A DNA stretch of 64,000 nucleotides, taken from contig JAWKVD010000016.1 of the NCBI GenBank assembly GCA_041398225.1, positions 11,177-75,176 of the forward strand, given 5' to 3'. Below the pieces are notes generated by a model that did not search any database, was not told the origin of the DNA, and saw only the letters and a list, made by a program, of their open reading frames with translations. A program made the translations under genes and the position numbers. This document shows positions 1 through 64,000 of the stretch, piece after piece; the stretch's first letter is position 1, and each line of letters opens with the position of its first letter. Source of the stretch: Hyphomonadaceae bacterium. Lineage in GTDB: Bacteria; Pseudomonadota; Alphaproteobacteria; Caulobacterales; Hyphomonadaceae.

Positions 1-3000
1 AATCAAAATCGGCCCACGATACGAGAGCTGAAGGATTTTTGACTCGCGTTCGGCGCGTCGCATTTTTGAGCACTCCACACTTTGGGTCGGACACAGCTGC
101 GCTCGCAAATGCGATCTCGTGGCTGACCCGGCCTCGTGAAACGCTTACTGGCCTTTCGAGAAACGACCCTAACCTGCGCGGACTAAACACCTGGTTTCGG
201 CGCTACGCCGAGGAAGCAAAACTAGAAGCGTGCATTCTTCGCGAAACGAAGCCGATGAAGAACGGCTTTTTCATCGTAAAGCCCGACAGCGCCGATCCCG
301 GCCTCTCACCTGCTACCGACGTAATCCCCGTCGATGAAGACCATGATTCCATTCGGTCCCCTAAAGACAGGCAGGCCGAAGTTTATCGACACGTACTCGC
401 ATTCGTCCGAAAGCCGTTTGTTCGCGCTCACCCCGCTGCTTCAAGAGACGAATGTCTGGCGTCAATAGCGACCGGAGTGTCGGACCTTCAGACGCAACAG
501 AAGGAACTGGTCCAGGCCCTGGCGCTGCACTCATCTGGCAATGGCGTTGTGACTCAGGAAGCCGAGCGGCGGCTGTGGCAAATCCGCCGGTCGCGATACA
601 TCAATGGCTACGACGCCAAAGCAGAGGCCACTCGTCTGCTCAATGACATCCAGAACGGCGAGCTTTCGACCGCCGCTCGTGACACTCGCCGCAAAATCTT
701 CGCATGGTGCGCCAGACTTCTTGCTGGCCTTGATCACTCTGTCGCAGAGGGCGCCTACAAGGAGGCGCAAGCCCTGGGAGCCGGTGAAGAGAACATCTTG
801 GCCGAGGCTTTCCTGCTGGTCTTCGGGAAAGCTGACAAGGCCTCCGCGCTGGCCAAAGTGAGTTCGATAGATACGAAGTCGGCAAGAACTGCGGCATTTC
901 TCATCGCTGCAAACGGCGTGACGCCGGAAGAGGCCGTGCAGTGGCTCAACAACGCAAACCTCCAATCTTCGGATTTGGATCCCGATGGAAAGTTGCAGCT
1001 GTTGCAGCGCCGCCTGCAGATGAAAGACTGGGGCACCGCCCTTGCTGACGTTCTGACATTCGGACTCGATGACTATGACGCCGCGCCAGGACTCTTAACG
1101 TTGGCAGGAATGACGCATCTTGTGCAGGCGGTTCCCAGTGACTTCAGAGAAGCGATCACGTTCCACCTTCCAACCGATTTGAGCGATTTCCCGCTGAGCA
1201 CGGATGGGTCCTCGCGAGCGTACCTGGAGACGGCGCAACCGTTGTTCAAAAATGCCGCGACTTCGTTGGGACAGCTTGGGTTGGACCAAGCATCCGGAGT
1301 TGCTGCGGACTACGCGTTGTGGCTGGACCTTCGAAATCCCGGATCGACTGCACAGGCTCGGAAGGAGCTGGAATCGAGTCTGTCTGATCCAAAACTCCGG
1401 TTGCGCCGCGTTCCGATGGCCCTGGACTTCCGTTTGAAGCTGGATCGCGCAGCGGTAGAGCGCGAAATTGACGCCGAGACTGCCCGAACAGGAGGAAAAT
1501 CACGGGACGCCGCGGCCGCACGCTTGGCGATGGCCATGAGCAGGAAGGACGCCATGGAAACCGCTCGTGATATTGCGCTTCATCGCAAGCAGCTGGTTGA
1601 GTACTATTCGCCTCAATACATCGAAGCAGTTGAGGTGGAAGTTCTCGCCCGCTCCGGGCAGGTGAATGAAGCTCGCTCGAAACTAGCAGCCATCGATGTG
1701 TCCGTGATGCCGCCCGAAACGCTCAAAACATTGGCGCGGGTCATCGAAGAGGTGAGCGGCGCCGACCCAACCATCGTTAGAGAAGCTGAATACCTCGCCT
1801 CCAAAAAACTGATTGATCTCATTCATCTCGTAGATGCGCTCAAAGGCCGGAACGCTCACGCGAAGCTAGCCGAGTACGGCAAGCTATTGTTCGACGAAAC
1901 TCACTCGCTGGCCCATGCCGTCCTTTACGCCAACGCGCTCTATGAAGAGGGGCGGGATCGTGATGTCATCGAGTTGGTTGAAGCTTACCCAGACCTCCTG
2001 GCGACCTCATCCGAACTGGAAACCATCGCCGCTTGGTCGTACTACCGACTAGGCAATCTCGCACAGGCTAAAACCTTGCTTAGCAAGCTGCAGCTTTCGC
2101 ATGATTTGACTGGTGACCGACACTTGCAGATCAACATCGCGATTGCATCAGGCGATTGGAGCAGCCTTGGCACGATAGTCGAGACGGAGTGGACGCGGCG
2201 CGATACTCGCAGTGCAAAGGAATTGCTGCGAGCAGGTCAGATCGCTCAACACATCGGCGCTTCTGGTCGATCACAAGAGCTGGTGAGAGCGGCGGCAGCC
2301 AAAGCGAACGGCGATCCTGCCGTACTCGTGGGCTGCTATTCAATGGCAGCGTCCGGCGGTTGGGAAGATGACGCAGCGATCCATGAGTGGCTCAATGTCG
2401 CCGCAGAAGCCTCTGGAGAAAACGGCCCCATTCAGAAGCTGAATCTTGGCCAGCTTGTGAAGATGCAGCCAAAGCATCGCGAGAGGCAAGAGGAGATTTG
2501 GCAGTCTTTGATCACAGCTTCGTTGCCGCTCTTTGTGGCCGCCAAAGGTCTTAATCGGACTCTGGTCGATCTCATTGTGGTCCCTGCCCTTGTGAATCAG
2601 CGCTCTGAAGACCCAAGGCAACGCGGATTGATCTTTACGTATAGCGGAGCAAGGCCGATTGTCCCGCTTCCAGGCAAGCGCCTTGCCTTCGACGTTACCT
2701 CCATTCTGACGTTGGCCATACTCGGCTTGTTGCGCAAAACCATTGCCGCGCAAGACACTGTGTTCATCTCTCACACGACATTGGGCTGGCTCTTCGAGGA
2801 ACGCCAAAAACTGGAGTTTCATCAACCCAGCCAGGTCAGAGAGGCTGCAGAGACAAAACGTTTGATCGACAGCGGCCACCTTCATAGATTTGACGGAACC
2901 AGCGGCTCTCAAGAACTGGAACAGCAGTTTGGCGACGACATCGCTCGCTATCTTGTAGCGGCGCAAGCGGCAGACCCTTCCAATCCAAACCAAAAGCTGA

Positions 3001-4217
3001 TTGTCCGGCCTTACCCGCTTCCCAAGCCCGAATCTCTCCTAGAGGAGATCGCTGACACCACGCAGCATGAGAACTTTTTTGTGGGATGCTTGGATGTCGT
3101 TACGGCTCTTCGTAAGCTCGGTCGAATTACAGCCGCTGAGGAAGAGCAGGCCACGGCCTATCTCGCCCTTCACGAGAAACCGTGGCCTCACACGCCGATA
3201 GTAAATTCGGGCGCTACGCTCTTCCTTGATGATCTGGCGGCTGCATACTTCCAACACGTCAAACTACTGGATCGGCTGAAGTCTGCGGGATTCAACGTCT
3301 TCATCTCCGACTCATTTGCTAAGCACGGCGACGCCTTGATCAGGCACGACGTAACCAGCGCAGAAGCCAAGAGGCTGGTGGAGGAAATTCGGTCAGCTCT
3401 CGAGGAGGGGCTTTCCTCCGGGAAGGTCCAGTTAATCCCCTTGGGACGTGAGACGGACGACGCCGACGAAAAGCAACTCGCGCACCATCCAACAATGGGA
3501 ATTTTCCGGGCTGATGTGGATGCCATCGTTATCGACGATAGATCGCTGAACCAAAACTCGCACCTGCCCTCCGAGGCCGGGACTAAAGCCACTGCTACGA
3601 CCGTGGACATTCTGGTTTCCATGCGTAGCTCCGGTGTGCTTTCAGCATCGGAGTTGGCTCAGGCGCTTACGGTGCTGCGAGATTCTGGATTCGTATTTGT
3701 TCCGACTCTTCCTGGGCAGCTTCTCGAGCTCGTAAGCACCACCACCGTTGACGGCGGTATGTTGCAAGAGCCTGCGGAACTGAGAGCAATTCGGGAGTCT
3801 ATTCTTCGCATTCGTATGACTGATGCGCTTCAGCATCCCAGCGAGAGCAACTGGATTGACAGTATGCTCCGTGAATTCGTCGACGTTATTCGCGCTCAGT
3901 GGACCGACGAAGTTCCTGACGACGTCGCAAGGGCGCGAAGCAACTGGATGCTGCGACAGTTTGATTTGCGGGGCTGGGCGCATCGCAACGGCCAGGACAA
4001 ACGGAGTCCTCTCGACCGATATCGAGCGCAGGTGGGGATGCTCTTGATGCTGCCGAAATCGTCAGCAGCGGCAAAAAAAAGGTATTGGGAATGGCTTGAT
4101 GACGCTGTTCTTGTCAGGCTCGAAGAGGAGCAACCCGATGAATATCAGAAGCTGATCGACATGCTGGAAGAGGTGATCACCCGGGGAACGGATGAGATGC
4201 CGAAGTTCGAGGATTAG
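1..4217 (+). CDS. Giant multidomain protein, 5'-partial (>=1404 aa in window): tail of an alpha/beta-hydrolase (DUF676/PGAP1/SERAC1-like lipase fold) domain, a long helical/TPR-like repeat region, and a large C-terminal domain of unknown function
   Basis: The track ORF 39..4217 begins at a TTG. The same frame (codons from nt 3: tca aaa tcg gcc cac gat acg aga gct gaa gga ttt) has no stop back to nt 1, so the gene continues upstream of the window. AFLSTPHFGS and VDEDHDSIRSP resemble the 'GTPHxGS' and Asp/His segments of DUF676/PGAP1-type hydrolases (recalled motifs, not searched). No Walker A motif was seen. Stop TAG 4215-4217 abuts the next ATG. Confidence 0.7.
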   Translation, partial: SKSAHDTRAEGFLTRVRRVAFLSTPHFGSDTAALANAISWLTRPRETLTGLSRNDPNLRGLNTWFRRYAEEAKLEACILRETKPMKNGFFIVKPDSADPGLSPATDVIPVDEDHDSIRSPKDRQAEVYRHVLAFVRKPFVRAHPAASRDECLASIATGVSDLQTQQKELVQALALHSSGNGVVTQEAERRLWQIRRSRYINGYDAKAEATRLLNDIQNGELSTAARDTRRKIFAWCARLLAGLDHSVAEGAYKEAQALGAGEENILAEAFLLVFGKADKASALAKVSSIDTKSARTAAFLIAANGVTPEEAVQWLNNANLQSSDLDPDGKLQLLQRRLQMKDWGTALADVLTFGLDDYDAAPGLLTLAGMTHLVQAVPSDFREAITFHLPTDLSDFPLSTDGSSRAYLETAQPLFKNAATSLGQLGLDQASGVAADYALWLDLRNPGSTAQARKELESSLSDPKLRLRRVPMALDFRLKLDRAAVEREIDAETARTGGKSRDAAAARLAMAMSRKDAMETARDIALHRKQLVEYYSPQYIEAVEVEVLARSGQVNEARSKLAAIDVSVMPPETLKTLARVIEEVSGADPTIVREAEYLASKKLIDLIHLVDALKGRNAHAKLAEYGKLLFDETHSLAHAVLYANALYEEGRDRDVIELVEAYPDLLATSSELETIAAWSYYRLGNLAQAKTLLSKLQLSHDLTGDRHLQINIAIASGDWSSLGTIVETEWTRRDTRSAKELLRAGQIAQHIGASGRSQELVRAAAAKANGDPAVLVGCYSMAASGGWEDDAAIHEWLNVAAEASGENGPIQKLNLGQLVKMQPKHRERQEEIWQSLITASLPLFVAAKGLNRTLVDLIVVPALVNQRSEDPRQRGLIFTYSGARPIVPLPGKRLAFDVTSILTLAILGLLRKTIAAQDTVFISHTTLGWLFEERQKLEFHQPSQVREAAETKRLIDSGHLHRFDGTSGSQELEQQFGDDIARYLVAAQAADPSNPNQKLIVRPYPLPKPESLLEEIADTTQHENFFVGCLDVVTALRKLGRITAAEEEQATAYLALHEKPWPHTPIVNSGATLFLDDLAAAYFQHVKLLDRLKSAGFNVFISDSFAKHGDALIRHDVTSAEAKRLVEEIRSALEEGLSSGKVQLIPLGRETDDADEKQLAHHPTMGIFRADVDAIVIDDRSLNQNSHLPSEAGTKATATTVDILVSMRSSGVLSASELAQALTVLRDSGFVFVPTLPGQLLELVSTTTVDGGMLQEPAELRAIRESILRIRMTDALQHPSESNWIDSMLREFVDVIRAQWTDEVPDDVARARSNWMLRQFDLRGWAHRNGQDKRSPLDRYRAQVGMLLMLPKSSAAAKKRYWEWLDDAVLVRLEEEQPDEYQKLIDMLEEVITRGTDEMPKFED

Positions 4218-6176
4218 ATGACGGAAGAGGAAGAGATAGAGCGGGAGGTCGCCCGTAACCTGCTCACGATGTTCCCGCCCTCGATACGTCGTTCAGTTTT
4301 CGGGTCACGCGCATTCCAAGACAAGTATAAATTCGCGTCCGATGCGACGCTCTCGTTCAGCGGCAGTGATATTTCGATCAACCGGTCCGACTTCTTTCCT
4401 GCCGTGCGCGCGCTTTATAGCGGGGGCGCACGAGTGGACCTAAAGACCGCAGATGGGCGAGCGGCACATCTCGAAGTCGAGCCGGACGCTCATGATGGAC
4501 GGCTTCGACTGACGGTCGAAAGCGAATCCGCCTCTCTGCCCTCGTTCTGGTTTTTTTCGCCAGACGCTGATATGCGCCTTCGCGAATTTGACCGAGAGGT
4601 TTCTCAGCGCACTCTACCCGCCTCCATCGTTTCTAATTGGAGAACCCGCTTTGCTGAATCCGCGCTCTCGGATCGCGAAGCGCAGGATCTCCATGAGGTC
4701 TTTGCGGATGACCCGCGAGAGGTCGAAACGGCAATTGGAAACGAACTGCACAAGGAAGAAGCCAATCTCCGTGTGCTCGTTCCACGCTCAATGGAATATT
4801 ACCACCGGCTACTCGGCGACTTTCAAGAATCCACCGGCGTCGACGCGTATCTCAACACAACCGCACCGTCACATTTCAACCATCTTCTCCAGGCGCAGCC
4901 TCATCGCGCGTTGCTGCTCTGTCTTCAGCTGTGCGCCCATCAATCGATGGCGCCGCTGTTGACACTCCCAGAGTGGCCAGCCGCCGAAGTCGAACAGTTC
5001 TTTGAGCAACTTGAAAGTTCAGGCGACCGTTTCTCTCAAGTGGCTGGTTACGAGGTGGGAGTGCGCGCACTTACTCGCTATCCCGGCCTTGAGCCTATCC
5101 TGCTACGCATCGTCAAAGCGCTACGGGACGAGGATGCCCGCGGTAAGAACGGTCGTCTGGCGTTGAGCGCTGGTCTTTTCATTTTCGTCGACGGCGAGTT
5201 GTCCAGGATCAGCCTCTTCAAAGGATACACTCCTTTTATCCGCCGCCTTGCAGCGATCGCCCATGCTGCCGTCATCGAGCGAAAAATGATCGAGCTAGGC
5301 GTTTCGCTCGAAGGCGCTGCTGACTGGGCTATGCAGGGCCGAGGACAAGACTTCTTCATGCAGTCGCTGGCCGATCTTCGAATCGAGCCACGCTGGTTGC
5401 CGGACTTGATGACGGCTGAGCAACTGAAGAACGAGTTCCTGAGCCGCATCCACATCGCGTCGGATCACGCAAAGGAGCAAATCCCGGCAGGCGACTTGCG
5501 CCAGCTAGTTGTCGAGGAAGGCCCTGAGAGCATCAAGGCCCGTCTAGCAATGCCATTTGCGTTTCTACCCGGCCCACTGGAAGGAGGAGCGACGGCACCC
5601 GCACCCTTCCCGCAAGACATGCTCGACGAACTCAAGGAGCCAACGGAGAAGAAGGTACTGGAGGCCCGGTTCTTCGCTGGCGTGGTCAATCTTGCTCTCG
5701 TGTTTCGACTCGAAAAGGACGTAGGGCTCCTAATTGGCGAGATACTGCGCGCGGCGAAGTATCGTCTGAGCGTCGGAGGCGAATCCGGAGTCACGTTCTC
5801 GTTGCTGGCCGGTCTCGCGATCATTGCAGCCGTTACTCGCACCGCCAGCCTGGCCGATGACATCCGTGTTCTGGTGCGCGTCCTCCGAGCCCGAGGAGAT
5901 TTTGATGCTGAGCCTGATAGCCAGCTGCGCATCGGCTTAATCGCAAGCGCTGCACATCAAGACGTACCCGGTTGGTGCAAGGCAGTCGGAGACTGGTTCA
6001 TCGAGCTATCGTACGAACCCATGGATAGAGCGACTGCCCAAGGGTTACGTCATCACTTGCGCAAGCTCTGCCAAGCTGTTCCAGATCTGTGGCCGTACGT
6101 TTCAAAGGCAGACGCAGCATTAGCTGCCGTCGTCGGATCTCATCACGCCAGACCAAGCGAAGCGAGCAAAACATAG
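4218..6176 (+). CDS. Hypothetical 652-aa protein with no recognisable motif; translationally coupled partner of the giant protein
   Basis: ATG 4218 immediately follows the upstream TAG. A GAGGA Shine-Dalgarno sequence lies at 4209-4213, inside the end of the upstream gene. It is a long uninterrupted ORF with plausible amino-acid composition. Confidence 0.65.
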   Translation: MTEEEEIEREVARNLLTMFPPSIRRSVFGSRAFQDKYKFASDATLSFSGSDISINRSDFFPAVRALYSGGARVDLKTADGRAAHLEVEPDAHDGRLRLTVESESASLPSFWFFSPDADMRLREFDREVSQRTLPASIVSNWRTRFAESALSDREAQDLHEVFADDPREVETAIGNELHKEEANLRVLVPRSMEYYHRLLGDFQESTGVDAYLNTTAPSHFNHLLQAQPHRALLLCLQLCAHQSMAPLLTLPEWPAAEVEQFFEQLESSGDRFSQVAGYEVGVRALTRYPGLEPILLRIVKALRDEDARGKNGRLALSAGLFIFVDGELSRISLFKGYTPFIRRLAAIAHAAVIERKMIELGVSLEGAADWAMQGRGQDFFMQSLADLRIEPRWLPDLMTAEQLKNEFLSRIHIASDHAKEQIPAGDLRQLVVEEGPESIKARLAMPFAFLPGPLEGGATAPAPFPQDMLDELKEPTEKKVLEARFFAGVVNLALVFRLEKDVGLLIGEILRAAKYRLSVGGESGVTFSLLAGLAIIAAVTRTASLADDIRVLVRVLRARGDFDAEPDSQLRIGLIASAAHQDVPGWCKAVGDWFIELSYEPMDRATAQGLRHHLRKLCQAVPDLWPYVSKADAALAAVVGSHHARPSEASKT

Positions 6177-6625
6177 GTCCCATTCATCGCCACACAACGA
6201 GCACAACGCGCTGTAGGGAGCCCGCAGCGGTGGCAAATATCCAGAGAAGCCCCGCGTTGCCGCATGTTTGCGCCCCGCTCGCCATATCTCAGTGTGCCTG
6301 CAATGTGCCCAACAACACGCAAGCTACTGAAAACAACTGGCTATCCGCACTATCCATCTCGGCTGCCACTCACGCAATGAGATTGTTAGAGACGTCTGGT
6401 TACCGATTTTCGGATGCCGTTCCCCACATCGGTGGCCCGGGACATGACCTCGTAACCTTGCAGTACAACGTCCGCGTACCTATCAGGTGCAGGTCGGCCG
6501 AAAACTGCAGCGGCTCCTCCCAGAACACAACCGCGACAACGAGCGTGAAGTTGCCACCCAACGCGTGAGCAAAAAGTGTGGCTGGGAGCGATCCCGCTCG
6601 GCTTCACCGGAGAGAGTTCATCCCG

Positions 6626-7171
6626 ATGCCCACCAAAGCTCTAAAGGCAAAATCGACCGCCAAAATCTCGCGCGCCGTATCTGGCGACACGTCTTGTCCA
6701 GTTTTGCGGATCATGCGGGAGGTCGCCAGCTGTCGTCGACTACAAAGAACCTCCCGCCTGACGACAGCCATAGAAAAGCTGCCCCGCCGGCTCCAGAGCG
6801 AGATGACGCCGCAATACACGGCGCGGCTTATAGGCCGGAGAATTCGAGCGCTAGAAGCGCTCGCTCATCAACTTCAGCCAACCTCAAAACTCGGCGCCGC
6901 GTATCAGCTGTTGATCGCTTTGAACCTCGCGACCCTGGACGACTACATTGATGCGGCTGTCGACCCGGTTCGCCTAGGCGACGCCGATCGCCTGAGGGAG
7001 CAAGCGGACATGGTGAGACAAACAATTCTGAGCGCCTATCTGGCGTTACGAACCGGGCTTCACGACCGGGATCTCACTGAAGTCGAACGGCCTCACCTGC
7101 TCGAAGGTTGGAAACCCAGTAAGACAATCCAGGCCTTGATCGATGCAGAGACTGAACACACGCGGTCATAA
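6626..7171 (+). CDS. Hypothetical protein (about 181 aa)
   Basis: Internal ATG of track ORF 6578..7171, preceded by GGAGAG at 6609-6614. Helical-looking sequence with no recognised motif. Convergent with the recombinase gene. Confidence 0.3.
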   Translation: MPTKALKAKSTAKISRAVSGDTSCPVLRIMREVASCRRLQRTSRLTTAIEKLPRRLQSEMTPQYTARLIGRRIRALEALAHQLQPTSKLGAAYQLLIALNLATLDDYIDAAVDPVRLGDADRLREQADMVRQTILSAYLALRTGLHDRDLTEVERPHLLEGWKPSKTIQALIDAETEHTRS

Positions 7172-7210
7172 GGATATCGCCTAAGGCGCTTTCACGCCGG
7201 AGAGGCGTCG

Positions 7211-7242
7211 GATCCGTCCGTCCCGCGTTGGATGGACGGATC
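7211..7242 (+). terminator. 13-bp stem / 6-nt loop hairpin (GATCCGTCCGTCC-CGCGTT-GGATGGACGGATC, one G:U), preceded by a smaller hairpin ACGCC-GGAGA-GGCGT at 7193-7207
   Basis: Inverted repeat read directly from the sequence, 40 nt downstream of the 7171 stop and between convergent genes. No U-tract follows on either strand, so it is not a canonical intrinsic terminator. Confidence 0.3.
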
Positions 7243-7408
7243 TGCCTGGACCGACCTCACCGCACGCGATGAGCCGCACCCCAGTATCTCACGCGACCGC
7301 CGCGCCCTCTTCAACACCGCCCTATTGCCGCCCTCGCCGCTGTGACGACTACCGCCCAAGTATCGGGGCGCAACCTGCAATTACCCGCGGTGAGAACCAA
7401 GGCGTTGC

Positions 7409-8989
7409 TTAAGAGCCTCGGAGCAGCGCCTGTTCCTGCTCCTTCCATACCTCCCCCGGCCTTTGGCTGATCAGCGATTGCGCGGTGATCTCCGGCGGCA
7501 GCCTGCCGTCGATGAGCGCCTCGACGATGCGCGGAGAGAGCAGCCCCAAATGGATGCGCTGGGTGAGAAAGGTCGGCTTCACACCTTCTGCGGCGGCAAG
7601 TTGGGTAATCGATGCACCAGCTTTCAGTCGCTCGACCCAACGGGTGGCGCGATGAACCAACTTGACGAGAACGATATCAGGTTCGACCGGCTTGTTCGCG
7701 TCGAGAACGATACGCTGTTCGACGCCGCGACGTCTTTGGGTAAACGACGCCTTGATGGTGAGATCCGCAGGGATCTCGGGGCGCCCGCCGCCAAACGCCT
7801 CGGAGGCGTCCCATTCGATCTGAAGGCATCCGGGAGCGACCTCGACGCGGCGCACGGCGTCGATAACCTGTGCGGCGGACAGCTCGTTCGCGGACCGGAC
7901 ACGCTGTTGAAGCCTCACGACAACCGGATCCGCAACGATCGCGTCCACGATCCGTTCCTCCAATTCCGGCGCCGGCAAGCGCCAGGCGCCCGGATCGTCC
8001 CCCTCCCCGGCGATCAATCGCTGAGAAACATAGTAGCGATAGCGCACGCCCTTTCGCGCCGAATGGGTCGGCAAGAGCTTGTCGCCCGTCTCATCGAACA
8101 GCTTGCCGGCGAGAGGACTGCGCGCCCGGGCGTTGGCGCGGCGACGACGAGCGACGCGCTGCGCCTCGAGCTGACGTTGCACGCCTTCGAACATGTCCGT
8201 CTCAAGGATGGGCTCGTGTAGGCCGTCATACAGTTTGTCGCGATGCCGGATACGGCCGATGTAGATGGGGTTGGACAGAAGGTGATACAGCGCACCGCGC
8301 CGAAAAGGCGCTCCACCCGCCCACGAGCCGCGCTTGCCCTCACGCGCCTTAGAACGCACGCCACGCCGGTTGAGATCTTCCATCACCATTCGGACGGAGC
8401 CCAGTTGCAGATAAAGCGCAAATATCTCCCGGACCGTCTGGGCTTCGCTCGAATTGACGACGAGGCCGCTCTCGGCGACATCGTAACCAAGCGGAGGCAA
8501 ACCGCCCATCCACATGCCCTTGGCCTTGGAGGCGGCGATCTTGTCGCGGATGCGCTCGCCGGTGACCTCGCGCTCGAACTGGGCAAACGACAACAACACA
8601 TTGAGGGTAAGCCGCCCCATGCTGGTGGAGGTGTTGAACTGCTGCGTCACGGAAACAAAGGAGACGTTGCGCGCCTCAAGACGCTCGACCAGCTTGGCGA
8701 AGTCGGCCAGCGATCGGGTCAGCCGATCGATCTTATAGACCACGATGAGATCGACCCGACCCGCATCGATGTCTACGAGCAAGCGATTGAGCGCAGGCCG
8801 TTCCAGCGTACCGCCGGAGAGGCCGCCATCGTCATAGGCGTCGGGCAAGACGCGCCAACCTTCGGACCGCTGGCTGCGCACGAACGCCTCGCATGCCTCA
8901 CGCTGGGCCTGCAGTGAGTTGAACGACTGATCGAGCCCCTCCTCCGAGGACTTGCGGGTGTAGATGGCGCAGCGGACCTGTCTCACCAA
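7409..8989 (-). CDS. Large serine recombinase (resolvase/invertase catalytic domain plus recombinase domain)
   Basis: N-terminus VRQVRCAIYTRKSS...DGGLSGGTLERPALNRLL...LIVVYKIDRLTRSL is the classical serine-recombinase catalytic domain. The 526-aa length is typical of large serine integrases. GTG start at 8989 with GAGGGGG 6 nt upstream. Confidence 0.9.
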   Translation of the reverse strand: MVRQVRCAIYTRKSSEEGLDQSFNSLQAQREACEAFVRSQRSEGWRVLPDAYDDGGLSGGTLERPALNRLLVDIDAGRVDLIVVYKIDRLTRSLADFAKLVERLEARNVSFVSVTQQFNTSTSMGRLTLNVLLSFAQFEREVTGERIRDKIAASKAKGMWMGGLPPLGYDVAESGLVVNSSEAQTVREIFALYLQLGSVRMVMEDLNRRGVRSKAREGKRGSWAGGAPFRRGALYHLLSNPIYIGRIRHRDKLYDGLHEPILETDMFEGVQRQLEAQRVARRRRANARARSPLAGKLFDETGDKLLPTHSARKGVRYRYYVSQRLIAGEGDDPGAWRLPAPELEERIVDAIVADPVVVRLQQRVRSANELSAAQVIDAVRRVEVAPGCLQIEWDASEAFGGGRPEIPADLTIKASFTQRRRGVEQRIVLDANKPVEPDIVLVKLVHRATRWVERLKAGASITQLAAAEGVKPTFLTQRIHLGLLSPRIVEALIDGRLPPEITAQSLISQRPGEVWKEQEQALLRGS

Positions 8990-9011
8990 CGCCCCCTCGC
9001 TGGACGTGCGA

Positions 9012-9404
9012 TCACGGCCGCAACCCGAAGAAACGCGGCCCGGACCATTTAACTCCGGTGATGGCCTCAGCGACGGCGCTCAACGAACGATAGCGCTGGC
9101 CGCGCCATTCGAAACCGCCGGCTACGACGTCAACGATATGCTGAACGCCGTTCCATTCACGCACCAGCTGGGCGCCGGACGCAACTGACCGAACGGCCTT
9201 TCCGGCCGCATGCTGCTCCAGACGCCGACGGAGCGCGGGCGTAAGCCCGCCCTCCGCCTGCGCCTGTCGTTCATAGGCGATCAGCTGGCGCATTAAGTGC
9301 TGACCGGTCTTGGCTGGCGGAGGCGCGCCGAACCGGCGCGCCCATTCAGCGACAAGGTCTTCCCGCGTCGCGCGCGTCAGATCAGAGAGGTCAGCCGCGC
9401 TCAT
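9012..9404 (-). CDS. DUF2924-family protein (typical companion of large serine recombinases)
   Basis: Internal ATG (MSAADLSDL...) of track ORF 9012..9548. The C-terminus LVREWNGVQHIVDVVAGGFEWRGQRYRSLSAVAEAITGVKWSGPRFFGL matches the recalled DUF2924 signature. The start overlaps the upstream gene's stop (ATGA, 9401-9404). Confidence 0.75.
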   Translation of the reverse strand: MSAADLSDLTRATREDLVAEWARRFGAPPPAKTGQHLMRQLIAYERQAQAEGGLTPALRRRLEQHAAGKAVRSVASGAQLVREWNGVQHIVDVVAGGFEWRGQRYRSLSAVAEAITGVKWSGPRFFGLRP

Positions 9405-9658
9405 TGCCGGGCGCGACGTTTGCGACCGGCCGTTTCCGGCTTGAACCGGTAGATGGAGGGCTCGCCCGGCTCTCCGGCGATACGCTCGATGGGAACGCCC
9501 CGCTTGCGCAGGCCAGTGAGCGCCGCCCGCACCGAATGTGGGAGCCACCCCATGGCTGCGGCCAGCGTTTCGACGCTGGCGCCCTCACCTTTGAGATGTT
9601 CGAGGAATTCCGCTTGTCGCGTGCCGGCCTTGACTGCAGTGATGGGTATGGACGTCAT
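9401..9658 (-). CDS. DUF3489-family small protein (winged-helix-like)
   Basis: Internal ATG (MTSIPITAVK...) of track ORF 9401..9703. TRQAEFLEHLKGEGASVETLAAAMGWLPHSVRAALTGLRKRG matches the recalled DUF3489 pattern. Confidence 0.7.
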   Translation of the reverse strand: MTSIPITAVKAGTRQAEFLEHLKGEGASVETLAAAMGWLPHSVRAALTGLRKRGVPIERIAGEPGEPSIYRFKPETAGRKRRARQ

Positions 9659-9869
9659 GATTTGCCTCCAGTTGACGAACGACGAACCAATCCGTCGTCC
9701 CACTGGCGCAAGCCCGGATCAGCCGGGCTCCATGCTCTATCGTCCGGCAAGGCGCAACGTCCGCCCATTCCCGACATTGCGCAGACGATGAGTCTCAGCG
9801 TCAAACTCCAATGGCCATGCATGAGGCGGCCAGTCAACTGGAAAGAAAGCCATCTTTGCCGTGTACCGA

Positions 9870-11348
9870 CTAGAATATGCGCCCATGATCATTGCGTGAT
9901 TGGCGCGGACGCCGAGGCGGGCGTTGGCCGCGACTTGATGCGATCTGCTCAGGCATCCAGGCACCATGGGCCCATCTCACAAATTGGCTGATCGTGTCGA
10001 CGATGTCGTCATGACGCGCCGACGGGAAACCCACGACTTCGCGGTGCAGATCATCAAACCCAGGCGCATTGCGGGCAAACTCGAACTTGTCTCCGTACAG
10101 TTGATCCAGCGCGATACCAAACCGCTCCGCCTTGCCGAGATCGGTGTTAGCCCACCTCACGTTGAAGTTTTCTCGCCGCAGATCGAAGCCCAAAGCCGGA
10201 CCGACATTGGCGTATTCGATGACGAGGAGTTCTGCGCGCTGCTGGCGGGCGTGGGCGATCAACGTCGATTTAAGATCCGGATATTCGCACCGAAGCCGCA
10301 GAACGTGCGCCAATCGCCAGTTCGTTCCGTTGTAGGCCCATGTTGTGACGGCGCTATAGTCTGAGGTCGTGCTTGCACTGACGGCGGTGTCGATGCTCTG
10401 AGCGACGAATACTGTGTCCTCCTGAGCGAGCACCTTATCGACGATGCGGAGACGGCTCCAATCCGCCATCTGACCGCCGGATATTTGAGGGTCGAGGAGG
10501 TACTGCGCGTTGAACACCGTCGGCGTGAGCTCAAGCCTCAATCGATCCAGCTCGACCTGAGGAAACCTGGTCGGCGACAGAAGTTCGCCCTCCCGCCAAG
10601 CCCATTCGCGTTCGAGGTAGAGCGGCGACACGACATCACGATCGGCGATCGAGGGAAAGTTGAGGTGACGATACTGCCCGCCTTCAATCAGCTCCGAAAC
10701 GAAGTCGTCTATGTGCAGGCGTTGTTGGACCGCGATCACACGACTTGACCTCGGATCGTTGAACCGCGTCATCGCCGTGCTGCGATAGAAGTCCTCCACC
10801 TGTTCGCGCATCGTTGCCGAAACGACGTCGCCCGCTTTTATCAGGTCGTCCAGGACAAGGATGTCCACACCAATTCCGGTAAACGTTCCGCCTACGGTGA
10901 CATAGCGAACAAAGCCGCCCGCCGGTGAGCGGAACTGATCTGCATGCCGCGTCACCTCAAGGCCGTCAAACAGGACGCGATATAGGTTCGATTGAACAAC
11001 CCGCTCCAGTAGTCCTGCATGCTCCCTCGCCAATCCCTGAGAATAGACGGCGACCGCAATCTTGAGCCTAGGGTCGTGTCCGAGCGCAAAGGCCGGCAAC
11101 ATAACAGCGGCGCAGAAGGATTTCAGATGACGCGGCGGCATGGTGACCAGAAGCCGACGCTCCTCCTGATTGAAGACCTGCTGCAGGGCGAAGCAATAGG
11201 CTTCCACGTAGGGCTCCCTGACGAGGCGCTCGCCGCCATTGAGCATCTCGAAGAACACCGCCACGAACATATCGAGGCGCGCCCGCAACAGCCCACCGTT
11301 GCGGAGCATCTGCTCCGGCGCTTGAGATCCTAAAAAGCTATCCGTCAC
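9870..11348 (-). CDS. Phage terminase large subunit-like protein
   Basis: TMPPRHLKSF (variant Walker A of the terminase PRxxGKS type), DILVLDDLIKAGD (Walker B), and a C-terminal nuclease-like half ending ...SARHDDIVDT. The GTG start overlaps the stop of the upstream gene (GTGA at 11345-11348). Confidence 0.8.
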   Translation of the reverse strand: MTDSFLGSQAPEQMLRNGGLLRARLDMFVAVFFEMLNGGERLVREPYVEAYCFALQQVFNQEERRLLVTMPPRHLKSFCAAVMLPAFALGHDPRLKIAVAVYSQGLAREHAGLLERVVQSNLYRVLFDGLEVTRHADQFRSPAGGFVRYVTVGGTFTGIGVDILVLDDLIKAGDVVSATMREQVEDFYRSTAMTRFNDPRSSRVIAVQQRLHIDDFVSELIEGGQYRHLNFPSIADRDVVSPLYLEREWAWREGELLSPTRFPQVELDRLRLELTPTVFNAQYLLDPQISGGQMADWSRLRIVDKVLAQEDTVFVAQSIDTAVSASTTSDYSAVTTWAYNGTNWRLAHVLRLRCEYPDLKSTLIAHARQQRAELLVIEYANVGPALGFDLRRENFNVRWANTDLGKAERFGIALDQLYGDKFEFARNAPGFDDLHREVVGFPSARHDDIVDTISQFVRWAHGAWMPEQIASSRGQRPPRRPRQSRNDHGRIF

Positions 11349-11845
11349 CTATCCTCTCCACCCGGTTCATCTTCGCCTGTAGTCTCACGTTGGCCCGCAG
11401 CCTCACGCATCTGCTGCTCGTATTCGGCGTACAGCTGGTCCATAAGCTCCGTGTCGTAGAGGGCCGCTATCTCCTGTCCGTCTTGCGTCCGCGCGTCGCG
11501 CGCCTTGATGCAATCGAACACCGCCTTGCGCGCGCGGTGATCACCGCGAATGGCGTCGTTCACCGTACCTCTGATCACGGCCTCCTCCTTCGTGACGAGC
11601 ATTTCCCTGCCGCCAATCGTGATCGGAATTTTTTCCTCGAGCTCCTTCTCCAGCGTGTGGCGCGCCTCAACCTTTTTGGGCCACCCCGTCAAGTTGCGCC
11701 GATTGTCAGCCATTCCCTGCCCAAACTGCGTTTTGCGCGATCCCGGCGACCGACCGCGCATGTCCGGCTTGCCGGACTTTGTCCGACGCTGCACGTTGCT
11801 GCTAGGAGTAGATCGCTTTGCCATACCCGCCTCCTTAGTGCTCAC
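11345..11845 (-). CDS. DUF5681-like protein in the small-terminase position
   Basis: Basic N-terminus followed by IPITIGGREMLVTKEEAVIRGTVNDAIRGDHRARKAVFDCI, which resembles the recalled DUF5681 pattern. Located immediately upstream of the large terminase and overlapping it. Confidence 0.55.
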   Translation of the reverse strand: MSTKEAGMAKRSTPSSNVQRRTKSGKPDMRGRSPGSRKTQFGQGMADNRRNLTGWPKKVEARHTLEKELEEKIPITIGGREMLVTKEEAVIRGTVNDAIRGDHRARKAVFDCIKARDARTQDGQEIAALYDTELMDQLYAEYEQQMREAAGQRETTGEDEPGGEDR

Positions 11846-13295
11846 CGTTGGGCCGCGGACGCGGGCGACGACGCGGAGACTGGGGCTTGGCCTGAACGTC
11901 GGAGCGCTGCTGGCCGGTCGATCGGCGCCGCTCGATCAGGTCTTCGAAGGTCAATCCCGTCTCGACATGAATGGCTGCGCGGTCGAACTCACGCTGGTAA
12001 CGGCGCAACATCGTCTCAACATATCCGGGACTAATCTCGATTATACGGGCGAAGCGCCCCGTGCGCTGGGCGGCGATCAACGTCGTGCCGGACCCACCGA
12101 ACAGATCCAGCACCAGATCCTTGCGCTTGGTGCAGTCCAAAATAACGTCCGCGATCAGCGCCGTCGGCTTGACGGTCGGATGCATGGCAAGATCGCTGTC
12201 CCGCGTACGACCGAAGGCGTTGGCGCCAGCGTATTCCCAGACGTTCGTGCGATTGCGACCGAACCGCCCCAATTGGACGTTGTTTCGGTGCTGCGCGCCT
12301 GGCTTGCGGAAAACGCCGACGAGTTCGTGTTGGCTCCGATAAAAGGACCCCATGCCTGAGTTGGACTTCACGAAAACCGCGATATTGATGAGCTCCAGGC
12401 CAATCTCATGAGCAGCGGTCAACAACAGGCGTACGCTTCGCCAATCGATGAAAAAATAAACCAGTGCGCCGGGCGAAGCCGCAGCCTTCGCTATCTCAAG
12501 TCCCTGCTCGAGAAACGCCACGAACTGCTCGTCTGACATTTCTCCACTCGCCATTGCGAATTCCGAATGGCGGCGCCCGTTCCTGCATAAGACATGTCCG
12601 TTGACGGGAACGTTGTAAGGCGGGTCCGTAATGATCGCTGCAACTTCACCGGGAACGCAAATTTGGGAGATGGCGCTCGGATCAAGCGCATCACCACAGA
12701 ACACTTCATGGCCGTCGATCTCGAACTTATCGCCAAGCTGAAGTAGGCTATCGGAAGGCGGATCAGAAGGCGTTTCCTCACCGCCCATTGTACCGGGGTA
12801 CAAAATGAGATCCGCTTCCGCGACCTCAAATCCGAGCGCGTCGAAGCCGATGTCGAGATCCTCGGCGAGCACGAAAACATCGCGCAGCGCCTCTTCATCC
12901 CACGCCCCCAACTCAGCGAGCCGGTTGTCGGCCACCCGGTAGACCTCCAGCTCTTCGCGGGAGAGGTGCATTACCCGAATAGCCGGCAAAGTCTTCAGCC
13001 CAAGACGACGGGCGGCCAGGACCCGCGCAACACCGCAGACAACGTTTTCGTCGGCGTCGAGCACGATCGGCACGACCGGCCCGAACCGTTCGAGGGAGGC
13101 GGCCAGGCACTGGATTTTCCGCTCGGAGTGCCTCCGAACCTGACGGTTTGGCAGCTTAGCTCGAGCAAGGTCGAAATTCTCTGGGACCCGCCCTCTTTCC
13201 TGCGCGTCGCTCGACGCAGAACGCCTACGGTTTGCCTTCGCCATACCTTCACCTCGCACGCCTTTCTTGCCTCGCCCCCTAGGAAGCGAGATCAT
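11835..13295 (-). CDS. ParB-like nuclease domain fused to an N6/N4 DNA methyltransferase
   Basis: The N-terminal part (ERFGPVVPIVLDADENVVCGVARVLAARRLGLKTLPAI...ADNRL) is ParB/Srx-like. IITDPPYNVP is the DPPY catalytic motif, and LVLDLFGGSGTTLIAA is the SAM-binding motif. The true start may be the internal ATG at 13244. Confidence 0.85.
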   Translation of the reverse strand: MISLPRGRGKKGVRGEGMAKANRRRSASSDAQERGRVPENFDLARAKLPNRQVRRHSERKIQCLAASLERFGPVVPIVLDADENVVCGVARVLAARRLGLKTLPAIRVMHLSREELEVYRVADNRLAELGAWDEEALRDVFVLAEDLDIGFDALGFEVAEADLILYPGTMGGEETPSDPPSDSLLQLGDKFEIDGHEVFCGDALDPSAISQICVPGEVAAIITDPPYNVPVNGHVLCRNGRRHSEFAMASGEMSDEQFVAFLEQGLEIAKAAASPGALVYFFIDWRSVRLLLTAAHEIGLELINIAVFVKSNSGMGSFYRSQHELVGVFRKPGAQHRNNVQLGRFGRNRTNVWEYAGANAFGRTRDSDLAMHPTVKPTALIADVILDCTKRKDLVLDLFGGSGTTLIAAQRTGRFARIIEISPGYVETMLRRYQREFDRAAIHVETGLTFEDLIERRRSTGQQRSDVQAKPQSPRRRPRPRPNGEH

Positions 13296-13441
13296 CCATC
13301 GTCATTTTCCTCTTCAAATTCCCCGCTAGAGCGGCGCGCGTAACCACGCCGACTGTTCCGCGGAACCGTCCATTCAATCTCACCCAAGTAGAATTTATCG
13401 TACGAAGCGAATAAATCAAATACCTTTTTGCAAAAATATAT

Positions 13442-13489
13442 TTTATACCCCCGGTACACAGCAGAATACTTTTTGTACCGCCGGTGCAC
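13442..13489. promoter_or_regulatory. Two 18-nt direct repeats 30 bp apart (TTTATACCCCCGGTACAC at 13442-13459; TTTGTACCGCCGGTGCAC at 13472-13489; 15/18 identical), each with an internal palindrome, inside an AT-rich island
   Basis: Read directly from the sequence. Internal palindromes are TACC-CCC-GGTA and ACCG-C-CGGT. They lie about 150-190 nt upstream of the ParB-methyltransferase start, in the only strongly AT-rich stretch of this part of the window (roughly 13330-13560). Confidence 0.4.
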
Positions 13490-14228
13490 GAAGACAAAAC
13501 AACCAGAATGCATCTATTGCGGATTGTTTTTGTTTTGAGTTGGGAAATACATAAATGTTTTCAAGGGTCTGCATCGCGCGCCAAAACAACCAAGTGCGGT
13601 TGGTCCAGCACATATCGTCACAGCCGGCGCCACATTCCGGAGATCACGCCGCCGCGAACCGCGCGTACACGTCGTGATTCGATCTGGGCGATTCCACAAA
13701 TTATTTCGGGGAGAGCGCCAAGCGGTGTGATGAGGGCTGGACTGCTCGGGCCCAATGAGCGTCAGTCCTGGTCGTAGTCGGAGGCCAGACATGCAATCAC
13801 CGCCCCAATCAACAGCGATCGAATTGCTTCGAACGATCATGATTGAGGAAATCGAGGCGTTGCACGATCAGGCGATCATATCGTGGCCGAGCAATCCTTC
13901 ACTTGCCGAATCTTGGCTGACTCAGATGCGCCAGACATGCGATCGCCTCGCCAGTCTCGGCGCCGCCCTTCAACTGGTTGCTCTCCACGAAGACTGACCT
14001 CGTTCCCACGCAACGTTCGCGGCGAAAGGCGATGGTATGCCCACACGTTCGCGCTCAAGGCGCTCCTCGCCCCAACCGAACTCGCCTTCCACCAAGCGCC
14101 TAAGGCGCCGGGCAGCGATAGACGCGGGACACTCGAGATTTGCTGCCGCGCTGGAGCATTTGGGAGACCTCCATAGGCACGAGTTGTGCGGAAAATGCCT
14201 CCCCAAATGCCCAGGTTAGGCTGGAACC

Positions 14229-14825
14229 CTAACGATAGACGGCGTCGATGTCCGTCTTGGCTATGCGTCCTTCGCCAAGCTTCTTGAGAAGGTCCCGTAA
14301 GATACGGGCGTTCTCCGGCGTGAACGTCATCGTGCGATCCGAACATGTCCCCACCGCGCAGGTCTCGATCACCAGATACTGGTTCTGGGCGTTGCCGCTA
14401 TAGAGCTTGAACCGCATCTCAATTGTTCCGCCCTGCCCCCAGGTCCGGGTCCGCCCAACTTCACGTTCCAGCTGGTCACCCCGCTCGGTCGCGAGCTGCG
14501 CCCATTCAAGATACTTGTCGATCAGGCCGACGTAGTCCGCCGCAAAACGCTTGTCGAAGAACATGACGTAGTCCATCGCCACGCCAAGGGTTGCGTCATA
14601 CCCCGACCCGTAGTCATCCATCTGCACCTTGAGCACGGTCTGGCCGTCCGACATCGTCGCAAGCGAGACAAATGTCGGCCGCTCCATATACCGGCTGGCC
14701 ACATCGTTGAATTCGCTCGCCGCCAGAGGCGTCGATATCCGGCTTTCCTCCGATATCGTCGTGCAGCCCGCAGCAGCCGCCAGGACAATGGCTACGGCCA
14801 TCGTTTTCTCCCAAAACCTCGTCAT
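14229..14825 (-). CDS. Hypothetical lipoprotein
   Basis: N-terminus MTRFWEKTMAVAIVLAAAAGC is a signal peptide plus lipobox. No other motif was recognised. Confidence 0.6.
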   Translation of the reverse strand: MTRFWEKTMAVAIVLAAAAGCTTISEESRISTPLAASEFNDVASRYMERPTFVSLATMSDGQTVLKVQMDDYGSGYDATLGVAMDYVMFFDKRFAADYVGLIDKYLEWAQLATERGDQLEREVGRTRTWGQGGTIEMRFKLYSGNAQNQYLVIETCAVGTCSDRTMTFTPENARILRDLLKKLGEGRIAKTDIDAVYR

Positions 14826-14979
14826 TCCGTTCTCCCCTCAAGTTTCGGGCGCTCAAGTGTAATGCATCCTATAAGTCTCACCCTTGCGCACATGTCATCC
14901 ATGGGGACGTGACGCAGTCAACCCAAAATGAGACTCATCGTCTGTAGAACAAACGTCTGCATGACCGCCTTGCTCGGTC

Positions 14980-15183
14980 ATGGACATCCGCAAGCGCCTC
15001 GGCGCCAATCTCAAACACTACCGCGAGCAGGCAGAACTCAGTCAGGAGGCCCTGGCGGACGTCGCCGGGCTCCACCGCACCTACATCTCCGGCGTCGAGC
15101 GCGGCGTACGAAATCCCACCATCACCGTGGTCGAGAAGATCGCCAAAGCCCTCAAGCTCAAAGCCTGGCAGTTGCTGGAGTAG
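14980..15183 (+). CDS. XRE-family helix-turn-helix transcriptional regulator (67 aa)
   Basis: LKHYREQAELSQEALADVAGLHRTYISGVERGVRNPTITVVEKIAKAL is a canonical Cro/C1-type HTH. Confidence 0.85.
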   Translation: MDIRKRLGANLKHYREQAELSQEALADVAGLHRTYISGVERGVRNPTITVVEKIAKALKLKAWQLLE

Positions 15184-15427
15184 CCCGTCAGCCGCTGAGA
15201 TACCGGACAGGCGCTCCAGACCTAGCCGAGAGCGCCTCTGAGTTTGAGATCACGTGAGCTCCAAAGGTCGTAAAGCTGCCGGACCAGAAGAATCTGGGTC
15301 AGGACCATCGAAACACGGAGTCCAACGCTAGGCCGCGCCACCTCGGCGGGACCGATCAACTACCATGGGCAAGCCAGCAGAAAGTGACGAGCACGAACGC
15401 CATTGGCTCGATCAAACAGCGAGCGCG

Positions 15428-16003
15428 CTATGGCGCCACCCCAAGCTTCAGCAACGTCGCCGTGTCCATATAACCGGTCTGTGGCAATGCGTGGTCTGCT
15501 TGATAAGCGCGCAAGGCCGCTTGCGTCTTTGTATTCAGCACGCCCGTCATCGGCCCAGGATCATAGCCTTTCGCATAGAGCGCCAACTGCACCATCTTGA
15601 TCTTCTCAGCTAGCTCGGTGGTGGTAAGCGCTCGCCCGCTGTTTGACGGCGTCCTTGGCGTGAGTAACGGCTGAGCTGGCGATGTGGAGGGCGCCGGTGG
15701 CGGTGGCGGTGGCGGCGGGGAGTACGCTGGCGCAGTATAGCTACCCCCAGATCCAGAATAGTGTGAGCTATGCGACCTATGACTGGAGTGACTTCTGTGG
15801 CTGGAGTGACTTCGGTGTTGAGCAAGCTGTAAAAGCGCCCCTCGGCTACGAGGATCGCTGAACACCGAAAGATCCTCCGTGTGATCCGAACCGGCGAGCC
15901 CTAGATCGTTGCTCGGCGCCGCCAACGCCTCCGGCGTCACTGCGAGTAAACTCGCACTGGTCGTCAGCCCGAATAGACTCGTAAGTCGTTCACGCCACCC
16001 CAT
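15428..16003 (-). CDS. hxsA: His-Xaa-Ser repeat protein (HxsA-like): signal peptide, (H-x-S)x6, poly-Pro linker, C-terminal peptidoglycan-binding (PG_binding_1-like) domain
   Basis: Start ATG at 16003 with GGAGGAGG 9 nt upstream (internal start of track ORF 15428..16090). Contains HRSHSSHRSHSSHRSHSSH, then SPPPPPPPPAP, then MVQLALYAKGYDPGPMTGVLNTKTQAALRAYQADHALPQTGYMDTATLLKLG. Overlaps the hxsC stop by 14 nt. Confidence 0.75.
   Translation of the reverse strand: MGWRERLTSLFGLTTSASLLAVTPEALAAPSNDLGLAGSDHTEDLSVFSDPRSRGALLQLAQHRSHSSHRSHSSHRSHSSHYSGSGGSYTAPAYSPPPPPPPPAPSTSPAQPLLTPRTPSNSGRALTTTELAEKIKMVQLALYAKGYDPGPMTGVLNTKTQAALRAYQADHALPQTGYMDTATLLKLGVAP
15761..15817 (-). repeat. Coding tandem repeat: 19 codons, H-R-S-H-S-S x3 plus H
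   Basis: The minus strand reads CAC CGA AGT CAC TCC AGC / CAC AGA AGT CAC TCC AGT / CAT AGG TCG CAT AGC TCA / CAC. The three 18-nt units use different synonymous codons. Confidence 0.9.
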
Positions 16004-17192
16004 ATCGAGATACCTCCTCCCCCTTAGAGCTTCCCGATCCGGTGATCGGTGCAATCGCACGGCTTCTCCACTGAGGCCCCGCCGACGCAAAGAAACCGGA
16101 GCAAGCGTCCCTTACCGAACACGTCCGGCATTGCGGCGCATCTCGATTTTTCCAGTCTGAAATTGACGCTCGAGCAAAGGGCCAAAGATCTGATCGCAAG
16201 ACACAAAGCGGCAAGTTGTAGATAGAGACGCTCATGCCACGCAGCGCCAGATGATGGACCGCATCACAGAGCGGCGCCTGATAGTCAGCAGGATCAATCC
16301 AAAGTCGGTCCCGATTCATCTTGGCGAAGCCCATTGGCTCCAATCCCATGAACGCCACATGCTCCACAAAAGGCATCCTACGGTAGATGTAGGACGCGAG
16401 CTGCGGAAGCCGCGGTATGCTCAATGCGTGCAACACGATGCGTATCTCCACGCGAGCGCGACGCTTGGCTAGCTCGTAGAGACCCGACATAGTCTCGCCA
16501 AACGCCCCAACGCCGCCAACAATCTCATCGTGAAGCGCTGCAATATCTGCGTAGATTGGGACCGCCCAGACCGCTTGATCTCCAGCGGAAGCGCATAGCA
16601 TGTCCGCCAACCCCGCGTCCGAGAACAAACGACCGTTGGTAAGAGTATGAAGAAGCGTGTTCGGCAGTCGTTGACGGGCATGATCGATCAGATATGCGAG
16701 ATCTTCACGAAGCAGCGTCGGCTCTCCACCCGTAATGCCGAGCTGCGGCTCGTCTACGTCAACGAGATCAATGAGTGCATGAAGTTCATCCAACCGCCAT
16801 CGGTCACTTTCATTCCGCGGCGGTTGCGAGCACATCAAACACAACGAATTACATTGTTCCGTGACAAACAAGGCGTTGGCGTTACTCCCTCTCCGATAAA
16901 GTACAGATACGAGCGTACTGCCGGGACGCAGCCGGACCACATCGCCAGGCCGAACGACATCAGGATGTCTCAGGTCATCTATCCGGACAGCCGCGGCGCC
17001 CTCAGTCGCCCGCATCTGCTCCTTCAATGTGGGAGAGTCGTCACTCCCCTTCAGGACTAGCACATTGCATGAATCATAGCGGTCAGCCTTTGCCTCGTCA
17101 GGGGCAAGAACTTTAAAGACCCGCACACGATCAACACCGGTGACAGCTGCGTGCGTATAAAGGGCGGGCGCCGACCTCAATGTTCGACCCAT
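15990..17192 (-). CDS. hxsC: Radical SAM enzyme, HxsC-like (second maturase of the His-Xaa-Ser system)
   Basis: CNSLCLMCSQP is a CX3CX2C motif and LGITGGEPTL a SAM-binding GGE motif. No obvious SPASM tail. The start overlaps the hxsB stop by 16 nt. The B versus C assignment is from memory of family descriptions. Confidence 0.7.
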   Translation of the reverse strand: MGRTLRSAPALYTHAAVTGVDRVRVFKVLAPDEAKADRYDSCNVLVLKGSDDSPTLKEQMRATEGAAAVRIDDLRHPDVVRPGDVVRLRPGSTLVSVLYRRGSNANALFVTEQCNSLCLMCSQPPRNESDRWRLDELHALIDLVDVDEPQLGITGGEPTLLREDLAYLIDHARQRLPNTLLHTLTNGRLFSDAGLADMLCASAGDQAVWAVPIYADIAALHDEIVGGVGAFGETMSGLYELAKRRARVEIRIVLHALSIPRLPQLASYIYRRMPFVEHVAFMGLEPMGFAKMNRDRLWIDPADYQAPLCDAVHHLALRGMSVSIYNLPLCVLRSDLWPFARASISDWKNRDAPQCRTCSVRDACSGFFASAGPQWRSRAIAPITGSGSSKGEEVSRYGVA

Positions 17193-18613
17193 CCAGGTCC
17201 AACATCCCCACGGTCACGCTGAAACACCCACCCGAGCAGTGTCTTCATTGTGTCTGGATCGCGTTCAGCGATCCGCCCAAACAGAAGTTGAAACTGCGCC
17301 ATGTGGCGACCACAAAAATCGGTACCTTCGCGCCCAACATCCGGTTCGCCCTGAACAATCGCGTGGTGAACCGGATCGGCGCCACAGTAAGGTACAAACG
17401 CGCAATCCCGACACCCATTCTGCCGCTCAGCGATAGCGCCTTTGGCCAACCACATCATCGCATCTGACGAAAGCATCTTATCGAGCGGCTGACTCACATC
17501 CCCCAGACGAAACCTTGCGTCGCCTGTCTCTGCCGCCATACGCGCCTCGTCCGACGGATAGACCCCGCCGTCATAGTTGTAGACGAGAACCCCAAGCCCA
17601 GCGCCCGCAGGCGAACGCAGATCCATATAGCCAGAATGGAACGGCGTCAGTATGTGGCGCAACATGATGGTCGCCGTAGTTTCCTCTATCCGGACGCCAG
17701 CCTCATTCAAGCGAAGAACATAATTCAGCGCTCGCTCATAAAACGTCATGAACTCGTCCACCGAGTATCCCAGCGACGCGCGCGTCTTGCGGGCAAACCC
17801 ATAGGGCGCAAGCGGTCTCAGAAAGATTGAGCCGAAGCCGGCCTCGACATAAGCGTCCACCACGTCCTCTGGCCGTGATAGAGCGGCCCGCGTGATTGTC
17901 GGAAGCGCCGCTACGCCGTGCTCTCCAAGAACCGCACGTGCGCGGCTGAGGGCTTCGATTGTGCTTTTCCAACTGTTGGATTTCGGAAGCACCCTCTGTG
18001 AAGCGTGAATGTCTTCCGGACCATCCAACGAGGTCGACAGATGCATCCGATGATCGCGGCAGAATTCCAGATCAGCCTGCGCCAACAAATGAAGCGTAGT
18101 CGCCATCGTGAACTGAACGACGCGATCTTCCTTTTCCGCGCGTAGTTCGGCCTCTTGCACAATCTCTCGCACCAAATCGAAGCGCAGTGCCGGTCCGCCC
18201 CCCTGAAACTCAATTGTCAGGGTCGAAGCATCGCTTTCAAAGACGCGATCAAGCGCCAGCATCGCATTCGCACGCGTCATGTCCTTGCCGGTTGCGTTCA
18301 ACGCCGCTCGCGAGACCTGACAGTATTGGCATGAATGATCACACCGCAAAGTGACCACGAATATGTGGAGCGAAGGGCCTTCGGTCAGGAACCCCTTGCG
18401 GGTTCGTTTAACGATGGCCGAAAGACCGTCCGTGGGGCCATGCCGCGATATAAGCCCACGCGCCTCGATATCGGCATATCTGGGATCGGACATCGCGAGA
18501 CGCCCCTCCTCCAGCGCGACATGAACCGCTTCCGGCACAATAACATACTCGCCGAGATCATTGGTGATCAGCACCGACCCAGGAATATGGACCAATGAGA
18601 TGGAACGCCTCAT
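17177..18613 (-). CDS. hxsB: Radical SAM/SPASM-like enzyme, HxsB-like
   Basis: Internal ATG (MRRSISLVHIPG...) of track ORF 17177..18775, preceded by GAGGGAA. CDHSCQYCQV is a CX3CX2C motif. The C-terminal Cys-rich segment is NGCRDCAFVPYCGADP...DFCGRH. The upstream 54 codons of the track ORF look like non-coding read-through. Confidence 0.75.
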   Translation of the reverse strand: MRRSISLVHIPGSVLITNDLGEYVIVPEAVHVALEEGRLAMSDPRYADIEARGLISRHGPTDGLSAIVKRTRKGFLTEGPSLHIFVVTLRCDHSCQYCQVSRAALNATGKDMTRANAMLALDRVFESDASTLTIEFQGGGPALRFDLVREIVQEAELRAEKEDRVVQFTMATTLHLLAQADLEFCRDHRMHLSTSLDGPEDIHASQRVLPKSNSWKSTIEALSRARAVLGEHGVAALPTITRAALSRPEDVVDAYVEAGFGSIFLRPLAPYGFARKTRASLGYSVDEFMTFYERALNYVLRLNEAGVRIEETTATIMLRHILTPFHSGYMDLRSPAGAGLGVLVYNYDGGVYPSDEARMAAETGDARFRLGDVSQPLDKMLSSDAMMWLAKGAIAERQNGCRDCAFVPYCGADPVHHAIVQGEPDVGREGTDFCGRHMAQFQLLFGRIAERDPDTMKTLLGWVFQRDRGDVGPGWVEH

Positions 18614-18813
18614 ATACCGGCATTCCCTCAGAGTCTTTTCACGGCTTGAAACTGCATGCGCCCCCCCGTTCCCAGAGGCGTACATTGATACAAATGGCTC
18701 ACAAGGTCCAGATTTCCGTATCGGAAGCTGTCTCGTATCCCAAGGGATGCGGTCTCCGATCAAGCGCATACCCACCTTCTATCGACGTCAATCCCCAATG
18801 CGAAAATGACGAA

Positions 18814-18900
18814 CAAGGCCGCGGCGACAGAAACGAACCAGTTCAGGTTCAGACACTCGCCGCGGCACGATCGATTGGACGATTCAATATGCGCATTGTC
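18814..18900 (-). mobile_element. About 90-bp remnant of an IS3-family (rve integrase C-terminal) transposase gene
   Basis: The minus-strand frame reads DNAHIESSNRSCRGECLNLNWFVSVAAA. This resembles the conserved ...QNAxIESFNxxxRxECLNxxWF... block of DDE/rve transposases. No flanking transposase sequence remains. Confidence 0.45.
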
Positions 18901-19172
18901 AGCATGTCGGAAGCGCGCTTCACCTCCACCAACACAGGCACGCCGTTGTCGTCCAGAAACAGATGGTCGAGCGACCAACGCCCCCCGCCGCTCAGCTCGT
19001 CAGGCACTGGGGCTTCGCGCCGAACCAGCAGAAGCTTCTCAGCGCCATCATGGGCCAAGACCTTGGGATGGTCCGCGATCAACCGCTGAAGCAAATCCTT
19101 GGTCGCATACTCCGTACGCGGAATCTCCGTGAAAGTACCGTCCTTGCCCACGACAAACACTGTTGAGGTCAC
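18849..19172 (-). pseudogene. N-terminal fragment of a PD-(D/E)xK (RecB/NucS-like) nuclease-fold protein, truncated at the IS scar
   Basis: GTG at 19172 follows GGAG. VTSTVFVVGKDGTFTEI...RWSLDHLFLDDNGVPVLVEVKRASD carries a D...EVK nuclease-like motif, then runs into unrelated sequence and a stop. The upstream 155 codons of track ORF 18849..19640 are antisense to the neighbouring gene. Confidence 0.4.
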
Positions 19173-19195
19173 CAAGCTCCTCCCTTTACGCCCCC

Positions 19196-20221
19196 CTATC
19201 CGAGAACGGCCTCGATGCGCCCGGCACTGGCGGGCAGCTTTGCGAGGCTCGCTTCGATCCTGCTCCGCCATTTCGGTCCGCGGCTGACGGCGTCCTCGTA
19301 GGCGTCTCGCAGCTCGTCCGGGCGTAGGTCCGTCAGAACCGCGATAAGGAAGTCGGCCTGCGCCCGGTCCTTGCGAGCTTTCATGACATCCGATCCGCCC
19401 TGCCGCGGCTCGGCGACGATGAGCTTGTGAATGGCGTAACGCTCGGGACGCGGGATGCTCACCAACACGCCCGACCGGTAGAGCGACACCGCCTGTATGG
19501 GGTCCTCCAGCAAGTAGCCAAGGTGACGCAATGCCTGCGCGCTGACGCCAAGCGCAGGGAGATCCCGCACGCCCTCCTTGCCTTCCGCCGGCATCAGGAA
19601 TTCCACCAGCGCTTCGCTGTTGCTCTGCGCCCACCGCCACGTCTTGCGATTGCCAAGCGACGGCACGGGGGCGAACTTAAGCTCGGCGAACACATCAGCT
19701 AACGGGGTCTCCACCACATCTCCGATGGCGAAGGACAAACGCTCGAAGCTGGCGATGTCGAGATCGTTCGTCTGCGCCAGCTGGTCGAACCCCAACGCTA
19801 CGCCCAGTTCTCCCTCGTAGTGTCGGAAGGCGACGGTACCCACGAGCGTACCGCCCAGCCGGAATACGCCAGCGTTGGAGAAGGCGGACAAGAGACTCCC
19901 GGTTTTCTGGTCGACCGACGCATAGCCCTCCGCCCGAAGCACGCGGACCAGACGGGTGCGCTCTTTGCGGCGCGCCTCGCGCTCCGCCTTCAGCTGATCA
20001 AGCTTCTGCAAGCGTTCGCGCAGGTCGGGCGTGTCGGGGCCGATATAGCGCTGGGCCATTTCATTGCCGACGCGGTACTTGTCATACCAAAATGATCGCC
20101 CCCTGACGGTCACTTTAGTCGGTGCGCCGCGAATGTTGGGGGCCTGATCGTCCTGCAGCATGCGCCGCAGGTCGTGGTAGGCCGAAGTCCCGACCTGGCT
20201 GTGGTATCGAATGCCGCTCAT
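19196..20221 (-). CDS. Nucleotidyltransferase-fold protein of the GSU2403 type (AbiEii/MNT-like superfamily)
   Basis: VTVRGRSFWYDKYRVGNEMAQRYIGPDTP... and SNAGVFRLGGTLVGTVAFRHYEGELGV match my recollection of the GSU2403-family signature. ATG 20221 is preferred over the TTG at 20236 used by the track. Confidence 0.55.
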   Translation of the reverse strand: MSGIRYHSQVGTSAYHDLRRMLQDDQAPNIRGAPTKVTVRGRSFWYDKYRVGNEMAQRYIGPDTPDLRERLQKLDQLKAEREARRKERTRLVRVLRAEGYASVDQKTGSLLSAFSNAGVFRLGGTLVGTVAFRHYEGELGVALGFDQLAQTNDLDIASFERLSFAIGDVVETPLADVFAELKFAPVPSLGNRKTWRWAQSNSEALVEFLMPAEGKEGVRDLPALGVSAQALRHLGYLLEDPIQAVSLYRSGVLVSIPRPERYAIHKLIVAEPRQGGSDVMKARKDRAQADFLIAVLTDLRPDELRDAYEDAVSRGPKWRSRIEASLAKLPASAGRIEAVLG

Positions 20222-20229
20222 ATCGCTAT

Positions 20230-20254
20230 ACAGCAAAAATATCTTTTGCTGTAC
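20230..20254. promoter_or_regulatory. Perfect 10-5-10 palindrome TACAGCAAAA-ATATC-TTTTGCTGTA
   Basis: Read directly from the sequence. It lies 9-33 nt upstream of the ATG at 20221, in an AT-rich patch, with a TTGTAC hexamer just upstream on the minus strand. Confidence 0.4.
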
Positions 20255-20469
20255 AATAGCTCAGTAGCCTGCCCCACCGAGGTGGTCCGGCGTGAAGCTA
20301 GACACGGCATCCTGCCGGCCCTGCGGTGTCTTGCGCTGTGTCGATCGGTGCTGGCCCACGCGGGCCAAGCCGCGCACTCCGAAACGCCCAGCTACTTCAC
20401 CACGGGGTCGATACATGCACCAATACGATGTGCGGACAATGGGTTACGGGATCAGCGGTGCCGTCGCTT

Positions 20470-21120
20470 CTATCTTGCTTTCGCGCTTTCCAGCGCTGCC
20501 TCTAAGAACCCCCTTGCCGATCCGGCCTGCACTGCTTTTGCAAGGCCGCAACCGAAGGCACGCATGGCCTCCTCCCATTCGGGCATCGGCGCCAACTTCG
20601 GTAGCGGGCAGTGCTGCATCCGTTCGCAGCAATCGAGGGCGTCGGTGTCGCGGCCAAGCCAAGCATAGAGGATCGCGAGCATCGCCATACTATTAGCGGT
20701 GTCGGGCATCGAGGCTGCCTCAGCCTCACACAATGCCAGCACCTCGACAAAGTCTAACGGCTTGCGGATATCGGGCCGGAACTGTTCCTCCATCGCAGCC
20801 AGCGTGTCGGCAAACTTACGATCGTGCCAACGATGTTCGATCTCGCGGTGCTTCACGTCCAGGACCTGAGGCAACATCCGAACATGCGCCTCGGGCAATA
20901 CCAACGAACTCATTCCATGCGTGGGCCGATAGGCAGCGGAACTCATTTTTTGGAACCAGATCATCTGCTGGATCGGACCAGAACGACGTACAAATGCAGT
21001 CCCATCAACAAAAATTGCCCACTCAGGGAAGCTCGCGGCATACTCCGAGACGACAGCTTTAAGCTGCGTTTTGGTCATCGAAGTGTATTTTTTGAGCAAG
21101 GTCGCTCGCTTGTCATTCAT
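20470..21120 (-). CDS. Hypothetical protein (216 aa)
   Basis: Long ORF with balanced composition and an ATG start. No motif recognised. Confidence 0.5.
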   Translation of the reverse strand: MNDKRATLLKKYTSMTKTQLKAVVSEYAASFPEWAIFVDGTAFVRRSGPIQQMIWFQKMSSAAYRPTHGMSSLVLPEAHVRMLPQVLDVKHREIEHRWHDRKFADTLAAMEEQFRPDIRKPLDFVEVLALCEAEAASMPDTANSMAMLAILYAWLGRDTDALDCCERMQHCPLPKLAPMPEWEEAMRAFGCGLAKAVQAGSARGFLEAALESAKAR

Positions 21121-21199
21121 GGTTTCACCACAAGAATGGGAACATTGGCTCTGGTCTGAGCCCCTCGGATCCCAGGTTCTTTCGGAGAGTCCAAGGGTT

Positions 21200-22017
21200 T
21201 CATAGCTCAGGTTTTCTCAGTTCGCGAGCGCGCGGGATGCCGCTTAGGGCTGAGTGGGGTCGCACATGGTTGTAGTCGTGGCGCCATACGGCCAGCGCCT
21301 TGCGGGCGTGGCCAAGGCCGTCGAACACCTCCTCGTTCAAGAATTCATCCCTCAGCCGGGCATTGAAGCTTTCGCTGAAGCCGTTCTGCTGCGGCTTACC
21401 CGGCGTGATGTAATGCCAGCCGACACCACTTTCGTTCCACCATTCGAGGATAGCGTGACTGGCCAGCTCCGTCCCATTGTCGCTGACCACCAGGTCCGGC
21501 TTGCCGTAGAGCCGGATCACGGCGTCCAGCTCTCGCGCCACCCGATAGCCGGAGAGGGAGGTGTCGGCCACCAACACCAGGCACTCCCTGGTGTAGTCGT
21601 CGATCACCGCAAGGATGCGCAACCGACGACTGATCCCGAACGTGTCGACGAGGAAGTCGAGGCTCCAGCGCTTCGTCGGACCGACCGGTAGAGCCATCGA
21701 CTCGCGAGTCCCCGTCGCCCGCTTGCGGCCCCTTCGTCGTTTCACGGCCAGCCCATCCTCGCGGTGAGGCGCCTCAGCTTCTTGTGGTTCATGACGATGC
21801 CATCCCGTTCGAGCATCAGGCCGATGCGGCGATAACCAAAGTGCCGGCGCTCGCTCGCCACTTTCTTCATACGCGCGCGGATCTCCGGATTGCCCGGCTC
21901 CGGCTCGCGTCTCACTGTCTTGGGATCGACGCTGACCCGTCGGCAGGCGCGACGTTGGGAGATGTCGTGCCTGGCCATCGCCTTCAACGCCGCATCCCGC
22001 TTCCGCTGGGGCATCAT
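21200..22017 (-). pseudogene. IS407-like orfB (DDE/rve transposase) split by a frameshift
   Basis: Track ORFs 21742..22017 (...[26 protein letters not shown]) and 21200..21745 (KRRRGRKRA...DDYTRECL...SDNGTELAS...[23 protein letters not shown]) are consecutive parts of one transposase in different frames. The shift is near 21745-21765. Confidence 0.8.
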
Positions 22018-22279
22018 CAGCTCTTTCCCAGGAGGTCTTTCAGGACGGTGTCGTCCAGCATCGCGTCCGCTAGCGTCCGCTTCAGTCGCCCGTTCTCGAT
22101 CTCGAGCAGCTTCAGCTTGCGGGCGTCAGTGATGTCCCGACCGCCATATTTGCTTTGAATTTGTAGAAAGTCGCCGTGCTCAGCCCGTGCTTGCGACAGA
22201 CGTCCGCTGTCGGCACGCCGCACTCCTGCTCGGCCAGGATCGCGATGATCTGTCCTTCGGCAAATCGGCTCTCCCGCAT
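22017..22279 (-). pseudogene. IS407-like orfA (HTH transposase subunit) with a 1-nt frameshift
   Basis: From ATG 22279 the frame reads [43 protein letters not shown], then shifts at GCAAATATGGCGG (about 22150-22165). The C-terminal ...[43 protein letters not shown] is in the other frame (track ORF 22017..22307). Confidence 0.75.
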
Positions 22280-22338
22280 GTCCGTCTCCAGGTGACGGAC
22301 TCTCCATTCAAACGAGGGACCATGCGGGGCTCAGGTCA

Positions 22339-22536
22339 CGCACAGCATGGCCCGTCGTCTCGCCCTTGCTTAACCGCACCTCGATCTCCCGAAGGTGCGC
22401 GTTCGCGCCGCGCTCGAACCGATGGCGCGCAGGCGCTCACTCTCTTCGGGCTTGAAGGTCCTACGGCCCATGTTTCAACTCCTCATGTGGAGCCGGACTA
22501 ACTCAAGCTTCGGGCCACTTTCAGGGGATCAGACCA
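22339..22536 (-). mobile_element. 5' end (IR plus first ~45 codons of orfA) of a second IS3-family element, cut by the IS407-like insertion
   Basis: The minus strand reads TGGTCTGATCCCCTGAAAGTGGCCCGAAGCTTGAGTTAGTCCGGCTCCACATGAGGAGTTGAAACATGGGCCG..., near-identical to 47715<-47520. Homology stops exactly at 22339, where the IS407-like IR begins. Confidence 0.65.
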
Positions 22537-22608
22537 GCAGCAATTCGCCGAAAGCAGACATGGACCTATTTCGCACAGACCTGTGCGATTTTGGCTGCGA
22601 GCAGAACC

Positions 22609-23352
22609 TCAATGGTTGGCAAATACTGGCTCAGAGAGAGCCGCGCAGGCGTTCAACAGGCTTTCGACGATCTTGTCCTGCTTCACGCCTGATAGTCTCG
22701 TCTTTGGACCTGTGATCGAGATTGACGCGAAGGCGTGACCACTTCGATCAAGACCCGGCCCCGCGATCCCCATGATGCCGGGGGTTCGCGTGCTCTCCGA
22801 AATTGCGTATCCGCGTGACCGGGTCTCCGACAGCTCGTTCGCAATCGCGCGAACGCTTATCTTGCGGTCGCCGGGGTATAATTTGACTGTCCGCGCGATG
22901 ATTTCCGGCGCGCTCTCATGATAGGCGAGGATTGCCCGGCCGGCCGCGGTAAGCGCCGCGGGCGAGCGGCTTCCAGGCTCTGTCAGGAAGCGCATCGGGC
23001 GCGGGGAATGGAGTTTGTCGAGATAGATGATGTCGTCGCCGGCGAGAATTGTCAGGTTTACCGTCTCACCAGTCGTTCCATGCAACTGATGTAGGATCGG
23101 CGCGGCTGCCCGCCGAACGGGGTGCACCGCCAGCACCCCGACACCCAACTCCCAAATCTTCAGAGTCGCGGAGTATCTGCCGGAACTCTCTTCCTGCTCC
23201 ACATAGCCAAGCGCGAGAAGTGTCCGCAGCAACCGGTGCAGGTTACTCTTCTGAAGAGCGAGCTGGTTTGACAAGTCCGAGAGCCTGACCGGCCCGCCGG
23301 CGCGCGCCAGCGCCTCCAACACCCGCATACCTTTGACGATGGTTGTATCCAT
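22609..23352 (-). CDS. IclR-family transcriptional regulator
   Basis: Internal ATG (MDTTIVKGMRVLEALARAGGPVRLSDLSNQLALQKSNLHRLLRTLLALGYVEQ...) shows a typical IclR winged HTH plus effector domain. Confidence 0.85.
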   Translation of the reverse strand: MDTTIVKGMRVLEALARAGGPVRLSDLSNQLALQKSNLHRLLRTLLALGYVEQEESSGRYSATLKIWELGVGVLAVHPVRRAAAPILHQLHGTTGETVNLTILAGDDIIYLDKLHSPRPMRFLTEPGSRSPAALTAAGRAILAYHESAPEIIARTVKLYPGDRKISVRAIANELSETRSRGYAISESTRTPGIMGIAGPGLDRSGHAFASISITGPKTRLSGVKQDKIVESLLNACAALSEPVFANH

Positions 23353-23518
23353 CGCGTTCCGATATATGGAAAACGAACACCGCTCAAGCGGCAGGGAGCA
23401 GCCCATCGTGTTTCAGTATTCAGAACTCTTTTCTGATCGAGCGCTTGCCGATATAGCGAGTTGAATTCACCGAGCTGGATGGCGTCCCTGTTCCGCTCGC
23501 CGAGGGAGGGACTCCATC

Positions 23519-25131
23519 ATGCACCGTCACGTCATTTCGCGCAGAAGCCTCATCCTAGCAGCTGGCGCCTCGGCAGCGACGCTCGGCGCGTGTGCATCGA
23601 CGCGTCGCACCTTGGAGCCCGGCGTCGTGGAAACGGCCGCAGGCCGCTACCGTGGACGTGTTGTCGAGGGCGTGCAGGTATTCAAGGGCATGCGCTATGG
23701 CGCCTCGACCGCGGGACAGGCCGGTTCATGCCGCCCCGTGCGCCCGAGCCATTTGCAGGTGTCCTTGACGCTTTCGAGTACGGCGACCAGACGCCTCAGG
23801 CGCGGGGCGGTCTGGCGGCCGACACCGCCATGAGCGAAGACTGTCTGCGGATCAATGTGTGGACGCCGGACGCCAGCCGCGACCGCAAGCGTCCGGTCCT
23901 GCTGTGGTTCCATGGCGGCGGTTTCGAAGCCGGTTCCGGCTCGAGCGCGCTCTATGACGGAACCCACATGGCCAAGCGCGGCGATGTCGTGGTCTGCACG
24001 ATCAATCACCGGCTGAACGTATTCGGTTTCTGCGACCTCTCCCAACATCTCGGCGAGGACTTCGCCCAGTCCGGCAATGTCGGCTATCTCGATCTGGTCC
24101 GCTCCATGGAATGGGTTCGGGAAAACATCGAAGCCTTCGGCGGCGATCCGGACAACATCATGATCTATGGCCAGTCCGGCGGCGGCAGGAAGGTCAGCGT
24201 GTGCTTTGCAGGCGCTGCCTCCTCGGGTCTCTTCGCCAAGGGCGTGGTGCAGTCCGGCTCGCACAACCGCGTGCAAACGCGTGAACAATCGAATGCGCTG
24301 ACCGCCTCGCTGCTGGCCGAGTTGCAGATCGACCCGTCGAACGCCCGGTCGTTGCAGGACGTTCCGTGGGAGAAACTGAGCGAGGTGCAGCGCAAGGTGA
24401 TCGGGGCGGCCGGATACCGCTTCGAGCCCAATCTCGATGGCATCAACTTCACTGAACACCCTTTCATTCCCAACGCGCCTCGTCGCACGGCCCAGGTCCC
24501 GATGGTGCTGGGCACAACCCGCACCGAGCTTTCGAACCAGCTCGGGCGCGACCCATCCATCTACACGATCGACGCCGCCGGCCTGAAGGAGCGCATCTCG
24601 CGGTTCTATCCCGAGGAGGAGGTGGACGAAGCCATCGCCGTCTTCACGGAAAGCAACCCGGCGGCGTCTCCGACCGAGCTCTTCTTCATCATGACCTCGT
24701 GGCGGTCCTACATCCTCAACGCGACGGTCATGGCCGAGAAGCGCGCCGAACTGAACGGCGCGAACAACCCGACGTGGATGTATCAGGTGACGTGGAAGTC
24801 GCCAACGGAAGGCGGAAGGCGCTACAGCCAGCACACGCTCGACCTGCCCTTCATGTTCGACAATGTCGACAAGGCGCCTAACCTCACCGGCCCCGAAACT
24901 GATGAGACGCGCGCCATGGCGGACTACATGGCCAATGCCTGGATCGCCTTCGCCCGCAATGGCGACCCCAATCATGACGGCTTGCCCCCCTGGCCGACCT
25001 ACGATCTCGCCTCGCGCACGGTTATGCAGTTCGAAACGCCAGCGGTCGCCGTCAGCGACCCGTTCCGTAGCGAGCGCCTGTACATGAGCGAGTACGACTC
25101 GGTGAGGGCGACTGCCCGGCGCGACGGCTAG
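23519..25131 (+). pseudogene. Type-B carboxylesterase/lipase (para-nitrobenzyl-esterase-like) with Tat/lipoprotein signal, interrupted by a frameshift near 23712-23722
   Basis: Frame 2 (track ORF 23519..23833) gives MHRHVISRRSLILAAGASAATLGACAS...VQVFKGMRYGASTAG. Frame 1 (track ORF 23461..25131) continues RFMPPRAPEPFAGVLDA...EDCLRINVWTP...LLWFHGGGFEAGS...IYGQSGGG. The frame-1 N-terminus upstream of the junction is compositionally junk. Confidence 0.7.
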
Positions 25132-26636
25132 GCCGAATAGGCGCCGGCAAACTGCTTGCGCAATTCCGCCTTCTGCACCTTGCCCATGGTGTTGCGCGGA
25201 AGTGCGTCCAGCCAGATGAAGCGGCGCGGATGCTTGAACCGCGCCAGCGACCCCTCGAGCGCCTGCTTCATCTGTTCGTCGGGAACGGGAGCGCCGGTCG
25301 CAACGAGAACGGCGACAACGCCCTCGCCCATTTCCGGATGCGGGGCGCCGATGACCGCCGTCTCAAGCACGCCGGGGATGGCATCCAGCACCAATTCGAT
25401 CTCCTTGGGGTAGATGTTGTACCCGCCGGAAATGATCAGGTCCTTGGCGCGTCCGACGATCGATACGCGACCGGTTTCGTCCATCACCGCATTGTCGCCG
25501 GTGATGAAATAGCCATCGGCGCGGAATTCCTCCGCGGTCTTCTCCGGCATGCGCCAATAGCCTTGAAACAGACTGGGTCCCTTGATCTCGATGACGCCGG
25601 TCTCGCCGCGCGGCAACTCCTTGCCGGTATCGTCGGCAACGCGAATATCATAGCCCGGTACGGCGAAGCCGACCGTGCCGGCGATGCGGTCGCCATCGAG
25701 TGGGTTGGACGTGATCATCCCGGCTTCGGACATGCCGTACCGCTCCAGAACCCGGTGGCCGGATTTCTCGGTCCAATCGTCGGACGCCTTGGCGGTCAAA
25801 GGCGCGGAGCCTGAAATGAACAGGCGCATGTTCCGGCAGTCGTCCGCGCCAAAACCATCAAGCGCGCCCAGTCGCGAGTAGAAGGTCGGCACGCCCATCA
25901 ACAGTGTCGCCTTCGGAAGCTGCGAGCGGATCAGTTCGGCGTCGAACGCCGGAAGGAAGATCATCGGCGTGGCGTTCAGCATGGACGTGTGGAGCGCAAC
26001 AAACAGTCCGTGCACGTGAAAGATCGGAAGGGCATGGATCAGAACGTCGTCGGAGTTGAACCCCCACAGCTTGTGCAGCACCTCCGCGTTGTCGATCAGG
26101 TTTGCGTGCGACAGCATCGCCCCCTTGGACCGCCCGGTCGTCCCGGAGGTGTAGACGATCGCCGCGAGATCGTCGGGCTCACGCTCGACAACATCCCTGG
26201 CGGGCGCAGCAGCGAGAGCCTTCGCCCACAGGCCGGTGGCTGCGTCTGTTCCCGGCGCCTCTACCGTGGGCACGCCGAGGTCCGTTGCGATTGCCGAGAC
26301 TTCGTCGACATTGGAAGGACGGCAGACTACGACCCTCGGATCGGCGTTCTCGATAAAGTAGCGCACCTCACTGGTGGTGTAGCCTGTGTTCAACGGAACG
26401 TAGACGCCCCCTGCCCGCAATACACCAAGATAGAGAGCAACGTTTCCGAACGACTTGTCGACCTGAACGACTACACGCTCGCCCGGCTGCAACCCTGCGC
26501 CCAGGAGAACCGCTGCGAAGCGGGCAGAAAGATCATCCATCTCGGAATAGGTCAGAGAGGGACCTTGCGGACTCACGAGGCAGGGCCGATCGAGCGCCTC
26601 TGACCAGGCGTCCTGAAATCGTTCAATGATGTTCAC
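25128..26636 (-). CDS. matB: Malonyl-CoA synthetase (malonate--CoA ligase)
   Basis: Strong resemblance along its whole length to recalled Rhizobium MatB: DDLAAIVYTSGTTGRSKGAMLSHANL, IHALPIFHVHGLFVA, LMGVPTFYSRL, RLFISGSAPL, ERYGMSE, IAGTVGF, IEIKGPSLFQGYWRMPEKTAEEF, ISGGYNIYPKEIE, LPRNTMGKVQK. Confidence 0.85.
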   Translation of the reverse strand: MNIIERFQDAWSEALDRPCLVSPQGPSLTYSEMDDLSARFAAVLLGAGLQPGERVVVQVDKSFGNVALYLGVLRAGGVYVPLNTGYTTSEVRYFIENADPRVVVCRPSNVDEVSAIATDLGVPTVEAPGTDAATGLWAKALAAAPARDVVEREPDDLAAIVYTSGTTGRSKGAMLSHANLIDNAEVLHKLWGFNSDDVLIHALPIFHVHGLFVALHTSMLNATPMIFLPAFDAELIRSQLPKATLLMGVPTFYSRLGALDGFGADDCRNMRLFISGSAPLTAKASDDWTEKSGHRVLERYGMSEAGMITSNPLDGDRIAGTVGFAVPGYDIRVADDTGKELPRGETGVIEIKGPSLFQGYWRMPEKTAEEFRADGYFITGDNAVMDETGRVSIVGRAKDLIISGGYNIYPKEIELVLDAIPGVLETAVIGAPHPEMGEGVVAVLVATGAPVPDEQMKQALEGSLARFKHPRRFIWLDALPRNTMGKVQKAELRKQFAGAYSA

Positions 26637-26667
26637 GTGTGCGGCCCTTCCGCTCTGGAAATTGGCA

Positions 26668-27441
26668 TCAGCCGCCGAGAATGGCGCGCGTGATGATGAA
26701 GAGAAGCGACGGCGCGAGCAGACAGCCCAGGCCGGTATAAAATGTAGCGGTCATCGCGCCATAGGGCACGAGCTTGGGATCGGTCGCCGCCAGACCGCCG
26801 GCGACGCCGCTGGTGGTTCCCATCAACCCGCCATAGACGAGCGCCGCTTCGGGTGTGGTCAGACCGATGAATCGCGCCACATACGGCGTTCCGATCATCA
26901 CCATCACCGACTTTACAAGGCCGGCGGCAATTGACAGCGCAATCACTTCGGATGATGCGCCCAGCGCGGCGCCCGTGACGGGACCGACGATGTAGGTCGC
27001 CGCTCCGGCGCCGATCGTGCTCACGCTGACCGCATCGTGATAGCCGAAGGCGACTGCCGCTAGCGCGCCCACAAGGAACGACAGCACGACACCGACTACC
27101 AGCGAGACCACGCCCGCCAACCCAGCCGCCTTCATGTGCGCTGGGTCCGCGCCGAATGCTGTCGCGACGATGGCGAAATCCCGCAGCATGCCCCCGCCCA
27201 AGAGCGCCACGCCCGCCAGCATGGGCCAGTCCGCCACGCCATTCGAGCCGCCTGTCATCTCGCCCGCGACATAAGCGAGCGCGAGGCCGATGGTGATCGC
27301 CACCGCCGAGCCATGCAGGCGCCCGCCGGTCAGCCGGTTGGTGAGTGTGTAGGATCCCCACATGATCACGGCGACGAACACGAACCCGGCGATCAGTCCA
27401 TATTTCTCCAACGTCTCCACGACGGCGCCGACCAGGCTCAT
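26668..27441 (-). CDS. madM: Malonate transporter subunit MadM
   Basis: HGSAVAITIGLALAYVAGEMTGG..., LRDFAIVATAF, IGAGAATYIVGPVTGAALGASSEVIALSIAAGLVKSV, LVPYGAMTATFYTGLGCLL match recalled MadM. The start overlaps the madL stop by 4 nt. Confidence 0.85.
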   Translation of the reverse strand: MSLVGAVVETLEKYGLIAGFVFVAVIMWGSYTLTNRLTGGRLHGSAVAITIGLALAYVAGEMTGGSNGVADWPMLAGVALLGGGMLRDFAIVATAFGADPAHMKAAGLAGVVSLVVGVVLSFLVGALAAVAFGYHDAVSVSTIGAGAATYIVGPVTGAALGASSEVIALSIAAGLVKSVMVMIGTPYVARFIGLTTPEAALVYGGLMGTTSGVAGGLAATDPKLVPYGAMTATFYTGLGCLLAPSLLFIITRAILGG

Positions 27442-27797
27442 TTGCGTAGCGCCAGCCTAGACAGCACAGGCACCAGCGCGAAGCTGGCCAACACGGCACC
27501 CGCACCTGCGATCAACGCGAGCCATCCTCCGGAAATCGCAGCGGCGACATTCTGCTTCGCGGCCATCGCAACCACGATCGGGATATACATTGCGCTCCAG
27601 AACGCGATGCCTTCGCTGGTCGGTCCGGCAAAGGGCATGCGCACCTTCTTCCAGCTGGATACTGCCAGAAGGATGATCATCGCGATTCCCACCCCGCCGA
27701 CATTTGCTTCAACGCCAACCAGCATTCCGAGCAGGTCGCCAAGCACCATGCCCGCGAGCATGCAGGCCGCCAGCAACGCCACGCCATAGATGACCAT
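27438..27797 (-). CDS. madL: Malonate transporter subunit MadL
   Basis: MVIYGVALLAACMLAGMVLGDLLGMLVGVEANVGGVGIAMIILL...AFWSAMYIPIVVAMAAKQNV matches recalled MadL. Confidence 0.8.
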   Translation of the reverse strand: MVIYGVALLAACMLAGMVLGDLLGMLVGVEANVGGVGIAMIILLAVSSWKKVRMPFAGPTSEGIAFWSAMYIPIVVAMAAKQNVAAAISGGWLALIAGAGAVLASFALVPVLSRLALRK

Positions 27798-27920
27798 GAA
27801 CTTCCTCCCGCCCCCGAGTGTCTTGTGCGCCCTCTTGAACCGCGACCCTAGCGCACCGCACGCAGCGCCGACAGTTGCGTCTCCTGCATGTCTTCGACAG
27901 CGCGAACGCGCCGTCCATGG

Positions 27921-29075
27921 CTATGCTTCGTAGAATGGCGTCGCGGGGAGGTCCGAGGGACGCACGCCGCGGTCCCAGGCTGCCCGGCCGACCAGAAACA
28001 GTTCTTCGGGATCGTCCGTGACCTTCAGCCCCGAGGCTGCGAATGCGGCGCGCATGGCGGCGCGATCCTTGGCGGTCAGTACGGGCACAGCATGCTCTGC
28101 CCCCGGAGGCGCGGGAACCAGCCCGCCATTCCCACCCGACAGCCACGCGTAGTACCGGTTGTGCTGATAGGGATGAACGCCCGCCGCGATCGCCGCCGCC
28201 TGAACCTCATAGAACTGCTCGATGACGGGCTGCATCCGCGTGGCGAGTTTGTCGGCTTGCGCGAAGTCTCCTGCAGCGCATGCCGCCAGAAGGGCGTTGC
28301 CGACCTGATCTTCCGCCGTCTGCACGCCCTCTGCATTCCACTGCCCGCTCCACTGGATGTGATGATGACGCGCCAGAAGCGGAACGAAATCGAGATTGAC
28401 GGGCCCCATGAACACGCGATCCCCCACCGTTTCGCAAAGCTGCTGCGTCGAGGTGAGTGAAACCGGATGCGACACCTTCATGGCAGTCACATTCGGCAGA
28501 TCGGCAAGGCGGTCGAAGACGTCCAGCGGCTGCCCCGACGGGCCCAGATGCATGAAACGACGGCCGGTGGACAAGGCCGCATAGAGCATGATCGGAAGCT
28601 CCGTCGACCGGATGCGCCGCTCCATCTGGTCGCCTAGATCCGCCGCCGAAATGTCCGCAGGATGCCGGGACGCAAGCAGGATCATCTCCACGCCGAGGGC
28701 TTCCAGCCGCTGGATCAGAGCGATGTCTGCGTCCGCGCCGCTAACGACAATCCCGTGGACCGACTGCTTCCCCTTCGCCTCGTCAATGACAATGCGATAA
28801 TATTCTTCCCAGCGCGGATCGCTTGGCACGGTCCAGTTGATCATCGGCATCACGCCGGAAAAACCCTGCGCGATGCCATTGCGCACATCGTTGCGGATGC
28901 CTTCCTCGTCCAGCGTCTCGAAGTCCGACTTGAACGTTGGGAATATCAGGTGCGCCAGGCCGACGAGCTTGTCAGCTGTCCATTTGCGCTGCTGCGTGGA
29001 CGTGTCGACCGTTGGGCGTTGTGCTGCCGTCGCGGGCGTTTCCGCGCGCGCGGGTGCTTCAGTCATCAGTGTCAT
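27921..29075 (-). CDS. Dihydrodipicolinate-synthase/aldolase-family (DapA-like TIM barrel) protein with a long N-terminal extension
   Basis: General DHDPS-family pattern: ...LDEEGIRNDVRNGIAQGFSGVM..., and a candidate Schiff-base Lys in NVTAMKVSHP. The assignment is weak. Confidence 0.45.
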   Translation of the reverse strand: MTLMTEAPARAETPATAAQRPTVDTSTQQRKWTADKLVGLAHLIFPTFKSDFETLDEEGIRNDVRNGIAQGFSGVMPMINWTVPSDPRWEEYYRIVIDEAKGKQSVHGIVVSGADADIALIQRLEALGVEMILLASRHPADISAADLGDQMERRIRSTELPIMLYAALSTGRRFMHLGPSGQPLDVFDRLADLPNVTAMKVSHPVSLTSTQQLCETVGDRVFMGPVNLDFVPLLARHHHIQWSGQWNAEGVQTAEDQVGNALLAACAAGDFAQADKLATRMQPVIEQFYEVQAAAIAAGVHPYQHNRYYAWLSGGNGGLVPAPPGAEHAVPVLTAKDRAAMRAAFAASGLKVTDDPEELFLVGRAAWDRGVRPSDLPATPFYEA

Positions 29076-29192
29076 GCCGGCCCTATGCTGACAGCTTTCA
29101 TCACTTCGCGGCGGTTCATTCGGATATTCCCTCCTGGTAGTGTCTCACGCAAGGCGGCAGTGACCTCGGCGGCCGCATGCCAACGCAAACTT

Positions 29193-30752
29193 TCAGCTGG
29201 CGATCATCGGAATGATGTCCGCTGCGCGGTCCAGCTTTTCCATCTCCATGACCGTGTCGATCACATCCTGCGCCCGCGTGCGCCCGAGGACCGGCCCCAT
29301 CAGCTCCATGGCCTTGGCCACCACATCCTCACGCGTCATCGGGTGAGATGGAAATCCGCGAACGAACGGAACGAACAACTTGCTCGTGCCAGTCTGGCTA
29401 TCGACCAGCGTCACCCGAGCGGGCTCCGTTCGCGTCTCCCCTTCGGCCACTTCCAGATCCGGCGCGTGGACGACGTCCATCTTCTTCATCAACTCGTGGA
29501 CCGCGCTATCCGCGTTGAAGCGCTCACGATCCTGCGCCGCAACCAGGTCGAGACGCCCATCAATCAGGATGATCGAAGCCAGATAGCGAAGGTTCAGTGC
29601 AGGCATTTCTGCATTGCGAAACGCCTCCCATCGGCCCGGCATCTCCATTACGATGCTCTCCACCGTTTGCGGGGACGTCTTTGGCAACAGCTCCAACACG
29701 GCCTGAACCGCCGGTTGGGTCGGACCGCCAACCGGATATCGCTTGTACGCGGTATGGGGCAACTCGGAGCGGGTCCGAAGGTCCTCGATCAGATAGTAGG
29801 GATCGTGATCCGCACCCTCGCGGAAGATCTTGTGGTTCATGTAGCCTTCGGGATTGTCGAAGCAATCGGCAACGCCGGTGTACCCGGTCTCGACCAGCAG
29901 AGCCGACTCAACGCCGTTGCGCGCGCCGACGCCTGCGAAAACGAAGGTCTTTTCGATGTGGTCTTCGTCCAACAGCCACTGCCATGACCCTGAGGCCTGC
30001 TGGCAGGCATAGGACATGACGTATTTGATCTGTTCCTCGGACAGTCCCAGCATGGACGCCGAGGTCGCCGCGGCGCCGAAGCAGGGGCCCATTCCGTGAT
30101 TGGCGAGTCCCGCGGCGTAGAGCGTGCGTACGCCGAGCGCCTTGGGTACGCGTCCGCACATTTCATAGCCCGCCACGCAGGCGCGCAGCACATCGCTTCC
30201 TGATCCGCCGCGATTTTCCGCCAGCGCGAAAGCAGCGGCGACCACCGCCGGTCCCGGCTGCACGAACGCCGAAGGGATGAAGTCATTGATTTCCGATCCA
30301 TGCACGATCATCGCCGAACCATAGACTGCGTCCACCAGACCAACTCGTTCGCTCGTCGCCAGCATGGTCGCGCCGTTCTCTGCTCCCGCGGACTTCGACA
30401 GAGCATACTTCCGACCGAGCACGGCCGGCTCCAGGTCCTTGCACGACACCGCTGCGGCAAGCGTGTCGAGGATATGCCGCTTGCCCAATTCCAGGAATTC
30501 GGGATCAACCGCAGCGGTGCGGATATTGGCGATGTACGCGCTGATGGTCGGTGTGAGCAGGCGCCCGTCGCCACGCGCTGTGGCTTGCGCCTGTTCGGCT
30601 GGTTCATTCGACGGCGCCGATGTCCCTGTGGCCGTTTGGGCGTTCGACGCCGTTGCGCATCCGCCCAGAACAGCGCTCACACCGATCAGGCCGGCTCCCA
30701 GCGCCTCCCGACGGCTGGGAGCGTTTCCTGTCTGCGGATAAGCCTTCCCCAT
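29193..30752 (-). CDS. MmgE/PrpD-family protein with twin-arginine signal and lipobox
   Basis: Internal ATG (MGKAYPQTGNAPSRREALGAGLIGVSAVLGGCATA) is preceded by GGGAGAAG. ISAYIANIRTAAVDPEFLELGKRHILDTLAAAVS is the typical MmgE/PrpD N-terminal pattern. Confidence 0.65.
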   Translation of the reverse strand: MGKAYPQTGNAPSRREALGAGLIGVSAVLGGCATASNAQTATGTSAPSNEPAEQAQATARGDGRLLTPTISAYIANIRTAAVDPEFLELGKRHILDTLAAAVSCKDLEPAVLGRKYALSKSAGAENGATMLATSERVGLVDAVYGSAMIVHGSEINDFIPSAFVQPGPAVVAAAFALAENRGGSGSDVLRACVAGYEMCGRVPKALGVRTLYAAGLANHGMGPCFGAAATSASMLGLSEEQIKYVMSYACQQASGSWQWLLDEDHIEKTFVFAGVGARNGVESALLVETGYTGVADCFDNPEGYMNHKIFREGADHDPYYLIEDLRTRSELPHTAYKRYPVGGPTQPAVQAVLELLPKTSPQTVESIVMEMPGRWEAFRNAEMPALNLRYLASIILIDGRLDLVAAQDRERFNADSAVHELMKKMDVVHAPDLEVAEGETRTEPARVTLVDSQTGTSKLFVPFVRGFPSHPMTREDVVAKAMELMGPVLGRTRAQDVIDTVMEMEKLDRAADIIPMIAS

Positions 30753-30965
30753 GCTCTTCTTCTCCCGTTCGATGGCGCCTTTTCTCGGCACCTGTCCACC
30801 ATCTTCTGGGTTTCAGTATGTGAAACACATTTCCAGAATTTGCCAGCCGTTCGGACCGCAATTCTCTTTACATCGCACCTGCATCCAGCCAAAAACCTCG
30901 TCACAACGACGAAAGACGGGCCAAGAAGACTGCAGCTGCAGGGCCTGACGGGAAGGAGCAATCCA

Positions 30966-32408
30966 ATGAGACGCACGTGGTTGGCGACTGCACTCACGAC
31001 GCTGACGATATCGTCGGCGCCTCTCGCTACAGCTCAGGAGGTTCGCTCAGCGTCGGGCCCCGCTCCCGCCAGCGCGTCGAGGTCCGAAGTGGAGATGTCG
31101 CGGCACGCGGCAGCCCAGGCGGCGGGGTATCAGGCACTGCACCTGTGTACCGGAATCTTCACCTCAGAAATGTCCGAAGATGTCGTCCGCCAAACCTTCC
31201 AGCGCGGCGACATTTCCAGCGACCGCTTCCGCGAAAATATCGATCGCGACGCCAAGTCGGTCTCGGTCACCTATCTCGATGACATGCCTCCGCGGATTGC
31301 CGTCTACCGTCCGTATCTTGGCTGCACCCAGCTTCCAATTGGCGCGAGCATGGACGCCGCCGCCGGTCTGCGGCGCCTGACCGGCGACCTCTCGGCGCCG
31401 GGCTTCGACCAGAGCGACTGGCCGATGGGTGACAAGAACGCGATCAGGCGACTCCCCCGCTCTGAGCGCAATGCCCTCGAAGCGGTCATGGACGAGGCAT
31501 TCCGCGACCAGGAAGGCGCCTACACCGGCAACACATGGGGCATCGTGGTCATCAAGGACGGCAAGATCGTCTCTGAACGCTACGTTGAAGGTTTCGGGCC
31601 GCACATCTCCGCACGCACCAATTCCATGTGCAAGAGTCTGGGCATCAGCCTGGTCGGGATAGGCGTGCAGAAGGGCCTTGTCGACATCCACGGCAAGGCG
31701 CCGCTGGAGGCGTGGCGGACTCCCGGCGACCCGCGGGGCGAGATCACGTTGAACGACATGCTGCACATGGCCAGCGGCATGTACACGCAGGGCTCAGGCA
31801 ACCCACAGGGCGACATCTACGGATCGGGCGCGCCGCCCTCGGAGATTTCCGCGCTCAACATGATGGACGCCAAACCTGGCGAACGCTTCGTCTACGCAGG
31901 CTCGGATACCATCCTGTCGGTCCGCGCCGTTCGCGAAGCTCTCGATGACGACGAGGCATTCATCTCCTTCCCCCATCGCGAGCTGATGTGGAAGATCGGA
32001 ATGACCCGCACTGTTGTCGAAACCGATTGGCGCAATGACTTCCTCGCATCCGGCCAGTGCTGGTCCACCGCCCGCGATTTTGGACGCTTCGGTCTGCTCT
32101 ATCTCAATGACGGCATGTGGAATGGTGAGCGGATCCTTCCCGCCGGATGGGCGGACTATGTCTCCGAACTCGCGCCTGCCCAACCAGGCTCATATCTAGC
32201 GGGAACAGGCGCGGGATATGGCGCGCAGTTCTGGGTTTACGATGGCCGCGAGGGTCTGCCGAAGGCCTACTCGGCAGCCGGCGCGCTCGGCCAGTACGCC
32301 ATGATCGTACCCTCGGAAAATCTTGTGGTGGTGCGGCGCGGCCTTGATCGCGGCCAAGGCTTCAACATCGCGAAATTCACGGCCGACGTCATCAAGGCGC
32401 TGGAGTAG
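30966..32408 (+). CDS. Beta-lactamase-fold serine hydrolase (secreted)
   Basis: Internal ATG (MRRTWLATALTTLTISSAPLATAQE, a Sec signal) of track ORF 30300..32408. The upstream 222 codons are antisense to the PrpD-like gene. S-x-x-K motif in NSMCKSLG. Confidence 0.65.
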   Translation: MRRTWLATALTTLTISSAPLATAQEVRSASGPAPASASRSEVEMSRHAAAQAAGYQALHLCTGIFTSEMSEDVVRQTFQRGDISSDRFRENIDRDAKSVSVTYLDDMPPRIAVYRPYLGCTQLPIGASMDAAAGLRRLTGDLSAPGFDQSDWPMGDKNAIRRLPRSERNALEAVMDEAFRDQEGAYTGNTWGIVVIKDGKIVSERYVEGFGPHISARTNSMCKSLGISLVGIGVQKGLVDIHGKAPLEAWRTPGDPRGEITLNDMLHMASGMYTQGSGNPQGDIYGSGAPPSEISALNMMDAKPGERFVYAGSDTILSVRAVREALDDDEAFISFPHRELMWKIGMTRTVVETDWRNDFLASGQCWSTARDFGRFGLLYLNDGMWNGERILPAGWADYVSELAPAQPGSYLAGTGAGYGAQFWVYDGREGLPKAYSAAGALGQYAMIVPSENLVVVRRGLDRGQGFNIAKFTADVIKALE

Positions 32409-32412
32409 ATCC

Positions 32413-33576
32413 ATGGCGATGCCCATCCCCACACGACGCAGTGTGCTGCTCGGCGGAACGGCCCTGCTGGCCGCTTGTTCGGGCCAGACGGACAACCCGC
32501 CTGAGGTGTCTCAGGCTCCTGCTCAGGGGCCCGGAAAGGGCCCCTGGCACCAATCCAACCCAGAAGATCTCGGACTGTCCGCAGATGCGCTCAACGCTGC
32601 CGCCGACAAGCTCGCCGAAGCCGGCGAGCGCCAGGGCATCGTCGTCGTCCGCAACGGCCTGCTCGCCTTTGAAAAATACTGGGAGACGCCCTACGCACGC
32701 GCAACGCCGGATTGGCAGAATGTCTCCTTCTCCTCCGGCAAGTCCTGGGGCTCCACTATGGTCGGCGTGGCCCAGTACAAGGGACACCTCGATATCAACG
32801 ATCTCGCTTCGAAGTATCACCCTTCAGAAGTCTCGGGGCTGAAGCCGGACACCACCATCAAGCATCTCCTCACCATGAGTTCCGGTGGAACCATGAACAT
32901 GAAGCCGAGCTCGGTGCCGCCCAGACGGCTGGATGACGACGCACCGCCCGGGCCGGGCGCTGAGTACGAATGGTACGAAGAAGCCGAGGACGGTACGCCC
33001 GAAGGATATGGGCGGACAATCGAACCGGGCGCACAATTCTTCTATGATGGAGCCCCGGCCGACCACCTCGCAGACATAGTCTCGAACGCCGTGGGAAAAT
33101 CCAGCCATCGCTTCATGCTGGAGGAGGTCGCTGCGCCGTTGGGATGCGAGAATTTCAGCTACCAGCCTGAGGGCGTGGATCACAACGACAATGTGCGGAT
33201 CGGCGGATCGATCCTGCTGTCTTGCCGCGACATGGCCCGTCTCGGACAGCTCTACCTCAACAAGGGCCAGTGGGGCGGTGTCCCCATTCTCGACGCCGAC
33301 TACATCGAAGCGGCAACCAGCCCATCAGAACTCAACTCGGCCTATGGCTATCTCTGGTGGCTGAACGGAACCGGTCGCGTCGAGAAGGCGCCCCGCTCGA
33401 TGTATTTTGCGGCCGGCGCGCTTGGCCAGTTCTGCTTTGTCCTGCCTGAACAGGACATGGTGATCGCAACCATGGCTTCGGCCGCCCTGGCCTGTCCGCA
33501 GACGCGGCCTGGGACGCCCTCGCCCCGGCCCTTCCCGCTGACGCCAGCCCGCGTGAAGCTCCCAGGAGACCTCGTG
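32413..33576 (+). CDS. Second beta-lactamase-fold serine hydrolase (Tat/lipoprotein signal) with no in-frame stop of its own; it reads into the next gene
   Basis: ATG 32413 lies 5 nt after the upstream stop. MAMPIPTRRSVLLGGTALLAACSGQ; S-x-x-K in FSSGKSWG. Paralogous to the previous gene up to ...GALGQFCFVLPEQDMVIATM, after which the sequence is low-complexity until the esterase signal peptide. Confidence 0.55.
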
Positions 33577-35013
33577 ATGATCCGTATCTCTACTCTGCTC
33601 GCTGGCGCTGCTGCGCTCACGCTTGCCGCATGCAGCGCTCCTGACGCGGATGCTCCCGACACGGCGGACGGCCTGACCATCCAAACGGGCTCGGGCGCAC
33701 TCGTCGGCGAAGCGCTGGGCGGCGTTCGCGTCTTCAAGGGCGTACCATTCGCACAACCGCCTGTGGGCGAACTGCGCTGGCGTGCGCCGCAACCCGTGTC
33801 CTGGGAGGGAACCTACGAGGCCAATGCGTTCAAACCCGCTTGCCTTCAGCGCGTCCGCGAAGACGGTGCGCCTAACGGAGGCGGCTACGCTGGACCGGTC
33901 AGCGAGGACTGTCTTTACCTCAACATCTGGGCGCCAGAGAACGCGCAACACGCGCCGATCATGGTCTTCCTGTTCGGTGGCGGCGGAGTCGTGGGCGCCG
34001 GCAGTGTCGCAACCTATGACGGCACGGCGTTCGCACGCGACGGCGTCATTCTCGCCACCATCGATTATCGGCTGGGTGCGCTTGCCGGGTTCTCCCATCC
34101 CGCATTGACGGCCGAGGCGGAATCCAACGGCGAAGCGCACAGCAACTATCACCTGCTCGATGCGATCGCAGCGCTGCAGTGGATGAAGGACAACGCTGCG
34201 GCGTTTGGCGGCGATCCCGAGAACATCCTGCTGTTCGGAGAAAGCGCTGGGGCCACGATGACGGCGAACATCGCAACGTCGCCGCTGTCCAATGGGCTCT
34301 TTCAGAAGGCGATATTCGAATCGACAGGATCACTCGCAACGCCCGCAACGCCGTTGGCAACTGCAGAGGAACGCGGCGTAGCATTTGCGACCGAACTGGG
34401 CCTCGATGGCTCCGAGGCAACGACAGCGGAGCTCCGCACGCTTGACGCCGAGGCGATCATTTCAAGCCGCCTCTCCGGTCGTGGTCACCGGACGATCCTG
34501 GATGGGTCTGTGAAGGCGCAGTCGATCGAGGACGCCTTCGCGACCGGAAACGAGAACCCTGTTCTCGTGATGCTGGGGACGAACTCGGACGAAGGACGGT
34601 TGCGCGGCACGCAGATCATCGCCGACCACGCAATGGATGGCCTGCCGGTCTGGCAGTATTTTTTCGACTATGTCGCGCACGATCTCAGGGAAGCGAACCC
34701 GAACGGGGCGCCCCATGCAGGCGAACTGCCTTTCGTGTTCGACACGCTGGATCTCTACCCGCGCGTGGAAACCAAGACTGACGAGGACCAGAAAGCCGCC
34801 GACCTCATTCACTCCTGCTGGATCGCCTTCGCCAAGGCTCCGATGGATGCAACCGAGCTGACCTGTGGCGATGGATTCCTCTGGCCGGCCCGTGCACCTG
34901 AGAACGACAAGGCCGTTGCGATTTTCCGGGTCGAACCTTCCCTGGGCAAGGCGGATGAACTTCGCTCCCCGCCCAACGGCGCTGAACCCGGCCCCACCAG
35001 CCGAGAGGGCTGA
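33577..35013 (+). CDS. Type-B carboxylesterase (lipoprotein)
   Basis: ATG 33577 is preceded by GGAGA at 33565-33569. MIRISTLLAGAAALTLAACSAP (lipobox); VFKGVPFAQPPVGELRWRAPQP; EDCLYLNIWAP; VFLFGGGG; LLFGESAGA (GxSxG). Confidence 0.75.
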   Translation: MIRISTLLAGAAALTLAACSAPDADAPDTADGLTIQTGSGALVGEALGGVRVFKGVPFAQPPVGELRWRAPQPVSWEGTYEANAFKPACLQRVREDGAPNGGGYAGPVSEDCLYLNIWAPENAQHAPIMVFLFGGGGVVGAGSVATYDGTAFARDGVILATIDYRLGALAGFSHPALTAEAESNGEAHSNYHLLDAIAALQWMKDNAAAFGGDPENILLFGESAGATMTANIATSPLSNGLFQKAIFESTGSLATPATPLATAEERGVAFATELGLDGSEATTAELRTLDAEAIISSRLSGRGHRTILDGSVKAQSIEDAFATGNENPVLVMLGTNSDEGRLRGTQIIADHAMDGLPVWQYFFDYVAHDLREANPNGAPHAGELPFVFDTLDLYPRVETKTDEDQKAADLIHSCWIAFAKAPMDATELTCGDGFLWPARAPENDKAVAIFRVEPSLGKADELRSPPNGAEPGPTSREG

Positions 35014-35220
35014 CTGGTCAGTCTCGGGCGCGTCGCCGCTGCGCGTCACGCCCGCGAACGTCAGCTGTTGGCCAATAGCCGCCCCCTGGCCGTTCGGTCG
35101 CGAACGGCTGTCTCCCTTTAAACTTGACATTCGATCGCTGCGTTCTGCACGTACGGTACGGTTATACCCTACGCGCTTTCGCAAGGTTCAATCGCTCCCT
35201 ACTACCCATCGTACCGAACA

Positions 35221-36046
35221 GGGGACTGTCACGCTAACTCACCGAGGGTGAGCTTCGCTCGCAGTCGACGGAAGTCACGCCGCCGTCGCTCGATTCCAGA
35301 CGGATTCCGCCCGCGTTCGGAAAATCCGCAGCGTATGTCGGCTGATGAGGTGTCGTTGATAGTCGAACGCATTGTAGATTGCTCCGTGGGTTTCCAAGAA
35401 GCGCTGCGCCGAGATCCACGACTTGAAGCCCAGCATCTTTCGTTCGCGTCGTCGGATGGGAAGGTGGGAATTCTCGGCGCGGTTGTTCTCCCGCAAGCGG
35501 CCCGATTGATGGCGGTCTCCCAGACCAACAAGCGTAACGCAGCGCCATACGAGGGCAAACCGTCAGTGACGATCTTCTCAGGTTTGACCCGCTGGTTCCG
35601 AATAAGGCGCTTCAGCAGATTGAGAGCAGCGGTAGCGTCTCGCCGCTTCTGCACAACCAGATCAAGCACCTCGCCCTCATCATCCACGGCGCGCCAAATG
35701 TACATGCGCTCGCCGCCGATCTTCGAGACCATTTCATCCAAATGCCAGCGCGGCGAGGCAGGGAGTTTTTGCCGCCTCAGATTTTTCGCAATCAGAGGTC
35801 CGAACTTGATGGTCCAACAGCGGATCGTCTCATAGCTCACCTCAATCCCGCGCCGGTTCAACAATTCCTCGACATCGCGAAAACTCAGCGTGAACCGGAA
35901 GTACAACCACACCGCATGTCGGATGACATCTGGAGGGAAGCGGTGGCGCTTGAACGAAAGTCTCTGAATTCGCGCCATTTACTCCCCTTCCCCACCTGCT
36001 CATAGGCGAATAGCAGAGACCGTTTAGCGTTGAACTGACAGCGCCC
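35221..36046 (-). mobile_element. IS6-family insertion sequence, about 826 bp, nearly intact
   Basis: Imperfect terminal IRs sharing the core CTGTCA(G): GGGGACTGTCACGCTAAC (35221->) and GGGCGCTGTCAGTTCAACGCTAAAC (36046<-). Size is typical of IS6. Confidence 0.75.
35229..35978 (-). pseudogene. IS6-family transposase with a single apparent 1-nt frameshift near 35528-35532
   Basis: Track ORF 35229..35978 is a good IS6 transposase to ...[14 protein letters not shown], then becomes junk. The remainder, (G)[27 protein letters not shown]...QRHLISR, is in track ORF 35275..35496. Confidence 0.75.
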
Positions 36047-36234
36047 TCGATTTCCCTCAACGTTGGCAAATTGCCGGCCGACAGTCGAAAATTCGCCGGA
36101 GGCTGATGTTTGAGGCGACAGGCGGGAACCGTCGATCAACAGATCTTTGACGCCATATGCAGGCTGGTGTTTGCCCGGTCGATCAATTCTGACACGATGA
36201 TGGGTGACGACCCACCGATATACCGAGCGTGTGA

Positions 36235-37956
36235 ATGACCATGGCGCAATCACATCCCAGCCCCACTTTCCACGATGTCGTCGATACAGCTTACGAAATC
36301 GCTTCGGAACCGGCTCGGTTTGACGATCTTCTGGATATCGCTCGCCGGTATCTGTTCGATCCGCCCAAAGGATCTCGAACAGATACATCGGTCAATGAAG
36401 TGACGGATCCTGCGCTCGAACGGCGCATGAACTTTCTCTCCGGCATGCTCGAACGCGAACTCAACGCGCCGGCCGGGGATGAGTCGCTGGCCTTCCATGC
36501 CCAACTCCGCATACGGCCATCCAACTGGAGCGTGACCGGAAACGCCGCCGCGCAACGCCTGGTGGGGCGCAGCTTCCCATGCGAGCTGACAGATCTGCCG
36601 TTCGACTACGAAACCCAGAAAACGCTCCAGCGCGATCTTGCTCCGGGCGCCTCAACCCGCGACCTGCGCGACCGCGTCTTCCTGACGACGGTAGAAGGAC
36701 CGGAAGTACGTTCGTGTTTGGCTCTTGTGCAGCGAGCTCCGGAGCGGGACGGGGACGTGATCGTTTCCATATCATACATTGACTGGTGCGAGCCTCTGCT
36801 GGGTCGGCTTCAGGAGGCGTTCAGTCTGACGGCAAGCGAACGTGAAGTGCTGGTTGGACACTTGAACAGAAACAGCCAGAAGGAGATTGCCGAGCAACGC
36901 GGCACATCGCTCGACACCGTAAAGGAACAATCCAAGTCGATTCTCAAAAAGACCGGCGTCGCACGGATGGCGGATGTGGTGCAGCTGTCGGCGAGCATCG
37001 CCTACCTGTTGCGCAATTTTCCCGATGTCGACGCACATAGCGAAGCGCCGAGCCTGCGCATGTGGAAAACGCCTATTGATGGCGTCAACTACCTGGACAT
37101 ACCGGGCAAACGAACTCTCGGTTGGCGGAAGATCGGCGGCGGCGACAAGCCAGTTCTTTTCGTCCACGGTTTCATCCAGGGACCGTTCTTCTCCCGTGCC
37201 TTTGTTCGCGCGCTGGACGCACATGACATGCATCTCATCTGCCCCTCGCGCCCGGGTTTTGGACAAACCAGTCCCAGTTGCTCGCGTGCCGGTTTCGAAA
37301 AGACGGTGATCGAAGACGCCCGCGCACTCGTTGACCATCTGGCTCTTCGGAAATTCGGGATCGCCACCCACCAGGGCGGCGTCAGCCACGCTTTCAGGAT
37401 CGCTGCGGCGTTTGGCGATCGCGTCCAGGGTATGGTGATGATCGGCGCAGGCATACCGATCGATGAGTCGCGACACCTGAATTACATGAACATCATCACA
37501 CGGCTGGCGGGGCTCGCTTGCAAGCGAGCGCCCTCCGTCATGTCCATGGTGATGAATCTTGGGCTGCCGGTCTACAAGCAGCGCGGCATTGAGTGGTTTC
37601 TGCGCGACTATCTGAAGGAGGCCTCGCCCCAGGACCAGTCCATTCTCGACGATCCAGAAGTGCTCAGGCTGGACGCATATGGTTGCTTTCACATCGTCGA
37701 GCAGGGAGCGGAAACCTGGATCCGCGACGGCGCCAGTGCGATGGCCGACTGGACCGCAAGCGTTGACGCCGTCACGGTTCCCAGGTTGTGGATTCAGGGC
37801 GAACTGGATCCAGTCATATCGCCACAATCCGCCCGCGAATTTCTGTCTACCGGTTCACGAGGACAGCTTGAGGTCGCTTCAGGGGCCGGATTCAATATCC
37901 TGCATCAATCTCCGGACGAGATCGTAAGCCGGATGAGCAGCTTTCTCGATCTCTGA
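36235..37956 (+). CDS. Three-part protein: unknown N-terminal domain, LuxR/FixJ-type HTH (approx. 36826-36999), C-terminal alpha/beta-hydrolase fold
   Basis: LTASEREVLVGHLNRNSQKEIAEQRGTSLDTVKEQSKSILKKTGV is a LuxR-type HTH. PVLFVHGFIQGPFF is the hydrolase oxyanion region. The nucleophile-elbow position reads GIATHQGGVSHAF (37366-37380), so no Ser is present in the expected GxSxG. Confidence 0.65.
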   Translation: MTMAQSHPSPTFHDVVDTAYEIASEPARFDDLLDIARRYLFDPPKGSRTDTSVNEVTDPALERRMNFLSGMLERELNAPAGDESLAFHAQLRIRPSNWSVTGNAAAQRLVGRSFPCELTDLPFDYETQKTLQRDLAPGASTRDLRDRVFLTTVEGPEVRSCLALVQRAPERDGDVIVSISYIDWCEPLLGRLQEAFSLTASEREVLVGHLNRNSQKEIAEQRGTSLDTVKEQSKSILKKTGVARMADVVQLSASIAYLLRNFPDVDAHSEAPSLRMWKTPIDGVNYLDIPGKRTLGWRKIGGGDKPVLFVHGFIQGPFFSRAFVRALDAHDMHLICPSRPGFGQTSPSCSRAGFEKTVIEDARALVDHLALRKFGIATHQGGVSHAFRIAAAFGDRVQGMVMIGAGIPIDESRHLNYMNIITRLAGLACKRAPSVMSMVMNLGLPVYKQRGIEWFLRDYLKEASPQDQSILDDPEVLRLDAYGCFHIVEQGAETWIRDGASAMADWTASVDAVTVPRLWIQGELDPVISPQSAREFLSTGSRGQLEVASGAGFNILHQSPDEIVSRMSSFLDL

Positions 37957-38042
37957 CCCCCCTTGAGGGGGGAGCGAAGTACCATCCCATCAGTCATCTT
38001 TCTCGCTCATTGCGAAATGAGGTCGATTCGGGAGTCGCCGTC

Positions 38043-39212
38043 ATGAAGAGTTCTGTCCTCAGATCCAGTCTGGCCGCGTTGGTGCTCGCCGTGTTTAGCG
38101 CACCCTCCTTCGCCGATAAGCTCTCAGACGCCATCGCTGCCTACAAGGCCGATGACTACACTGCGGCGCTGCCAGTGTTTCGGGAATTGGCGGCGGCTGG
38201 CGATGACGACGCCATGTGGTATCTTGGGCGCATGCACGACTTCGGACGCGGCGTCGAACAGTCCGACCAGGAAGCGTTCAACTGGTACAAGAAATCAGCT
38301 GATGCCGGCGATCGCGACGCCATGTGGGATCTCGGCGTCATGTACGAGCAAGGCCAGGGGCTCGACGAAGACCAGCAGAAGGCGTTCGAATGGTATCTGA
38401 AAGCCGCTGAGGAAGGTCATCTACGGGCGATGGCTGAGGTTGGTGTGAGATACGAGAATGGCGAGGGCGTCCGCAAATCCGAGCGCAAGTCATTCGAATG
38501 GTACGAGCGCGGCGCTGAAGCCGGCGGCGCATTGGCCCAGGCCTATCTGGGCCTCGCATATGAGACCGGCACAGGCGTGCGCCAGTCATATGAAAATGCA
38601 GCGTACTGGTACGCCGAGGCCGCCGAACAGGGAGATGATGACGGGCAGGCATGGCTGGGAGAACTCTATGAGTCCGGCAACGGCGTCGAACAGGACCTCG
38701 ACAAGGCGCGAGAGCTTTATGAGCTCGCCGCTGCGCAGGACAACAAATTCGCACAGACCAAGCTGGCGGAACTGTCTGCCGGATCGTCGTCCCACTCGTC
38801 CCCGGCAAGTGTGGACACGACGAATGTCGATTTCGAATCGGTGTTGAGTACGGGCGAAGGGGCGTGGATCATTATCGCTGAACTCGTGAAGCAGAGCGAC
38901 TGGGATCGCGCGCGTAAACTGGCTCTGGCAAACTCGGAGCGACACAATCACGCGCAATCGCAAGCCATCCTTGGCAGCATGTACGAGAGCGGCCTTGGCG
39001 TGCCGCGCGACTATGTCGAATCTGCGAAATGGTTCCGCCTCTCCGCTGAGAATGGATATGCGATGGGACAATTCAATCTCGCGGCCTTTCTGGTGGATGG
39101 AAGGCCGGGTGTCGAAAAAAACTTCGATGAAGCCGTCATGTGGTTCAGGAAGGCTGCGGCTCAGGGAAATGAGGCGGCCGCACAGACGCTCCGCGATATC
39201 GGAGCTGAGTAG
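38043..39212 (+). CDS. Secreted Sel1-repeat (SLR/TPR-like) protein
   Basis: Internal ATG (MKSSVLRSSLAALVLAVFSAPSFA, a signal peptide). Multiple ~36-aa repeats of the form A.WYLG.MY..G.GV.QD...A..WY.KAA..G. Confidence 0.85.
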   Translation: MKSSVLRSSLAALVLAVFSAPSFADKLSDAIAAYKADDYTAALPVFRELAAAGDDDAMWYLGRMHDFGRGVEQSDQEAFNWYKKSADAGDRDAMWDLGVMYEQGQGLDEDQQKAFEWYLKAAEEGHLRAMAEVGVRYENGEGVRKSERKSFEWYERGAEAGGALAQAYLGLAYETGTGVRQSYENAAYWYAEAAEQGDDDGQAWLGELYESGNGVEQDLDKARELYELAAAQDNKFAQTKLAELSAGSSSHSSPASVDTTNVDFESVLSTGEGAWIIIAELVKQSDWDRARKLALANSERHNHAQSQAILGSMYESGLGVPRDYVESAKWFRLSAENGYAMGQFNLAAFLVDGRPGVEKNFDEAVMWFRKAAAQGNEAAAQTLRDIGAE

Positions 39213-41012
39213 ATGGGCCGCAAGGGCTTTCGGAGGCGCGTCATCGGGCTCGCAGTCCTCGCCGTTACGTCCGGCGCGAGCTTCGCCGCCCCGCCCTTCC
39301 AGGACGCGCTGAATGCATATGAGTCCGGAGATTACGCCGCCGCCTATGAGAGTTTTCTCTCGATGGCCCAGCAGGGTGATATGGACGCCGCCCTCAAGGT
39401 CGCGATCATGTCGGGCAATGGACAGGGCGCTGAAGCGTCAGCCATCCGCTCCGCCTACTGGTTCCGCAAAGCTGCGGAGGCCGGCGTCGCTGAGGCGCAA
39501 TATTCGCTCGGCGACATGTACCGAGTCGGCGACGGCGTGGCCCAGTCCGATGAGGACGCCTTCGAATGGACGCGCAAGGCGGCCGAACAGGGACACGCGA
39601 AAGCCCAGAACGCGCTGGCGCTGTTTTACATAACCGGCGCCGGAACCTCACGGAACGACGTCAAGGCGCGGGAATGGTTCGAGCGCGCAGCGCTAAGGGG
39701 ACACGGCGGCGCGGCGATGAACGCCGCCGCGATGCACGTCAGCGGTCAGGGGACGCCGGAATCGCTCGAAGCGGCCGAGCGCTATTTCCGGCTGGCTGCA
39801 ATGGCCGGTGAAGCGCGTGGAAAGGAGGCGCTGGCGTCTCTTGGCGCGCCTCCCATCCGCCGCTTCGTCGCGGACAAGGTAGCCGAAGAGGCGTTCGCGT
39901 CCGGCAACTACGCCGCCGCTCTAGCGCGTTGGCAAGACAGCGCGCGACAGGGCGATCCTTCCGCCGAGAACGGGCTCGGCGCGCTGTATTTCGCCGGAAA
40001 AGGCGTTCCACAGTCTGACGAGGAAGCCTTTGCCTGGTTTACGCGCGCGGCCGACGATCTGTCTCCAGCGGGCGCAACTGCGCGCTTCAATCTCGCTTAT
40101 ATGCACCTTGAAAATCGCGCGCCAAATCCTTCCAACGACAGGGCGCTCGAACTGATCCAGCAGGCCGCCGAACTCGGCCACCCAGGCGCCCAGCTGCAGC
40201 TGGGAGGTCTCTACGCGGAAGGCCAAGGCATAGAAGCCAGCCCGGCCGCCAGCGTCTACTGGTTTCGGCAAGCAGCCCGCGAAGGTTATCCCGGCGCGCA
40301 GAATGCGCTCGGCTACGCCTACGCCAAGGGTGAAGGCGTCGAACGCGACATGTACGCCGCCTTCGACTGGTTCAAGCATTCTGCCGAACAGGGCAATCCC
40401 TATGCTCAAAGTTCGCTCGGCGCTTTCCATGAAGAAGGATGGGGCGGCGCATCCAAGTCCTATGAGGAAGCCATGCGCTACTATCGCATGGCGGCCGACC
40501 AGGGTCGCGCCTACGACCAGTGGCGCGTCGGCTACCTTTACTACTACGGCAAGGGCGCGCCGCAGGACTACGACGAGGCATTTTCGTGGTTCATGCGCGC
40601 CGCCGAACAGGGCGATGCGCAAGCGCAGTTCGAAATTGGCGCGATGTATGAGGAAGGGTTCAGCGCTGAGGCCGATGAGGCCGAGGCGTTGCGCTGGTAC
40701 GAGGCGTCCGCCGCACAGGGCAATGCCTGGGGGCGATGGGGCGTTCGCCACATCGGCGCTGTCACGCGCAAACGCCAGGCTGAGCGAAACTTCGAGGCGC
40801 TGGCGGCGTTCAGCGAAGACCTGCTCCAAGGTCGCATCCAGCAATACAATTCGCCGTCCTCGAACAGCTACGGCTACAACAGCTCGGCGCGGTCATCCTC
40901 ATCAGGCGCTTCCTATTCAGACCCATTCGGCGGCCTCAATCCGTGGAGCAGCGAGTACCAGACCAATCGCTGCATCTCGAGCCCGGTGTCCTGCTACCAG
41001 AACAGCTACTGA
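39213..41012 (+). CDS. Secreted Sel1-repeat protein (599 aa) with a Ser/Asn/Tyr-rich C-terminal tail
   Basis: ATG directly abuts the upstream TAG (39210-39212). Signal peptide, more than 10 Sel1-like repeats, and the tail ...YNSPSSNSYGYNSSARSSSSGASYSDPF...CISSPVSCYQNSY. Confidence 0.85.
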   Translation: MGRKGFRRRVIGLAVLAVTSGASFAAPPFQDALNAYESGDYAAAYESFLSMAQQGDMDAALKVAIMSGNGQGAEASAIRSAYWFRKAAEAGVAEAQYSLGDMYRVGDGVAQSDEDAFEWTRKAAEQGHAKAQNALALFYITGAGTSRNDVKAREWFERAALRGHGGAAMNAAAMHVSGQGTPESLEAAERYFRLAAMAGEARGKEALASLGAPPIRRFVADKVAEEAFASGNYAAALARWQDSARQGDPSAENGLGALYFAGKGVPQSDEEAFAWFTRAADDLSPAGATARFNLAYMHLENRAPNPSNDRALELIQQAAELGHPGAQLQLGGLYAEGQGIEASPAASVYWFRQAAREGYPGAQNALGYAYAKGEGVERDMYAAFDWFKHSAEQGNPYAQSSLGAFHEEGWGGASKSYEEAMRYYRMAADQGRAYDQWRVGYLYYYGKGAPQDYDEAFSWFMRAAEQGDAQAQFEIGAMYEEGFSAEADEAEALRWYEASAAQGNAWGRWGVRHIGAVTRKRQAERNFEALAAFSEDLLQGRIQQYNSPSSNSYGYNSSARSSSSGASYSDPFGGLNPWSSEYQTNRCISSPVSCYQNSY

Positions 41013-41046
41013 CCCCACTACAGTCGCCCTTTCAGGAGACCCGTTC

Positions 41047-41685
41047 ATGCAGAAACTCTCGTACGCCTTTGCCCTGTCCATCGCACTCGCTGCCTGCGGC
41101 GGACAGAACGTGTGGGTCGATCAAGAGCTTGCGGCCGTTCAGGAAGCCGCGATCAACGGTGACCAGGACGCCATGGAGGAACTTGAACGCCGCGTCCGCT
41201 CCACACTCGCTGAGATGGAAGATGCAGCCGAAGCCGGCGACCCCAAGGCTGAATTCGATCGCGCATTCGGGAGCGGCGACATGGCGAGAGTAGAGACCCT
41301 TGCAGACGCCGGAAACTCGTACGCACAAACTCACATGGCCGGATCCATCGCCGGGCAATCTCCTTCAGACGAAGACAAGAGCCGCGCCCGCGCCTACCTT
41401 GAGGCTGCAGCCGCCCAGGACAATCCCACGGCGATCTTCCTGATGTCGGAGGACTACCTCTCTTCCTCCAATCTCTACCCTGCCGACGAAGCCAAGGCCC
41501 TCGAACTCGGCGAGAGAGCCGCCAGCCTCGGCCACGCTGAAGCCATGTTCAAGACCGGAGTACGTTATCAATACGGGCTCGCGACTGCAGCGCAGGATAA
41601 GACCAAAGCGCGCGAATGGTTCAACCAGGCTCTCGCGGCAGGTTACCGCGACGCCCAGCGCCAGCTTGATGAGCTGGGAGATTGA
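41047..41685 (+). CDS. Lipoprotein with degenerate Sel1-like repeats
   Basis: Internal ATG (MQKLSYAFALSIALAACGG, lipobox) of track ORF 40303..41685. The upstream part of that ORF lies out of frame inside the previous gene. ...AEAMFKTGVRYQYGLATAQDKTKAREWFNQALAAGYRDAQ. Confidence 0.65.
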   Translation: MQKLSYAFALSIALAACGGQNVWVDQELAAVQEAAINGDQDAMEELERRVRSTLAEMEDAAEAGDPKAEFDRAFGSGDMARVETLADAGNSYAQTHMAGSIAGQSPSDEDKSRARAYLEAAAAQDNPTAIFLMSEDYLSSSNLYPADEAKALELGERAASLGHAEAMFKTGVRYQYGLATAAQDKTKAREWFNQALAAGYRDAQRQLDELGD

Positions 41686-41690
41686 ACGCC

Positions 41691-42815
41691 ATGCAGAGAG
41701 TGGGGAGCAGCCTGGCCGCGTTTGCCGCCGCCTGTATCTTGTCGAGTGCGTCCACCGCCGCGCCCACCCCGCAAGAGGCTGATGCGCGCGCGCAATGGCA
41801 GCGCTTTGCGCAACTCTACAACGCCTACACTGCCATGAGCCTGGTCAATGAACGCTGCGGCTTCCTCACCACCGAAGAGCATGCATTCGCCAAGGCGCGC
41901 GCCAGCGATATGGCGCGGGATCTCATCCGCGCAAATGCCCTGAACACTACACAGCACTACCAACAAATGTACGATCAGGTCGCGACCCACTCGGATCCGT
42001 GCGGCGAGCTTGTCCCATCGTATCTTGCCAGCCCCGCCTTGTCCGACCTCCGCAATGAAGTCCAGACCTACCTGCTCGCCTGGTCCATTGCAGGAATCCC
42101 GGACGATTGTAGCGAGTGGATCACTGAAGAGCATACCCGCGCGGTGATGGCGCGCGGCGAATCCCTCGCAGAAACGCGCGGCGTCGACCCAAAGAAAATT
42201 CCACCAATCGCCGCCCTTGGCGAACAAATCCGCCAGGATTGCGCAAACGGCGCCGTCACCGGCGCATCAGCGGCAGGCGCTCTCGCTGAAGGTCACCTGT
42301 TGCAGGCCAGAACCAGCGCGCTTGGTTACGACAACGCCGTCATGTTGGGCGTGGGTATTGTTGGCCTGCATGGCCGCGGCTCGATCGACGGCCTGCCCTG
42401 GGCGGCCGTGGCGTGGGAAAGGCAAGAGGAATTTGAGGCCGGCAGAGACAAACGCAAGGGCGATGGCGAGTCAGACTATCGTATCGGGTTTCTACAGGAC
42501 GGGCGCTTCGCGCTCTGGATGCGTCTGACGAAAGACGCCGTACATGAACCGATCGGGCCGGCATCACGACATTTCGAATCCGGTGACTGGACACGCGCAT
42601 CTGAGCTGGAGCCCGACACGTCACAGCGCGTTTTTGTTCTCAGTGATGAAAAGTCCGAATTCCTGAAGGATACTCAGGACTATGACTTCCTGAACTTCAG
42701 ACTCGTCCGGGAAGGCAGGAACATCGCCGCCCCCGCCGATCTCTCCCTGAGGCAGCTGCAAACCGCCCTCGAGTACGCCAGCGCGCCCGAACCTTCAAAA
42801 GCGGCGCAACGATAA
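41691..42815 (+). CDS. Secreted hypothetical protein
   Basis: ATG 41691 (MQRVGSSLAAFAAACILSSASTAAP) lies just after the upstream stop (41683-41685). No motif recognised. Confidence 0.55.
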   Translation: MQRVGSSLAAFAAACILSSASTAAPTPQEADARAQWQRFAQLYNAYTAMSLVNERCGFLTTEEHAFAKARASDMARDLIRANALNTTQHYQQMYDQVATHSDPCGELVPSYLASPALSDLRNEVQTYLLAWSIAGIPDDCSEWITEEHTRAVMARGESLAETRGVDPKKIPPIAALGEQIRQDCANGAVTGASAAGALAEGHLLQARTSALGYDNAVMLGVGIVGLHGRGSIDGLPWAAVAWERQEEFEAGRDKRKGDGESDYRIGFLQDGRFALWMRLTKDAVHEPIGPASRHFESGDWTRASELEPDTSQRVFVLSDEKSEFLKDTQDYDFLNFRLVREGRNIAAPADLSLRQLQTALEYASAPEPSKAAQR

Positions 42816-42935
42816 CAGCCTTGCTGGCGCAGCAACCCGCCCTTCCCCGGCAACCCGATGTCGCTGGTTGTGATCCTGGTCTGAGCCTCGCATGGTCCCT
42901 CGTTTGAATGGAGAGTCCGTCACCTGGAGACGGAT

Positions 42936-43199
42936 ATGCGGAAGAGCCGAGTTACCGAAGAACAGATCATCGCGATCCTGGCCGAGCAGGAGCGCGGTGT
43001 GCCGACCGCGGACGTCTGTCGCAAGCACGGGATCAGTTCCCCGACTTTCTACAAATGGAAGGCGAAGTTCGGCGCCATGAACGTGCCGAACGCCCGCAAG
43101 CTGAAGACGCTTGAGATCGAGAACGCCCGGCTGACGGGCATGCTGGCGGATGCGATGCTGGACAATGTCGTCCTGAAAGACCTCCTGGGAAAGAGCTGA
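42936..43199 (+). CDS. IS3-family orfA (HTH transposase subunit), intact reading frame
   Basis: [66 protein letters not shown]...[12 protein letters not shown]. Confidence 0.8.
43187..43193 (+). promoter_or_regulatory. Candidate -1 ribosomal-frameshift heptamer G_GGA_AAG just before the orfA stop
   Basis: Fits the X_XXY_YYZ pattern in the orfA zero frame (GGA 43188-43190, AAG 43191-43193). The orfB frame is open upstream of it. The same heptamer is present in the 22 kb copy and is mutated (TAGGAAGG) in the 58 kb copy. Confidence 0.3.
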
Positions 43200-43476
43200 C
43201 GACGCCCCAACGAAAGCGGGAGGCGGCGTTGAGAGCCATGGCGAAACACGAGATATCCCAGCGCCGCGCCTGCCGGTTGGCCAGCGTCGATCCCAAGACC
43301 GTGAGGCGCGAACCGGAGCCGGACAATCCGGAGATCCAGGCGCGTATGAAAGAAGTGGTGAGCGAGCGCCCGCGGTTCGGCTACCGTCGCATCGGCCTCA
43401 TCCCGCCCCTCTCGATGTCTTGTGCACTGCGAGTCAAAATCGGCTTCATCGAGTTGAGTGGTAAGCCCCTAACCTA

Positions 43477-43683
43477 TCATCTTCGATCTGGGCCACGTCG
43501 GACGAGCAGGTATCGGCCGATCACGATCGGCGGGATGGCGAGCGCGCCCCAGGAGACAGGCGACCAAACGGTGCCGCCCCACAGAGTCGCAATCAACCCG
43601 ACCAGCGTGAGCACGGCGAGGGCCATGGGCCAGGCGAAGATCGCGAGCAGCGACTTTCCACCGGAATCCGACTGGCGGTTCAT
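43477..43683 (-). CDS. Small membrane protein (68 aa, two predicted TM helices)
   Basis: Internal ATG (MNRQSDSGGKSLLAIFAWPMALAVLTLVGLIATLWGG...) overlaps the PepSY gene stop (ATGA, 43680-43683). This is the typical position of the small membrane partner in PepSY/TonB-dependent receptor clusters. Confidence 0.5.
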   Translation of the reverse strand: MNRQSDSGGKSLLAIFAWPMALAVLTLVGLIATLWGGTVWSPVSWGALAIPPIVIGRYLLVRRGPDRR

Positions 43684-44789
43684 GTCGCTCGCCCCAGCCG
43701 CCGTTTGACGAAAAGCTGCAGACCACTCCAGAGGATGGCGATCGCGATCAGGTCGAGGATGGTCCACAGTAGCTTCAGCGGCCAGCCGGCATAGTCACCG
43801 AAGTGCAGCGGCCGGGACAGTTGAAGCGCCGCAAGATACCAGGGCGGCGGATCGGCGACCACGACCTCCCCTGTTTCCGCTTCAACGAGGACCGGCCGGA
43901 ACAGCTTCTTCGTCACAGGTGTGAAACCTTGCGTCCAGACCACATAGTGGCGCGGACTGCCGTCCCTGAAACCCGGCTCGACAATGCGAATCATGCGCGA
44001 CCCCGGATTGCTTTCGTGAGCCGCGTCAGTAGCGGCTTGCGGGCCGACACGCACATCCGCCAGAGGTTGGTCGGTGTAGGGCGCGACAAGCTCCGGCACG
44101 GCCGACTGTCGCCATGCAGCGTAGAGCGGGACGGTGAAAGCGTTCATGATTCCCGTTATGGCGACGACCAGGACCCAACCGGCCGTCGCAACGCCTAGCA
44201 GGTTGTGCAGATCCAGCCATCGCACGCGGGATGAGCGATTCCGGATCTCGCCGAACTCCAGCTTACGCATGAAGGGTGCGTAGAGGACCAGCCCTGACAC
44301 CGTGGCGACGACAAACAGGACCGTCATCCCGGCGAGGAAGAACTCGCCCGCCAATCCGGCAAACATCTGGATGTGAAGACGATTGGCGATGCGGAGGAAG
44401 ACGCGTACGGGATGGTTAGGATTATCGGTGCGCGTGTCCTCAAGAAACTCGCCGGTGCGCGCATCATAAACGAGCTGACGGCGCTGGCGCGGATTGTCAG
44501 GCGGGGACATGTTGACGCCAAGCAGGACGCCGTCGAAGGCCCAGTCGACATAGGTGATGCGCTCGTCCGGTACGCGGTTTTGCGCGTCGTCGAAGACCTC
44601 ATCCAGATTGGCCGGGCCGGTTCCGACGGGGGCCTCGGGGATGGGGGGATGGCCGGCGAAGTGGGCGTCGATCTCGTGAATCCAGATCATCACCGCTCCG
44701 GTCACGCAGAGCATGAGCAGAAAGGCGGTGCAGATCACGCTGCTCCACGTGTGCACCGCCTTCCAGGCGCGGACGGTCGAGGCCTTCAT
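43680..44789 (-). CDS. PepSY-associated TM-helix protein (PiuB-like, iron-regulated membrane protein)
   Basis: Internal ATG (MKASTVRAWKAVHTWSSVICTAFLLMLCVTG...), RLHIQMFAGLAGEFFL..., C-terminal ...LHFGDYAGWPLKLLWTILDL. This is the canonical PepSY_TM pattern. Confidence 0.75.
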   Translation of the reverse strand: MKASTVRAWKAVHTWSSVICTAFLLMLCVTGAVMIWIHEIDAHFAGHPPIPEAPVGTGPANLDEVFDDAQNRVPDERITYVDWAFDGVLLGVNMSPPDNPRQRRQLVYDARTGEFLEDTRTDNPNHPVRVFLRIANRLHIQMFAGLAGEFFLAGMTVLFVVATVSGLVLYAPFMRKLEFGEIRNRSSRVRWLDLHNLLGVATAGWVLVVAITGIMNAFTVPLYAAWRQSAVPELVAPYTDQPLADVRVGPQAATDAAHESNPGSRMIRIVEPGFRDGSPRHYVVWTQGFTPVTKKLFRPVLVEAETGEVVVADPPPWYLAALQLSRPLHFGDYAGWPLKLLWTILDLIAIAILWSGLQLFVKRRLGRAT

Positions 44790-44800
44790 CCGGCGACCAC

Positions 44801-46939
44801 CTACCAGCTGCGCCGCAATGTCACCTTCGCGACGCGGCCGGCCCCATAGAAGCACTGCGTGGCGGCGTCGCAGTTCGCGACATACCGTTCATCGCCGAGG
44901 TTCTGGGCGTTCAGGGCGATGTCCCAGCCTTTCATCGCCGGGATAGCCCGGCTGAAGTCATAGCGGATCAGCGCATCGTACAGCGTGTAGGACGGGACCT
45001 TGAACGTGTTGGCGCGGTCGCCGAACGAGGAACCGACATAGCGCGCGCCCGCGCCGACCGTCAGACCGGGAACGCCCGGAACGGCATAGTCCGCCCAGAA
45101 CGACGCCTGGTGTTCAGGGCGCCCGGCGGGGGTCGTCCCGACATCGCCGGAATTGGACTGCGTGACCTCGTGTTCGAGGCTGGTGTAGCCGGCGGCGAGG
45201 TTCAAGCCGAAGCGCAGACTCGCCTTCGCCTCCAGTTCTATCCCACGCGAGCGGACCTCGCCGGTCTGCACCAGGTAGCCGGCGTTCACCGGATCCGCCG
45301 TGCGAACATTCTGCTGGACAAGTTCGAAGGCGGCGATGGTGAAGAGCGCGTTCAGACCCTTGGGCGCGAACTTGACGCCGATTTCGCCCTGCTCGCCGGT
45401 CGAGGGCACGAACGGGTTTCCACCAAAGTCCGTGCCGGCCGTCGGCTGGAACGAATTGGACCAACTCACATAGGGCGACACCCCGGCGCCCACTTCATAG
45501 ATGACGCCAATCTGCCCGGTCGTGGCTTCGTCGTCCTGAATCGTCTTCGCCCCAAGCACGTTCGTGGAGGTCAACAGCCGGCTTGTCTCCGAGCTGGCCC
45601 AATCACGCCGGAGACCGAGGAGAATCGACAGACGTTCAATCTTGATGTGGTCCTGTAGGTAGAGCCCGGTCTGCTCGAAATCCTGATAGCGGATCTGGGC
45701 GATGTCCGGCATGGCGAGCGCGGCGCCATAGACAGGATCATAGAGATCGATGGTCCCGCCGGCGCCAGTTCCGACGCCCTGCGACGTGGGAATAGTCACA
45801 TAGTCGAGCCCAAGAAGGAAATTGTGCTCCAAGCCGGCGGTGTTGGCCCGGTAGGTCAGCTGGGTGTCGGTTTGCGTCAGTTCGATGGCGTAGTTGGAGT
45901 TCACGGCCAGCCGGGAGGCGGTGCGCTGGTCGGCGCCGACGCCCGTCGCCTGAAGGTATTTCGCCGTGATGTCGAGATCAGTGTAACGCACCGCCTGTCT
46001 CAGGGCGAAGCGGTCGCTGAAACGGTGATCAAATATCACGGCGATCTGACCGCGCTCGATCGACAGATCGTCGAAGTCGGGTTCTCCGGTGAACGTATCC
46101 TGCGGGATGTAACCGCCCGGACCGTGTTCGAGCGTCCCCACCCGGGGAAGATACTGGAAGACGGTCAGGTTCGGATCCGACTGCCATGATGCCAGAACCG
46201 TGAGTTCGGTGTTTTCGTCTAGCGACCACCCCAACGCCGGGGCGAAGTAGTAACGGTCATCCTTCTGGAACCTCACGTTTGTCTCCGCCGTACGCGCGAG
46301 ACCCGTCAGCCGGTATTTCAGGGCGCCGTCCTGGGACAACGGCCCGGCCAGGTCGAAGGCGCCCTGAAGGCGGTCGTTGTCGCCGGCCTGCAAGGCGATT
46401 TCGCCCATCCGTTCGTCGGTCGGGCGTTTGCTCGACAGCGCAATCACCCCGCCTGGGCTGGCCTGGCCGTAGAGCGCCGAACCCGGCCCCTTGAACAGCT
46501 CCGCCCGCTCAAGGCCATAGGGCTCGATCCCCCAATTACTGTCGTGCAGCTTCATTCCATCCAGATACTGGTAGGACAGGAAGCCGCGCACATTGGAGTA
46601 GCTGCGCGACAGCGAGTTTGCACCATAGCTGTCGCCGCTGAACGAGGGCGTGTACTGGAAGATCTGCGTGAGCGTGTCTGCACCGCGGTTGCGGATCTCA
46701 TCTTCCGTTACGACGGAAACCGTGCGCGGAAGCTCCTTCAGCGGGATGTTCGCCTTGGACGCCGATTGTGCGCCAGCCGCGAGGAAGCCGCGCTCGCCGA
46801 CGACCACAACTGTATCCAGAGATGTGACAGCGTCATCTTGGTCGCCGACGCCCGCCTCCTGGGCCATAGCGATCTCGTTGGACAATGCGACAATGCTCGC
46901 GCTGGCGACCAGCGCGCGGCCGATAGTATGGACTTTCAT
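44801..46939 (-). CDS. TonB-dependent (siderophore-type) outer-membrane receptor
   Basis: Signal peptide, plug region (LDTVVVVGER...IPLKELPRTVSVVT...IRNRGA), beta-barrel, and a C-terminal ...VTLRRSW aromatic terminus. Confidence 0.9.
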   Translation of the reverse strand: MKVHTIGRALVASASIVALSNEIAMAQEAGVGDQDDAVTSLDTVVVVGERGFLAAGAQSASKANIPLKELPRTVSVVTEDEIRNRGADTLTQIFQYTPSFSGDSYGANSLSRSYSNVRGFLSYQYLDGMKLHDSNWGIEPYGLERAELFKGPGSALYGQASPGGVIALSSKRPTDERMGEIALQAGDNDRLQGAFDLAGPLSQDGALKYRLTGLARTAETNVRFQKDDRYYFAPALGWSLDENTELTVLASWQSDPNLTVFQYLPRVGTLEHGPGGYIPQDTFTGEPDFDDLSIERGQIAVIFDHRFSDRFALRQAVRYTDLDITAKYLQATGVGADQRTASRLAVNSNYAIELTQTDTQLTYRANTAGLEHNFLLGLDYVTIPTSQGVGTGAGGTIDLYDPVYGAALAMPDIAQIRYQDFEQTGLYLQDHIKIERLSILLGLRRDWASSETSRLLTSTNVLGAKTIQDDEATTGQIGVIYEVGAGVSPYVSWSNSFQPTAGTDFGGNPFVPSTGEQGEIGVKFAPKGLNALFTIAAFELVQQNVRTADPVNAGYLVQTGEVRSRGIELEAKASLRFGLNLAAGYTSLEHEVTQSNSGDVGTTPAGRPEHQASFWADYAVPGVPGLTVGAGARYVGSSFGDRANTFKVPSYTLYDALIRYDFSRAIPAMKGWDIALNAQNLGDERYVANCDAATQCFYGAGRVAKVTLRRSW

Positions 46940-47246
46940 GACGTTCCCCGAATCCGAGGGCCCTCCCGCCCCCGCGGCCCCGCTCTAAAACCAGCCCGCT
47001 ATTGATCGTGGCATCGGAGTCGGATCAAGAAAATTACGGTTACCTCGCCCGTTACCGAGGCGATGTAACAGGGCTCCAACGGCTATTGCCAGCACCTGAA
47101 ATGGCATTGTCAGGTTAGGCAAGTAGAGGCTGCTTTTCTGTCCGCGCAGCCGGTTCGCGAGAACAAAATCCAGAAAGAAATCAGCTACCGCATTCTGGAG
47201 AAGAAATGCTCTCGACCGGCATTCGCGCTTAACTTGACAGCACCTG

Positions 47247-47715
47247 CGCATCGGCGCCGGCCGACCACGCGGACCAAGCCGTGCACTCCAAAACGCCCAG
47301 CTGCTTCACCACGTGGTCGACACATGCCCGGCGACACGAAGAGCTTAGCAGTTCCCCACGCGGCTTCTCCAAGGATCATCTAGTCGATGGTCAGATCGGA
47401 CACCGCTTTCCGGAGCCGCTGGTTCTCACGCTCCAGATCTTTGGGGCGCTTGGCTTAATCCATATTCAGTCCGCCATATTCGCGACGCCAGCTGCAGCAG
47501 GTCTGTTCCGTGATCCCCGCAGCGCGGACAGCATGGCCCGTCGTCTCGCCCTTGCTTAGAGTGACCTCGATCTCTCGAAAGTGTGCGTTCGCGCCGCGCT
47601 CGAACCGACGGCGCGCATGCGCTCACCCTCCTCGGGTTCCTGCGACCCATGTCTCAACTCCTCATGTGGAGCTGGACTAACTCAAGCTTCGGGCCACCTC
47701 CAGAGGATCAGACCA
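47247..47715 (-). mobile_element. Decayed 5' portion of the second IS3-family element type (IR, orfA with stop/frameshifts, start of orfB)
   Basis: IR TGGTCTGATCCTCTGGAGGTGGCCCGAAGC... at 47715<-. orfA is readable only across frames: ...SKGETTGHAVRAAGITEQTCCSWRREYGGLNMD*AKRPKDLERENQRLRKAVSDLTID. Further on comes VDHVVKQLGV.... It ends near 47247 next to an IS6-like IR motif (GGTGCTGTCAAG, 47235-47246). Confidence 0.6.
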
Positions 47716-47746
47716 AACCCATGAAGATCTCACGGTGCGACGCTGA

Positions 47747-48952
47747 TTAAAGAGTTGCTGGGGCGTCATCACCGCTCAGCAATCCCGTGAATATAGCACG
47801 CACATAATGTTGCTCTGCGGTACGAGGCGTCAGGCCAGGCGCCCAGTAAGGTAGTTCCGCAGCGGCGTTGATTGTGCCCGACAGAATTTGGGCGGCGGTT
47901 GGCGCATCCAGCGGTCTGATCGATCCATCTCCAATCCCGTCGCAGACCACGCTTGCATAACGCGCAGTGATACGATCGAAGCCAGCCATCAGGCGTGGTC
48001 GCATTTCCTCAGGCGCCGCCGCAAGCGCCGATGTGCGCAACAGGGGCCGTTTGCCGGAGACTTGGCCCCCGACCATCGCATTCGCTTGCGCTGCCAGGTT
48101 CATGAATGCGTCGGGAGCCGCCATGTCGGCCTTCTGCTGGGCTTCCCTCAGGATAGCCCATGTCCGCTCGAAGCACTGCTCGACCAGCTCGTTCTTGGTT
48201 TCGTTGTGATGGTAGAAAGCGCCCTTCGTGACATTAAGCCTCGCTGCGATCTTCTCCACCGATGCTCCAAGATATCCATTCTCGTTGATCAACTCCGTGC
48301 CGGCGGTCAGAAAGTCGCGTTCCACTTCGTCATCTGATCCGATCATCAGAGTCGGAGGTGGCCATCGCGCGTTCGGTCCAGCCATACCGTTCAAAAGAAT
48401 GTCGGCCGTTCTTTCCCCCATCCGGGCATAGTCCTCCGGATTGTAACGCGGCAGCCAAAGCACAGCCCAGAACATCTGCGACAGAAGCAAGTGCGCGCGC
48501 GCATTGCACTCGACCCGTTGGAATGACGGCGCTCCTTCCATGGAAAAAATGCTTCTGACCTTCCGAAACATGTCCGTGAAGGTCCGCCCGGCGCTGGGAT
48601 CGTTCAACGTGCGCAGTTCTTCAAACCATGCAACAGGTTCGATCTCCTCAACCACCACTTGTCTTTGGCTCTCGAAGAACAATTGCACGAATGCGCGCAC
48701 AGTCTCGGCAGGGTCAACCTGCTTCAGTGCTTCGCTAATATGCGTGTCCAGACGTTCGATAGATCTCGCATAGCAAGCCGCAGCCAGATCTTCCTTCCTA
48801 CGAAAGTAGTAACCAACCGCTCGCGGCACGAGGTCAAGCTCGGCTGCGACGAGCGCATGCGTCATGCCACGAACCCCCTTGTGGTTCATAAGGTCAGTCG
48901 CCACCCGAATGATAGCGTCCCGGCGGAGGTTGTATTTTGAGACTGTCGCCAT
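47747..48952 (-). CDS. TetR-family regulator with two tandem TetR units (401 aa)
   Basis: Two separate HTH-like segments: RDAIIRVATDLMNHKGVRGMTHALVAAELDLVPRAVGYYFRRKEDL and ERDFLTAGTELINENGYLGASVEKIAARLNVTKGAFYHHNETKNEL. Confidence 0.8.
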   Translation of the reverse strand: MATVSKYNLRRDAIIRVATDLMNHKGVRGMTHALVAAELDLVPRAVGYYFRRKEDLAAACYARSIERLDTHISEALKQVDPAETVRAFVQLFFESQRQVVVEEIEPVAWFEELRTLNDPSAGRTFTDMFRKVRSIFSMEGAPSFQRVECNARAHLLLSQMFWAVLWLPRYNPEDYARMGERTADILLNGMAGPNARWPPPTLMIGSDDEVERDFLTAGTELINENGYLGASVEKIAARLNVTKGAFYHHNETKNELVEQCFERTWAILREAQQKADMAAPDAFMNLAAQANAMVGGQVSGKRPLLRTSALAAAPEEMRPRLMAGFDRITARYASVVCDGIGDGSIRPLDAPTAAQILSGTINAAAELPYWAPGLTPRTAEQHYVRAIFTGLLSGDDAPATL

Positions 48953-48990
48953 AGCTCTTGCTCGACTCGTCCCTGGCGCACGAGATCGCG

Positions 48991-50994
48991 TCAGGTTCGG
49001 CCTCCCGCAAGAACGTGCTGCAAGTCGGCATACCAGCTGAGCACTTCAGGGTTGACCATCGCCTCCCGATTGATCGTCTTCTCGATTGATCGCCCCTGCA
49101 ACATACGCTTGATCGGAACTTCCTGCTTCTTGCCGGACAGCGTTCGCGGGACGCCAGGCGCCTGAACCACCTTGTCGGGAATAAAGCGTGGCGACAGGGC
49201 AGCCCGGATGGCGCCGTCAATCTCCGCCCGAAGCGCGGCATCAAGCGTCGCGCTGGAAGCCAGCACGACGAAGAGGATCAGCTTGCTCTCCCCGCCAGCC
49301 TCATCCAGCTCGATCATCATGGAGTCGAGAATCTGAGGAAGCCGCTCGACAGCAGCATAGATCTCGCTTGTGCCCATGCGCACGCCATTGCGATTTATCG
49401 TGGCGTCGCTGCGGCCCGATATCTCGCAGCTTCCATCTGCATGAACCAGCAGCCAGTCGCCGTGGCGCCAGACGCCTGGGTAAAGATCGAAATAGGAGGA
49501 GAGGTATCGCTCACCGCCGGGATCATGCCAGAAGTAGATCGGCATGGACGGAAGTGGACGCACGCAGACGAGCTCGCCCACTTGCCCGATCCGGGGATTT
49601 CCATCCTCGCCCCATGACTCGGTTGCCGTTCCGAGCATGCGGCACTGCATGCGCCCGACCTGTTGCGGCAGTTCCCGATTGCCGCCGGCAAAGGCCGCCG
49701 CGATATCTGTGCCGCCGGAGATGTTGTACCACCAAATATCCGGCACGCCTGCAGCCCGGAACTGTTGCGTCCCCCAGATTTGGACATCAGGCGGCAGCGG
49801 AGACCCCGTCGTGCCGATTGCGCGAATACGCGAAAGATCGCCGCAGGAAACGAGTTCCAGATCCGCTTTCATACAATTGCCGTAGAACGCGGCGCCCGCG
49901 CCAAAATAGGTCACACGATGTTTTGCGGCGAAGCGCCACAGTACGCCCCAGTCTGGGTTGTCGCGCGCACCCGTTGGACTGCCGTCAAAAATACAGATCG
50001 TCGCGCCAGCGAGCAATCCACTCACTTGTGAGTTCCACATCACCCAACCGGTGGAAGAATACCAGTGAAAGCGCTCGCCGACAGTGTTGAGTTCGAAGCT
50101 CGGCCCCACATCGCTGTGCAGGCCATTGGCTGCAGCGTTCAGCAGTACGCCGCCATGGCCGTGAACAATTGGCTTGGGCAGCCCGGTCGTGCCGCTGGAA
50201 TAGAGAATCCAGAGCGGATGGTCGAACGGCAACCACTCCGGCTCAAAGGCGTCGATCTTGGGACCAGACATCGAGACCGCATCGGCAAATGAAATCTCGG
50301 CTTCGAGTTTCTGCGATGCATACGGCGTCCGTACAAGTACGAGACTCTCAACGCTGGGCAGCGCATCGCGCAAGCCCGCCACCGTTGTGCTGCGATCCAT
50401 CTCACGCCCGGCGTAGAAAACGCCATCGGCGGCGATCAGCACCTTAGGCTCGATCTGACGAAAGCGGTCGACAATAGCCGGCCCCCCCATGTCGGGCGCA
50501 CAGATGCTCCAGATCGCACCGAGAGAGACTGTGGCGAGGAAGGCGACGATCGCCTCTGGCGTATTCGGTAAGTAAGCCGATACGCGATCGCCCCGCTTCA
50601 CTCCCAACCTGCGGAGGGTCAACGCCAGCGAAGCAACCTGCTGCGACAGCTCGGGCCATGACACCTCGCGCATTTGGCCGAGTTCATTTTCAGCAATAAT
50701 TGCGGGATGACCTGCAGCGTGCGCTCGAACGCCGTGACGTAAGGCCTGCCGCGCGTAGTTCACCTGCGCGCCCGGGAACCACACAGCGCCTGGCATTACC
50801 TCCTTCGCCAGGACCTTCGTGAAGGGAGTTGGCGAGGACATCTCGTTGTAGTCCCAGATCGAGCGCCAGAACGCCTCAAGATCAGTTACCGACCAGCGCC
50901 ACAGTTCCTCGTAGCTATCGAAGGAAAGCCCTCGCGTCTCTGCCAACCAGTTCTGGTAGAGACGAATCTGCGGGATGCTTGTATCAGCCGGCAT
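48991..50994 (-). CDS. Acetoacetyl-CoA synthetase (acetoacetate--CoA ligase)
   Basis: 667 aa. The N-terminus ...YQNWLAETRGLSFDSYEELWRWSVTDLEAFWRSIWDY... and YSSGTTGLPKPIVHGHGG are characteristic of the AACS subgroup of AMP-forming ligases. Confidence 0.8.
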   Translation of the reverse strand: MPADTSIPQIRLYQNWLAETRGLSFDSYEELWRWSVTDLEAFWRSIWDYNEMSSPTPFTKVLAKEVMPGAVWFPGAQVNYARQALRHGVRAHAAGHPAIIAENELGQMREVSWPELSQQVASLALTLRRLGVKRGDRVSAYLPNTPEAIVAFLATVSLGAIWSICAPDMGGPAIVDRFRQIEPKVLIAADGVFYAGREMDRSTTVAGLRDALPSVESLVLVRTPYASQKLEAEISFADAVSMSGPKIDAFEPEWLPFDHPLWILYSSGTTGLPKPIVHGHGGVLLNAAANGLHSDVGPSFELNTVGERFHWYSSTGWVMWNSQVSGLLAGATICIFDGSPTGARDNPDWGVLWRFAAKHRVTYFGAGAAFYGNCMKADLELVSCGDLSRIRAIGTTGSPLPPDVQIWGTQQFRAAGVPDIWWYNISGGTDIAAAFAGGNRELPQQVGRMQCRMLGTATESWGEDGNPRIGQVGELVCVRPLPSMPIYFWHDPGGERYLSSYFDLYPGVWRHGDWLLVHADGSCEISGRSDATINRNGVRMGTSEIYAAVERLPQILDSMMIELDEAGGESKLILFVVLASSATLDAALRAEIDGAIRAALSPRFIPDKVVQAPGVPRTLSGKKQEVPIKRMLQGRSIEKTINREAMVNPEVLSWYADLQHVLAGGRT

Positions 50995-50997
50995 CGC

Positions 50998-51801
50998 CTA
51001 CTCGTAATTCACGCGTCCGCCAGCCGTCATGCCACCGTCAACCACCAAGTCGTGGCAATTGATATAGCGACCTTCGTCACTGGCCAGGAACAGCGCAGCA
51101 AACGCGATATCTTTCGGCAAGCCGGAGCGGCGCAACGGCGTCGCCTTGGAAAGATTGTCCGTGAGTTTGGCCAACTTGGCGCCGGCCTTGCCTACCTCCA
51201 TGGCAGCTGCCTTCTCCGACCCGCCAAAGAAAATCGGCGTGGCGATCGCTCCCGGCGAAATGCAGTTCACGCTGATGCCGGACTTGCCCAGTTCCATGCC
51301 GGCGAGGCGCGTGGCATGCACAACGCCCGCCTTCATAATCGAGTACAAGTACTCGCCCATATGGGTGCGATTGGACGACACGCTGGCGTTGTTGATTATC
51401 GCCCCTGTCCCCTGCGCTTTCATGACCGGCGCAGCGTACTTGATGCCGAATATCACCGACCCGAGCAGCAGATCAGTGGCGTGTCGAAAATTTTCATGTG
51501 TAACCGTCTCAACGTCGCCGTGCGTTGGTCCGCCCGCGTTGCTAAAGAGGACATCCATCCTCCCGAATGTCCTTACGGTTTCATCGACGGACCCCTTGAT
51601 CTGTTGTTCGTCGCTTACGTCCGACTGAAAGTAGTGCGCATTGACCCCGAGAGCGCGCGCCATTTCGGCGCCCTTCCCGGCATTGCGCCCGGTGAAGACG
51701 ACTTTTGCACCTTCCTCGACGAACAACTCGACAGTCGCCTCACCGATACCGCTCGTACCGCCCGTGATCAGTGCGACCTTCCCAGCCAGCCGTTCGCCCA
51801 A
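50998..51801 (-). CDS. Short-chain dehydrogenase/reductase (SDR)
   Basis: LITGGTSGIGEAT (TGxxxGxG), NNAS, and YSIMKAG (YxxxK). Confidence 0.85.
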   Translation of the reverse strand: MGERLAGKVALITGGTSGIGEATVELFVEEGAKVVFTGRNAGKGAEMARALGVNAHYFQSDVSDEQQIKGSVDETVRTFGRMDVLFSNAGGPTHGDVETVTHENFRHATDLLLGSVIFGIKYAAPVMKAQGTGAIINNASVSSNRTHMGEYLYSIMKAGVVHATRLAGMELGKSGISVNCISPGAIATPIFFGGSEKAAAMEVGKAGAKLAKLTDNLSKATPLRRSGLPKDIAFAALFLASDEGRYINCHDLVVDGGMTAGGRVNYE

Positions 51802-51891
51802 TTCATCCCTCCATCAGAAAGATCGTCTCCAGCTTGTTGCCGGAGCCAGTTTCGTAACCGCTCTGGGAGGCGAGCGACCTCCGGGAAGCGG

Positions 51892-52962
51892 CTAGTAGTG
51901 ATCCGTAAACGGCCCGAGCTTGCAGGAATAGCCCTCCGGGGGCGGCGTTAGCTCGAATTGCTTCGGGTCAGAACCTTTTGGGTGGGACGCCATCGTTTTC
52001 AGAGCCCAAGCGTTGAACGCCTGGGTATTGATTTGCGGCCACATATGCCCATGCGTTGACGAGCACGCGACATGAACGACATTCGGCATCGAGGAAAAGT
52101 AGTTGGAGCTCGCCTGTGTTGTGGGGCGATAGTCCGAGCAAAGCCCCAGCGGCGGGCCACAATCCCACATGTCCTTTTCTCCACCCCACACAGTTATGAC
52201 GACAAGGGAACCGAGCGACGCGTGCAACGGATATGGGCCGACGCGCCCCTGAAAGACCTTGGTCGGATTTTCGGCCACGGCAGCACGCGCGTCATTGAAC
52301 GACAACGCCGAGCCATCGTCGTTCGACACATACCATTCGCCGGAAATCGGCATGCCGCCCGCCCAGAAGTCCGAATTGAACGTCAGCGCGCGATTGGTTG
52401 CAGTGCCTCCCGCCGAGATGCCTCCGATAAATAGTCTCTTTGCATCAAGCGGGAACTTCGTACCGACACAGCGCACCATGGCCTCAAAGAACCGCGAGTC
52501 AGGACCAGCGTCGTTCTTCCACTTTTCGCCTTCGGCGTTGGCGGCACGGCCATCGTTCCAGGGTTTCCAGTTCCATCCGTTCGAACCGACGCCATCGCAT
52601 TCCTTGAAACCAATGTTGGGGTCCTGGTTAGCGCACTGCCGCACCGGACCAATCACCGTTACCCCCTCATTCGCCATCAGCGCATTTGCGCCAGAACGCG
52701 GGATGTTGAGGTTCATGTTCGCCGACTCGACTGTCCCCGACAGCGGCACCCATGCCGGAGACGCGCTGGTCGTATTCTTTGCCGGGATAACGACAAAGGC
52801 GCGCATCAAGCCGTCGCTCGGAAAATCGGTATTGAGGCCTTCCTTGACATCATAGCCGGGCGGGCAATGCCAGAAGTCTTCGGCCGCCTGCTCCAGCGGT
52901 TGCGGTGAGGCGCATGCAGCAGCCAATAACGCCACAGCGAATCCTAGCAGGGGTTTGCGCAT
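51892..52962 (-). CDS. Exported lipoprotein esterase of the PHB-depolymerase/esterase fold; candidate oxidised-polyvinyl-alcohol-hydrolase-like enzyme
   Basis: MRKPLLGFAVALLAAACASP (lipobox), LFIGGISAGGTAT (GxSxG elbow), and many Cys residues. Located immediately downstream of the PVA-dehydrogenase-type quinohaemoprotein. Confidence 0.55.
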   Translation of the reverse strand: MRKPLLGFAVALLAAACASPQPLEQAAEDFWHCPPGYDVKEGLNTDFPSDGLMRAFVVIPAKNTTSASPAWVPLSGTVESANMNLNIPRSGANALMANEGVTVIGPVRQCANQDPNIGFKECDGVGSNGWNWKPWNDGRAANAEGEKWKNDAGPDSRFFEAMVRCVGTKFPLDAKRLFIGGISAGGTATNRALTFNSDFWAGGMPISGEWYVSNDDGSALSFNDARAAVAENPTKVFQGRVGPYPLHASLGSLVVITVWGGEKDMWDCGPPLGLCSDYRPTTQASSNYFSSMPNVVHVACSSTHGHMWPQINTQAFNAWALKTMASHPKGSDPKQFELTPPPEGYSCKLGPFTDHY

Positions 52963-52982
52963 CTGTTTCTCCCTTTCCGCGT

Positions 52983-54920
52983 CTATTTCCCGTCCACCGA
53001 GAAGGCCAGCAACACGTTGCCTTCGCGACCGGAGAGATCATTTGGATCGCCTGTCTGCCGACCGGCATAGCCAGAGTGGACATACACCATCCCACCCGCA
53101 ACAGTCGGTCCGGCGCCGTCCATCACGCCGCCTGAGACTTGCCGTCCCAGCACTGATGTGTGCGGCTCGCCTGCCGTATTGAAATCCCAGAGCACTTTTC
53201 CATCCGCCGCAGCATAAGCGCGAAAATGTCCATTCATGGCGCCGGCAAACACGACGTCAGGTATGACCGTGACAGCCTGAGACATGGCCGGGCTACAGAA
53301 GATGTTATTCCAGCGGCACGGCAGAACCGGCGATGGCGCGCTCCATGCGACGCTGCCATCGCTGATGTTGAGTGCATAGAGGCCAGGCTTGGGGTCGGTA
53401 AACGTCACAACGTCGGAAATCGCGACATAGACCTTGTCCGCGTCGGCTGCCGGACCAAACTCGATGCCGCCGAGGGCGCTACCCGGAGACAGCCGCGTCT
53501 GCCAGACAAGCTTGCCGCCGTCAGCCGGGTCGAGCGCCCAGAGAATGCCGGACTTCTGGCCCGCCAACAGCAGCTGTCGGCCGTTCCTCTGAGTGTGCAG
53601 GATCGGCGATGCGCCAAGGGCAAAGTCCGGACCCACAACAGCCGGGCAGTTGGCGGCGCCTGGACATCCGATGATGTAGTTATCGTCCGGCCAGACCTGA
53701 TTTTTCCAAACGACCTTGCCGGTACGCAGCTCCATTGCCATCACGGCGTTGGAACCATCATGCGGGGCGTCCGTGTGCGAGTTTGAGGTCGATACGTAGA
53801 CAAGGTTACGCTCTGGATCGATCGTTGGCGCCGACCAGATTGACCCGCCAGCTGGGCCCCACATCTGCTGTCCCTTGGCGTTGAGCCGATACGGCATGTT
53901 CTTCTGACTCGTCGTGTAAGTCTTCCAAAGAAGCTTGCCCGTGTATGCGTCCAGCGCTACGAGCGACCCAATGAAGCGACAGCATTCGTAGTTGTCGTTG
54001 GTCGCGAAGGCCTCATTCCCGGTTGAGACTGGAACCAGGAGAATGCCGTCCCACAATGTGGGGGAGCCGGTCATTTGAACCCCTGTTTCGGTTTCGATCT
54101 GCGTGCGCCAGATCTCCTCGCCGGTATCGGCATCCAGGGCGACGGCGCTCTTCGTCCAATCTGAATAGTAGAGCGCCGTCTTCGCTTTCGCCCCCTCGGG
54201 CATCGTCCCAAGATGGACGCTTGACCGCGTGGCGGCCCCGGCATCGTGCCGCCAGTAGACACAACCGGTCTTGGCATTGAGCGCATAAACCGCTCCCGAC
54301 ATCGACGTCACGAAGAGCCGTTCGCCGACAATGGTCGCCTGCCCGTTCTTGGATCCGGGATAGTGGAACGCCCACTTCACCTTGAGTCGCGGGACATCTG
54401 CCGCCGCAAGACCAGGACTCGGCTGGAAACGCGCATTGTCAACAGCCGGACTCCAGCCGACCCACCGGTCCGCTGCGGTCAGATCGACAGCCGGGGTCGG
54501 CCCTTCGCACTTCGGTGCGTCCAGAGGCATTTCCGCAGAAGACGGCCCCCAGATCGCGTTGGAGTCCGGGTCATCAGACGAGCCCCGGTCACCCGCCACA
54601 GGGCTCAGATAGAGCGCGATGGCTTTCATCTCATCCTCACTGAGCCCGTCAGCCATCGGCTGCATGATGCCAGTGCGCATCGCGGCGAGTATGAAAGTGG
54701 GCGGGTTACTAGCGATCACCTCACGAGGCGGGGTCCGGTCGGTCGGTTGGTCGTGACACGTAGCACAACGAGCCTCGTACAACGCCCTGCCCCGATCAGA
54801 ACCAACGACAACCGATTGCTCCTCTGCAGGAGGTTCGGATCGCAGCGACTCCGCGCAGGATGCCGAGACTGCAAGCAGCGCAGCGGTGAGAAGCGCACGG
54901 TGTAGATGCCTTCGGGCCAT
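52983..54920 (-). CDS. Quinohaemoprotein dehydrogenase: N-terminal cytochrome c domain plus PQQ beta-propeller (polyvinyl-alcohol-dehydrogenase-type architecture)
   Basis: Signal peptide. CATCH haem-c motif at 54753-54767. Repeated PQQ-propeller blades (AVYALNAKTGCVYWRH, VALDADTGEEIWRTQ, LVALDAYTGKLLWKTY, MAMELRTGKVVWKNQ, LWALDPADGGKLVWQT, LYALNISDGSVAWSA, FRAYAAADGKVLWDF). Confidence 0.75.
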   Translation of the reverse strand: MARRHLHRALLTAALLAVSASCAESLRSEPPAEEQSVVVGSDRGRALYEARCATCHDQPTDRTPPREVIASNPPTFILAAMRTGIMQPMADGLSEDEMKAIALYLSPVAGDRGSSDDPDSNAIWGPSSAEMPLDAPKCEGPTPAVDLTAADRWVGWSPAVDNARFQPSPGLAAADVPRLKVKWAFHYPGSKNGQATIVGERLFVTSMSGAVYALNAKTGCVYWRHDAGAATRSSVHLGTMPEGAKAKTALYYSDWTKSAVALDADTGEEIWRTQIETETGVQMTGSPTLWDGILLVPVSTGNEAFATNDNYECCRFIGSLVALDAYTGKLLWKTYTTSQKNMPYRLNAKGQQMWGPAGGSIWSAPTIDPERNLVYVSTSNSHTDAPHDGSNAVMAMELRTGKVVWKNQVWPDDNYIIGCPGAANCPAVVGPDFALGASPILHTQRNGRQLLLAGQKSGILWALDPADGGKLVWQTRLSPGSALGGIEFGPAADADKVYVAISDVVTFTDPKPGLYALNISDGSVAWSAPSPVLPCRWNNIFCSPAMSQAVTVIPDVVFAGAMNGHFRAYAAADGKVLWDFNTAGEPHTSVLGRQVSGGVMDGAGPTVAGGMVYVHSGYAGRQTGDPNDLSGREGNVLLAFSVDGK

Positions 54921-54943
54921 GTGTCGTCCTGCACGTTGGTTGT

Positions 54944-57376
54944 CTAGAAACGATAGCGCATCACTACGGAATAGAACCTGTCCGCACCATAGGACAGCGT
55001 CCGCGCAGTCTCTCCGCCAATGACAGCCACGTTGACGTTGTCGGAGTAAAGCTCGTCGAACACGTTTGAAGCGCTGGCGGTGACATCGATCCGGTCGTCG
55101 GCCGACCGCCAGGTCAGCGAGAGGCCGGTGATCGTGCGTTCATCGACGTGGAAGCGTTCCTGATTGAATGCGGACGCGTAGTAGTCGCCTTGATACGCGA
55201 TCGAACCGCCCGGATAGAGATAGCTGCCGTCCGGAAGGGCAATGCCGAAATAGCCGTGGACGCTGGCCTTATGCCGCGGCGTCCGAGGGATATCGTTCCC
55301 TGACAGATCCTGTGGGGTCTGGTTCGTGTCCGGTTCGGTGATATCCACCGCGCCGCACACCGGCGGATTGGCCCCCGGCACTATTGGGCAGAAGCTGTCA
55401 AAAGTCGGATCGAGATAGGTATACGAAAAAACAATGTTGGACCTGTCGGTCGGCTGCCAGGTGGCCTGGAATTCCGCTCCCGAGATGACCGCCTTTTCTG
55501 CATTCTCGAACCGGGAATACACGGGGCCGACCGGCTGGTCCTCTCCATTCACGTTCACGATGGAGCGCGCGCTGATCGGAATCTGCATATCGAAGAAATT
55601 CTGCAGGAACACCGACCCGTCGAAGCGAAGATCGCCCACCTCATAGGTCCAGCCCAGTTCGTAGACGTCGAGCGTCTGTGGTTCAGCAATGTTGTTCGGT
55701 GGAAGGCCCTGGCCCAGCGTAAACGCCGAAGCCTGGTATCCACGCGAGTAGGCGGCGTAGATCTCTTGACCTGAGGCGGGCGCCCACGCCAACGCAATGC
55801 GGCCGGAAAGATCAGAATCGCTCTGTTGAGGTTGGGCCGCGTGAACAACCGGAGAGAAGTCGCCCGCGAACAGCGGCGGGTAGTAGTACACGTATCGGAA
55901 ATTGGTCTTCGCGCCCTTGTCGTCCCAAGTGTACCTTAGTCCCGTATCGAGCCTCAGCGCGTCCGAGATGTCGTAGACAATGTTCCCGAACACTGCGGTT
56001 GAGCGGATGTTGTAGACATTGCGCTGCTCGTAGGTCGACAAGTCTGGGTTCGGCGCCGCGAGAGCAGGACCATTGCCCTGCGTGGGAGTCCCCAGCACTG
56101 CGTCGGCGCCGGGAATGTTTTCCCAGTATCGTTCGTCGAAATGCTGGTTGAAGTAGTACGCCCCCACCACCCAGTTCAGCGCATCCCCTGGCTTGCTTTC
56201 CAGGCGCAACTCCTGCGACCAGAAATTGTTGTCATTGTCGTAGTTTGATCGGTAGTCCGTCGGCACCACCGTTCCCGGCGCAAACGGATCGGTTGGCGCA
56301 GCGACGTAGCTCGCGCGGGACGTGAGATCGAGGTCAGCCGAACCCAGCGCGACATACTGCTGATAGCCGCCGACATAGACCAGCGTTGCAAAATCGAGGT
56401 CGTAGTCGATGTTCAGGATGTCCTGGAAGTTGTTGTCCAGCTTGTCATAGCCGACATAGTCGACATTGATCTGGAAGGGCTCCGACGGGGCCTGCACATT
56501 GTAGTTGTACTGCGGGTTTGGCGCGAGCCCTCCAAAAACAGGACCCGTGTTGTAGGTCGCAACGGTCGGATAGCCCGGCTGGTTGTTGTAGTCGAAGTGC
56601 GTCGCCCGATTGCGAACATGCAGACGATCGCCCTCATATTCCAACTGGAACTCGTAATACGTATTGTCAGTCGCAAAGCCAGCGTCCTTGGCCGAACCAA
56701 TATTGTCCTGCAGCGTAGGCCCGTGAAACTTCTGTATCCCCAAGCGATACTCAAGCTCTTCGGTTATAGGACCGGAGATATTGAATCCAACATCGTACCA
56801 TCCTTCGCGGCCAACACCGATTTCGATTTCCCCAGTGAAAGATGATGTCGGCGCCCGCGACAGCAGGTTCACAGAGCCGGCTATCGAATTGCGCCCGTAG
56901 AGCGTGCCCCCCGGTCCACGCAGAAACTGGACGTTGCCGCCAAACAGAGTGCTCTCTGCAATGTTGAACGGCACTAGATTTATGAAGCCATCGACATACT
57001 GAACAACGGCGTTCTCCTGCCCCAACAGAGTCTGCGGGGTCTGGCGCCCAACGCCGCGCACGTTCAGGCCGAACTCGTTGGTGAAGACAAAGCCCGGCAT
57101 GACGTCGACCAGCTGGCGCACATTTCCCACGCCAGCGAGATTTCGATCCTCCGCATCGATGACCGAAACGGATTGTGGCTGATCCAACACCTCATTGAAC
57201 GACGAACCAGTAATGGTGACGATTTCGTCCCCCCGCTCCTCGATCACGATGGAACGCTCGTCGGATTGCCGTTCATCCGCCGGCGGTTTGGATTCGGCTT
57301 GCTGAGCCATAGCAGGGAATTCGGCCATCATGGCGCCAGCCGCGCACGACAGCCCCAACAGAAATCGGGCGTTCAT
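54944..57376 (-). CDS. TonB-dependent outer-membrane receptor (810 aa)
   Basis: Signal peptide MNARFLLGLSCAAGAMMAEFPAMAQQ, plug region (...SVSVIDAEDRNLAGVGNVRQLVD...), long barrel, and C-terminal ...YSVVMRYRF. Confidence 0.85.
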   Translation of the reverse strand: MNARFLLGLSCAAGAMMAEFPAMAQQAESKPPADERQSDERSIVIEERGDEIVTITGSSFNEVLDQPQSVSVIDAEDRNLAGVGNVRQLVDVMPGFVFTNEFGLNVRGVGRQTPQTLLGQENAVVQYVDGFINLVPFNIAESTLFGGNVQFLRGPGGTLYGRNSIAGSVNLLSRAPTSSFTGEIEIGVGREGWYDVGFNISGPITEELEYRLGIQKFHGPTLQDNIGSAKDAGFATDNTYYEFQLEYEGDRLHVRNRATHFDYNNQPGYPTVATYNTGPVFGGLAPNPQYNYNVQAPSEPFQINVDYVGYDKLDNNFQDILNIDYDLDFATLVYVGGYQQYVALGSADLDLTSRASYVAAPTDPFAPGTVVPTDYRSNYDNDNNFWSQELRLESKPGDALNWVVGAYYFNQHFDERYWENIPGADAVLGTPTQGNGPALAAPNPDLSTYEQRNVYNIRSTAVFGNIVYDISDALRLDTGLRYTWDDKGAKTNFRYVYYYPPLFAGDFSPVVHAAQPQQSDSDLSGRIALAWAPASGQEIYAAYSRGYQASAFTLGQGLPPNNIAEPQTLDVYELGWTYEVGDLRFDGSVFLQNFFDMQIPISARSIVNVNGEDQPVGPVYSRFENAEKAVISGAEFQATWQPTDRSNIVFSYTYLDPTFDSFCPIVPGANPPVCGAVDITEPDTNQTPQDLSGNDIPRTPRHKASVHGYFGIALPDGSYLYPGGSIAYQGDYYASAFNQERFHVDERTITGLSLTWRSADDRIDVTASASNVFDELYSDNVNVAVIGGETARTLSYGADRFYSVVMRYRF

Positions 57377-57758
57377 CCATGTCCTCCCTGCGCCCGCTGT
57401 CCCGCGGGCTTTAGCGTCTCACCACACCGCCCGGTGAGGGGGCGCGGAAGCGATAGCTGAAGAGAACCTCTTTCCGTCCGACCGGTCAACTAAATTTGCC
57501 GAATTGGTATGTTTTTAGGTTTCGCGCATGCTGAGACGGGCGTCAGCACCGCGCACTACGCGGCATCTAGTCTTCGCCAAATAACCCCCATTCTGCTTGT
57601 ATATTTTGCATTTACAACCAAGTATCGGAAGTATCGCTCGCACGAAGCGGTCCTCGGCTCGGCTTAATTTGAATCGAATATTTGCCTATTAGGTCTCTTC
57701 CGAAAAGGGCGGGGACAACCATAATTTGAGAAACCAGCAATATCCCCGCGGCCAATGC

Positions 57759-58132
57759 TGTGCCCCCGGAGGTTCCCCCATTTGATGCCAGGATCCGGCC
57801 CTATTGGAGGGGACACGGACGATGCGTAAGAGCAGGTTCACCGAGGAGCAGATCATCGCGATCCTGGCCGAGCACGAGCTGGGGCTGTCGACGAACGAGG
57901 TCTGTCGCAAGCACGGGATCAGTTCCCCGACTTTCTACAAATGGAAGGCGAAGTTTGGCGGCATGAACCTGTCGGACGCCCGCAAGCTGAAAACGCTTGA
58001 GACCGAGAACGCTCGGCTGAAGCGCATGCCGGCGGATGCGATGCTGGACAATGTCGTCCTGAAAGACCTGCTAGGAAGGAGCTGACGACGCCCCAACAAA
58101 AAAGCGGGATGCGGCGTTGAAGGGCACCGCGA
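57759..58132 (+). mobile_element. 5' fragment of a third IS3-family (IS407-like, more divergent) element, cut by the IS6 insertion
   Basis: orfA is intact. orfB-frame homology (KRDAALKGTAKE) stops where the IS6 IR (..ACTGTCAGG) begins. The left boundary is estimated from the 59-nt IR-to-ATG spacing of the 42.9 kb copy. Confidence 0.5.
57822..58085 (+). CDS. IS3-family orfA (HTH subunit)
   Basis: [69 protein letters not shown].... Confidence 0.7.
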   Translation: MRKSRFTEEQIIAILAEHELGLSTNEVCRKHGISSPTFYKWKAKFGGMNLSDARKLKTLETENARLKRMPADAMLDNVVLKDLLGRS

Positions 58133-58830
58133 AAGAACTGTCAGGTTATTGCGCGCTGATGAGCTGAAGTTACCGCTAGTCTGTTTCTGCGCCCCTGCAG
58201 CCCACGCTTTGTCCGCCCGCGACCCAAAAAATCCACAGCGGTCGCCGGCTGATCAGGTGACGCTGATAGTCAAAGGCGTTGTAGATCGCTCCATGCGTTT
58301 CCAGGAAGCGCTGCGCCGAGATCCGAGATTGAATCCCTGCATCTTTCGCTCCCGTCGTCGGATCGGAAGATGCGAGTTCTCTGCGCGATTGTTCTCGCGC
58401 AGTCGACCCGGTCGATGGACGTGGCCGAGATCAAGCGCTTTGAGCGCAGCACAGCAGGACGCCAGCCCGTCAGTGATCACCGTTTCGGGCTGACCCTAGT
58501 CCGTAGCAAGCGATGCAAAAGGCGAAGCGCTGCCCTCGTATCGCGCCGCTTCGGCACAACCAGATCCAGCACTTCGCCTTCGTCATCGACGGCGCGCCAG
58601 ATGTACACGCGTTCGCCGCCGATCGTGGAGACCATCTCGTCCAAATGCCAGCGCGGCGATGCAGGCAACTTCCGCCTGTTGAGCTTGCGCGCAATGATCG
58701 AGCCGAATCTGGCAGTCCAGCAGCAGATCGTCTCGTAACTCACATCGACGCCACGCTGAGCCACCAGCTCCTCGACATCCCGAAAGCTCAACGTGAAAGG
58801 AGACAGGATAGCGTTAGACTGACAGCACCG
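58133..58830 (-). mobile_element. Degenerate IS6-family element (about 700 bp; 5' deletion plus frameshift in the transposase)
   Basis: IR cores CTGTCAG at 58138-58144 and CTGACAG at 58819-58825. Transposase pieces lie in track ORFs 58477..58791 (FTLSFRDVEELVAQRGVDVSYETI...) and 58253..58480 (ITDGL...[25 protein letters not shown]). About 130 bp is missing relative to the 35 kb copy. Confidence 0.7.
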
Positions 58831-58899
58831 CCAGATAGTCCCGCTCCACCACTTTTTGCGTTCTAGTGCTCGGGCTAGTGTTCAGGACATCCGCCGAAG

Positions 58900-60117
58900 T
58901 CACTCGCCCCAGCGCGGGAACGGGTCACGGTATGGCATGCGTTTCGATCGCCCGCCAGGCGCGTCGAGACCTGCGGGAATGTCCGTGAGGCAAGCGTCGA
59001 GGCGCGCGCGCAGTGCCGCTTCGTCCATGTCGGCGCCGATGAACACCAGCTCCTGTCGGCGATCGCCCGTATCGGCGTCCCAATTTGCGACGACCATGGA
59101 CCGCCAGGTCTCGTTCTGCGGCCAGTTTGAACGCGGCACGGCGGCCCACCACCGGCCAATGCCCTGATGCTGAACCATCGCGCCGGCCTGGCTGACCTCG
59201 CCCACCCAGTCCGGACGCGAAGCGATCCAGAAATGGCCTTTCGCGCGGATCACGTTGGGCCATGGCTCGCTGAAGAAAGCATAGAGCTTTTCCGGATCGA
59301 ACGGCTTGCGCGCGCGATAGACGAAACTGCCGACGCCATAGGTTTCGGTCTCCGGCGTGTGCTCGGCGTAGCCGTAGAGCTCCTTCGCCCACAACGGATG
59401 CTGGTGGGCCTTGTCAAAATCGAACCGGCCGGTGTCGAGAATGTCGGACAGCGGGGCGCGGCCATAGCTCGTCTCGACAATCCTAGCGTCGGGGTTGAGG
59501 GCCGTCACCACCTGCTTCACCAGCGCGAGCTGGCCGGGCGAGACGGCGTCGGCCTTGTTCACCACCACCACGTCGGCGAACTCGATCTGCTCGACCAGAA
59601 GCGAGACGAGCGCGCGGCCATCGCCTTCATCCGCCGCTTCGCCGCGATCGCGCAGGAAGTCGGCCGAGGAATAGTCCTTGAGCAGATTCACCGCGTCGAC
59701 CACCGTGACCATGGTGTCTATGCGCGCGACGTCACTGAGGCTTTGGCCGTCCTCGTCGCGGAAGTCGAAGGTGGCGGCGACGGGCAGCGGCTCGGACACG
59801 CCGGTGGATTCGATCAGCAGATAATCGAAGCGCCCCTCCTCAGCGAGCCGGCGGACCTCCTTGAGAAGATCGTCGCGCAGGGTGCAGCAGATGCAGCCAT
59901 TGCTCATCTCCACCAGCGTTTCGTCGGTGTGCGACAGGTCCGCCCCGCCCTGGCGCACCAGTTCGGCGTCGATGTTCACCTCGCTCATGTCGTTGACGAT
60001 GACCGCGACGCGCCGGCCTTCGCGATTGCCGAGAACGTGGTTGAGCAGGGTGGTTTTGCCCGCTCCCAGGAACCCCGAAAGGACTGTGGTGGGGAGGCGC
60101 TCGCGATTGGCTGTCAT
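58900..60117 (-). CDS. CobW/COG0523-family G3E GTPase (putative zinc metallochaperone, ZigA/YciC-like)
   Basis: [18 protein letters not shown] (P-loop), [13 protein letters not shown] (CxCC metal motif), VVVNKAD, plus a C-terminal CobW_C-like domain. Confidence 0.85.
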
Positions 60118-60152
60118 GTTGATCCTTCGCGCGGTGCGATGCGCGGCGTGAT

Positions 60153-60167
60153 TGATATGTTATATCA
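60153..60167. promoter_or_regulatory. AT-rich 6-3-6 palindrome TGATAT-GTT-ATATCA; candidate Zur/Fur-family operator
   Basis: Read directly from the sequence, 36-50 nt upstream of the CobW-like start codon (60117). It is the only AT-rich patch in that intergenic region. Confidence 0.35.
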
Positions 60168-60199
60168 TCATATTCTATGGAAAGACCGGCGATATGCAA

Positions 60200-60483
60200 T
60201 GGGTCGGCGACCGGGCAGTTTCCGGCGGTTGAGGTTCCTAGCGATCTGTGGGCCGAACTTGATGGTCCGGCAGCGGGTCGTTTCATAGCTGACGTCAACG
60301 CCACGCTGGACCATCAACTCCTCTACGTCCCAGAAGCTCAAAGTGAACCGGACGTAGAGCCACACCGCGTGTCGGATAACATCCGCGGAAACCTGTGCCT
60401 CTTGAAGAAATCGCCTTCATCGCCCCCCTTCGCAAAATCGGCGAATATCGGAGGCGGGTTAGCGCTTGTCTGACAGCACCCAG
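60200..60483 (-). mobile_element. 5' fragment of a third IS6-family copy (IR plus first ~60 codons of transposase)
   Basis: IR core CTGACAG at 60470-60476. The transposase N-terminus FKRHRFP.../VWLYVRFTLSFWDVEELMVQRGVDVSYETTRCRTIKFGPQIARNLNRRKLP loses homology at about 60200. Same orientation as the 58.1-58.8 kb copy. Confidence 0.6.
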
Positions 60484-60491
60484 CCTGAGCT

Positions 60492-61469
60492 TCACTCGGG
60501 CAGGTTCTCTTCTCCCAGAGCCGTAAGCACAAAGCCGATTAGCCAGCGGACGGCCGGGTCGCGAGCCCGGTCCGGATGATACAGCAACCCCATCTCGATC
60601 CTTGGCGTCGGATGGGGCGGCTCCAGCAATTGCAGCTTCGGTTCAAACTGCTGCGCCATCCGCCGCAAAGTCAGCGTCACCTGATCGGTGCGAGCGGCGA
60701 TGGCGATCGCCTGAATTGGATCGGTGACGATAAGCGTCGCGCCGGGTCCTGGACCATGGCGGCGCCCTTGCCCGGCCGCCTGCTGCGTCGCATCGCCAAG
60801 GTCGCGCGATTCGTCGACGAACCTCCGCAGTTCCGGATAGCCGGACATGATCACACGGTTGAACTTCTCGATGATGATGTGGCGCGCGCCAGCCAGCATA
60901 TCCATCGTCAGCGGCGCGCGAATGTGCGGATGCCCCCGCCGGGCGACCCACACCATGTCTTCGGTCGCGAAGGGCTCCCATTCCAGCCGACCGGCAAGAC
61001 TGGACTGCACGCCGAAGAGAAGGTCGAGCCGTCCGTGCTCGACATCCTCGGCCGACTGATCCTCGATACGACGCAGACGCAGCCGCACATTCGGCGCCGC
61101 GACCGCAAGCCGCTCGACCAACGCAGGCATGAAGACGGCGGCGACATAGGACCCTGCCGCCACCACGAACTCGCGTTCCGTCGTCGCCGGATCGAACACG
61201 TCCCGGCTGATCGCGTCACGCAGCCGCTCCATCGGAGGACGAATCCGCCGGCCGGTCTCCAGCGCGAAAGCGGTCGGAACCAAACCGCCGCCCCGCCGCT
61301 CGAACAGGGGATCGCCCAAGGCGAGCCGAAGGCGTCTCAACGCGTGGCTCACCGCCGAGGGCGTCAGCGAGAGTTCCTGCGCCGCTCGCGAAACGCTGCC
61401 CTGATCGAGAAGCGCGAGAAGCACCCGCAGGAGGTTGAGGTCGAGATTTCTAAAATGAACACTGTTCAT
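60492..61469 (-). CDS. LysR-family transcriptional regulator
   Basis: FRNLDLNLLRVLLALLDQGSVSRAAQELSLTPSAVSHALRRLR is a canonical LysR HTH, followed by a substrate-binding domain. Divergent from the efflux genes. Confidence 0.85.
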   Translation of the reverse strand: MNSVHFRNLDLNLLRVLLALLDQGSVSRAAQELSLTPSAVSHALRRLRLALGDPLFERRGGGLVPTAFALETGRRIRPPMERLRDAISRDVFDPATTEREFVVAAGSYVAAVFMPALVERLAVAAPNVRLRLRRIEDQSAEDVEHGRLDLLFGVQSSLAGRLEWEPFATEDMVWVARRGHPHIRAPLTMDMLAGARHIIIEKFNRVIMSGYPELRRFVDESRDLGDATQQAAGQGRRHGPGPGATLIVTDPIQAIAIAARTDQVTLTLRRMAQQFEPKLQLLEPPHPTPRIEMGLLYHPDRARDPAVRWLIGFVLTALGEENLPE

Positions 61470-61578
61470 GTTGCACGTGCGTAAATGTCATTTGGTTCAA
61501 AGCAAGTGTCAACCTATCTGAGGCACAAGGCGCGGACGGGGGCTGTCCCTGCTGACCACATTCTCTACGAGGCCACAC

Positions 61579-62664
61579 ATGGACGGCTCCTTCGAGCACG
61601 ACGAAGCGCAAGCCGCTGCGCCCGCCCACCCCGCGAAAAAGGGCCTGTCGCCAAGACGCCGCCGCCTGATCCTGATGATCGCGCCGCCCGTTGTGGTCGC
61701 CGCCCTCGTCGCCGGCTGGCTCATCCTCGTCGCTGGGCATGTCTCAACCGATGATGCGCAGATCTCGGCGGCTCGTGCGCCGATCAGCTCCAGCGTTCAT
61801 GCCCGCGTGGTCGAGGTGATGGTCCAGGAGAACCAGCAGGTCCATGCCGGCGATGAACTGGTCCGCCTCGACAGCGGCGACTTCGCATTGGCTGTGGCGC
61901 AGGCGGAAGCGCGCGTGAGCGCGGCGCGCCTGCAAGTCGATGCGCTGCGCGCCACCTATCGCAAGGCGGCGGCCGATCTGAAGACGGCGTCAACCGAGTC
62001 GGCGTTCCGCAAGACCGAGCTTGCCCGTCAGGACAGTCTCCTCAAAGCCGGCCTTGTCTCGCAACAGACCTACGATCAGGCCCGCAATGCCGCGGATGTC
62101 GCCGACCGCAACCAGGCGGCCGCATCCGAAGCGCTGGCCAACGCGCTGGCCAATCTGGGCGGGTCCGCGAACATCGCAGCCGACCAGCATCCGCTGGTGA
62201 TGCAGGCGCAGGCGGCGCTCGATCAGGCGAAGAGCGATCTTGCCGACACCTCAATCCGCGCGCCTTCAGATGGCGTTGTGACCAAGGTGAGCCAACTGCA
62301 GCCGGGCGCCTATGTCGAGCCTGCCAGAACCCTGTTCTGGATTGTCTCCGGCAAACCCTGGGTTGATGCCGCGTTCAAGGAGAACCAGCTGCAGAACCTG
62401 CGTGTCGGGCAGCCGGCGACGATCCACGTCGACGCCTTTCCGAAAGCGCGCCTGACGGGCCACATCGCGAGCTTCTCTCCTGGCACGGGGGCCAGCTTCG
62501 CCGTGCTTCCCGCGGAAAACGCGACGGGCAACTGGGTTCGAGTGGTTCAGCGCCTCAACGTGCGGATCGAACTGGACGAAACTCCCGCCGACCTGCCGCT
62601 CGCCATCGGCCTTATGGCAACCGTGACGGTTGACACGAACAAAGAGGCCAAGGGCGACAACTAG
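61579..62664 (+). CDS. HlyD/EmrA-family membrane-fusion (periplasmic adaptor) protein
   Basis: A single TM helix, then VSTDDAQISAARAPISSSVHARVVEVMVQENQQVHAGDELVRLD, a coiled-coil, then IRAPSDGVVTKV.... This is the typical EmrA layout. Confidence 0.8.
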   Translation: MDGSFEHDEAQAAAPAHPAKKGLSPRRRRLILMIAPPVVVAALVAGWLILVAGHVSTDDAQISAARAPISSSVHARVVEVMVQENQQVHAGDELVRLDSGDFALAVAQAEARVSAARLQVDALRATYRKAAADLKTASTESAFRKTELARQDSLLKAGLVSQQTYDQARNAADVADRNQAAASEALANALANLGGSANIAADQHPLVMQAQAALDQAKSDLADTSIRAPSDGVVTKVSQLQPGAYVEPARTLFWIVSGKPWVDAAFKENQLQNLRVGQPATIHVDAFPKARLTGHIASFSPGTGASFAVLPAENATGNWVRVVQRLNVRIELDETPADLPLAIGLMATVTVDTNKEAKGDN

Positions 62665-62666
62665 CC

Positions 62667-64000
62667 ATGGATGAGGTCATTCCAGCCACGCCGCAGGCGC
62701 CGGCCGCTCAGGCCTATGGCGAATATCCAGAACCTGGCCGCCGCGCGCTGATCACGGCGGGCCTCGTTCTCACCACCCTGATGACGGCGATCGACGGCAC
62801 GATCGCGAACACCGTGCTGCCGCAGATTCGGGCTTCGGTGTCGGCGTCGCAGGACGAGATCCTGTGGGTGCTGACCTCCTTCATCCTCGCAAGCACGGTC
62901 GTCACGCCGGCGATTGGCTGGCTGGAGCGCTATTTCGGCCGTCGCAATCTGCTGCTGTTCGCCCTCGTGGGCTTCACCGCCGCCTCTGTTCTCTGCGGGA
63001 TCGCGACCGGCATCGTGGAACTGGTGGTCTACCGCGTGTTGCAGGGCGCAACCGCGGCTGTCTTCATCCCGCTGTCGCAAGCCATACTCCTCGACATCAA
63101 CCCGCCCGAGGACCATGCCCGCGCCATGTCGATCTGGGGCATGGGCGCCGTCCTTGGTCCAATCCTGGGCCCCATCCTCGGCGGCCTGCTCACCGAACAT
63201 CTCAACTGGCGCTGGGTGTTCTTCATCAACATTCCGATCGCCGTGGTCGGCTTTCTCATCATGGCCGCGACCCTGCCGCGACGCACCCGCCGCGAGCAGC
63301 AGAAATTCGACGGCTTCGGCTTCATCGCCCTGCTTGTCGCGCTCGTCGGGTTGCAGCTGGTGCTTGATCGCGGTCCCGGCGCAGAATGGTTCTCCTCGGT
63401 CGAGATCTGGATCTACGCAGGCTTCGCCGCACTGGGCGCGCACATCTTCTTCGTCCACATTTTCACGACCGAGCGGCCGATCATCCATCCGTCCATTCTC
63501 GGCGACCGCAACTATCTGCTCGCGGCCTTCATGATTCTGCTGATCGGCGTGTTGATGTTCGCCGGCATGGCCGTGCTGCCGACAATGATGCAGGGACTTT
63601 TGGGCTATCCGGTGCTCACCGCCGGCATGACGCAGGCCTCTCGCGGCGTTGGAACATTCATTTCCATGTTCCTGGTCGGACGGCTATCCGGCAAGTTCGA
63701 CAACCGTCTCATCATTTTCGTCGGCATCAGCCTGACCGGGTTGTCCTACTATCTGATGTCCGGCTTTTCGCTGCAGATGGACCAGGCGCCGATCGTCGTC
63801 TCCGGCCTTTTCCAGGGGCTGGGTCTCGGCCTTGTCTTCATTCCGCTGATGTCGATCGCCTTCACGACCATCCAGCCCGCGCTGCGTACGGAGGCTGCAT
63901 CCTTCTTCACATTGATCCGGAATATCGGCTCCAGCCTCGGCATCTCCGTTGTCGGCGCCCTGCAGATCTACAACTCGCGCATCGTCAGTTCGCAACTGAT
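62667..64000 (+). CDS. EmrB/QacA-type (DHA2) MFS efflux transporter, 3'-partial; absent from the supplied ORF track
   Basis: My own translation from ATG 62667 (2 nt after the adaptor stop): MDEVIPATPQ...LMTAIDGTIANTVLPQIRASVSASQDEILWVLTSFILASTVVTPAIGWLERYFGRRNLLL...YRVLQGATAAVFIPLSQAIL...GMGAVLGPILGPILGGLL...WRWVFFINIPI.... The frame is open to nt 64000 with no stop, which is why the track omits it. Confidence 0.8.
   Translation, partial: MDEVIPATPQAPAAQAYGEYPEPGRRALITAGLVLTTLMTAIDGTIANTVLPQIRASVSASQDEILWVLTSFILASTVVTPAIGWLERYFGRRNLLLFALVGFTAASVLCGIATGIVELVVYRVLQGATAAVFIPLSQAILLDINPPEDHARAMSIWGMGAVLGPILGPILGGLLTEHLNWRWVFFINIPIAVVGFLIMAATLPRRTRREQQKFDGFGFIALLVALVGLQLVLDRGPGAEWFSSVEIWIYAGFAALGAHIFFVHIFTTERPIIHPSILGDRNYLLAAFMILLIGVLMFAGMAVLPTMMQGLLGYPVLTAGMTQASRGVGTFISMFLVGRLSGKFDNRLIIFVGISLTGLSYYLMSGFSLQMDQAPIVVSGLFQGLGLGLVFIPLMSIAFTTIQPALRTEAASFFTLIRNIGSSLGISVVGALQIYNSRIVSSQL

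What the first reader, a model, noticed from the sequence alone, without database searches (positions are those of the whole stretch)
1..6176. Giant hydrolase/helical-repeat protein plus a coupled 652-aa unknown partner: candidate uncharacterised two-gene conflict (defence or toxin) module
Seen in the sequence:
- The first gene is open to nt 1, so at least 1404 aa are visible and more lies upstream.
- Its visible N-terminus (AFLSTPHFGS ... VDEDHDSIRSP) looks like the C-terminal half of a DUF676/PGAP1/SERAC1-type lipase-fold domain, including the Asp/His part of a triad.
- About 700 aa of helical/TPR-like repeats follow.
- A C-terminal region of about 550 aa follows, with recurring strand-Asp patterns (RLAFDVTSILTLAILGLL, ATLFLDDLAAAYF, AIVIDDRSLN). 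These remind me weakly of PIN-like or other Asp-dependent nuclease folds.
- No P-loop is present.
- The partner gene starts on the nucleotide after the stop, with its Shine-Dalgarno sequence inside the first gene. It has no motif I recognise.
- Both genes look more A/T-rich in codon usage than the catabolic genes further right. They sit next to a serine-recombinase/terminase module.

Inference: size, domain logic (enzyme head, repeat scaffold, possible effector tail), tight coupling to an unknown partner and a mobile-element neighbourhood are the hallmarks of phage-defence or other conflict systems. I cannot place the pair in any named system.
Basis: partly seen in the sequence, partly recalled or inferred. 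Interest (0 to 1): 0.7.

Follow-up and report, generated by a model that had tools for sequence, protein, structure and literature searches.

The report
Split TPR–PIN–Gre-like conflict gene pair
The two genes are real and tightly coupled, but they are not unplaceable: they are a two-gene version of the predicted anti-phage "TPR–GreA/B-C–PIN" system, with an esterase head, two PIN RNase domains and a partner carrying a rearranged RNA-polymerase-binding-like domain, and this version has never been tested in the lab.

Summary
Gene 1 (nt 3-4217) is open at nt 1. Its full product is 1533 aa (Hyphomonadaceae MAG, R3C52_10435). Gene 2 (4218-6176, 652 aa) starts on the base after gene 1's TAG.

- The head is a DUF676-type Ser-Asp-His esterase.
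- The C-terminal "strand-Asp" motifs are the catalytic Asp positions of two PIN domains.

The claim that the pair fits no named system is wrong. Pfam places gene 1 in HTH_upstream_double_PIN (PF24407) and PIN-TPR-GreABC (PF20698). It places gene 2 in Permuted_GreAB-C (PF24388). The pair is therefore a split relative of the TPR-GreA/B-C-PIN ("TGP") conflict system (Kaur et al. 2021). One member of that system, E. coli Agp/Bab, protects against phage T5.

- All 10 distinct loci with an intact or IS-split gene 1 have gene 2 directly downstream.
- 17 of the top 150 family representatives are collinear fusions of the two genes.
- The N-terminal head is swapped among at least 8 types.
- Genomic contexts vary and are often mobile or defence-rich.

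The likely mechanism is inferred, not shown: RNA-polymerase-linked sensing, PIN RNA cleavage, and an esterase as suicide effector. My own tests of Gre homology were inconclusive.

Verdict: a new member of a known, untested kind. Interest is moderate.

The parts
1..4217 (+). Gene 1, truncated at its 5' end by the window edge. It encodes residues 130-1533 of a 1533-aa protein (P0106, R3C52_10435).
3..425 (+). C-terminal part of the DUF676-type α/β-hydrolase (esterase/lipase) head. It holds the conserved D227 (nt 294-296) and the invariant H243 (nt 342-344). The nucleophile S115 in GYSLGG lies upstream of the window.
426..2432 (+). Presumed helical/TPR-like scaffold of about 670 aa. Only sub-threshold TPR matches were found, and it was not modelled.
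2448..2654 (+). HTH domain (Pfam PF24407, HTH_upstream_double_PIN, E 6.5e-23). N994, D999, R1001 and R1003 are invariant.
2661..3203 (+). PIN-like domain 1. Conserved acidic positions are D1026 (nt 2691), E1061, D1147 and D1160.
3204..3650 (+). PIN domain 2, the best Pfam PF20698 match. Conserved acidic positions are D1205 (nt 3228), E1256, D1307/D1308 (nt 3534-3539, invariant) and D1331.
3651..4214 (+). Conserved Trp-rich helical C-terminal domain of unknown role. In fused homologues it lies directly before the gene 2 region.
4209..4220 (+). Gene junction: GAGGA (4209-4213), TAG (4215-4217) and ATG (4218-4220), all in one reading frame.
4218..6176 (+). Gene 2, 652 aa (P0001, R3C52_10440).
4347..4538 (+). 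Small α+β domain of gene 2 (residues 44-107, strand order β-β-α-β-β-β-β), containing the Pfam PF24388 Permuted_GreAB-C match at residues 50-90.
4566..6149 (+). All-α solenoid of gene 2 (residues 117-644) with an invariant LPGPLEG loop at residues 450-456. No significant structural relative in the PDB.

Best explanation
The pair is a two-gene (split) member of the TPR-GreA/B-C-PIN ('TGP') class of prokaryotic counter-invader systems.

Gene 1 contains, in order:
- an exchangeable N-terminal effector head, here a DUF676-type Ser-Asp-His esterase/lipase;
- a long helical/TPR-like scaffold;
- an HTH domain;
- two PIN ribonuclease-type domains with conserved acidic residues;
- a helical tail.

Gene 2 is translationally coupled to it. 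It supplies a small α+β domain of the Pfam 'Permuted GreAB-C' family, followed by a 530-aa α-solenoid. The two products work as one machine.

Proposed mechanism (inferred by analogy with the published TGP model):
1. The gene 2 subunit docks on RNA polymerase through the Gre-like domain and reports phage take-over of transcription.
2. The tandem PIN domains, helped by the HTH, cut the invader's transcripts.
3. If that fails, the esterase head is released as a suicide (abortive-infection) effector, probably acting on membrane lipids.

Shown here: domain memberships, residue conservation, obligate adjacency, fusions, head swapping and a mobile, patchy distribution. Inferred only: polymerase binding, RNA cleavage, the esterase substrate and any anti-phage phenotype.
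For: - **Family membership.**
  - PF24407 scores 81 bits and PF20698 58.6 bits in gene 1.
  - PF24388 scores 28 bits in gene 2 and matches 34 of 42 family members, best E 1.4e-12.
- **Conserved catalytic-type residues.**
  - Head: S115, D227 and H243.
  - PIN1: D1026, E1061, D1147 and D1160.
  - PIN2: D1205, E1256, D1307/1308 and D1331.
  - In the high-confidence model (pLDDT 89.1) these residues sit at β-strand ends and helix starts.
- **Adjacency.** Gene 2 follows gene 1, abutting it or overlapping by 1-14 nt (one gene call shows 44 nt), in Rhizobium, Comamonas, Mesorhizobium, Martelella, Agrobacterium and Methylophaga plasmids, and in three metagenomic contigs.
- **Fusions.** 17 of the top 150 representatives are collinear gene 1-gene 2 fusions. 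Pfam confirmed four of them.
- **Head swapping.** 77 proteins carry 8 head types, including α/β-hydrolase, HNH, Mrr and PNPase. The published TGP system shows the same effector-head logic (PMC8195603).
- **Context of related loci.** Neighbours include a Dcm/Vsr/EcoRII restriction-modification system, AbiEi/AbiEii, a SIR2+AAA pair, integrases, relaxases and IS elements.
- **Signs of recent acquisition and loss.** GC3 is low. One locus is disrupted by an IS and another has decayed.
- **Experimental precedent.** The canonical TGP protein Agp, together with Bab, protects E. coli from T5. Mutations in its GreA/B-C domain abolish protection.
Against: - No experiment exists for this split, double-PIN variant.
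- The Gre relationship of the gene 2 domain rests only on the Pfam family's name.
  - My profile search against PDB sequences found no Gre protein.
  - hhalign against the GreA/GreB/Gfh1 C-terminal domains gave E = 0.1 and probability below 1%.
- Whole-chain Foldseek found no PIN or Gre structure for either model. The queries are multi-domain, so this is a weak negative.
- PADLOC has no model for the system. Its only match is a model that covers the esterase head.
- In this window no recognised defence system lies next to the pair.
- One related locus sits among housekeeping genes.
- This gene 2 has Ala where 30 of 42 relatives have a conserved Trp in the Gre-like domain.
Confidence: 0.62

Rival explanations
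1. The pair is a conflict system of the same general logic but is not linked to RNA polymerase. The 'permuted GreAB-C' label is a misattribution. The gene 2 α-solenoid and the gene 1 TPR scaffold instead recognise a phage protein or nucleic acid directly, in the way NTPase-free Avs/NLR-like sensors do. The PIN domains and the esterase would then be the effectors.
For: - My independent tests of Gre homology were not significant.
- Most of gene 2 is a repeat solenoid with no solved relative.
- TPR and solenoid sensors are common in defence proteins (established knowledge).
- This gene 2 lacks the family's conserved Trp in the small domain.
Against: - The small domain is the only named part of gene 2. 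It matches PF24388 in 34 of 42 relatives.
- Its secondary-structure order fits a Gre-C fold with the N-terminal hairpin moved to the end.
- The PIN domains belong to the family defined on proteins that carry a standard GreA/B-C domain (PMC8195603).
Confidence: 0.2
2. The pair is a toxin-antitoxin or addiction module. Gene 1 (PIN RNase plus esterase) is the toxin and gene 2 its protein antitoxin. The module would stabilise the mobile element or plasmid that carries it.
For: - PIN domains are the classic VapC toxins (established knowledge).
- The two genes are tightly translationally coupled.
- The pair occurs on conjugative plasmids and next to mobile-element genes.
Against: - The two genes are fused into one polypeptide in 17 representatives. 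This is hard to reconcile with a labile antitoxin.
- The sizes (1533 and 652 aa) and the swappable heads are unlike those of TA modules.
- In Robertmurraya gene 2 survives while gene 1 has decayed. That fits loss of a system, but it does not distinguish the two models strongly.
Confidence: 0.1
3. The pair is a housekeeping transcription or RNA quality-control factor: a Gre-like polymerase-rescue subunit working with an RNase.
For: - The Gre-like label on gene 2.
- One locus lies among translation genes for a release factor and a tRNA synthetase.
Against: - Distribution is patchy and the neighbourhood differs in every locus.
- GC3 is low compared with neighbouring genes.
- One locus is IS-disrupted and another has decayed.
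- The effector heads are exchangeable and include REase, HNH and PNPase types.
- Two instances are plasmid-borne.
Confidence: 0.04

Closest known systems
TPR-GreA/B-C-PIN ('TGP') conflict system (Kaur, Iyer, Burroughs & Aravind, eLife 2021, PMC8195603)
   Same: - A variable N-terminal effector head sits on a constant, fast-evolving core of TPR repeats plus a PIN domain of the same Pfam family (PF20698).
- A Gre-C-type domain is associated with the core.
- REase, HNH and PNPase heads are shared between the two.
- Both have a patchy, mobile distribution.
   Different: - The published archetype is one polypeptide in the order TPR-GreAB-C-PIN and is 'mostly standalone'.
- Here the order is TPR-HTH-PIN-PIN.
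- The Gre-like domain is circularly permuted (according to Pfam) and sits on a second, obligately linked 650-aa protein. In fusions it lies after the PINs.
- I found no α/β-hydrolase head, no HTH+PIN architecture and none of three species names from this family that I searched in the 2021 supplementary tables.
E. coli ECOR25 Bab/Agp (bioRxiv 10.1101/2024.11.07.622273)
   Same: - It is a two-gene system built around a TGP-class protein.
- It is experimentally anti-phage (T5) by abortive infection.
- Its Gre-C domain is needed for defence. A PIN active-site mutant also lost defence, but the mutant protein level was markedly reduced.
   Different: - The partner Bab is a 109-aa membrane-targeting Bell-domain protein activated by amyloid templating.
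- Here the partner is a 652-aa Gre-like/solenoid protein, and no amyloid motif was seen or tested.
- The executioner is presumably the esterase head fused to gene 1.
Pfam families PF24407 (HTH_upstream_double_PIN) and PF24388 (Permuted_GreAB-C)
   Same: Both window genes match these families above the curated cut-offs (81 and 28 bits). The families are named for exactly this architecture.
   Different: They are domain models only. I found no paper in the searchable library that describes the two-gene system, its fusions or its function.
VapC-type PIN toxins of toxin-antitoxin systems
   Same: They share the PIN fold class and a conserved set of acidic residues.
   Different: VapC toxins are small single-domain proteins with a small antitoxin. 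They have no scaffold, head or Gre-like partner.

Membership tests
TPR-GreA/B-C-PIN (TGP) system | PIN domain of the TGP-specific family (Pfam PF20698) | tested here: met
   Score of 58.6 bits against a cut-off of 27.8, in two stretches. Relatives match over either PIN1 or PIN2.
TPR-GreA/B-C-PIN (TGP) system | TPR repeat scaffold upstream of the nuclease | tested here: inconclusive
   Only sub-threshold TPR hits were found (ANAPC3 18.5 bits, TPR_6 16.1 bits). Several relatives carry weak TPR_19 or TPR_7 hits. The region was not modelled.
TPR-GreA/B-C-PIN (TGP) system | GreA/B-C domain in the same polypeptide, between the TPR and PIN regions | tested here: not met
   Gene 1 has no Gre-type match, and an HTH occupies that position. 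A 'permuted' Gre-C family domain is found on gene 2 instead, or after the PINs in fusions.
TPR-GreA/B-C-PIN (TGP) system | Variable N-terminal effector head on a constant core | tested here: met
   77 proteins carry 8 head clusters: DUF676/α/β-hydrolase, HNH, Mrr and PNPase, four unnamed clusters, and five proteins with no head.
TPR-GreA/B-C-PIN (TGP) system | Anti-phage activity | not testable with these tools
   Shown only for the canonical member Agp/Bab.
Pfam double-PIN / permuted-GreAB-C two-gene architecture | PF24407 HTH followed by tandem PIN domains | tested here: met
   PF24407 gives E 6.5e-23. Two β/α units each carry a conserved acidic set. hhalign of PIN1 against PIN2 aligns only the last motif (E 0.003), so the duplication is old or PIN1 is divergent.
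Pfam double-PIN / permuted-GreAB-C two-gene architecture | Partner with a PF24388 domain, linked to the PIN protein | tested here: met
   Score of 28.0 bits against a cut-off of 27, with 34 of 42 relatives matching. The partner is adjacent in 10 loci and fused in 17 representatives.
GreA/GreB C-terminal (FKBP-like) domain superfamily | Detectable sequence or profile similarity to GreA, GreB or Gfh1 C-terminal domains | tested here: inconclusive
   The profile search against PDB sequences found no Gre hit. hhalign gave E 0.1 and probability below 1%, although the best alignment puts the gene 2 R-S-x-L-F-x-A-V-R helix and hairpin on GreA 'SPIARGLIGK...VVVIKTPGGEVEFEV'.
GreA/GreB C-terminal (FKBP-like) domain superfamily | Binding to the RNA polymerase β' rim helices or secondary channel | not testable with these tools
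   Needs a pull-down or a structure.
PIN-domain nucleases | α/β/α fold with four acidic residues meeting at one site | tested here: inconclusive
   Alternating β-α elements and conserved D/E/D/D sets occur at the expected places. The model coordinates could not be inspected, and whole-chain Foldseek gave no PIN hit.
DUF676 / α/β-hydrolase serine esterases | GxSxG nucleophile elbow with downstream Asp and His | tested here: met
   - Pfam DUF676 scores 28.8 bits against a cut-off of 20.3.
- GYSLGG contains S115 (28/30); D227 is conserved in 29/30 and H243 in 30/30.
- The motifs align with esterase BlEst2, PDB 6WPX.
Type II toxin-antitoxin (VapBC-like) | Small PIN toxin with a small, separately encoded, labile antitoxin | tested here: not met
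   The proteins are 1533 and 652 aa, and the two are fused in 17 representatives.

The most novel reading that the evidence does not exclude
The split system is a transcription-surveillance immune machine of a kind not yet shown experimentally.
- A free-standing, circularly permuted Gre-like subunit occupies the RNA polymerase secondary channel of phage-hijacked polymerase.
- It recruits a tandem-PIN/HTH nuclease that destroys nascent invader RNA.
- A membrane-directed esterase acts as a second, suicidal layer.
- The split and fused states interconvert by a single in-frame stop codon, as seen at nt 4215-4217.
Probability: 0.25. Interest if true: 0.7.

Novelty: new member of a known kind. Interest (0 to 1): 0.38.

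Why it matters
TGP-class systems are proposed to detect phage by monitoring the host RNA polymerase. That sensing principle differs from sensing of nucleic acids or capsid proteins, and it has only one partly characterised example.

This family is large: about 1,500 clusters at 50% identity. The Gre-like module and the nuclease module are naturally separated onto two proteins, which makes the polymerase-docking and nuclease steps individually testable. The split and fused natural variants and the swappable heads give ready-made controls.

For annotation, the result converts two 'hypothetical proteins' into a nameable system that neither PADLOC v2 nor NCBIfam recognises as a system.

Tried and rejected
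- **Recovering the source contig.**
  - An exact-sequence look-up of gene 2 found nothing on record.
  - The single genome-contig scan returned only one partial Methylobacterium hit.
  - The full gene 1 sequence came from the protein search instead.
- **Whole-chain Foldseek against the PDB.** Both high-confidence models gave only generic α-solenoid hits, all with E > 0.01.
- **phmmer of the gene 1 C-terminal 594 aa against PDB sequences.** No hit.
- **Gene 2 β-domain profile against the PDB.** Only chance ubiquitin-like β-hairpin matches.
- **hhalign against Gre/Gfh1 C-terminal domains.** Not significant, even with a tandem-duplicated template to allow for permutation.
- **hhalign of PIN1 against PIN2.** Only the last helix motif aligned.
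- **Libraries with no system-level match.** PADLOC matched only a model over the esterase head. NCBIfam and PHROGs gave no match.
- **Literature searches for 'double PIN' and 'permuted Gre'.** Only irrelevant papers.
- **The ORF downstream of gene 2 (6578-7168).** No family match, and unrelated to the recombinase fragment downstream of the Rhizobium pair.
- **A complete prophage as the carrier.** Rejected. No structural phage genes lie to the right of the TerL module up to 29 kb, there are no tRNA genes, and gene 2 has no homologue in 50,697 phage records.

Full report
**1. What is in the sequence**

The frame starting at nt 3 is open from the window edge to TAG at 4215-4217, giving 1404 codons. 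ATG at 4218 opens a 652-codon gene that ends at 6176. GAGGA at 4209-4213 lies inside gene 1, four bases before that ATG. The two ORFs are in the same reading frame, so a single TAG separates them.

The window matches a Hyphomonadaceae MAG on a 103,404-bp contig. The database holds the exact gene 2 product (P0001, R3C52_10440) and the complete gene 1 product (P0106, R3C52_10435, 1533 aa). The window begins at residue 130 of P0106.

Neither protein has a Walker A motif. Both genes have lower G+C than the rest of the window: 0.564 and 0.576 against 0.612. Their GC3 is about 0.61, against 0.68-0.83 for most other genes.

**2. Domain content of gene 1**

Pfam finds three families above their curated cut-offs on the full protein:
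- DUF676 (putative serine esterase), residues 30-161.
- PF24407 'HTH_upstream_double_PIN', residues 945-1013, 81 bits.
- PF20698 'PIN domain associated with the TPR-GreAB-C-PIN system', 58 bits, in two stretches.

TPR matches between these regions are sub-threshold.

In a 30-sequence alignment of full-length relatives (33-52% identity), the following residues are conserved:

| Region | Conserved residues |
|---|---|
| Hydrolase head | S115 (GYSLGG, 28/30), D227 (29/30), H243 (30/30) |
| PIN1 | D1026 (D or E in 30/30), E1061, D1147, D1160 |
| PIN2 | D1205 (29/30), E1256, D1307 and D1308 (30/30), D1331 (29/30) |

The head motifs align with a solved Bacillus esterase, BlEst2 (6WPX), although weakly (E 0.004).

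An AlphaFold2 model of residues 940-1533 is confident (pLDDT 89.1, pTM 0.83). It shows a helical HTH region, two alternating β/α units and a helical tail. The conserved acidic residues sit at strand ends or helix starts, where PIN catalytic residues lie.

**3. Domain content of gene 2**

Pfam PF24388 'Permuted_GreAB-C' matches residues 50-90 just above its cut-off (28.0 against 27 bits). The call holds across the family: 34 of 42 relatives match, with a best E of 1.4e-12.

The model is confident (pLDDT 89.5, pTM 0.87). It has a small α+β domain (residues 44-107, order β-β-α-β-β-β-β) followed by an all-α solenoid (117-644). The solenoid has no significant PDB relative.

I tried to verify the Gre relationship independently and could not:
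- A profile of residues 36-116 found no Gre protein among PDB sequences.
- hhalign against GreA, GreB and two Gfh1 C-terminal domains gave E = 0.1 and probability below 1%. The Gre sequences came from PDB alignments.

The best alignment does place the conserved gene 2 helix (R56, S57, F60, R64) and the following hairpin on GreA's 'SPIARGLIGK...VVVIKTPGGEVEFEV'. The two extra C-terminal strands are what a relocated N-terminal hairpin would give. The topology is therefore compatible with the Pfam label, but the homology is not demonstrated here.

**4. The two genes form one unit**

Every locus I could read that encodes an intact or IS-split gene 1 relative has a gene 2 relative immediately downstream. 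tblastn confirmed this for L002-L005 and L008-L011. For the two plasmid loci it rests on Pfam matches and the tblastn search hits.

| Locus | Source |
|---|---|
| L002 | Rhizobium gallicum |
| L003 | metagenomic contig |
| L004/L005 | Comamonas koreensis |
| L008 | metagenomic contig |
| L009 | Mesorhizobium xinjiangense |
| L010 | Martelella soudanensis |
| L011 | metagenomic contig |
| L012 | Methylophaga thalassica plasmid |
| L013 | Agrobacterium fabrum conjugative plasmid pAtN33_94 |

With the window, that makes 10 distinct loci. Junctions abut or overlap by 1-14 nt, apart from one gene call of 44 nt.

In Robertmurraya (Bacillota) an intact gene 2 is preceded only by the last ~150 codons of gene 1, so that copy has decayed. 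In Martelella the DUF676 head is severed from the core by a DDE transposase.

An exhaustive profile search of 1.84 billion representatives found 1,507 clusters with E ≤ 1e-3, of which 873 have E ≤ 1e-30. Among the top 150 hits, 17 are proteins of 1,868-2,197 aa in which the gene 1 core and gene 2 are collinear in one chain. Pfam confirmed head-HTH-PIN in four of them, and PF24388 in two of those four. These natural fusions are strong evidence that the two products act together. They argue against an antitoxin role for gene 2.

**5. Swappable heads and variable context**

The segment N-terminal to the conserved core was compared across 77 gene-1-type proteins. It falls into 8 unrelated clusters:
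- α/β-hydrolase: 53 proteins.
- HNH-like: 9.
- Mrr-type restriction endonuclease: 3.
- Nucleoside phosphorylase: 2.
- Four unnamed clusters.

Five proteins have no head.

Neighbourhoods differ in every locus:
- A Dcm/Vsr/EcoRII system (L002).
- Relaxases, a coupling protein, ISL3 and a serine recombinase (L003).
- AbiEi/AbiEii and a PLD-like protein (L009).
- An integrase, SNF2 and NOV_C (L011).
- VapBC, an integrase, an HsdR-N protein and SIR2+AAA (L013).
- IS91 and DDE elements (L010).
- Siderophore uptake genes (L004).
- Translation genes (L008).

In the window the pair lies beside a large serine recombinase, DUF2924, TerL, DUF5681 and a ParB-methyltransferase. No phage structural genes follow, there are no tRNA genes, and PADLOC recognises no neighbouring system. 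Gene 2 has no homologue in 50,697 phage genomes. The pair therefore behaves as horizontally moving cargo rather than as a core gene, but this particular copy is not in a recognisable defence island.

**6. Comparison with what is known**

Kaur et al. [quoted passage not shown] It has a variable N-terminal effector (EAD10, REase, HNH, PNPase, TIR, SIR2, peptidases) fused to a constant TPR-GreA/B-C-PIN core, 'mostly standalone'. They proposed that the Gre-C domain engages the β' coiled coil at the RNA polymerase secondary channel, that the PIN cuts the extruded viral transcript, and that the head is a fallback suicide effector.

A 2024 preprint showed that the E. coli ECOR25 TGP protein Agp, with its partner Bab, protects against T5 by abortive infection. 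Gre-C point mutants lose defence. A PIN mutant also lost defence, but the mutant protein level was markedly reduced.

The window pair shares the PIN family, the head logic and a Gre-type label. It differs in four ways:
- An HTH occupies the place of Gre-C in gene 1.
- The PIN is duplicated.
- The Gre-like domain is permuted.
- That domain sits on a separate, obligately linked 650-aa protein, or after the PINs in fusions.

The 2021 supplementary tables contain no ABhydrolase+TPR, TPR+HTH, HTH+PIN or 'permuted' entries, and none of three species names from this family that I searched. I found no paper in the searchable library describing the two-gene form. Pfam nevertheless carries curated domain families named for exactly this architecture, so the variant is known to curators.

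**7. Verdict**

The best explanation is a split TGP-class conflict system (confidence 0.62). Membership of the Pfam-defined family is close to certain. A defence role is likely but untested. The polymerase-docking, PIN-cleavage and esterase-suicide mechanism is an analogy to the published model.

The main rival keeps the conflict role but drops the polymerase link (0.2). Toxin-antitoxin (0.1) and housekeeping (0.04) readings fit the fusions, head swapping and patchy distribution poorly.

Novelty: a new member of a known, computationally defined and experimentally untested kind. Interest: 0.38.

Noticed in passing
window 4215-4220: Gene 1 and gene 2 are in the same reading frame, separated only by one TAG. 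A single stop-to-sense change (or readthrough) would produce the fused form seen in 17 family representatives. Related loci instead overlap by 1-14 nt.
   Followed up: partly
window 7409-13295 (minus strand): A compact module of a large serine recombinase, DUF2924, a large terminase, DUF5681 and a ParB-N6/N4 methyltransferase. No phage structural genes were detected to the right, up to 29 kb. It is a remnant or an unusual mobile element rather than a complete prophage.
   Followed up: partly
window 15990-18775 (minus strand): Two adjacent, overlapping radical-SAM genes (400 and 532 aa) with GC3 of 0.58-0.61, as low as the TGP pair and unlike the rest of the window. PADLOC shows only weak, generic similarity to viperin models. 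This may be a second piece of foreign cargo.
   Followed up: partly
window 21200-21745 (minus strand): A 181-aa ORF matching phage and IS transposase families (phrog_157, E 5.6e-32). It is probably a transposase fragment, which fits a mosaic island covering the first ~22 kb.
   Followed up: no
L010 6058-11843 (Martelella soudanensis CP054861.1): The DUF676 head (a 219-aa ORF) is separated from the rest of the gene 1 homologue by a DDE_3 transposase. The system is inactivated by an IS, or has become headless.
   Followed up: partly
L006/L007 9523-11920 (Robertmurraya korlensis): A Bacillota genome holds an intact gene 2 homologue preceded only by the last ~150 codons of a gene 1 homologue. The system has crossed phyla and is decaying here.
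   Followed up: partly
window 4464-4466 (gene 2 residue 83): This gene 2 has Ala where 30 of 42 relatives have a conserved Trp in the Gre-like domain. The significance is unknown.
   Followed up: no
window 6177-7408: A 1.2-kb stretch between gene 2 and the recombinase contains only ORFs with no family match (for example 6578-7171, plus strand) and terminator-like hairpins on the minus strand at 6754-6803. No att site or tRNA was identified.
   Followed up: partly

What the first reader, a model, noticed from the sequence alone, without database searches (positions are those of the whole stretch)
15428..18613. His-Xaa-Ser radical-SAM system (hxsB-hxsC-hxsA) as a compact, translationally coupled three-gene cassette without hxsD
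Seen in the sequence:
- Three minus-strand genes overlap: 16 nt at 17177-17192 and 14 nt at 15990-16003, with GGAGGAGG upstream of the third.
- Two carry CX3CX2C radical-SAM motifs (CDHSCQYC and CNSLCLMC). The larger one has an extra C-terminal Cys cluster (SPASM-like).
- The third encodes an exported protein containing HRSHSSHRSHSSHRSHSSH.

Known: this matches the in-silico-defined His-Xaa-Ser system (TIGRFAMs families HxsA, B, C and D, recalled from memory). To my knowledge it has no published chemistry, product or phenotype.

Unusual here:
- I find no candidate for the fourth component (HxsD; I recall a LLNDYxLRE-type motif) anywhere in the window.
- The cassette is bounded upstream by an IS scar. 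Downstream lie an XRE regulator and a lipoprotein, so it looks like a mobile cargo unit.

Inference: two radical-SAM enzymes modify His/Ser-repeat residues of an exported protein. A three-gene version would show that HxsD is dispensable, or this copy is inactive.
Basis: partly seen in the sequence, partly recalled or inferred. Interest (0 to 1): 0.75.

Follow-up and report, generated by a model that had tools for sequence, protein, structure and literature searches.

The report
HXS phage-defence cassette lacking hxsD
This is a three-gene version (hxsB-hxsC-hxsA) of the recently characterised HXS anti-phage system, from a sizeable bacterial lineage that has kept the system under selection without the small HxsD protein that the E. 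coli system needs.

Summary
Three overlapping minus-strand genes encode HxsB (18613-17177), HxsC (17192-15990) and HxsA (16003-15428, seven HxS repeats plus a peptidoglycan-binding domain). No hxsD is detectable in the 64 kb window.

Two parts of the interpretation need correcting:
- The system is no longer uncharacterised. Li et al., Nat Commun 2026 (PMC13128918) show that HXS is a broad anti-phage system. HxsB, HxsC and HxsD mature HxsA into a periplasmic effector that blocks phage DNA entry. All four genes are essential in E. coli.
- The missing hxsD is not a local accident of the IS scar. All 28 other non-redundant loci nearest to this one also lack hxsD and any conserved fourth gene. They come from Hyphomonadaceae, Caulobacteraceae, Maricaulaceae, Roseomonas, one Mesorhizobium, Ferrovibrio, Limisphaerales and alphaproteobacterial MAGs. 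By contrast, 53 of 54 more distant loci carry hxsD directly upstream of hxsB, and the remaining one is cut by a contig end.

In the D-less lineage all three genes are intact, translationally coupled and under purifying selection (dN/dS 0.08-0.22). HxsD is not fused into B, C or A.

Verdict: a probably functional HxsD-independent variant of a known defence system, carried in a mobile or defence island. Caveats: an unlinked hxsD cannot be excluded, and this copy's HxsB has a unique E140G change in the GGEP motif.

The parts
17177..18613 (-). hxsB, a radical SAM maturase with a SPASM-like C-terminal domain (478 aa)
   Evidence: TIGR03978 scores 518.5 bits against a cutoff of 370. The protein is 100% identical to NCBI 'HxsB [Hyphomonadaceae bacterium]' P0001. 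All seven Cys conserved across the 80 aligned HxsB sequences are present (C91, 95, 98, 401, 404, 410, 434).
18320..18343 (-). HxsB CX3CX2C radical-SAM cluster motif (CDHSCQYC)
18191..18202 (-). HxsB GGGP, in place of the GGEP SAM-binding motif (E140G)
   Evidence: Glu in 79 of 80 aligned HxsB. Gly occurs only in this window.
17384..17413 (-). HxsB auxiliary-cluster motif CX2CX5C (CRDCAFVPYC)
15990..17192 (-). hxsC, a radical SAM maturase (400 aa from ATG 17192, or 396 aa from TTG 17180)
   Evidence: TIGR03977 scores 372.4 bits against a cutoff of 267.9. It overlaps hxsB by 16 nt from the ATG, or by 4 nt from the alternative TTG.
16830..16853 (-). HxsC CX3CX2C motif (CNSLCLMC)
16101..16130 (-). 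HxsC auxiliary-cluster motif CX2CX5C (CRTCSVRDAC)
15428..16003 (-). hxsA, the HxS-repeat effector precursor (191 aa): N-terminal signal-like segment, HxS repeats, Pro-rich linker, PG_binding_1 domain
   Evidence: TIGR03979 scores 117.7 bits against a cutoff of 121.65. PG_binding_1 has E 6.7e-13. It overlaps hxsC by 14 nt.
15755..15817 (-). Seven tandem His-Xaa-Ser units (HRSHSSHRSHSSHRSHSSHYS)
15446..15607 (-). Peptidoglycan-binding domain of HxsA
   Evidence: Pfam PF01471 covers residues 162-215 of the 220-aa ORF form.
16013..16020 (-). Shine-Dalgarno-like GGAGGAGG, 9 nt before the hxsA ATG
18769..18888 (-). IS3-family transposase C-terminal fragment (IS scar). It lies about 150 nt upstream of hxsB and is context, not part of the system.
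   Evidence: rve_3 E 1.5e-4. transpos_IS3 profile positions 311-341 of 369.

Best explanation
The cassette is a three-component member of the HXS (His-Xaa-Ser) anti-phage family. It belongs to a lineage that works without HxsD.

By homology with the E. coli system, the mechanism would be as follows.
- The cytoplasmic radical-SAM enzymes HxsB and HxsC covalently modify and process the HxsA precursor at its HxS repeat region.
- Mature HxsA is exported.
- HxsA is anchored to the cell wall by its C-terminal peptidoglycan-binding domain.
- HxsA interferes with entry of phage DNA through the periplasm.

Shown here:
- family identity of HxsB and HxsC;
- the HxsA architecture;
- intact catalytic and auxiliary Cys motifs;
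- translational coupling;
- absence of hxsD here and in every close relative examined;
- purifying selection on all three genes in the D-less lineage;
- location in a mobile or defence island.

Inferred, not shown:
- that the D-less version still confers phage resistance;
- that HxsB and HxsC alone suffice for maturation;
- that this particular copy is expressed and active.
For: Family scores: HxsB 518.5 of 370, HxsC 372.4 of 267.9, HxsA 117.7 of 121.65.

Published function of HXS (PMC13128918):
- It restricted 110 of 113 coliphages.
- All four genes are needed.
- HxsC and HxsD form a complex.
- A +8 Da modification was mapped to the SHRSS motif.
- Periplasmic HxsA binds DNA.

Lineage evidence:
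- In 80 species-level genome loci, 53 carry hxsD directly upstream of hxsB.
- None of the loci with 48% or more HxsB identity to the window do so, even at E up to 50.
- The PGAP-annotated Roseomonas mucosa plasmid shows hxsB, hxsC and a 'peptidoglycan-binding protein', with no hxsD.
- Only B, C and A are conserved among 27 D-less loci.
- There is no size increase or fusion. HxsC is 376-403 aa in D-less loci and 390-412 aa in D+ loci.
- The HxsD profile has no similarity to the HxsC N-terminal domain (hhalign probability below 0.5%).
- dN/dS is 0.08-0.22 for B, C and A in five D-less pairs with unsaturated dS.
- All conserved Cys are present, and 199 of 203 highly conserved columns are retained in the window's HxsB and HxsC. 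That is not an outlier.
- The HxS core (AQHRSHSSHRSHSSH.YSGSGG) is nearly identical in D-less and D+ HxsA.
- The 120 best HxsB relatives in the 5.8-billion-protein collection are all 55% or more identical. In the genome set, that range is exclusively D-less.

Context: PIN-TPR-GreABC genes, a serine recombinase, a ParB-like DNA methylase and IS3 elements. The related locus L004 has the same recombinase module next to hxsBCA.
Against: - HxsD is essential in the only system tested, E. coli.
- That system is only about 33% identical in HxsB and HxsC to this one, judged from the Klebsiella plasmid homologue. Transfer of function therefore spans a large distance.
- Only 64 kb of this genome, and 2.2-6 kb on each side of the cassette at the other loci, could be scanned. 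An unlinked hxsD is not excluded.
- Very divergent HxsD can escape the HMM. An Agrobacterium pAt1 ORF in the canonical position scores only E 0.074.
- This copy's HxsB has Gly instead of the otherwise invariant Glu of GGEP, the only such case among 80 sequences.
- An IS fragment sits about 150 nt upstream. No sigma-70-like promoter was found there, although the scan is not suited to alphaproteobacteria.
- HxsA is just below the curated HMM cutoff.
Confidence: 0.65

Rival explanations
1. Decayed remnant. A canonical hxsDBCA operon lost hxsD, and perhaps its promoter, through IS3 insertion and deletion. The remaining three genes are inactive.
For: An IS3 fragment lies exactly where hxsD would sit. 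It is fused to a truncated nuclease-like ORF. HxsD is essential in E. coli. HxsB carries the unique E140G change in GGEP.
Against: Every close relative lacks hxsD regardless of what lies upstream: a response regulator, RHS genes, or a recombinase ending 97 nt before hxsB. All three ORFs are intact and the window's count of mismatches at conserved columns is typical. The lineage is under purifying selection.
Confidence: 0.1
2. HxsD, or a non-homologous analogue, is encoded elsewhere in these genomes and acts in trans. The system would then still be four-component.
For: Only partial genomes were searched. [quoted passage not shown] Divergent HxsD can be nearly invisible to HMMs.
Against: - In all 53 D+ loci hxsD is immediately upstream of hxsB.
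- No fourth gene is conserved in the 2.2-6 kb held on each side of the cassette at 27 D-less loci.
- None of the named hits among the 120 listed (of 166 at E 0.001 or better) in an HxsD profile search of 5.8 billion proteins comes from Caulobacterales or Hyphomonadaceae. They are Xanthomonadales or Lysobacterales, plus Faunimonas.
- The HxsC N-terminal domain is relatively more alike between the two D-less clades (0.39 identity, core 0.52) than between D-less and D+ groups (0.23-0.33, core 0.51-0.56). This fits a changed partner requirement.
Confidence: 0.15
3. The D-less lineage has a role other than phage defence, for example a modified His-rich periplasmic protein for metal binding or cell-envelope function.
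For: His-rich repeats can bind metals. No alphaproteobacterial HXS has been tested. Some Caulobacteraceae HxsA carry an extra TonB_C domain.
Against: HxsA has the same architecture and a near-identical HxS core to the proven defence effector family. The loci sit in variable, mobile, defence-type neighbourhoods rather than conserved metabolic operons.
Confidence: 0.1

Closest known systems
HXS anti-phage system of E. coli and Klebsiella (hxsD-hxsB-hxsC-hxsA; Li et al., Nat Commun 2026, PMC13128918)
   Same: It has two paired radical-SAM enzymes with CX3CX2C plus auxiliary Cys clusters. HxsA has an N-terminal signal-like segment, tandem HxS repeats and a PG_binding_1 domain. The order is B-C-A with overlapping genes. 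It is carried on mobile DNA.
   Different: There is no hxsD, which is essential there. HxsB and HxsC are only about 33% identical to the Klebsiella plasmid proteins. It has seven rather than five HxS units. The host is an alphaproteobacterium (a Hyphomonadaceae MAG). Function is untested.
Four-gene HXS loci of Pseudomonas, Xanthomonadales and Hyphomicrobiales (Microvirga, Faunimonas)
   Same: HxsB is 45-51% identical. The HxsC N-terminal domain is homologous (hhalign 99.7-99.9%). The HxS core is near-identical.
   Different: These loci carry hxsD (TIGR03976, 54-68 bits) ending about 80 nt before hxsB. The window's lineage does not.
Variant His-Xaa-Ser families in NCBIfam (HxsA2 NF038296, HxsA3 NF038309, HxsA4 NF038313, HxsC4 NF038332, HxsD-like NF038315)
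   Same: They share the short HxS repeat region, seen as weak hits of 21-23 bits to HxsA2, A3 and A4.
   Different: All scores are far below those families' cutoffs. The HxsC4 score is 38.9 against a cutoff of 500. The window's proteins belong with the canonical HxsA, HxsB and HxsC models.
SCIFF thioether maturase CteB (PDB 5WGG) and other rSAM/SPASM peptide maturases
   Same: CteB is the closest solved structure to HxsB (E 2.2e-10, residues 49-410). It shares the radical-SAM core and a C-terminal auxiliary-cluster domain.
   Different: The similarity is only distant. Scores to PapB, anSME, SCIFF and QhpD maturase models are 63-99 bits against cutoffs of 340-453. The substrate is a 191-aa exported protein, not a short peptide.

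Membership tests
HXS (His-Xaa-Ser) system | HxsB equivalog (TIGR03978) at or above the curated cutoff | tested here: met
   518.5 bits against 370
HXS (His-Xaa-Ser) system | HxsC equivalog (TIGR03977) at or above the curated cutoff | tested here: met
   372.4 bits against 267.9
HXS (His-Xaa-Ser) system | HxsA equivalog (TIGR03979) at or above the curated cutoff | tested here: not met
   117.7 bits against 121.65. D-less-lineage HxsA proteins score 110-142 bits, whereas a Pseudomonas HxsA scores 247.5.
HXS (His-Xaa-Ser) system | HxsA architecture: tandem HxS repeats plus a peptidoglycan-binding domain and an N-terminal export signal | tested here: met
   Seven HxS units. PG_binding_1 E 6.7e-13. 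The N-terminus MGWRER plus a hydrophobic stretch plus ALA|AP was read from the sequence. Its hydrophobicity is modest and no signal-peptide predictor was run.
HXS (His-Xaa-Ser) system | HxsD (TIGR03976) encoded with the operon, normally directly upstream of hxsB | tested here: not met
   No hit in the window with a validated HxsD HMM (best E 49). No TIGR03976 or NF038315 hit in the 75 ORFs around the cassette.
HXS (His-Xaa-Ser) system | Gene order B-C-A with adjacent or overlapping genes | tested here: met
   Overlaps of 16 nt (or 4 nt) and 14 nt
HXS (His-Xaa-Ser) system | Radical-SAM CX3CX2C and second-cluster Cys motifs in both enzymes (mutationally required in E. coli) | tested here: met
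   All conserved Cys are present. However, the HxsB GGEP motif reads GGGP.
HXS (His-Xaa-Ser) system | rSAM-dependent N-terminal processing and +8 Da modification of HxsA, periplasmic localisation, and a block of phage DNA entry | not testable with these tools
   These are experimental properties reported in PMC13128918.
Other rSAM/SPASM peptide maturases (anSME, PapB, SCIFF/CteB, PqqE-like) | Score at or above the family cutoff, and better than the Hxs models | tested here: not met
   Best non-Hxs hits: PapB 98.8 of 340, QhpD maturase 78.1 of 453, anSME 63.4 of 349

The most novel reading that the evidence does not exclude
A deep, widespread lineage of HXS systems matures its HxS-repeat effector with HxsB and HxsC alone. 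It occurs in Caulobacterales and Hyphomonadaceae, with outliers in Acetobacteraceae, Maricaulaceae and Verrucomicrobiota.

On this reading HxsD is a lineage-specific accessory rather than a core catalytic component, and its loss is accompanied by changes in the HxsC N-terminal domain. This would be a natural minimal three-gene module for reconstituting the still-unknown +8 Da radical chemistry.

The published HxsA-based census would have under-counted the lineage, because its HxsA proteins hover at the family HMM cutoff.
Probability: 0.55. Interest if true: 0.55.

Novelty: new variant of a known kind. Interest (0 to 1): 0.45.

Why it matters
HXS is described by its authors as the first defence system shown to block phage DNA ejection. 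Its chemistry (a +8 Da change in an HxS repeat) and the role of HxsD are unresolved, and in vitro reconstitution has failed (PMC13128918).

A lineage that keeps hxsB, hxsC and hxsA under purifying selection without hxsD has three uses:
- It gives a natural test of what HxsD is for.
- It points to the HxsC N-terminal domain as the place to look for the compensating change.
- It offers a simpler system to reconstitute.

It also shows that HxsA-seeded censuses, which reported four genes in more than 99.8% of systems, miss a large environmental branch. PGAP can label its HxsA only as 'peptidoglycan-binding protein'.

For this window alone the result is mostly a correct annotation: a known defence-system family in a mobile island.

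Tried and rejected
- Regex for LLNDYxLRE-type motifs. It found nothing in the window, and nothing in the 80 related loci either. The motif is too strict (Pseudomonas has LNDFALRD), so I replaced it with an iterated HMM.
- Look-up of the window's HxsB in the gene-position index: not on record. An identical NCBI protein does exist.
- HxsD absorbed into HxsC or HxsB: rejected. Protein lengths are alike in D-less and D+ loci, and hhalign of HxsD against the HxsC N-terminal domain gives a probability below 0.5%. In-frame upstream extensions and small upstream ORFs (window 54 aa, L001 67 aa, L003 69 aa) have no HxsD or HxsD-like hit.
- A conserved non-homologous fourth gene: none found in an all-against-all BLAST of flanks from 27 D-less loci.
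- The Pfam copy lacks the HxsD model PF27806, since genuine HxsD sequences give no hit. The Pfam scan of local ORFs therefore says nothing about HxsD.
- AlphaFold model of HxsD (pLDDT 90.9; beta-alpha-beta-beta plus a long helix). Foldseek against the PDB gave no match at E 0.001 or better (best 0.15). The fold gave no mechanistic lead, and it is not an RRE-like winged helix.
- DNA searches with the scar region against plasmids, and with a Pseudomonas-type operon against E. coli genomes: no match.
- Rfam and tRNA scans of the window: nothing.
- The sigma-70 promoter scan was uninformative.
- PADLOC 2023 has no HXS models. It gave only weak viperin-like hits to the radical-SAM cores.
- dN/dS between the window and its nearest relatives could not be used because dS is saturated.


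Full report
**1. What is in the sequence**

On the minus strand there are three tightly packed genes.
- hxsB runs from ATG 18613 to TGA 17177 (478 aa). The reading frame stays open upstream to a GTG at 18775. However, every homologue, and an identical NCBI protein from a 'Hyphomonadaceae bacterium' MAG (P0001), start at 18613.
- hxsC runs from ATG 17192 to TGA 15990 (400 aa).
- hxsA runs from ATG 16003 to TAG 15428 (191 aa).
GGAGGAGG sits 9 nt before the hxsA ATG.
- hxsC could alternatively start at TTG 17180, which gives the 4-nt overlap seen in almost all relatives.

The motifs are confirmed.
- HxsB carries CDHSCQYC and a C-terminal CRDCAFVPYC…C.
- HxsC carries CNSLCLMC and also a C-terminal CRTCSVRDAC. 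Both enzymes therefore have second-cluster motifs, not only the larger one.
- HxsA has seven consecutive HxS units (15755-15817). This is the only such run in six frames of the window.
- HxsA also has a PG_binding_1 domain (E 6.7e-13).

**2. Family assignment**

- NCBIfam gives HxsB 518.5 bits (cutoff 370) and HxsC 372.4 bits (cutoff 267.9).
- HxsA scores 117.7 bits, just below its cutoff of 121.65.
- Other radical-SAM maturase families score far below their cutoffs (PapB 98.8 of 340, anSME 63.4 of 349).
- The closest solved structure to HxsB is the SCIFF maturase CteB (5WGG, E 2.2e-10). HxsC has only a weak match to BlsE.

**3. The system is no longer uncharacterised**

A full-text search found Li et al., Nat Commun 2026 (PMC13128918).
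- HXS restricted 110 of 113 coliphages without abortive infection or loss of adsorption.
- It blocks phage DNA entry.
- All four genes are required.
- HxsC and HxsD form a complex.
- HxsA is N-terminally processed, carries a +8 Da modification mapped to an SHRSS motif in the repeat region, reaches the periplasm and binds DNA.

**4. Is hxsD really absent?**

The literal LLNDYxLRE motif is not a valid test. It found nothing even in canonical Pseudomonas loci, where HxsD reads LNDFALRD. I used three other tests.
- I built an HxsD HMM iteratively from ORFs immediately upstream of hxsB in related loci. Representatives validate as TIGR03976 (68, 60.9 and 54.3 bits against a cutoff of 50). The HMM also detects the distant enterobacterial HxsD (E 1.5e-5).
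- Against all six frames of the 64-kb window, the best hit has E = 49, which is noise.
- NCBIfam TIGR03976 and the HxsD-like model NF038315 hit none of the 75 stop-to-stop ORFs of 45 aa or more between 14.8 and 20.3 kb.

**5. The missing hxsD is a lineage trait, not a local deletion**

A scan of one genome per species returned 80 hxsB loci.
- Fifty-three have hxsD directly upstream of hxsB. These are all the Pseudomonas and other gammaproteobacterial, Xanthomonadales, Microvirga and Faunimonas loci. One further locus is cut by a contig end.
- None of the loci with 48% or more HxsB identity to the window has hxsD within the 2.2-6 kb held upstream or the flank held downstream. These come from Hyphomonadaceae, Vitreimonas, Caulobacter, Brevundimonas, Asticcacaulis, Phenylobacterium, a Mesorhizobium, Ferrovibrio, Maricaulaceae, a Limisphaerales MAG and four alphaproteobacterial MAGs.
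- A PGAP-annotated Roseomonas mucosa plasmid shows the same layout: hxsB, hxsC and a 'peptidoglycan-binding protein', with no hxsD.
- What lies upstream differs from locus to locus: a response regulator, RHS genes, or a serine recombinase ending 97 nt before hxsB.
- An all-against-all comparison of the flanks of 27 D-less loci finds only B, C and A conserved.
- HxsD has not been fused into a neighbour. Protein lengths match those of D+ systems. The HxsD profile shows no similarity to the HxsC N-terminal domain, and that domain is itself homologous between D-less and D+ systems.
- A neighbour-joining tree of HxsB plus HxsC places the D-less loci in two clades. One is the Caulobacterales and Hyphomonadaceae clade, which contains the window and is sister to D+ Hyphomicrobiales. 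The other is a smaller mixed clade. The tree is crude, so one loss or two cannot be decided.

**6. Is the D-less version functional?**

- In five D-less pairs with unsaturated dS, dN/dS is 0.08-0.22 for all three genes.
- All ORFs are intact and coupled.
- The window's HxsB and HxsC retain all conserved Cys and 199 of 203 columns that are 95% or more conserved. That is typical for non-Pseudomonas members.
- The HxS core and its flanks (…LQLAQHRSHSSHRSHSSH.YSGSGG) are nearly the same as in D+ HxsA.
- The 120 best HxsB relatives in the 5.8-billion-protein collection are all 55% or more identical. In the genome set that range is exclusively D-less, so the lineage is common in environmental data.
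- The HxsC N-terminal domain is relatively more alike between the two D-less clades than between D-less and D+ groups, although the catalytic cores are equidistant. This is a suggestive correlate of the lost partner. The paper shows that HxsD binds HxsC.

**7. Why the published census would miss this lineage**

D-less-lineage HxsA proteins score 110-142 bits against a cutoff of 121.65, while a Pseudomonas HxsA scores 247.5. PGAP calls the Roseomonas one merely 'peptidoglycan-binding protein'. A census seeded on HxsA, and dominated by Klebsiella and E. coli genomes, will therefore under-count this branch.

**8. Context**

- An IS3 transposase C-terminal fragment (18769-18888) lies about 150 nt upstream of hxsB. 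It is fused to the N-terminal part of a PD-(D/E)xK-like ORF.
- Further upstream lie an NTP_transf_8 gene and an IS3 copy (21200-22307).
- Downstream are a convergent XRE gene and a lipoprotein-like ORF.
- Beyond those lies a module of ParB-like DNA methylase, DUF5681, DUF2924 and a large serine recombinase. A two-gene PIN-TPR-GreABC system follows at 39-6176.
- The related locus L004 has the same recombinase module next to hxsBCA.
- From 22.6 kb onward the window holds ordinary chromosomal genes, such as TonB-dependent receptors, esterases and a PQQ dehydrogenase, and the G+C content is higher.

**9. Caveats for this copy**

- HxsB has Gly where 79 of 80 homologues have the Glu of the GGEP SAM-binding motif. 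From my own knowledge, some radical-SAM enzymes such as HemN naturally have GGG at this position. The change is therefore not necessarily inactivating, but it should be tested.
- The IS scar may have displaced the native promoter. The simple promoter scan is uninformative.
- An unlinked or highly divergent HxsD cannot be excluded. An Agrobacterium plasmid ORF in the canonical position scores only E 0.074 with my HMM. However, no ORF of that size and position exists in the D-less loci.
- An HxsD profile search of the large protein collection returned, among named hits, only Xanthomonadales or Lysobacterales and Faunimonas. No Caulobacterales appeared.

**10. Verdict**

The cassette is a member of a D-less lineage of the now-characterised HXS anti-phage family, a new variant of a known kind. 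The most likely mechanism has three steps:
- HxsB- and HxsC-dependent maturation of HxsA;
- export and wall anchoring of HxsA;
- interference with phage DNA entry.

Only the first step's components are shown here. Activity without HxsD is inferred from conservation.

Noticed in passing
window 39-6176 (+): Two large ORFs (1392 and 652 aa) match Pfam HTH_upst_double_PIN plus PIN-TPR-GreABC, and Permuted_GreAB-C. This is a predicted conflict system sitting next to a large serine recombinase (7409-8989).
   Followed up: partly
window 18191-18202 (-), HxsB residues 138-141: HxsB reads GGGP where 79 of 80 aligned HxsB have GGEP. This is a unique E140G change in the SAM-binding GGE motif, one G-to-A or A-to-G transition.
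   Followed up: partly
L010, L012, L015-L019, L021, L022, L024 (hxsA at about 8560-9600): In several Brevundimonas, Caulobacter and Phenylobacterium D-less loci, and one unclassified alphaproteobacterial MAG (L015), HxsA is 313-352 aa. In L018 the extra C-terminal region matches TonB_C (PF03544, E 3e-10); the one other long HxsA scanned (L010) gave no TonB_C hit.
   Followed up: partly
window 18905-19172 (-): This is the N-terminal part of a PD-(D/E)xK-like protein (…DHLFLDDNGVPVLVEVKRASD). It is cut off and fused in frame to the IS3 fragment. Pfam, NCBIfam and PADLOC give no hit.
   Followed up: partly
window 19196-21120 (-): An NTP_transf_8 nucleotidyltransferase (PF12281, E 5.8e-62) is preceded by a 216-aa ORF with no family hit. 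This is possibly a two-gene module between the IS scar and the IS3 copy at 21200-22307.
   Followed up: no
L086 (Roseomonas mucosa plasmid p2-HV1) 4842-8274: This PGAP-annotated D-less locus sits on a plasmid. Its HxsA is named only 'peptidoglycan-binding protein', which shows how annotation and HxsA-based censuses miss this lineage.
   Followed up: yes
L088 (Agrobacterium tumefaciens pAt1) 3679-3978: An unlisted ORF of about 100 aa overlaps the hxsB start and has a degenerate HxsD-like C-terminal helix (…FQFCLYRQKIFEQTLPLRKIL…). It scores only E 0.074 with the HxsD HMM, so very divergent HxsD forms exist in Rhizobiaceae plasmid HXS loci.
   Followed up: partly
L087 (Klebsiella pneumoniae plasmid) 3723-3962: The canonical hxsDBCA operon sits on a conjugative IncF plasmid. 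Its hxsD is annotated as only 79 aa and directly abuts (overlaps by 8 nt) an IS1 transposase gene, so it may be 5'-truncated by the insertion. HxsB-like genes occur on 470 plasmids, 322 of them from Klebsiella.
   Followed up: no
HxsD model m116d10707bda (Faunimonas HxsD, P0129): HxsD is confidently predicted (pLDDT 90.9) as beta-alpha-beta-beta followed by a 40-residue helix. It has no significant match in the PDB (best Foldseek E 0.15).
   Followed up: yes
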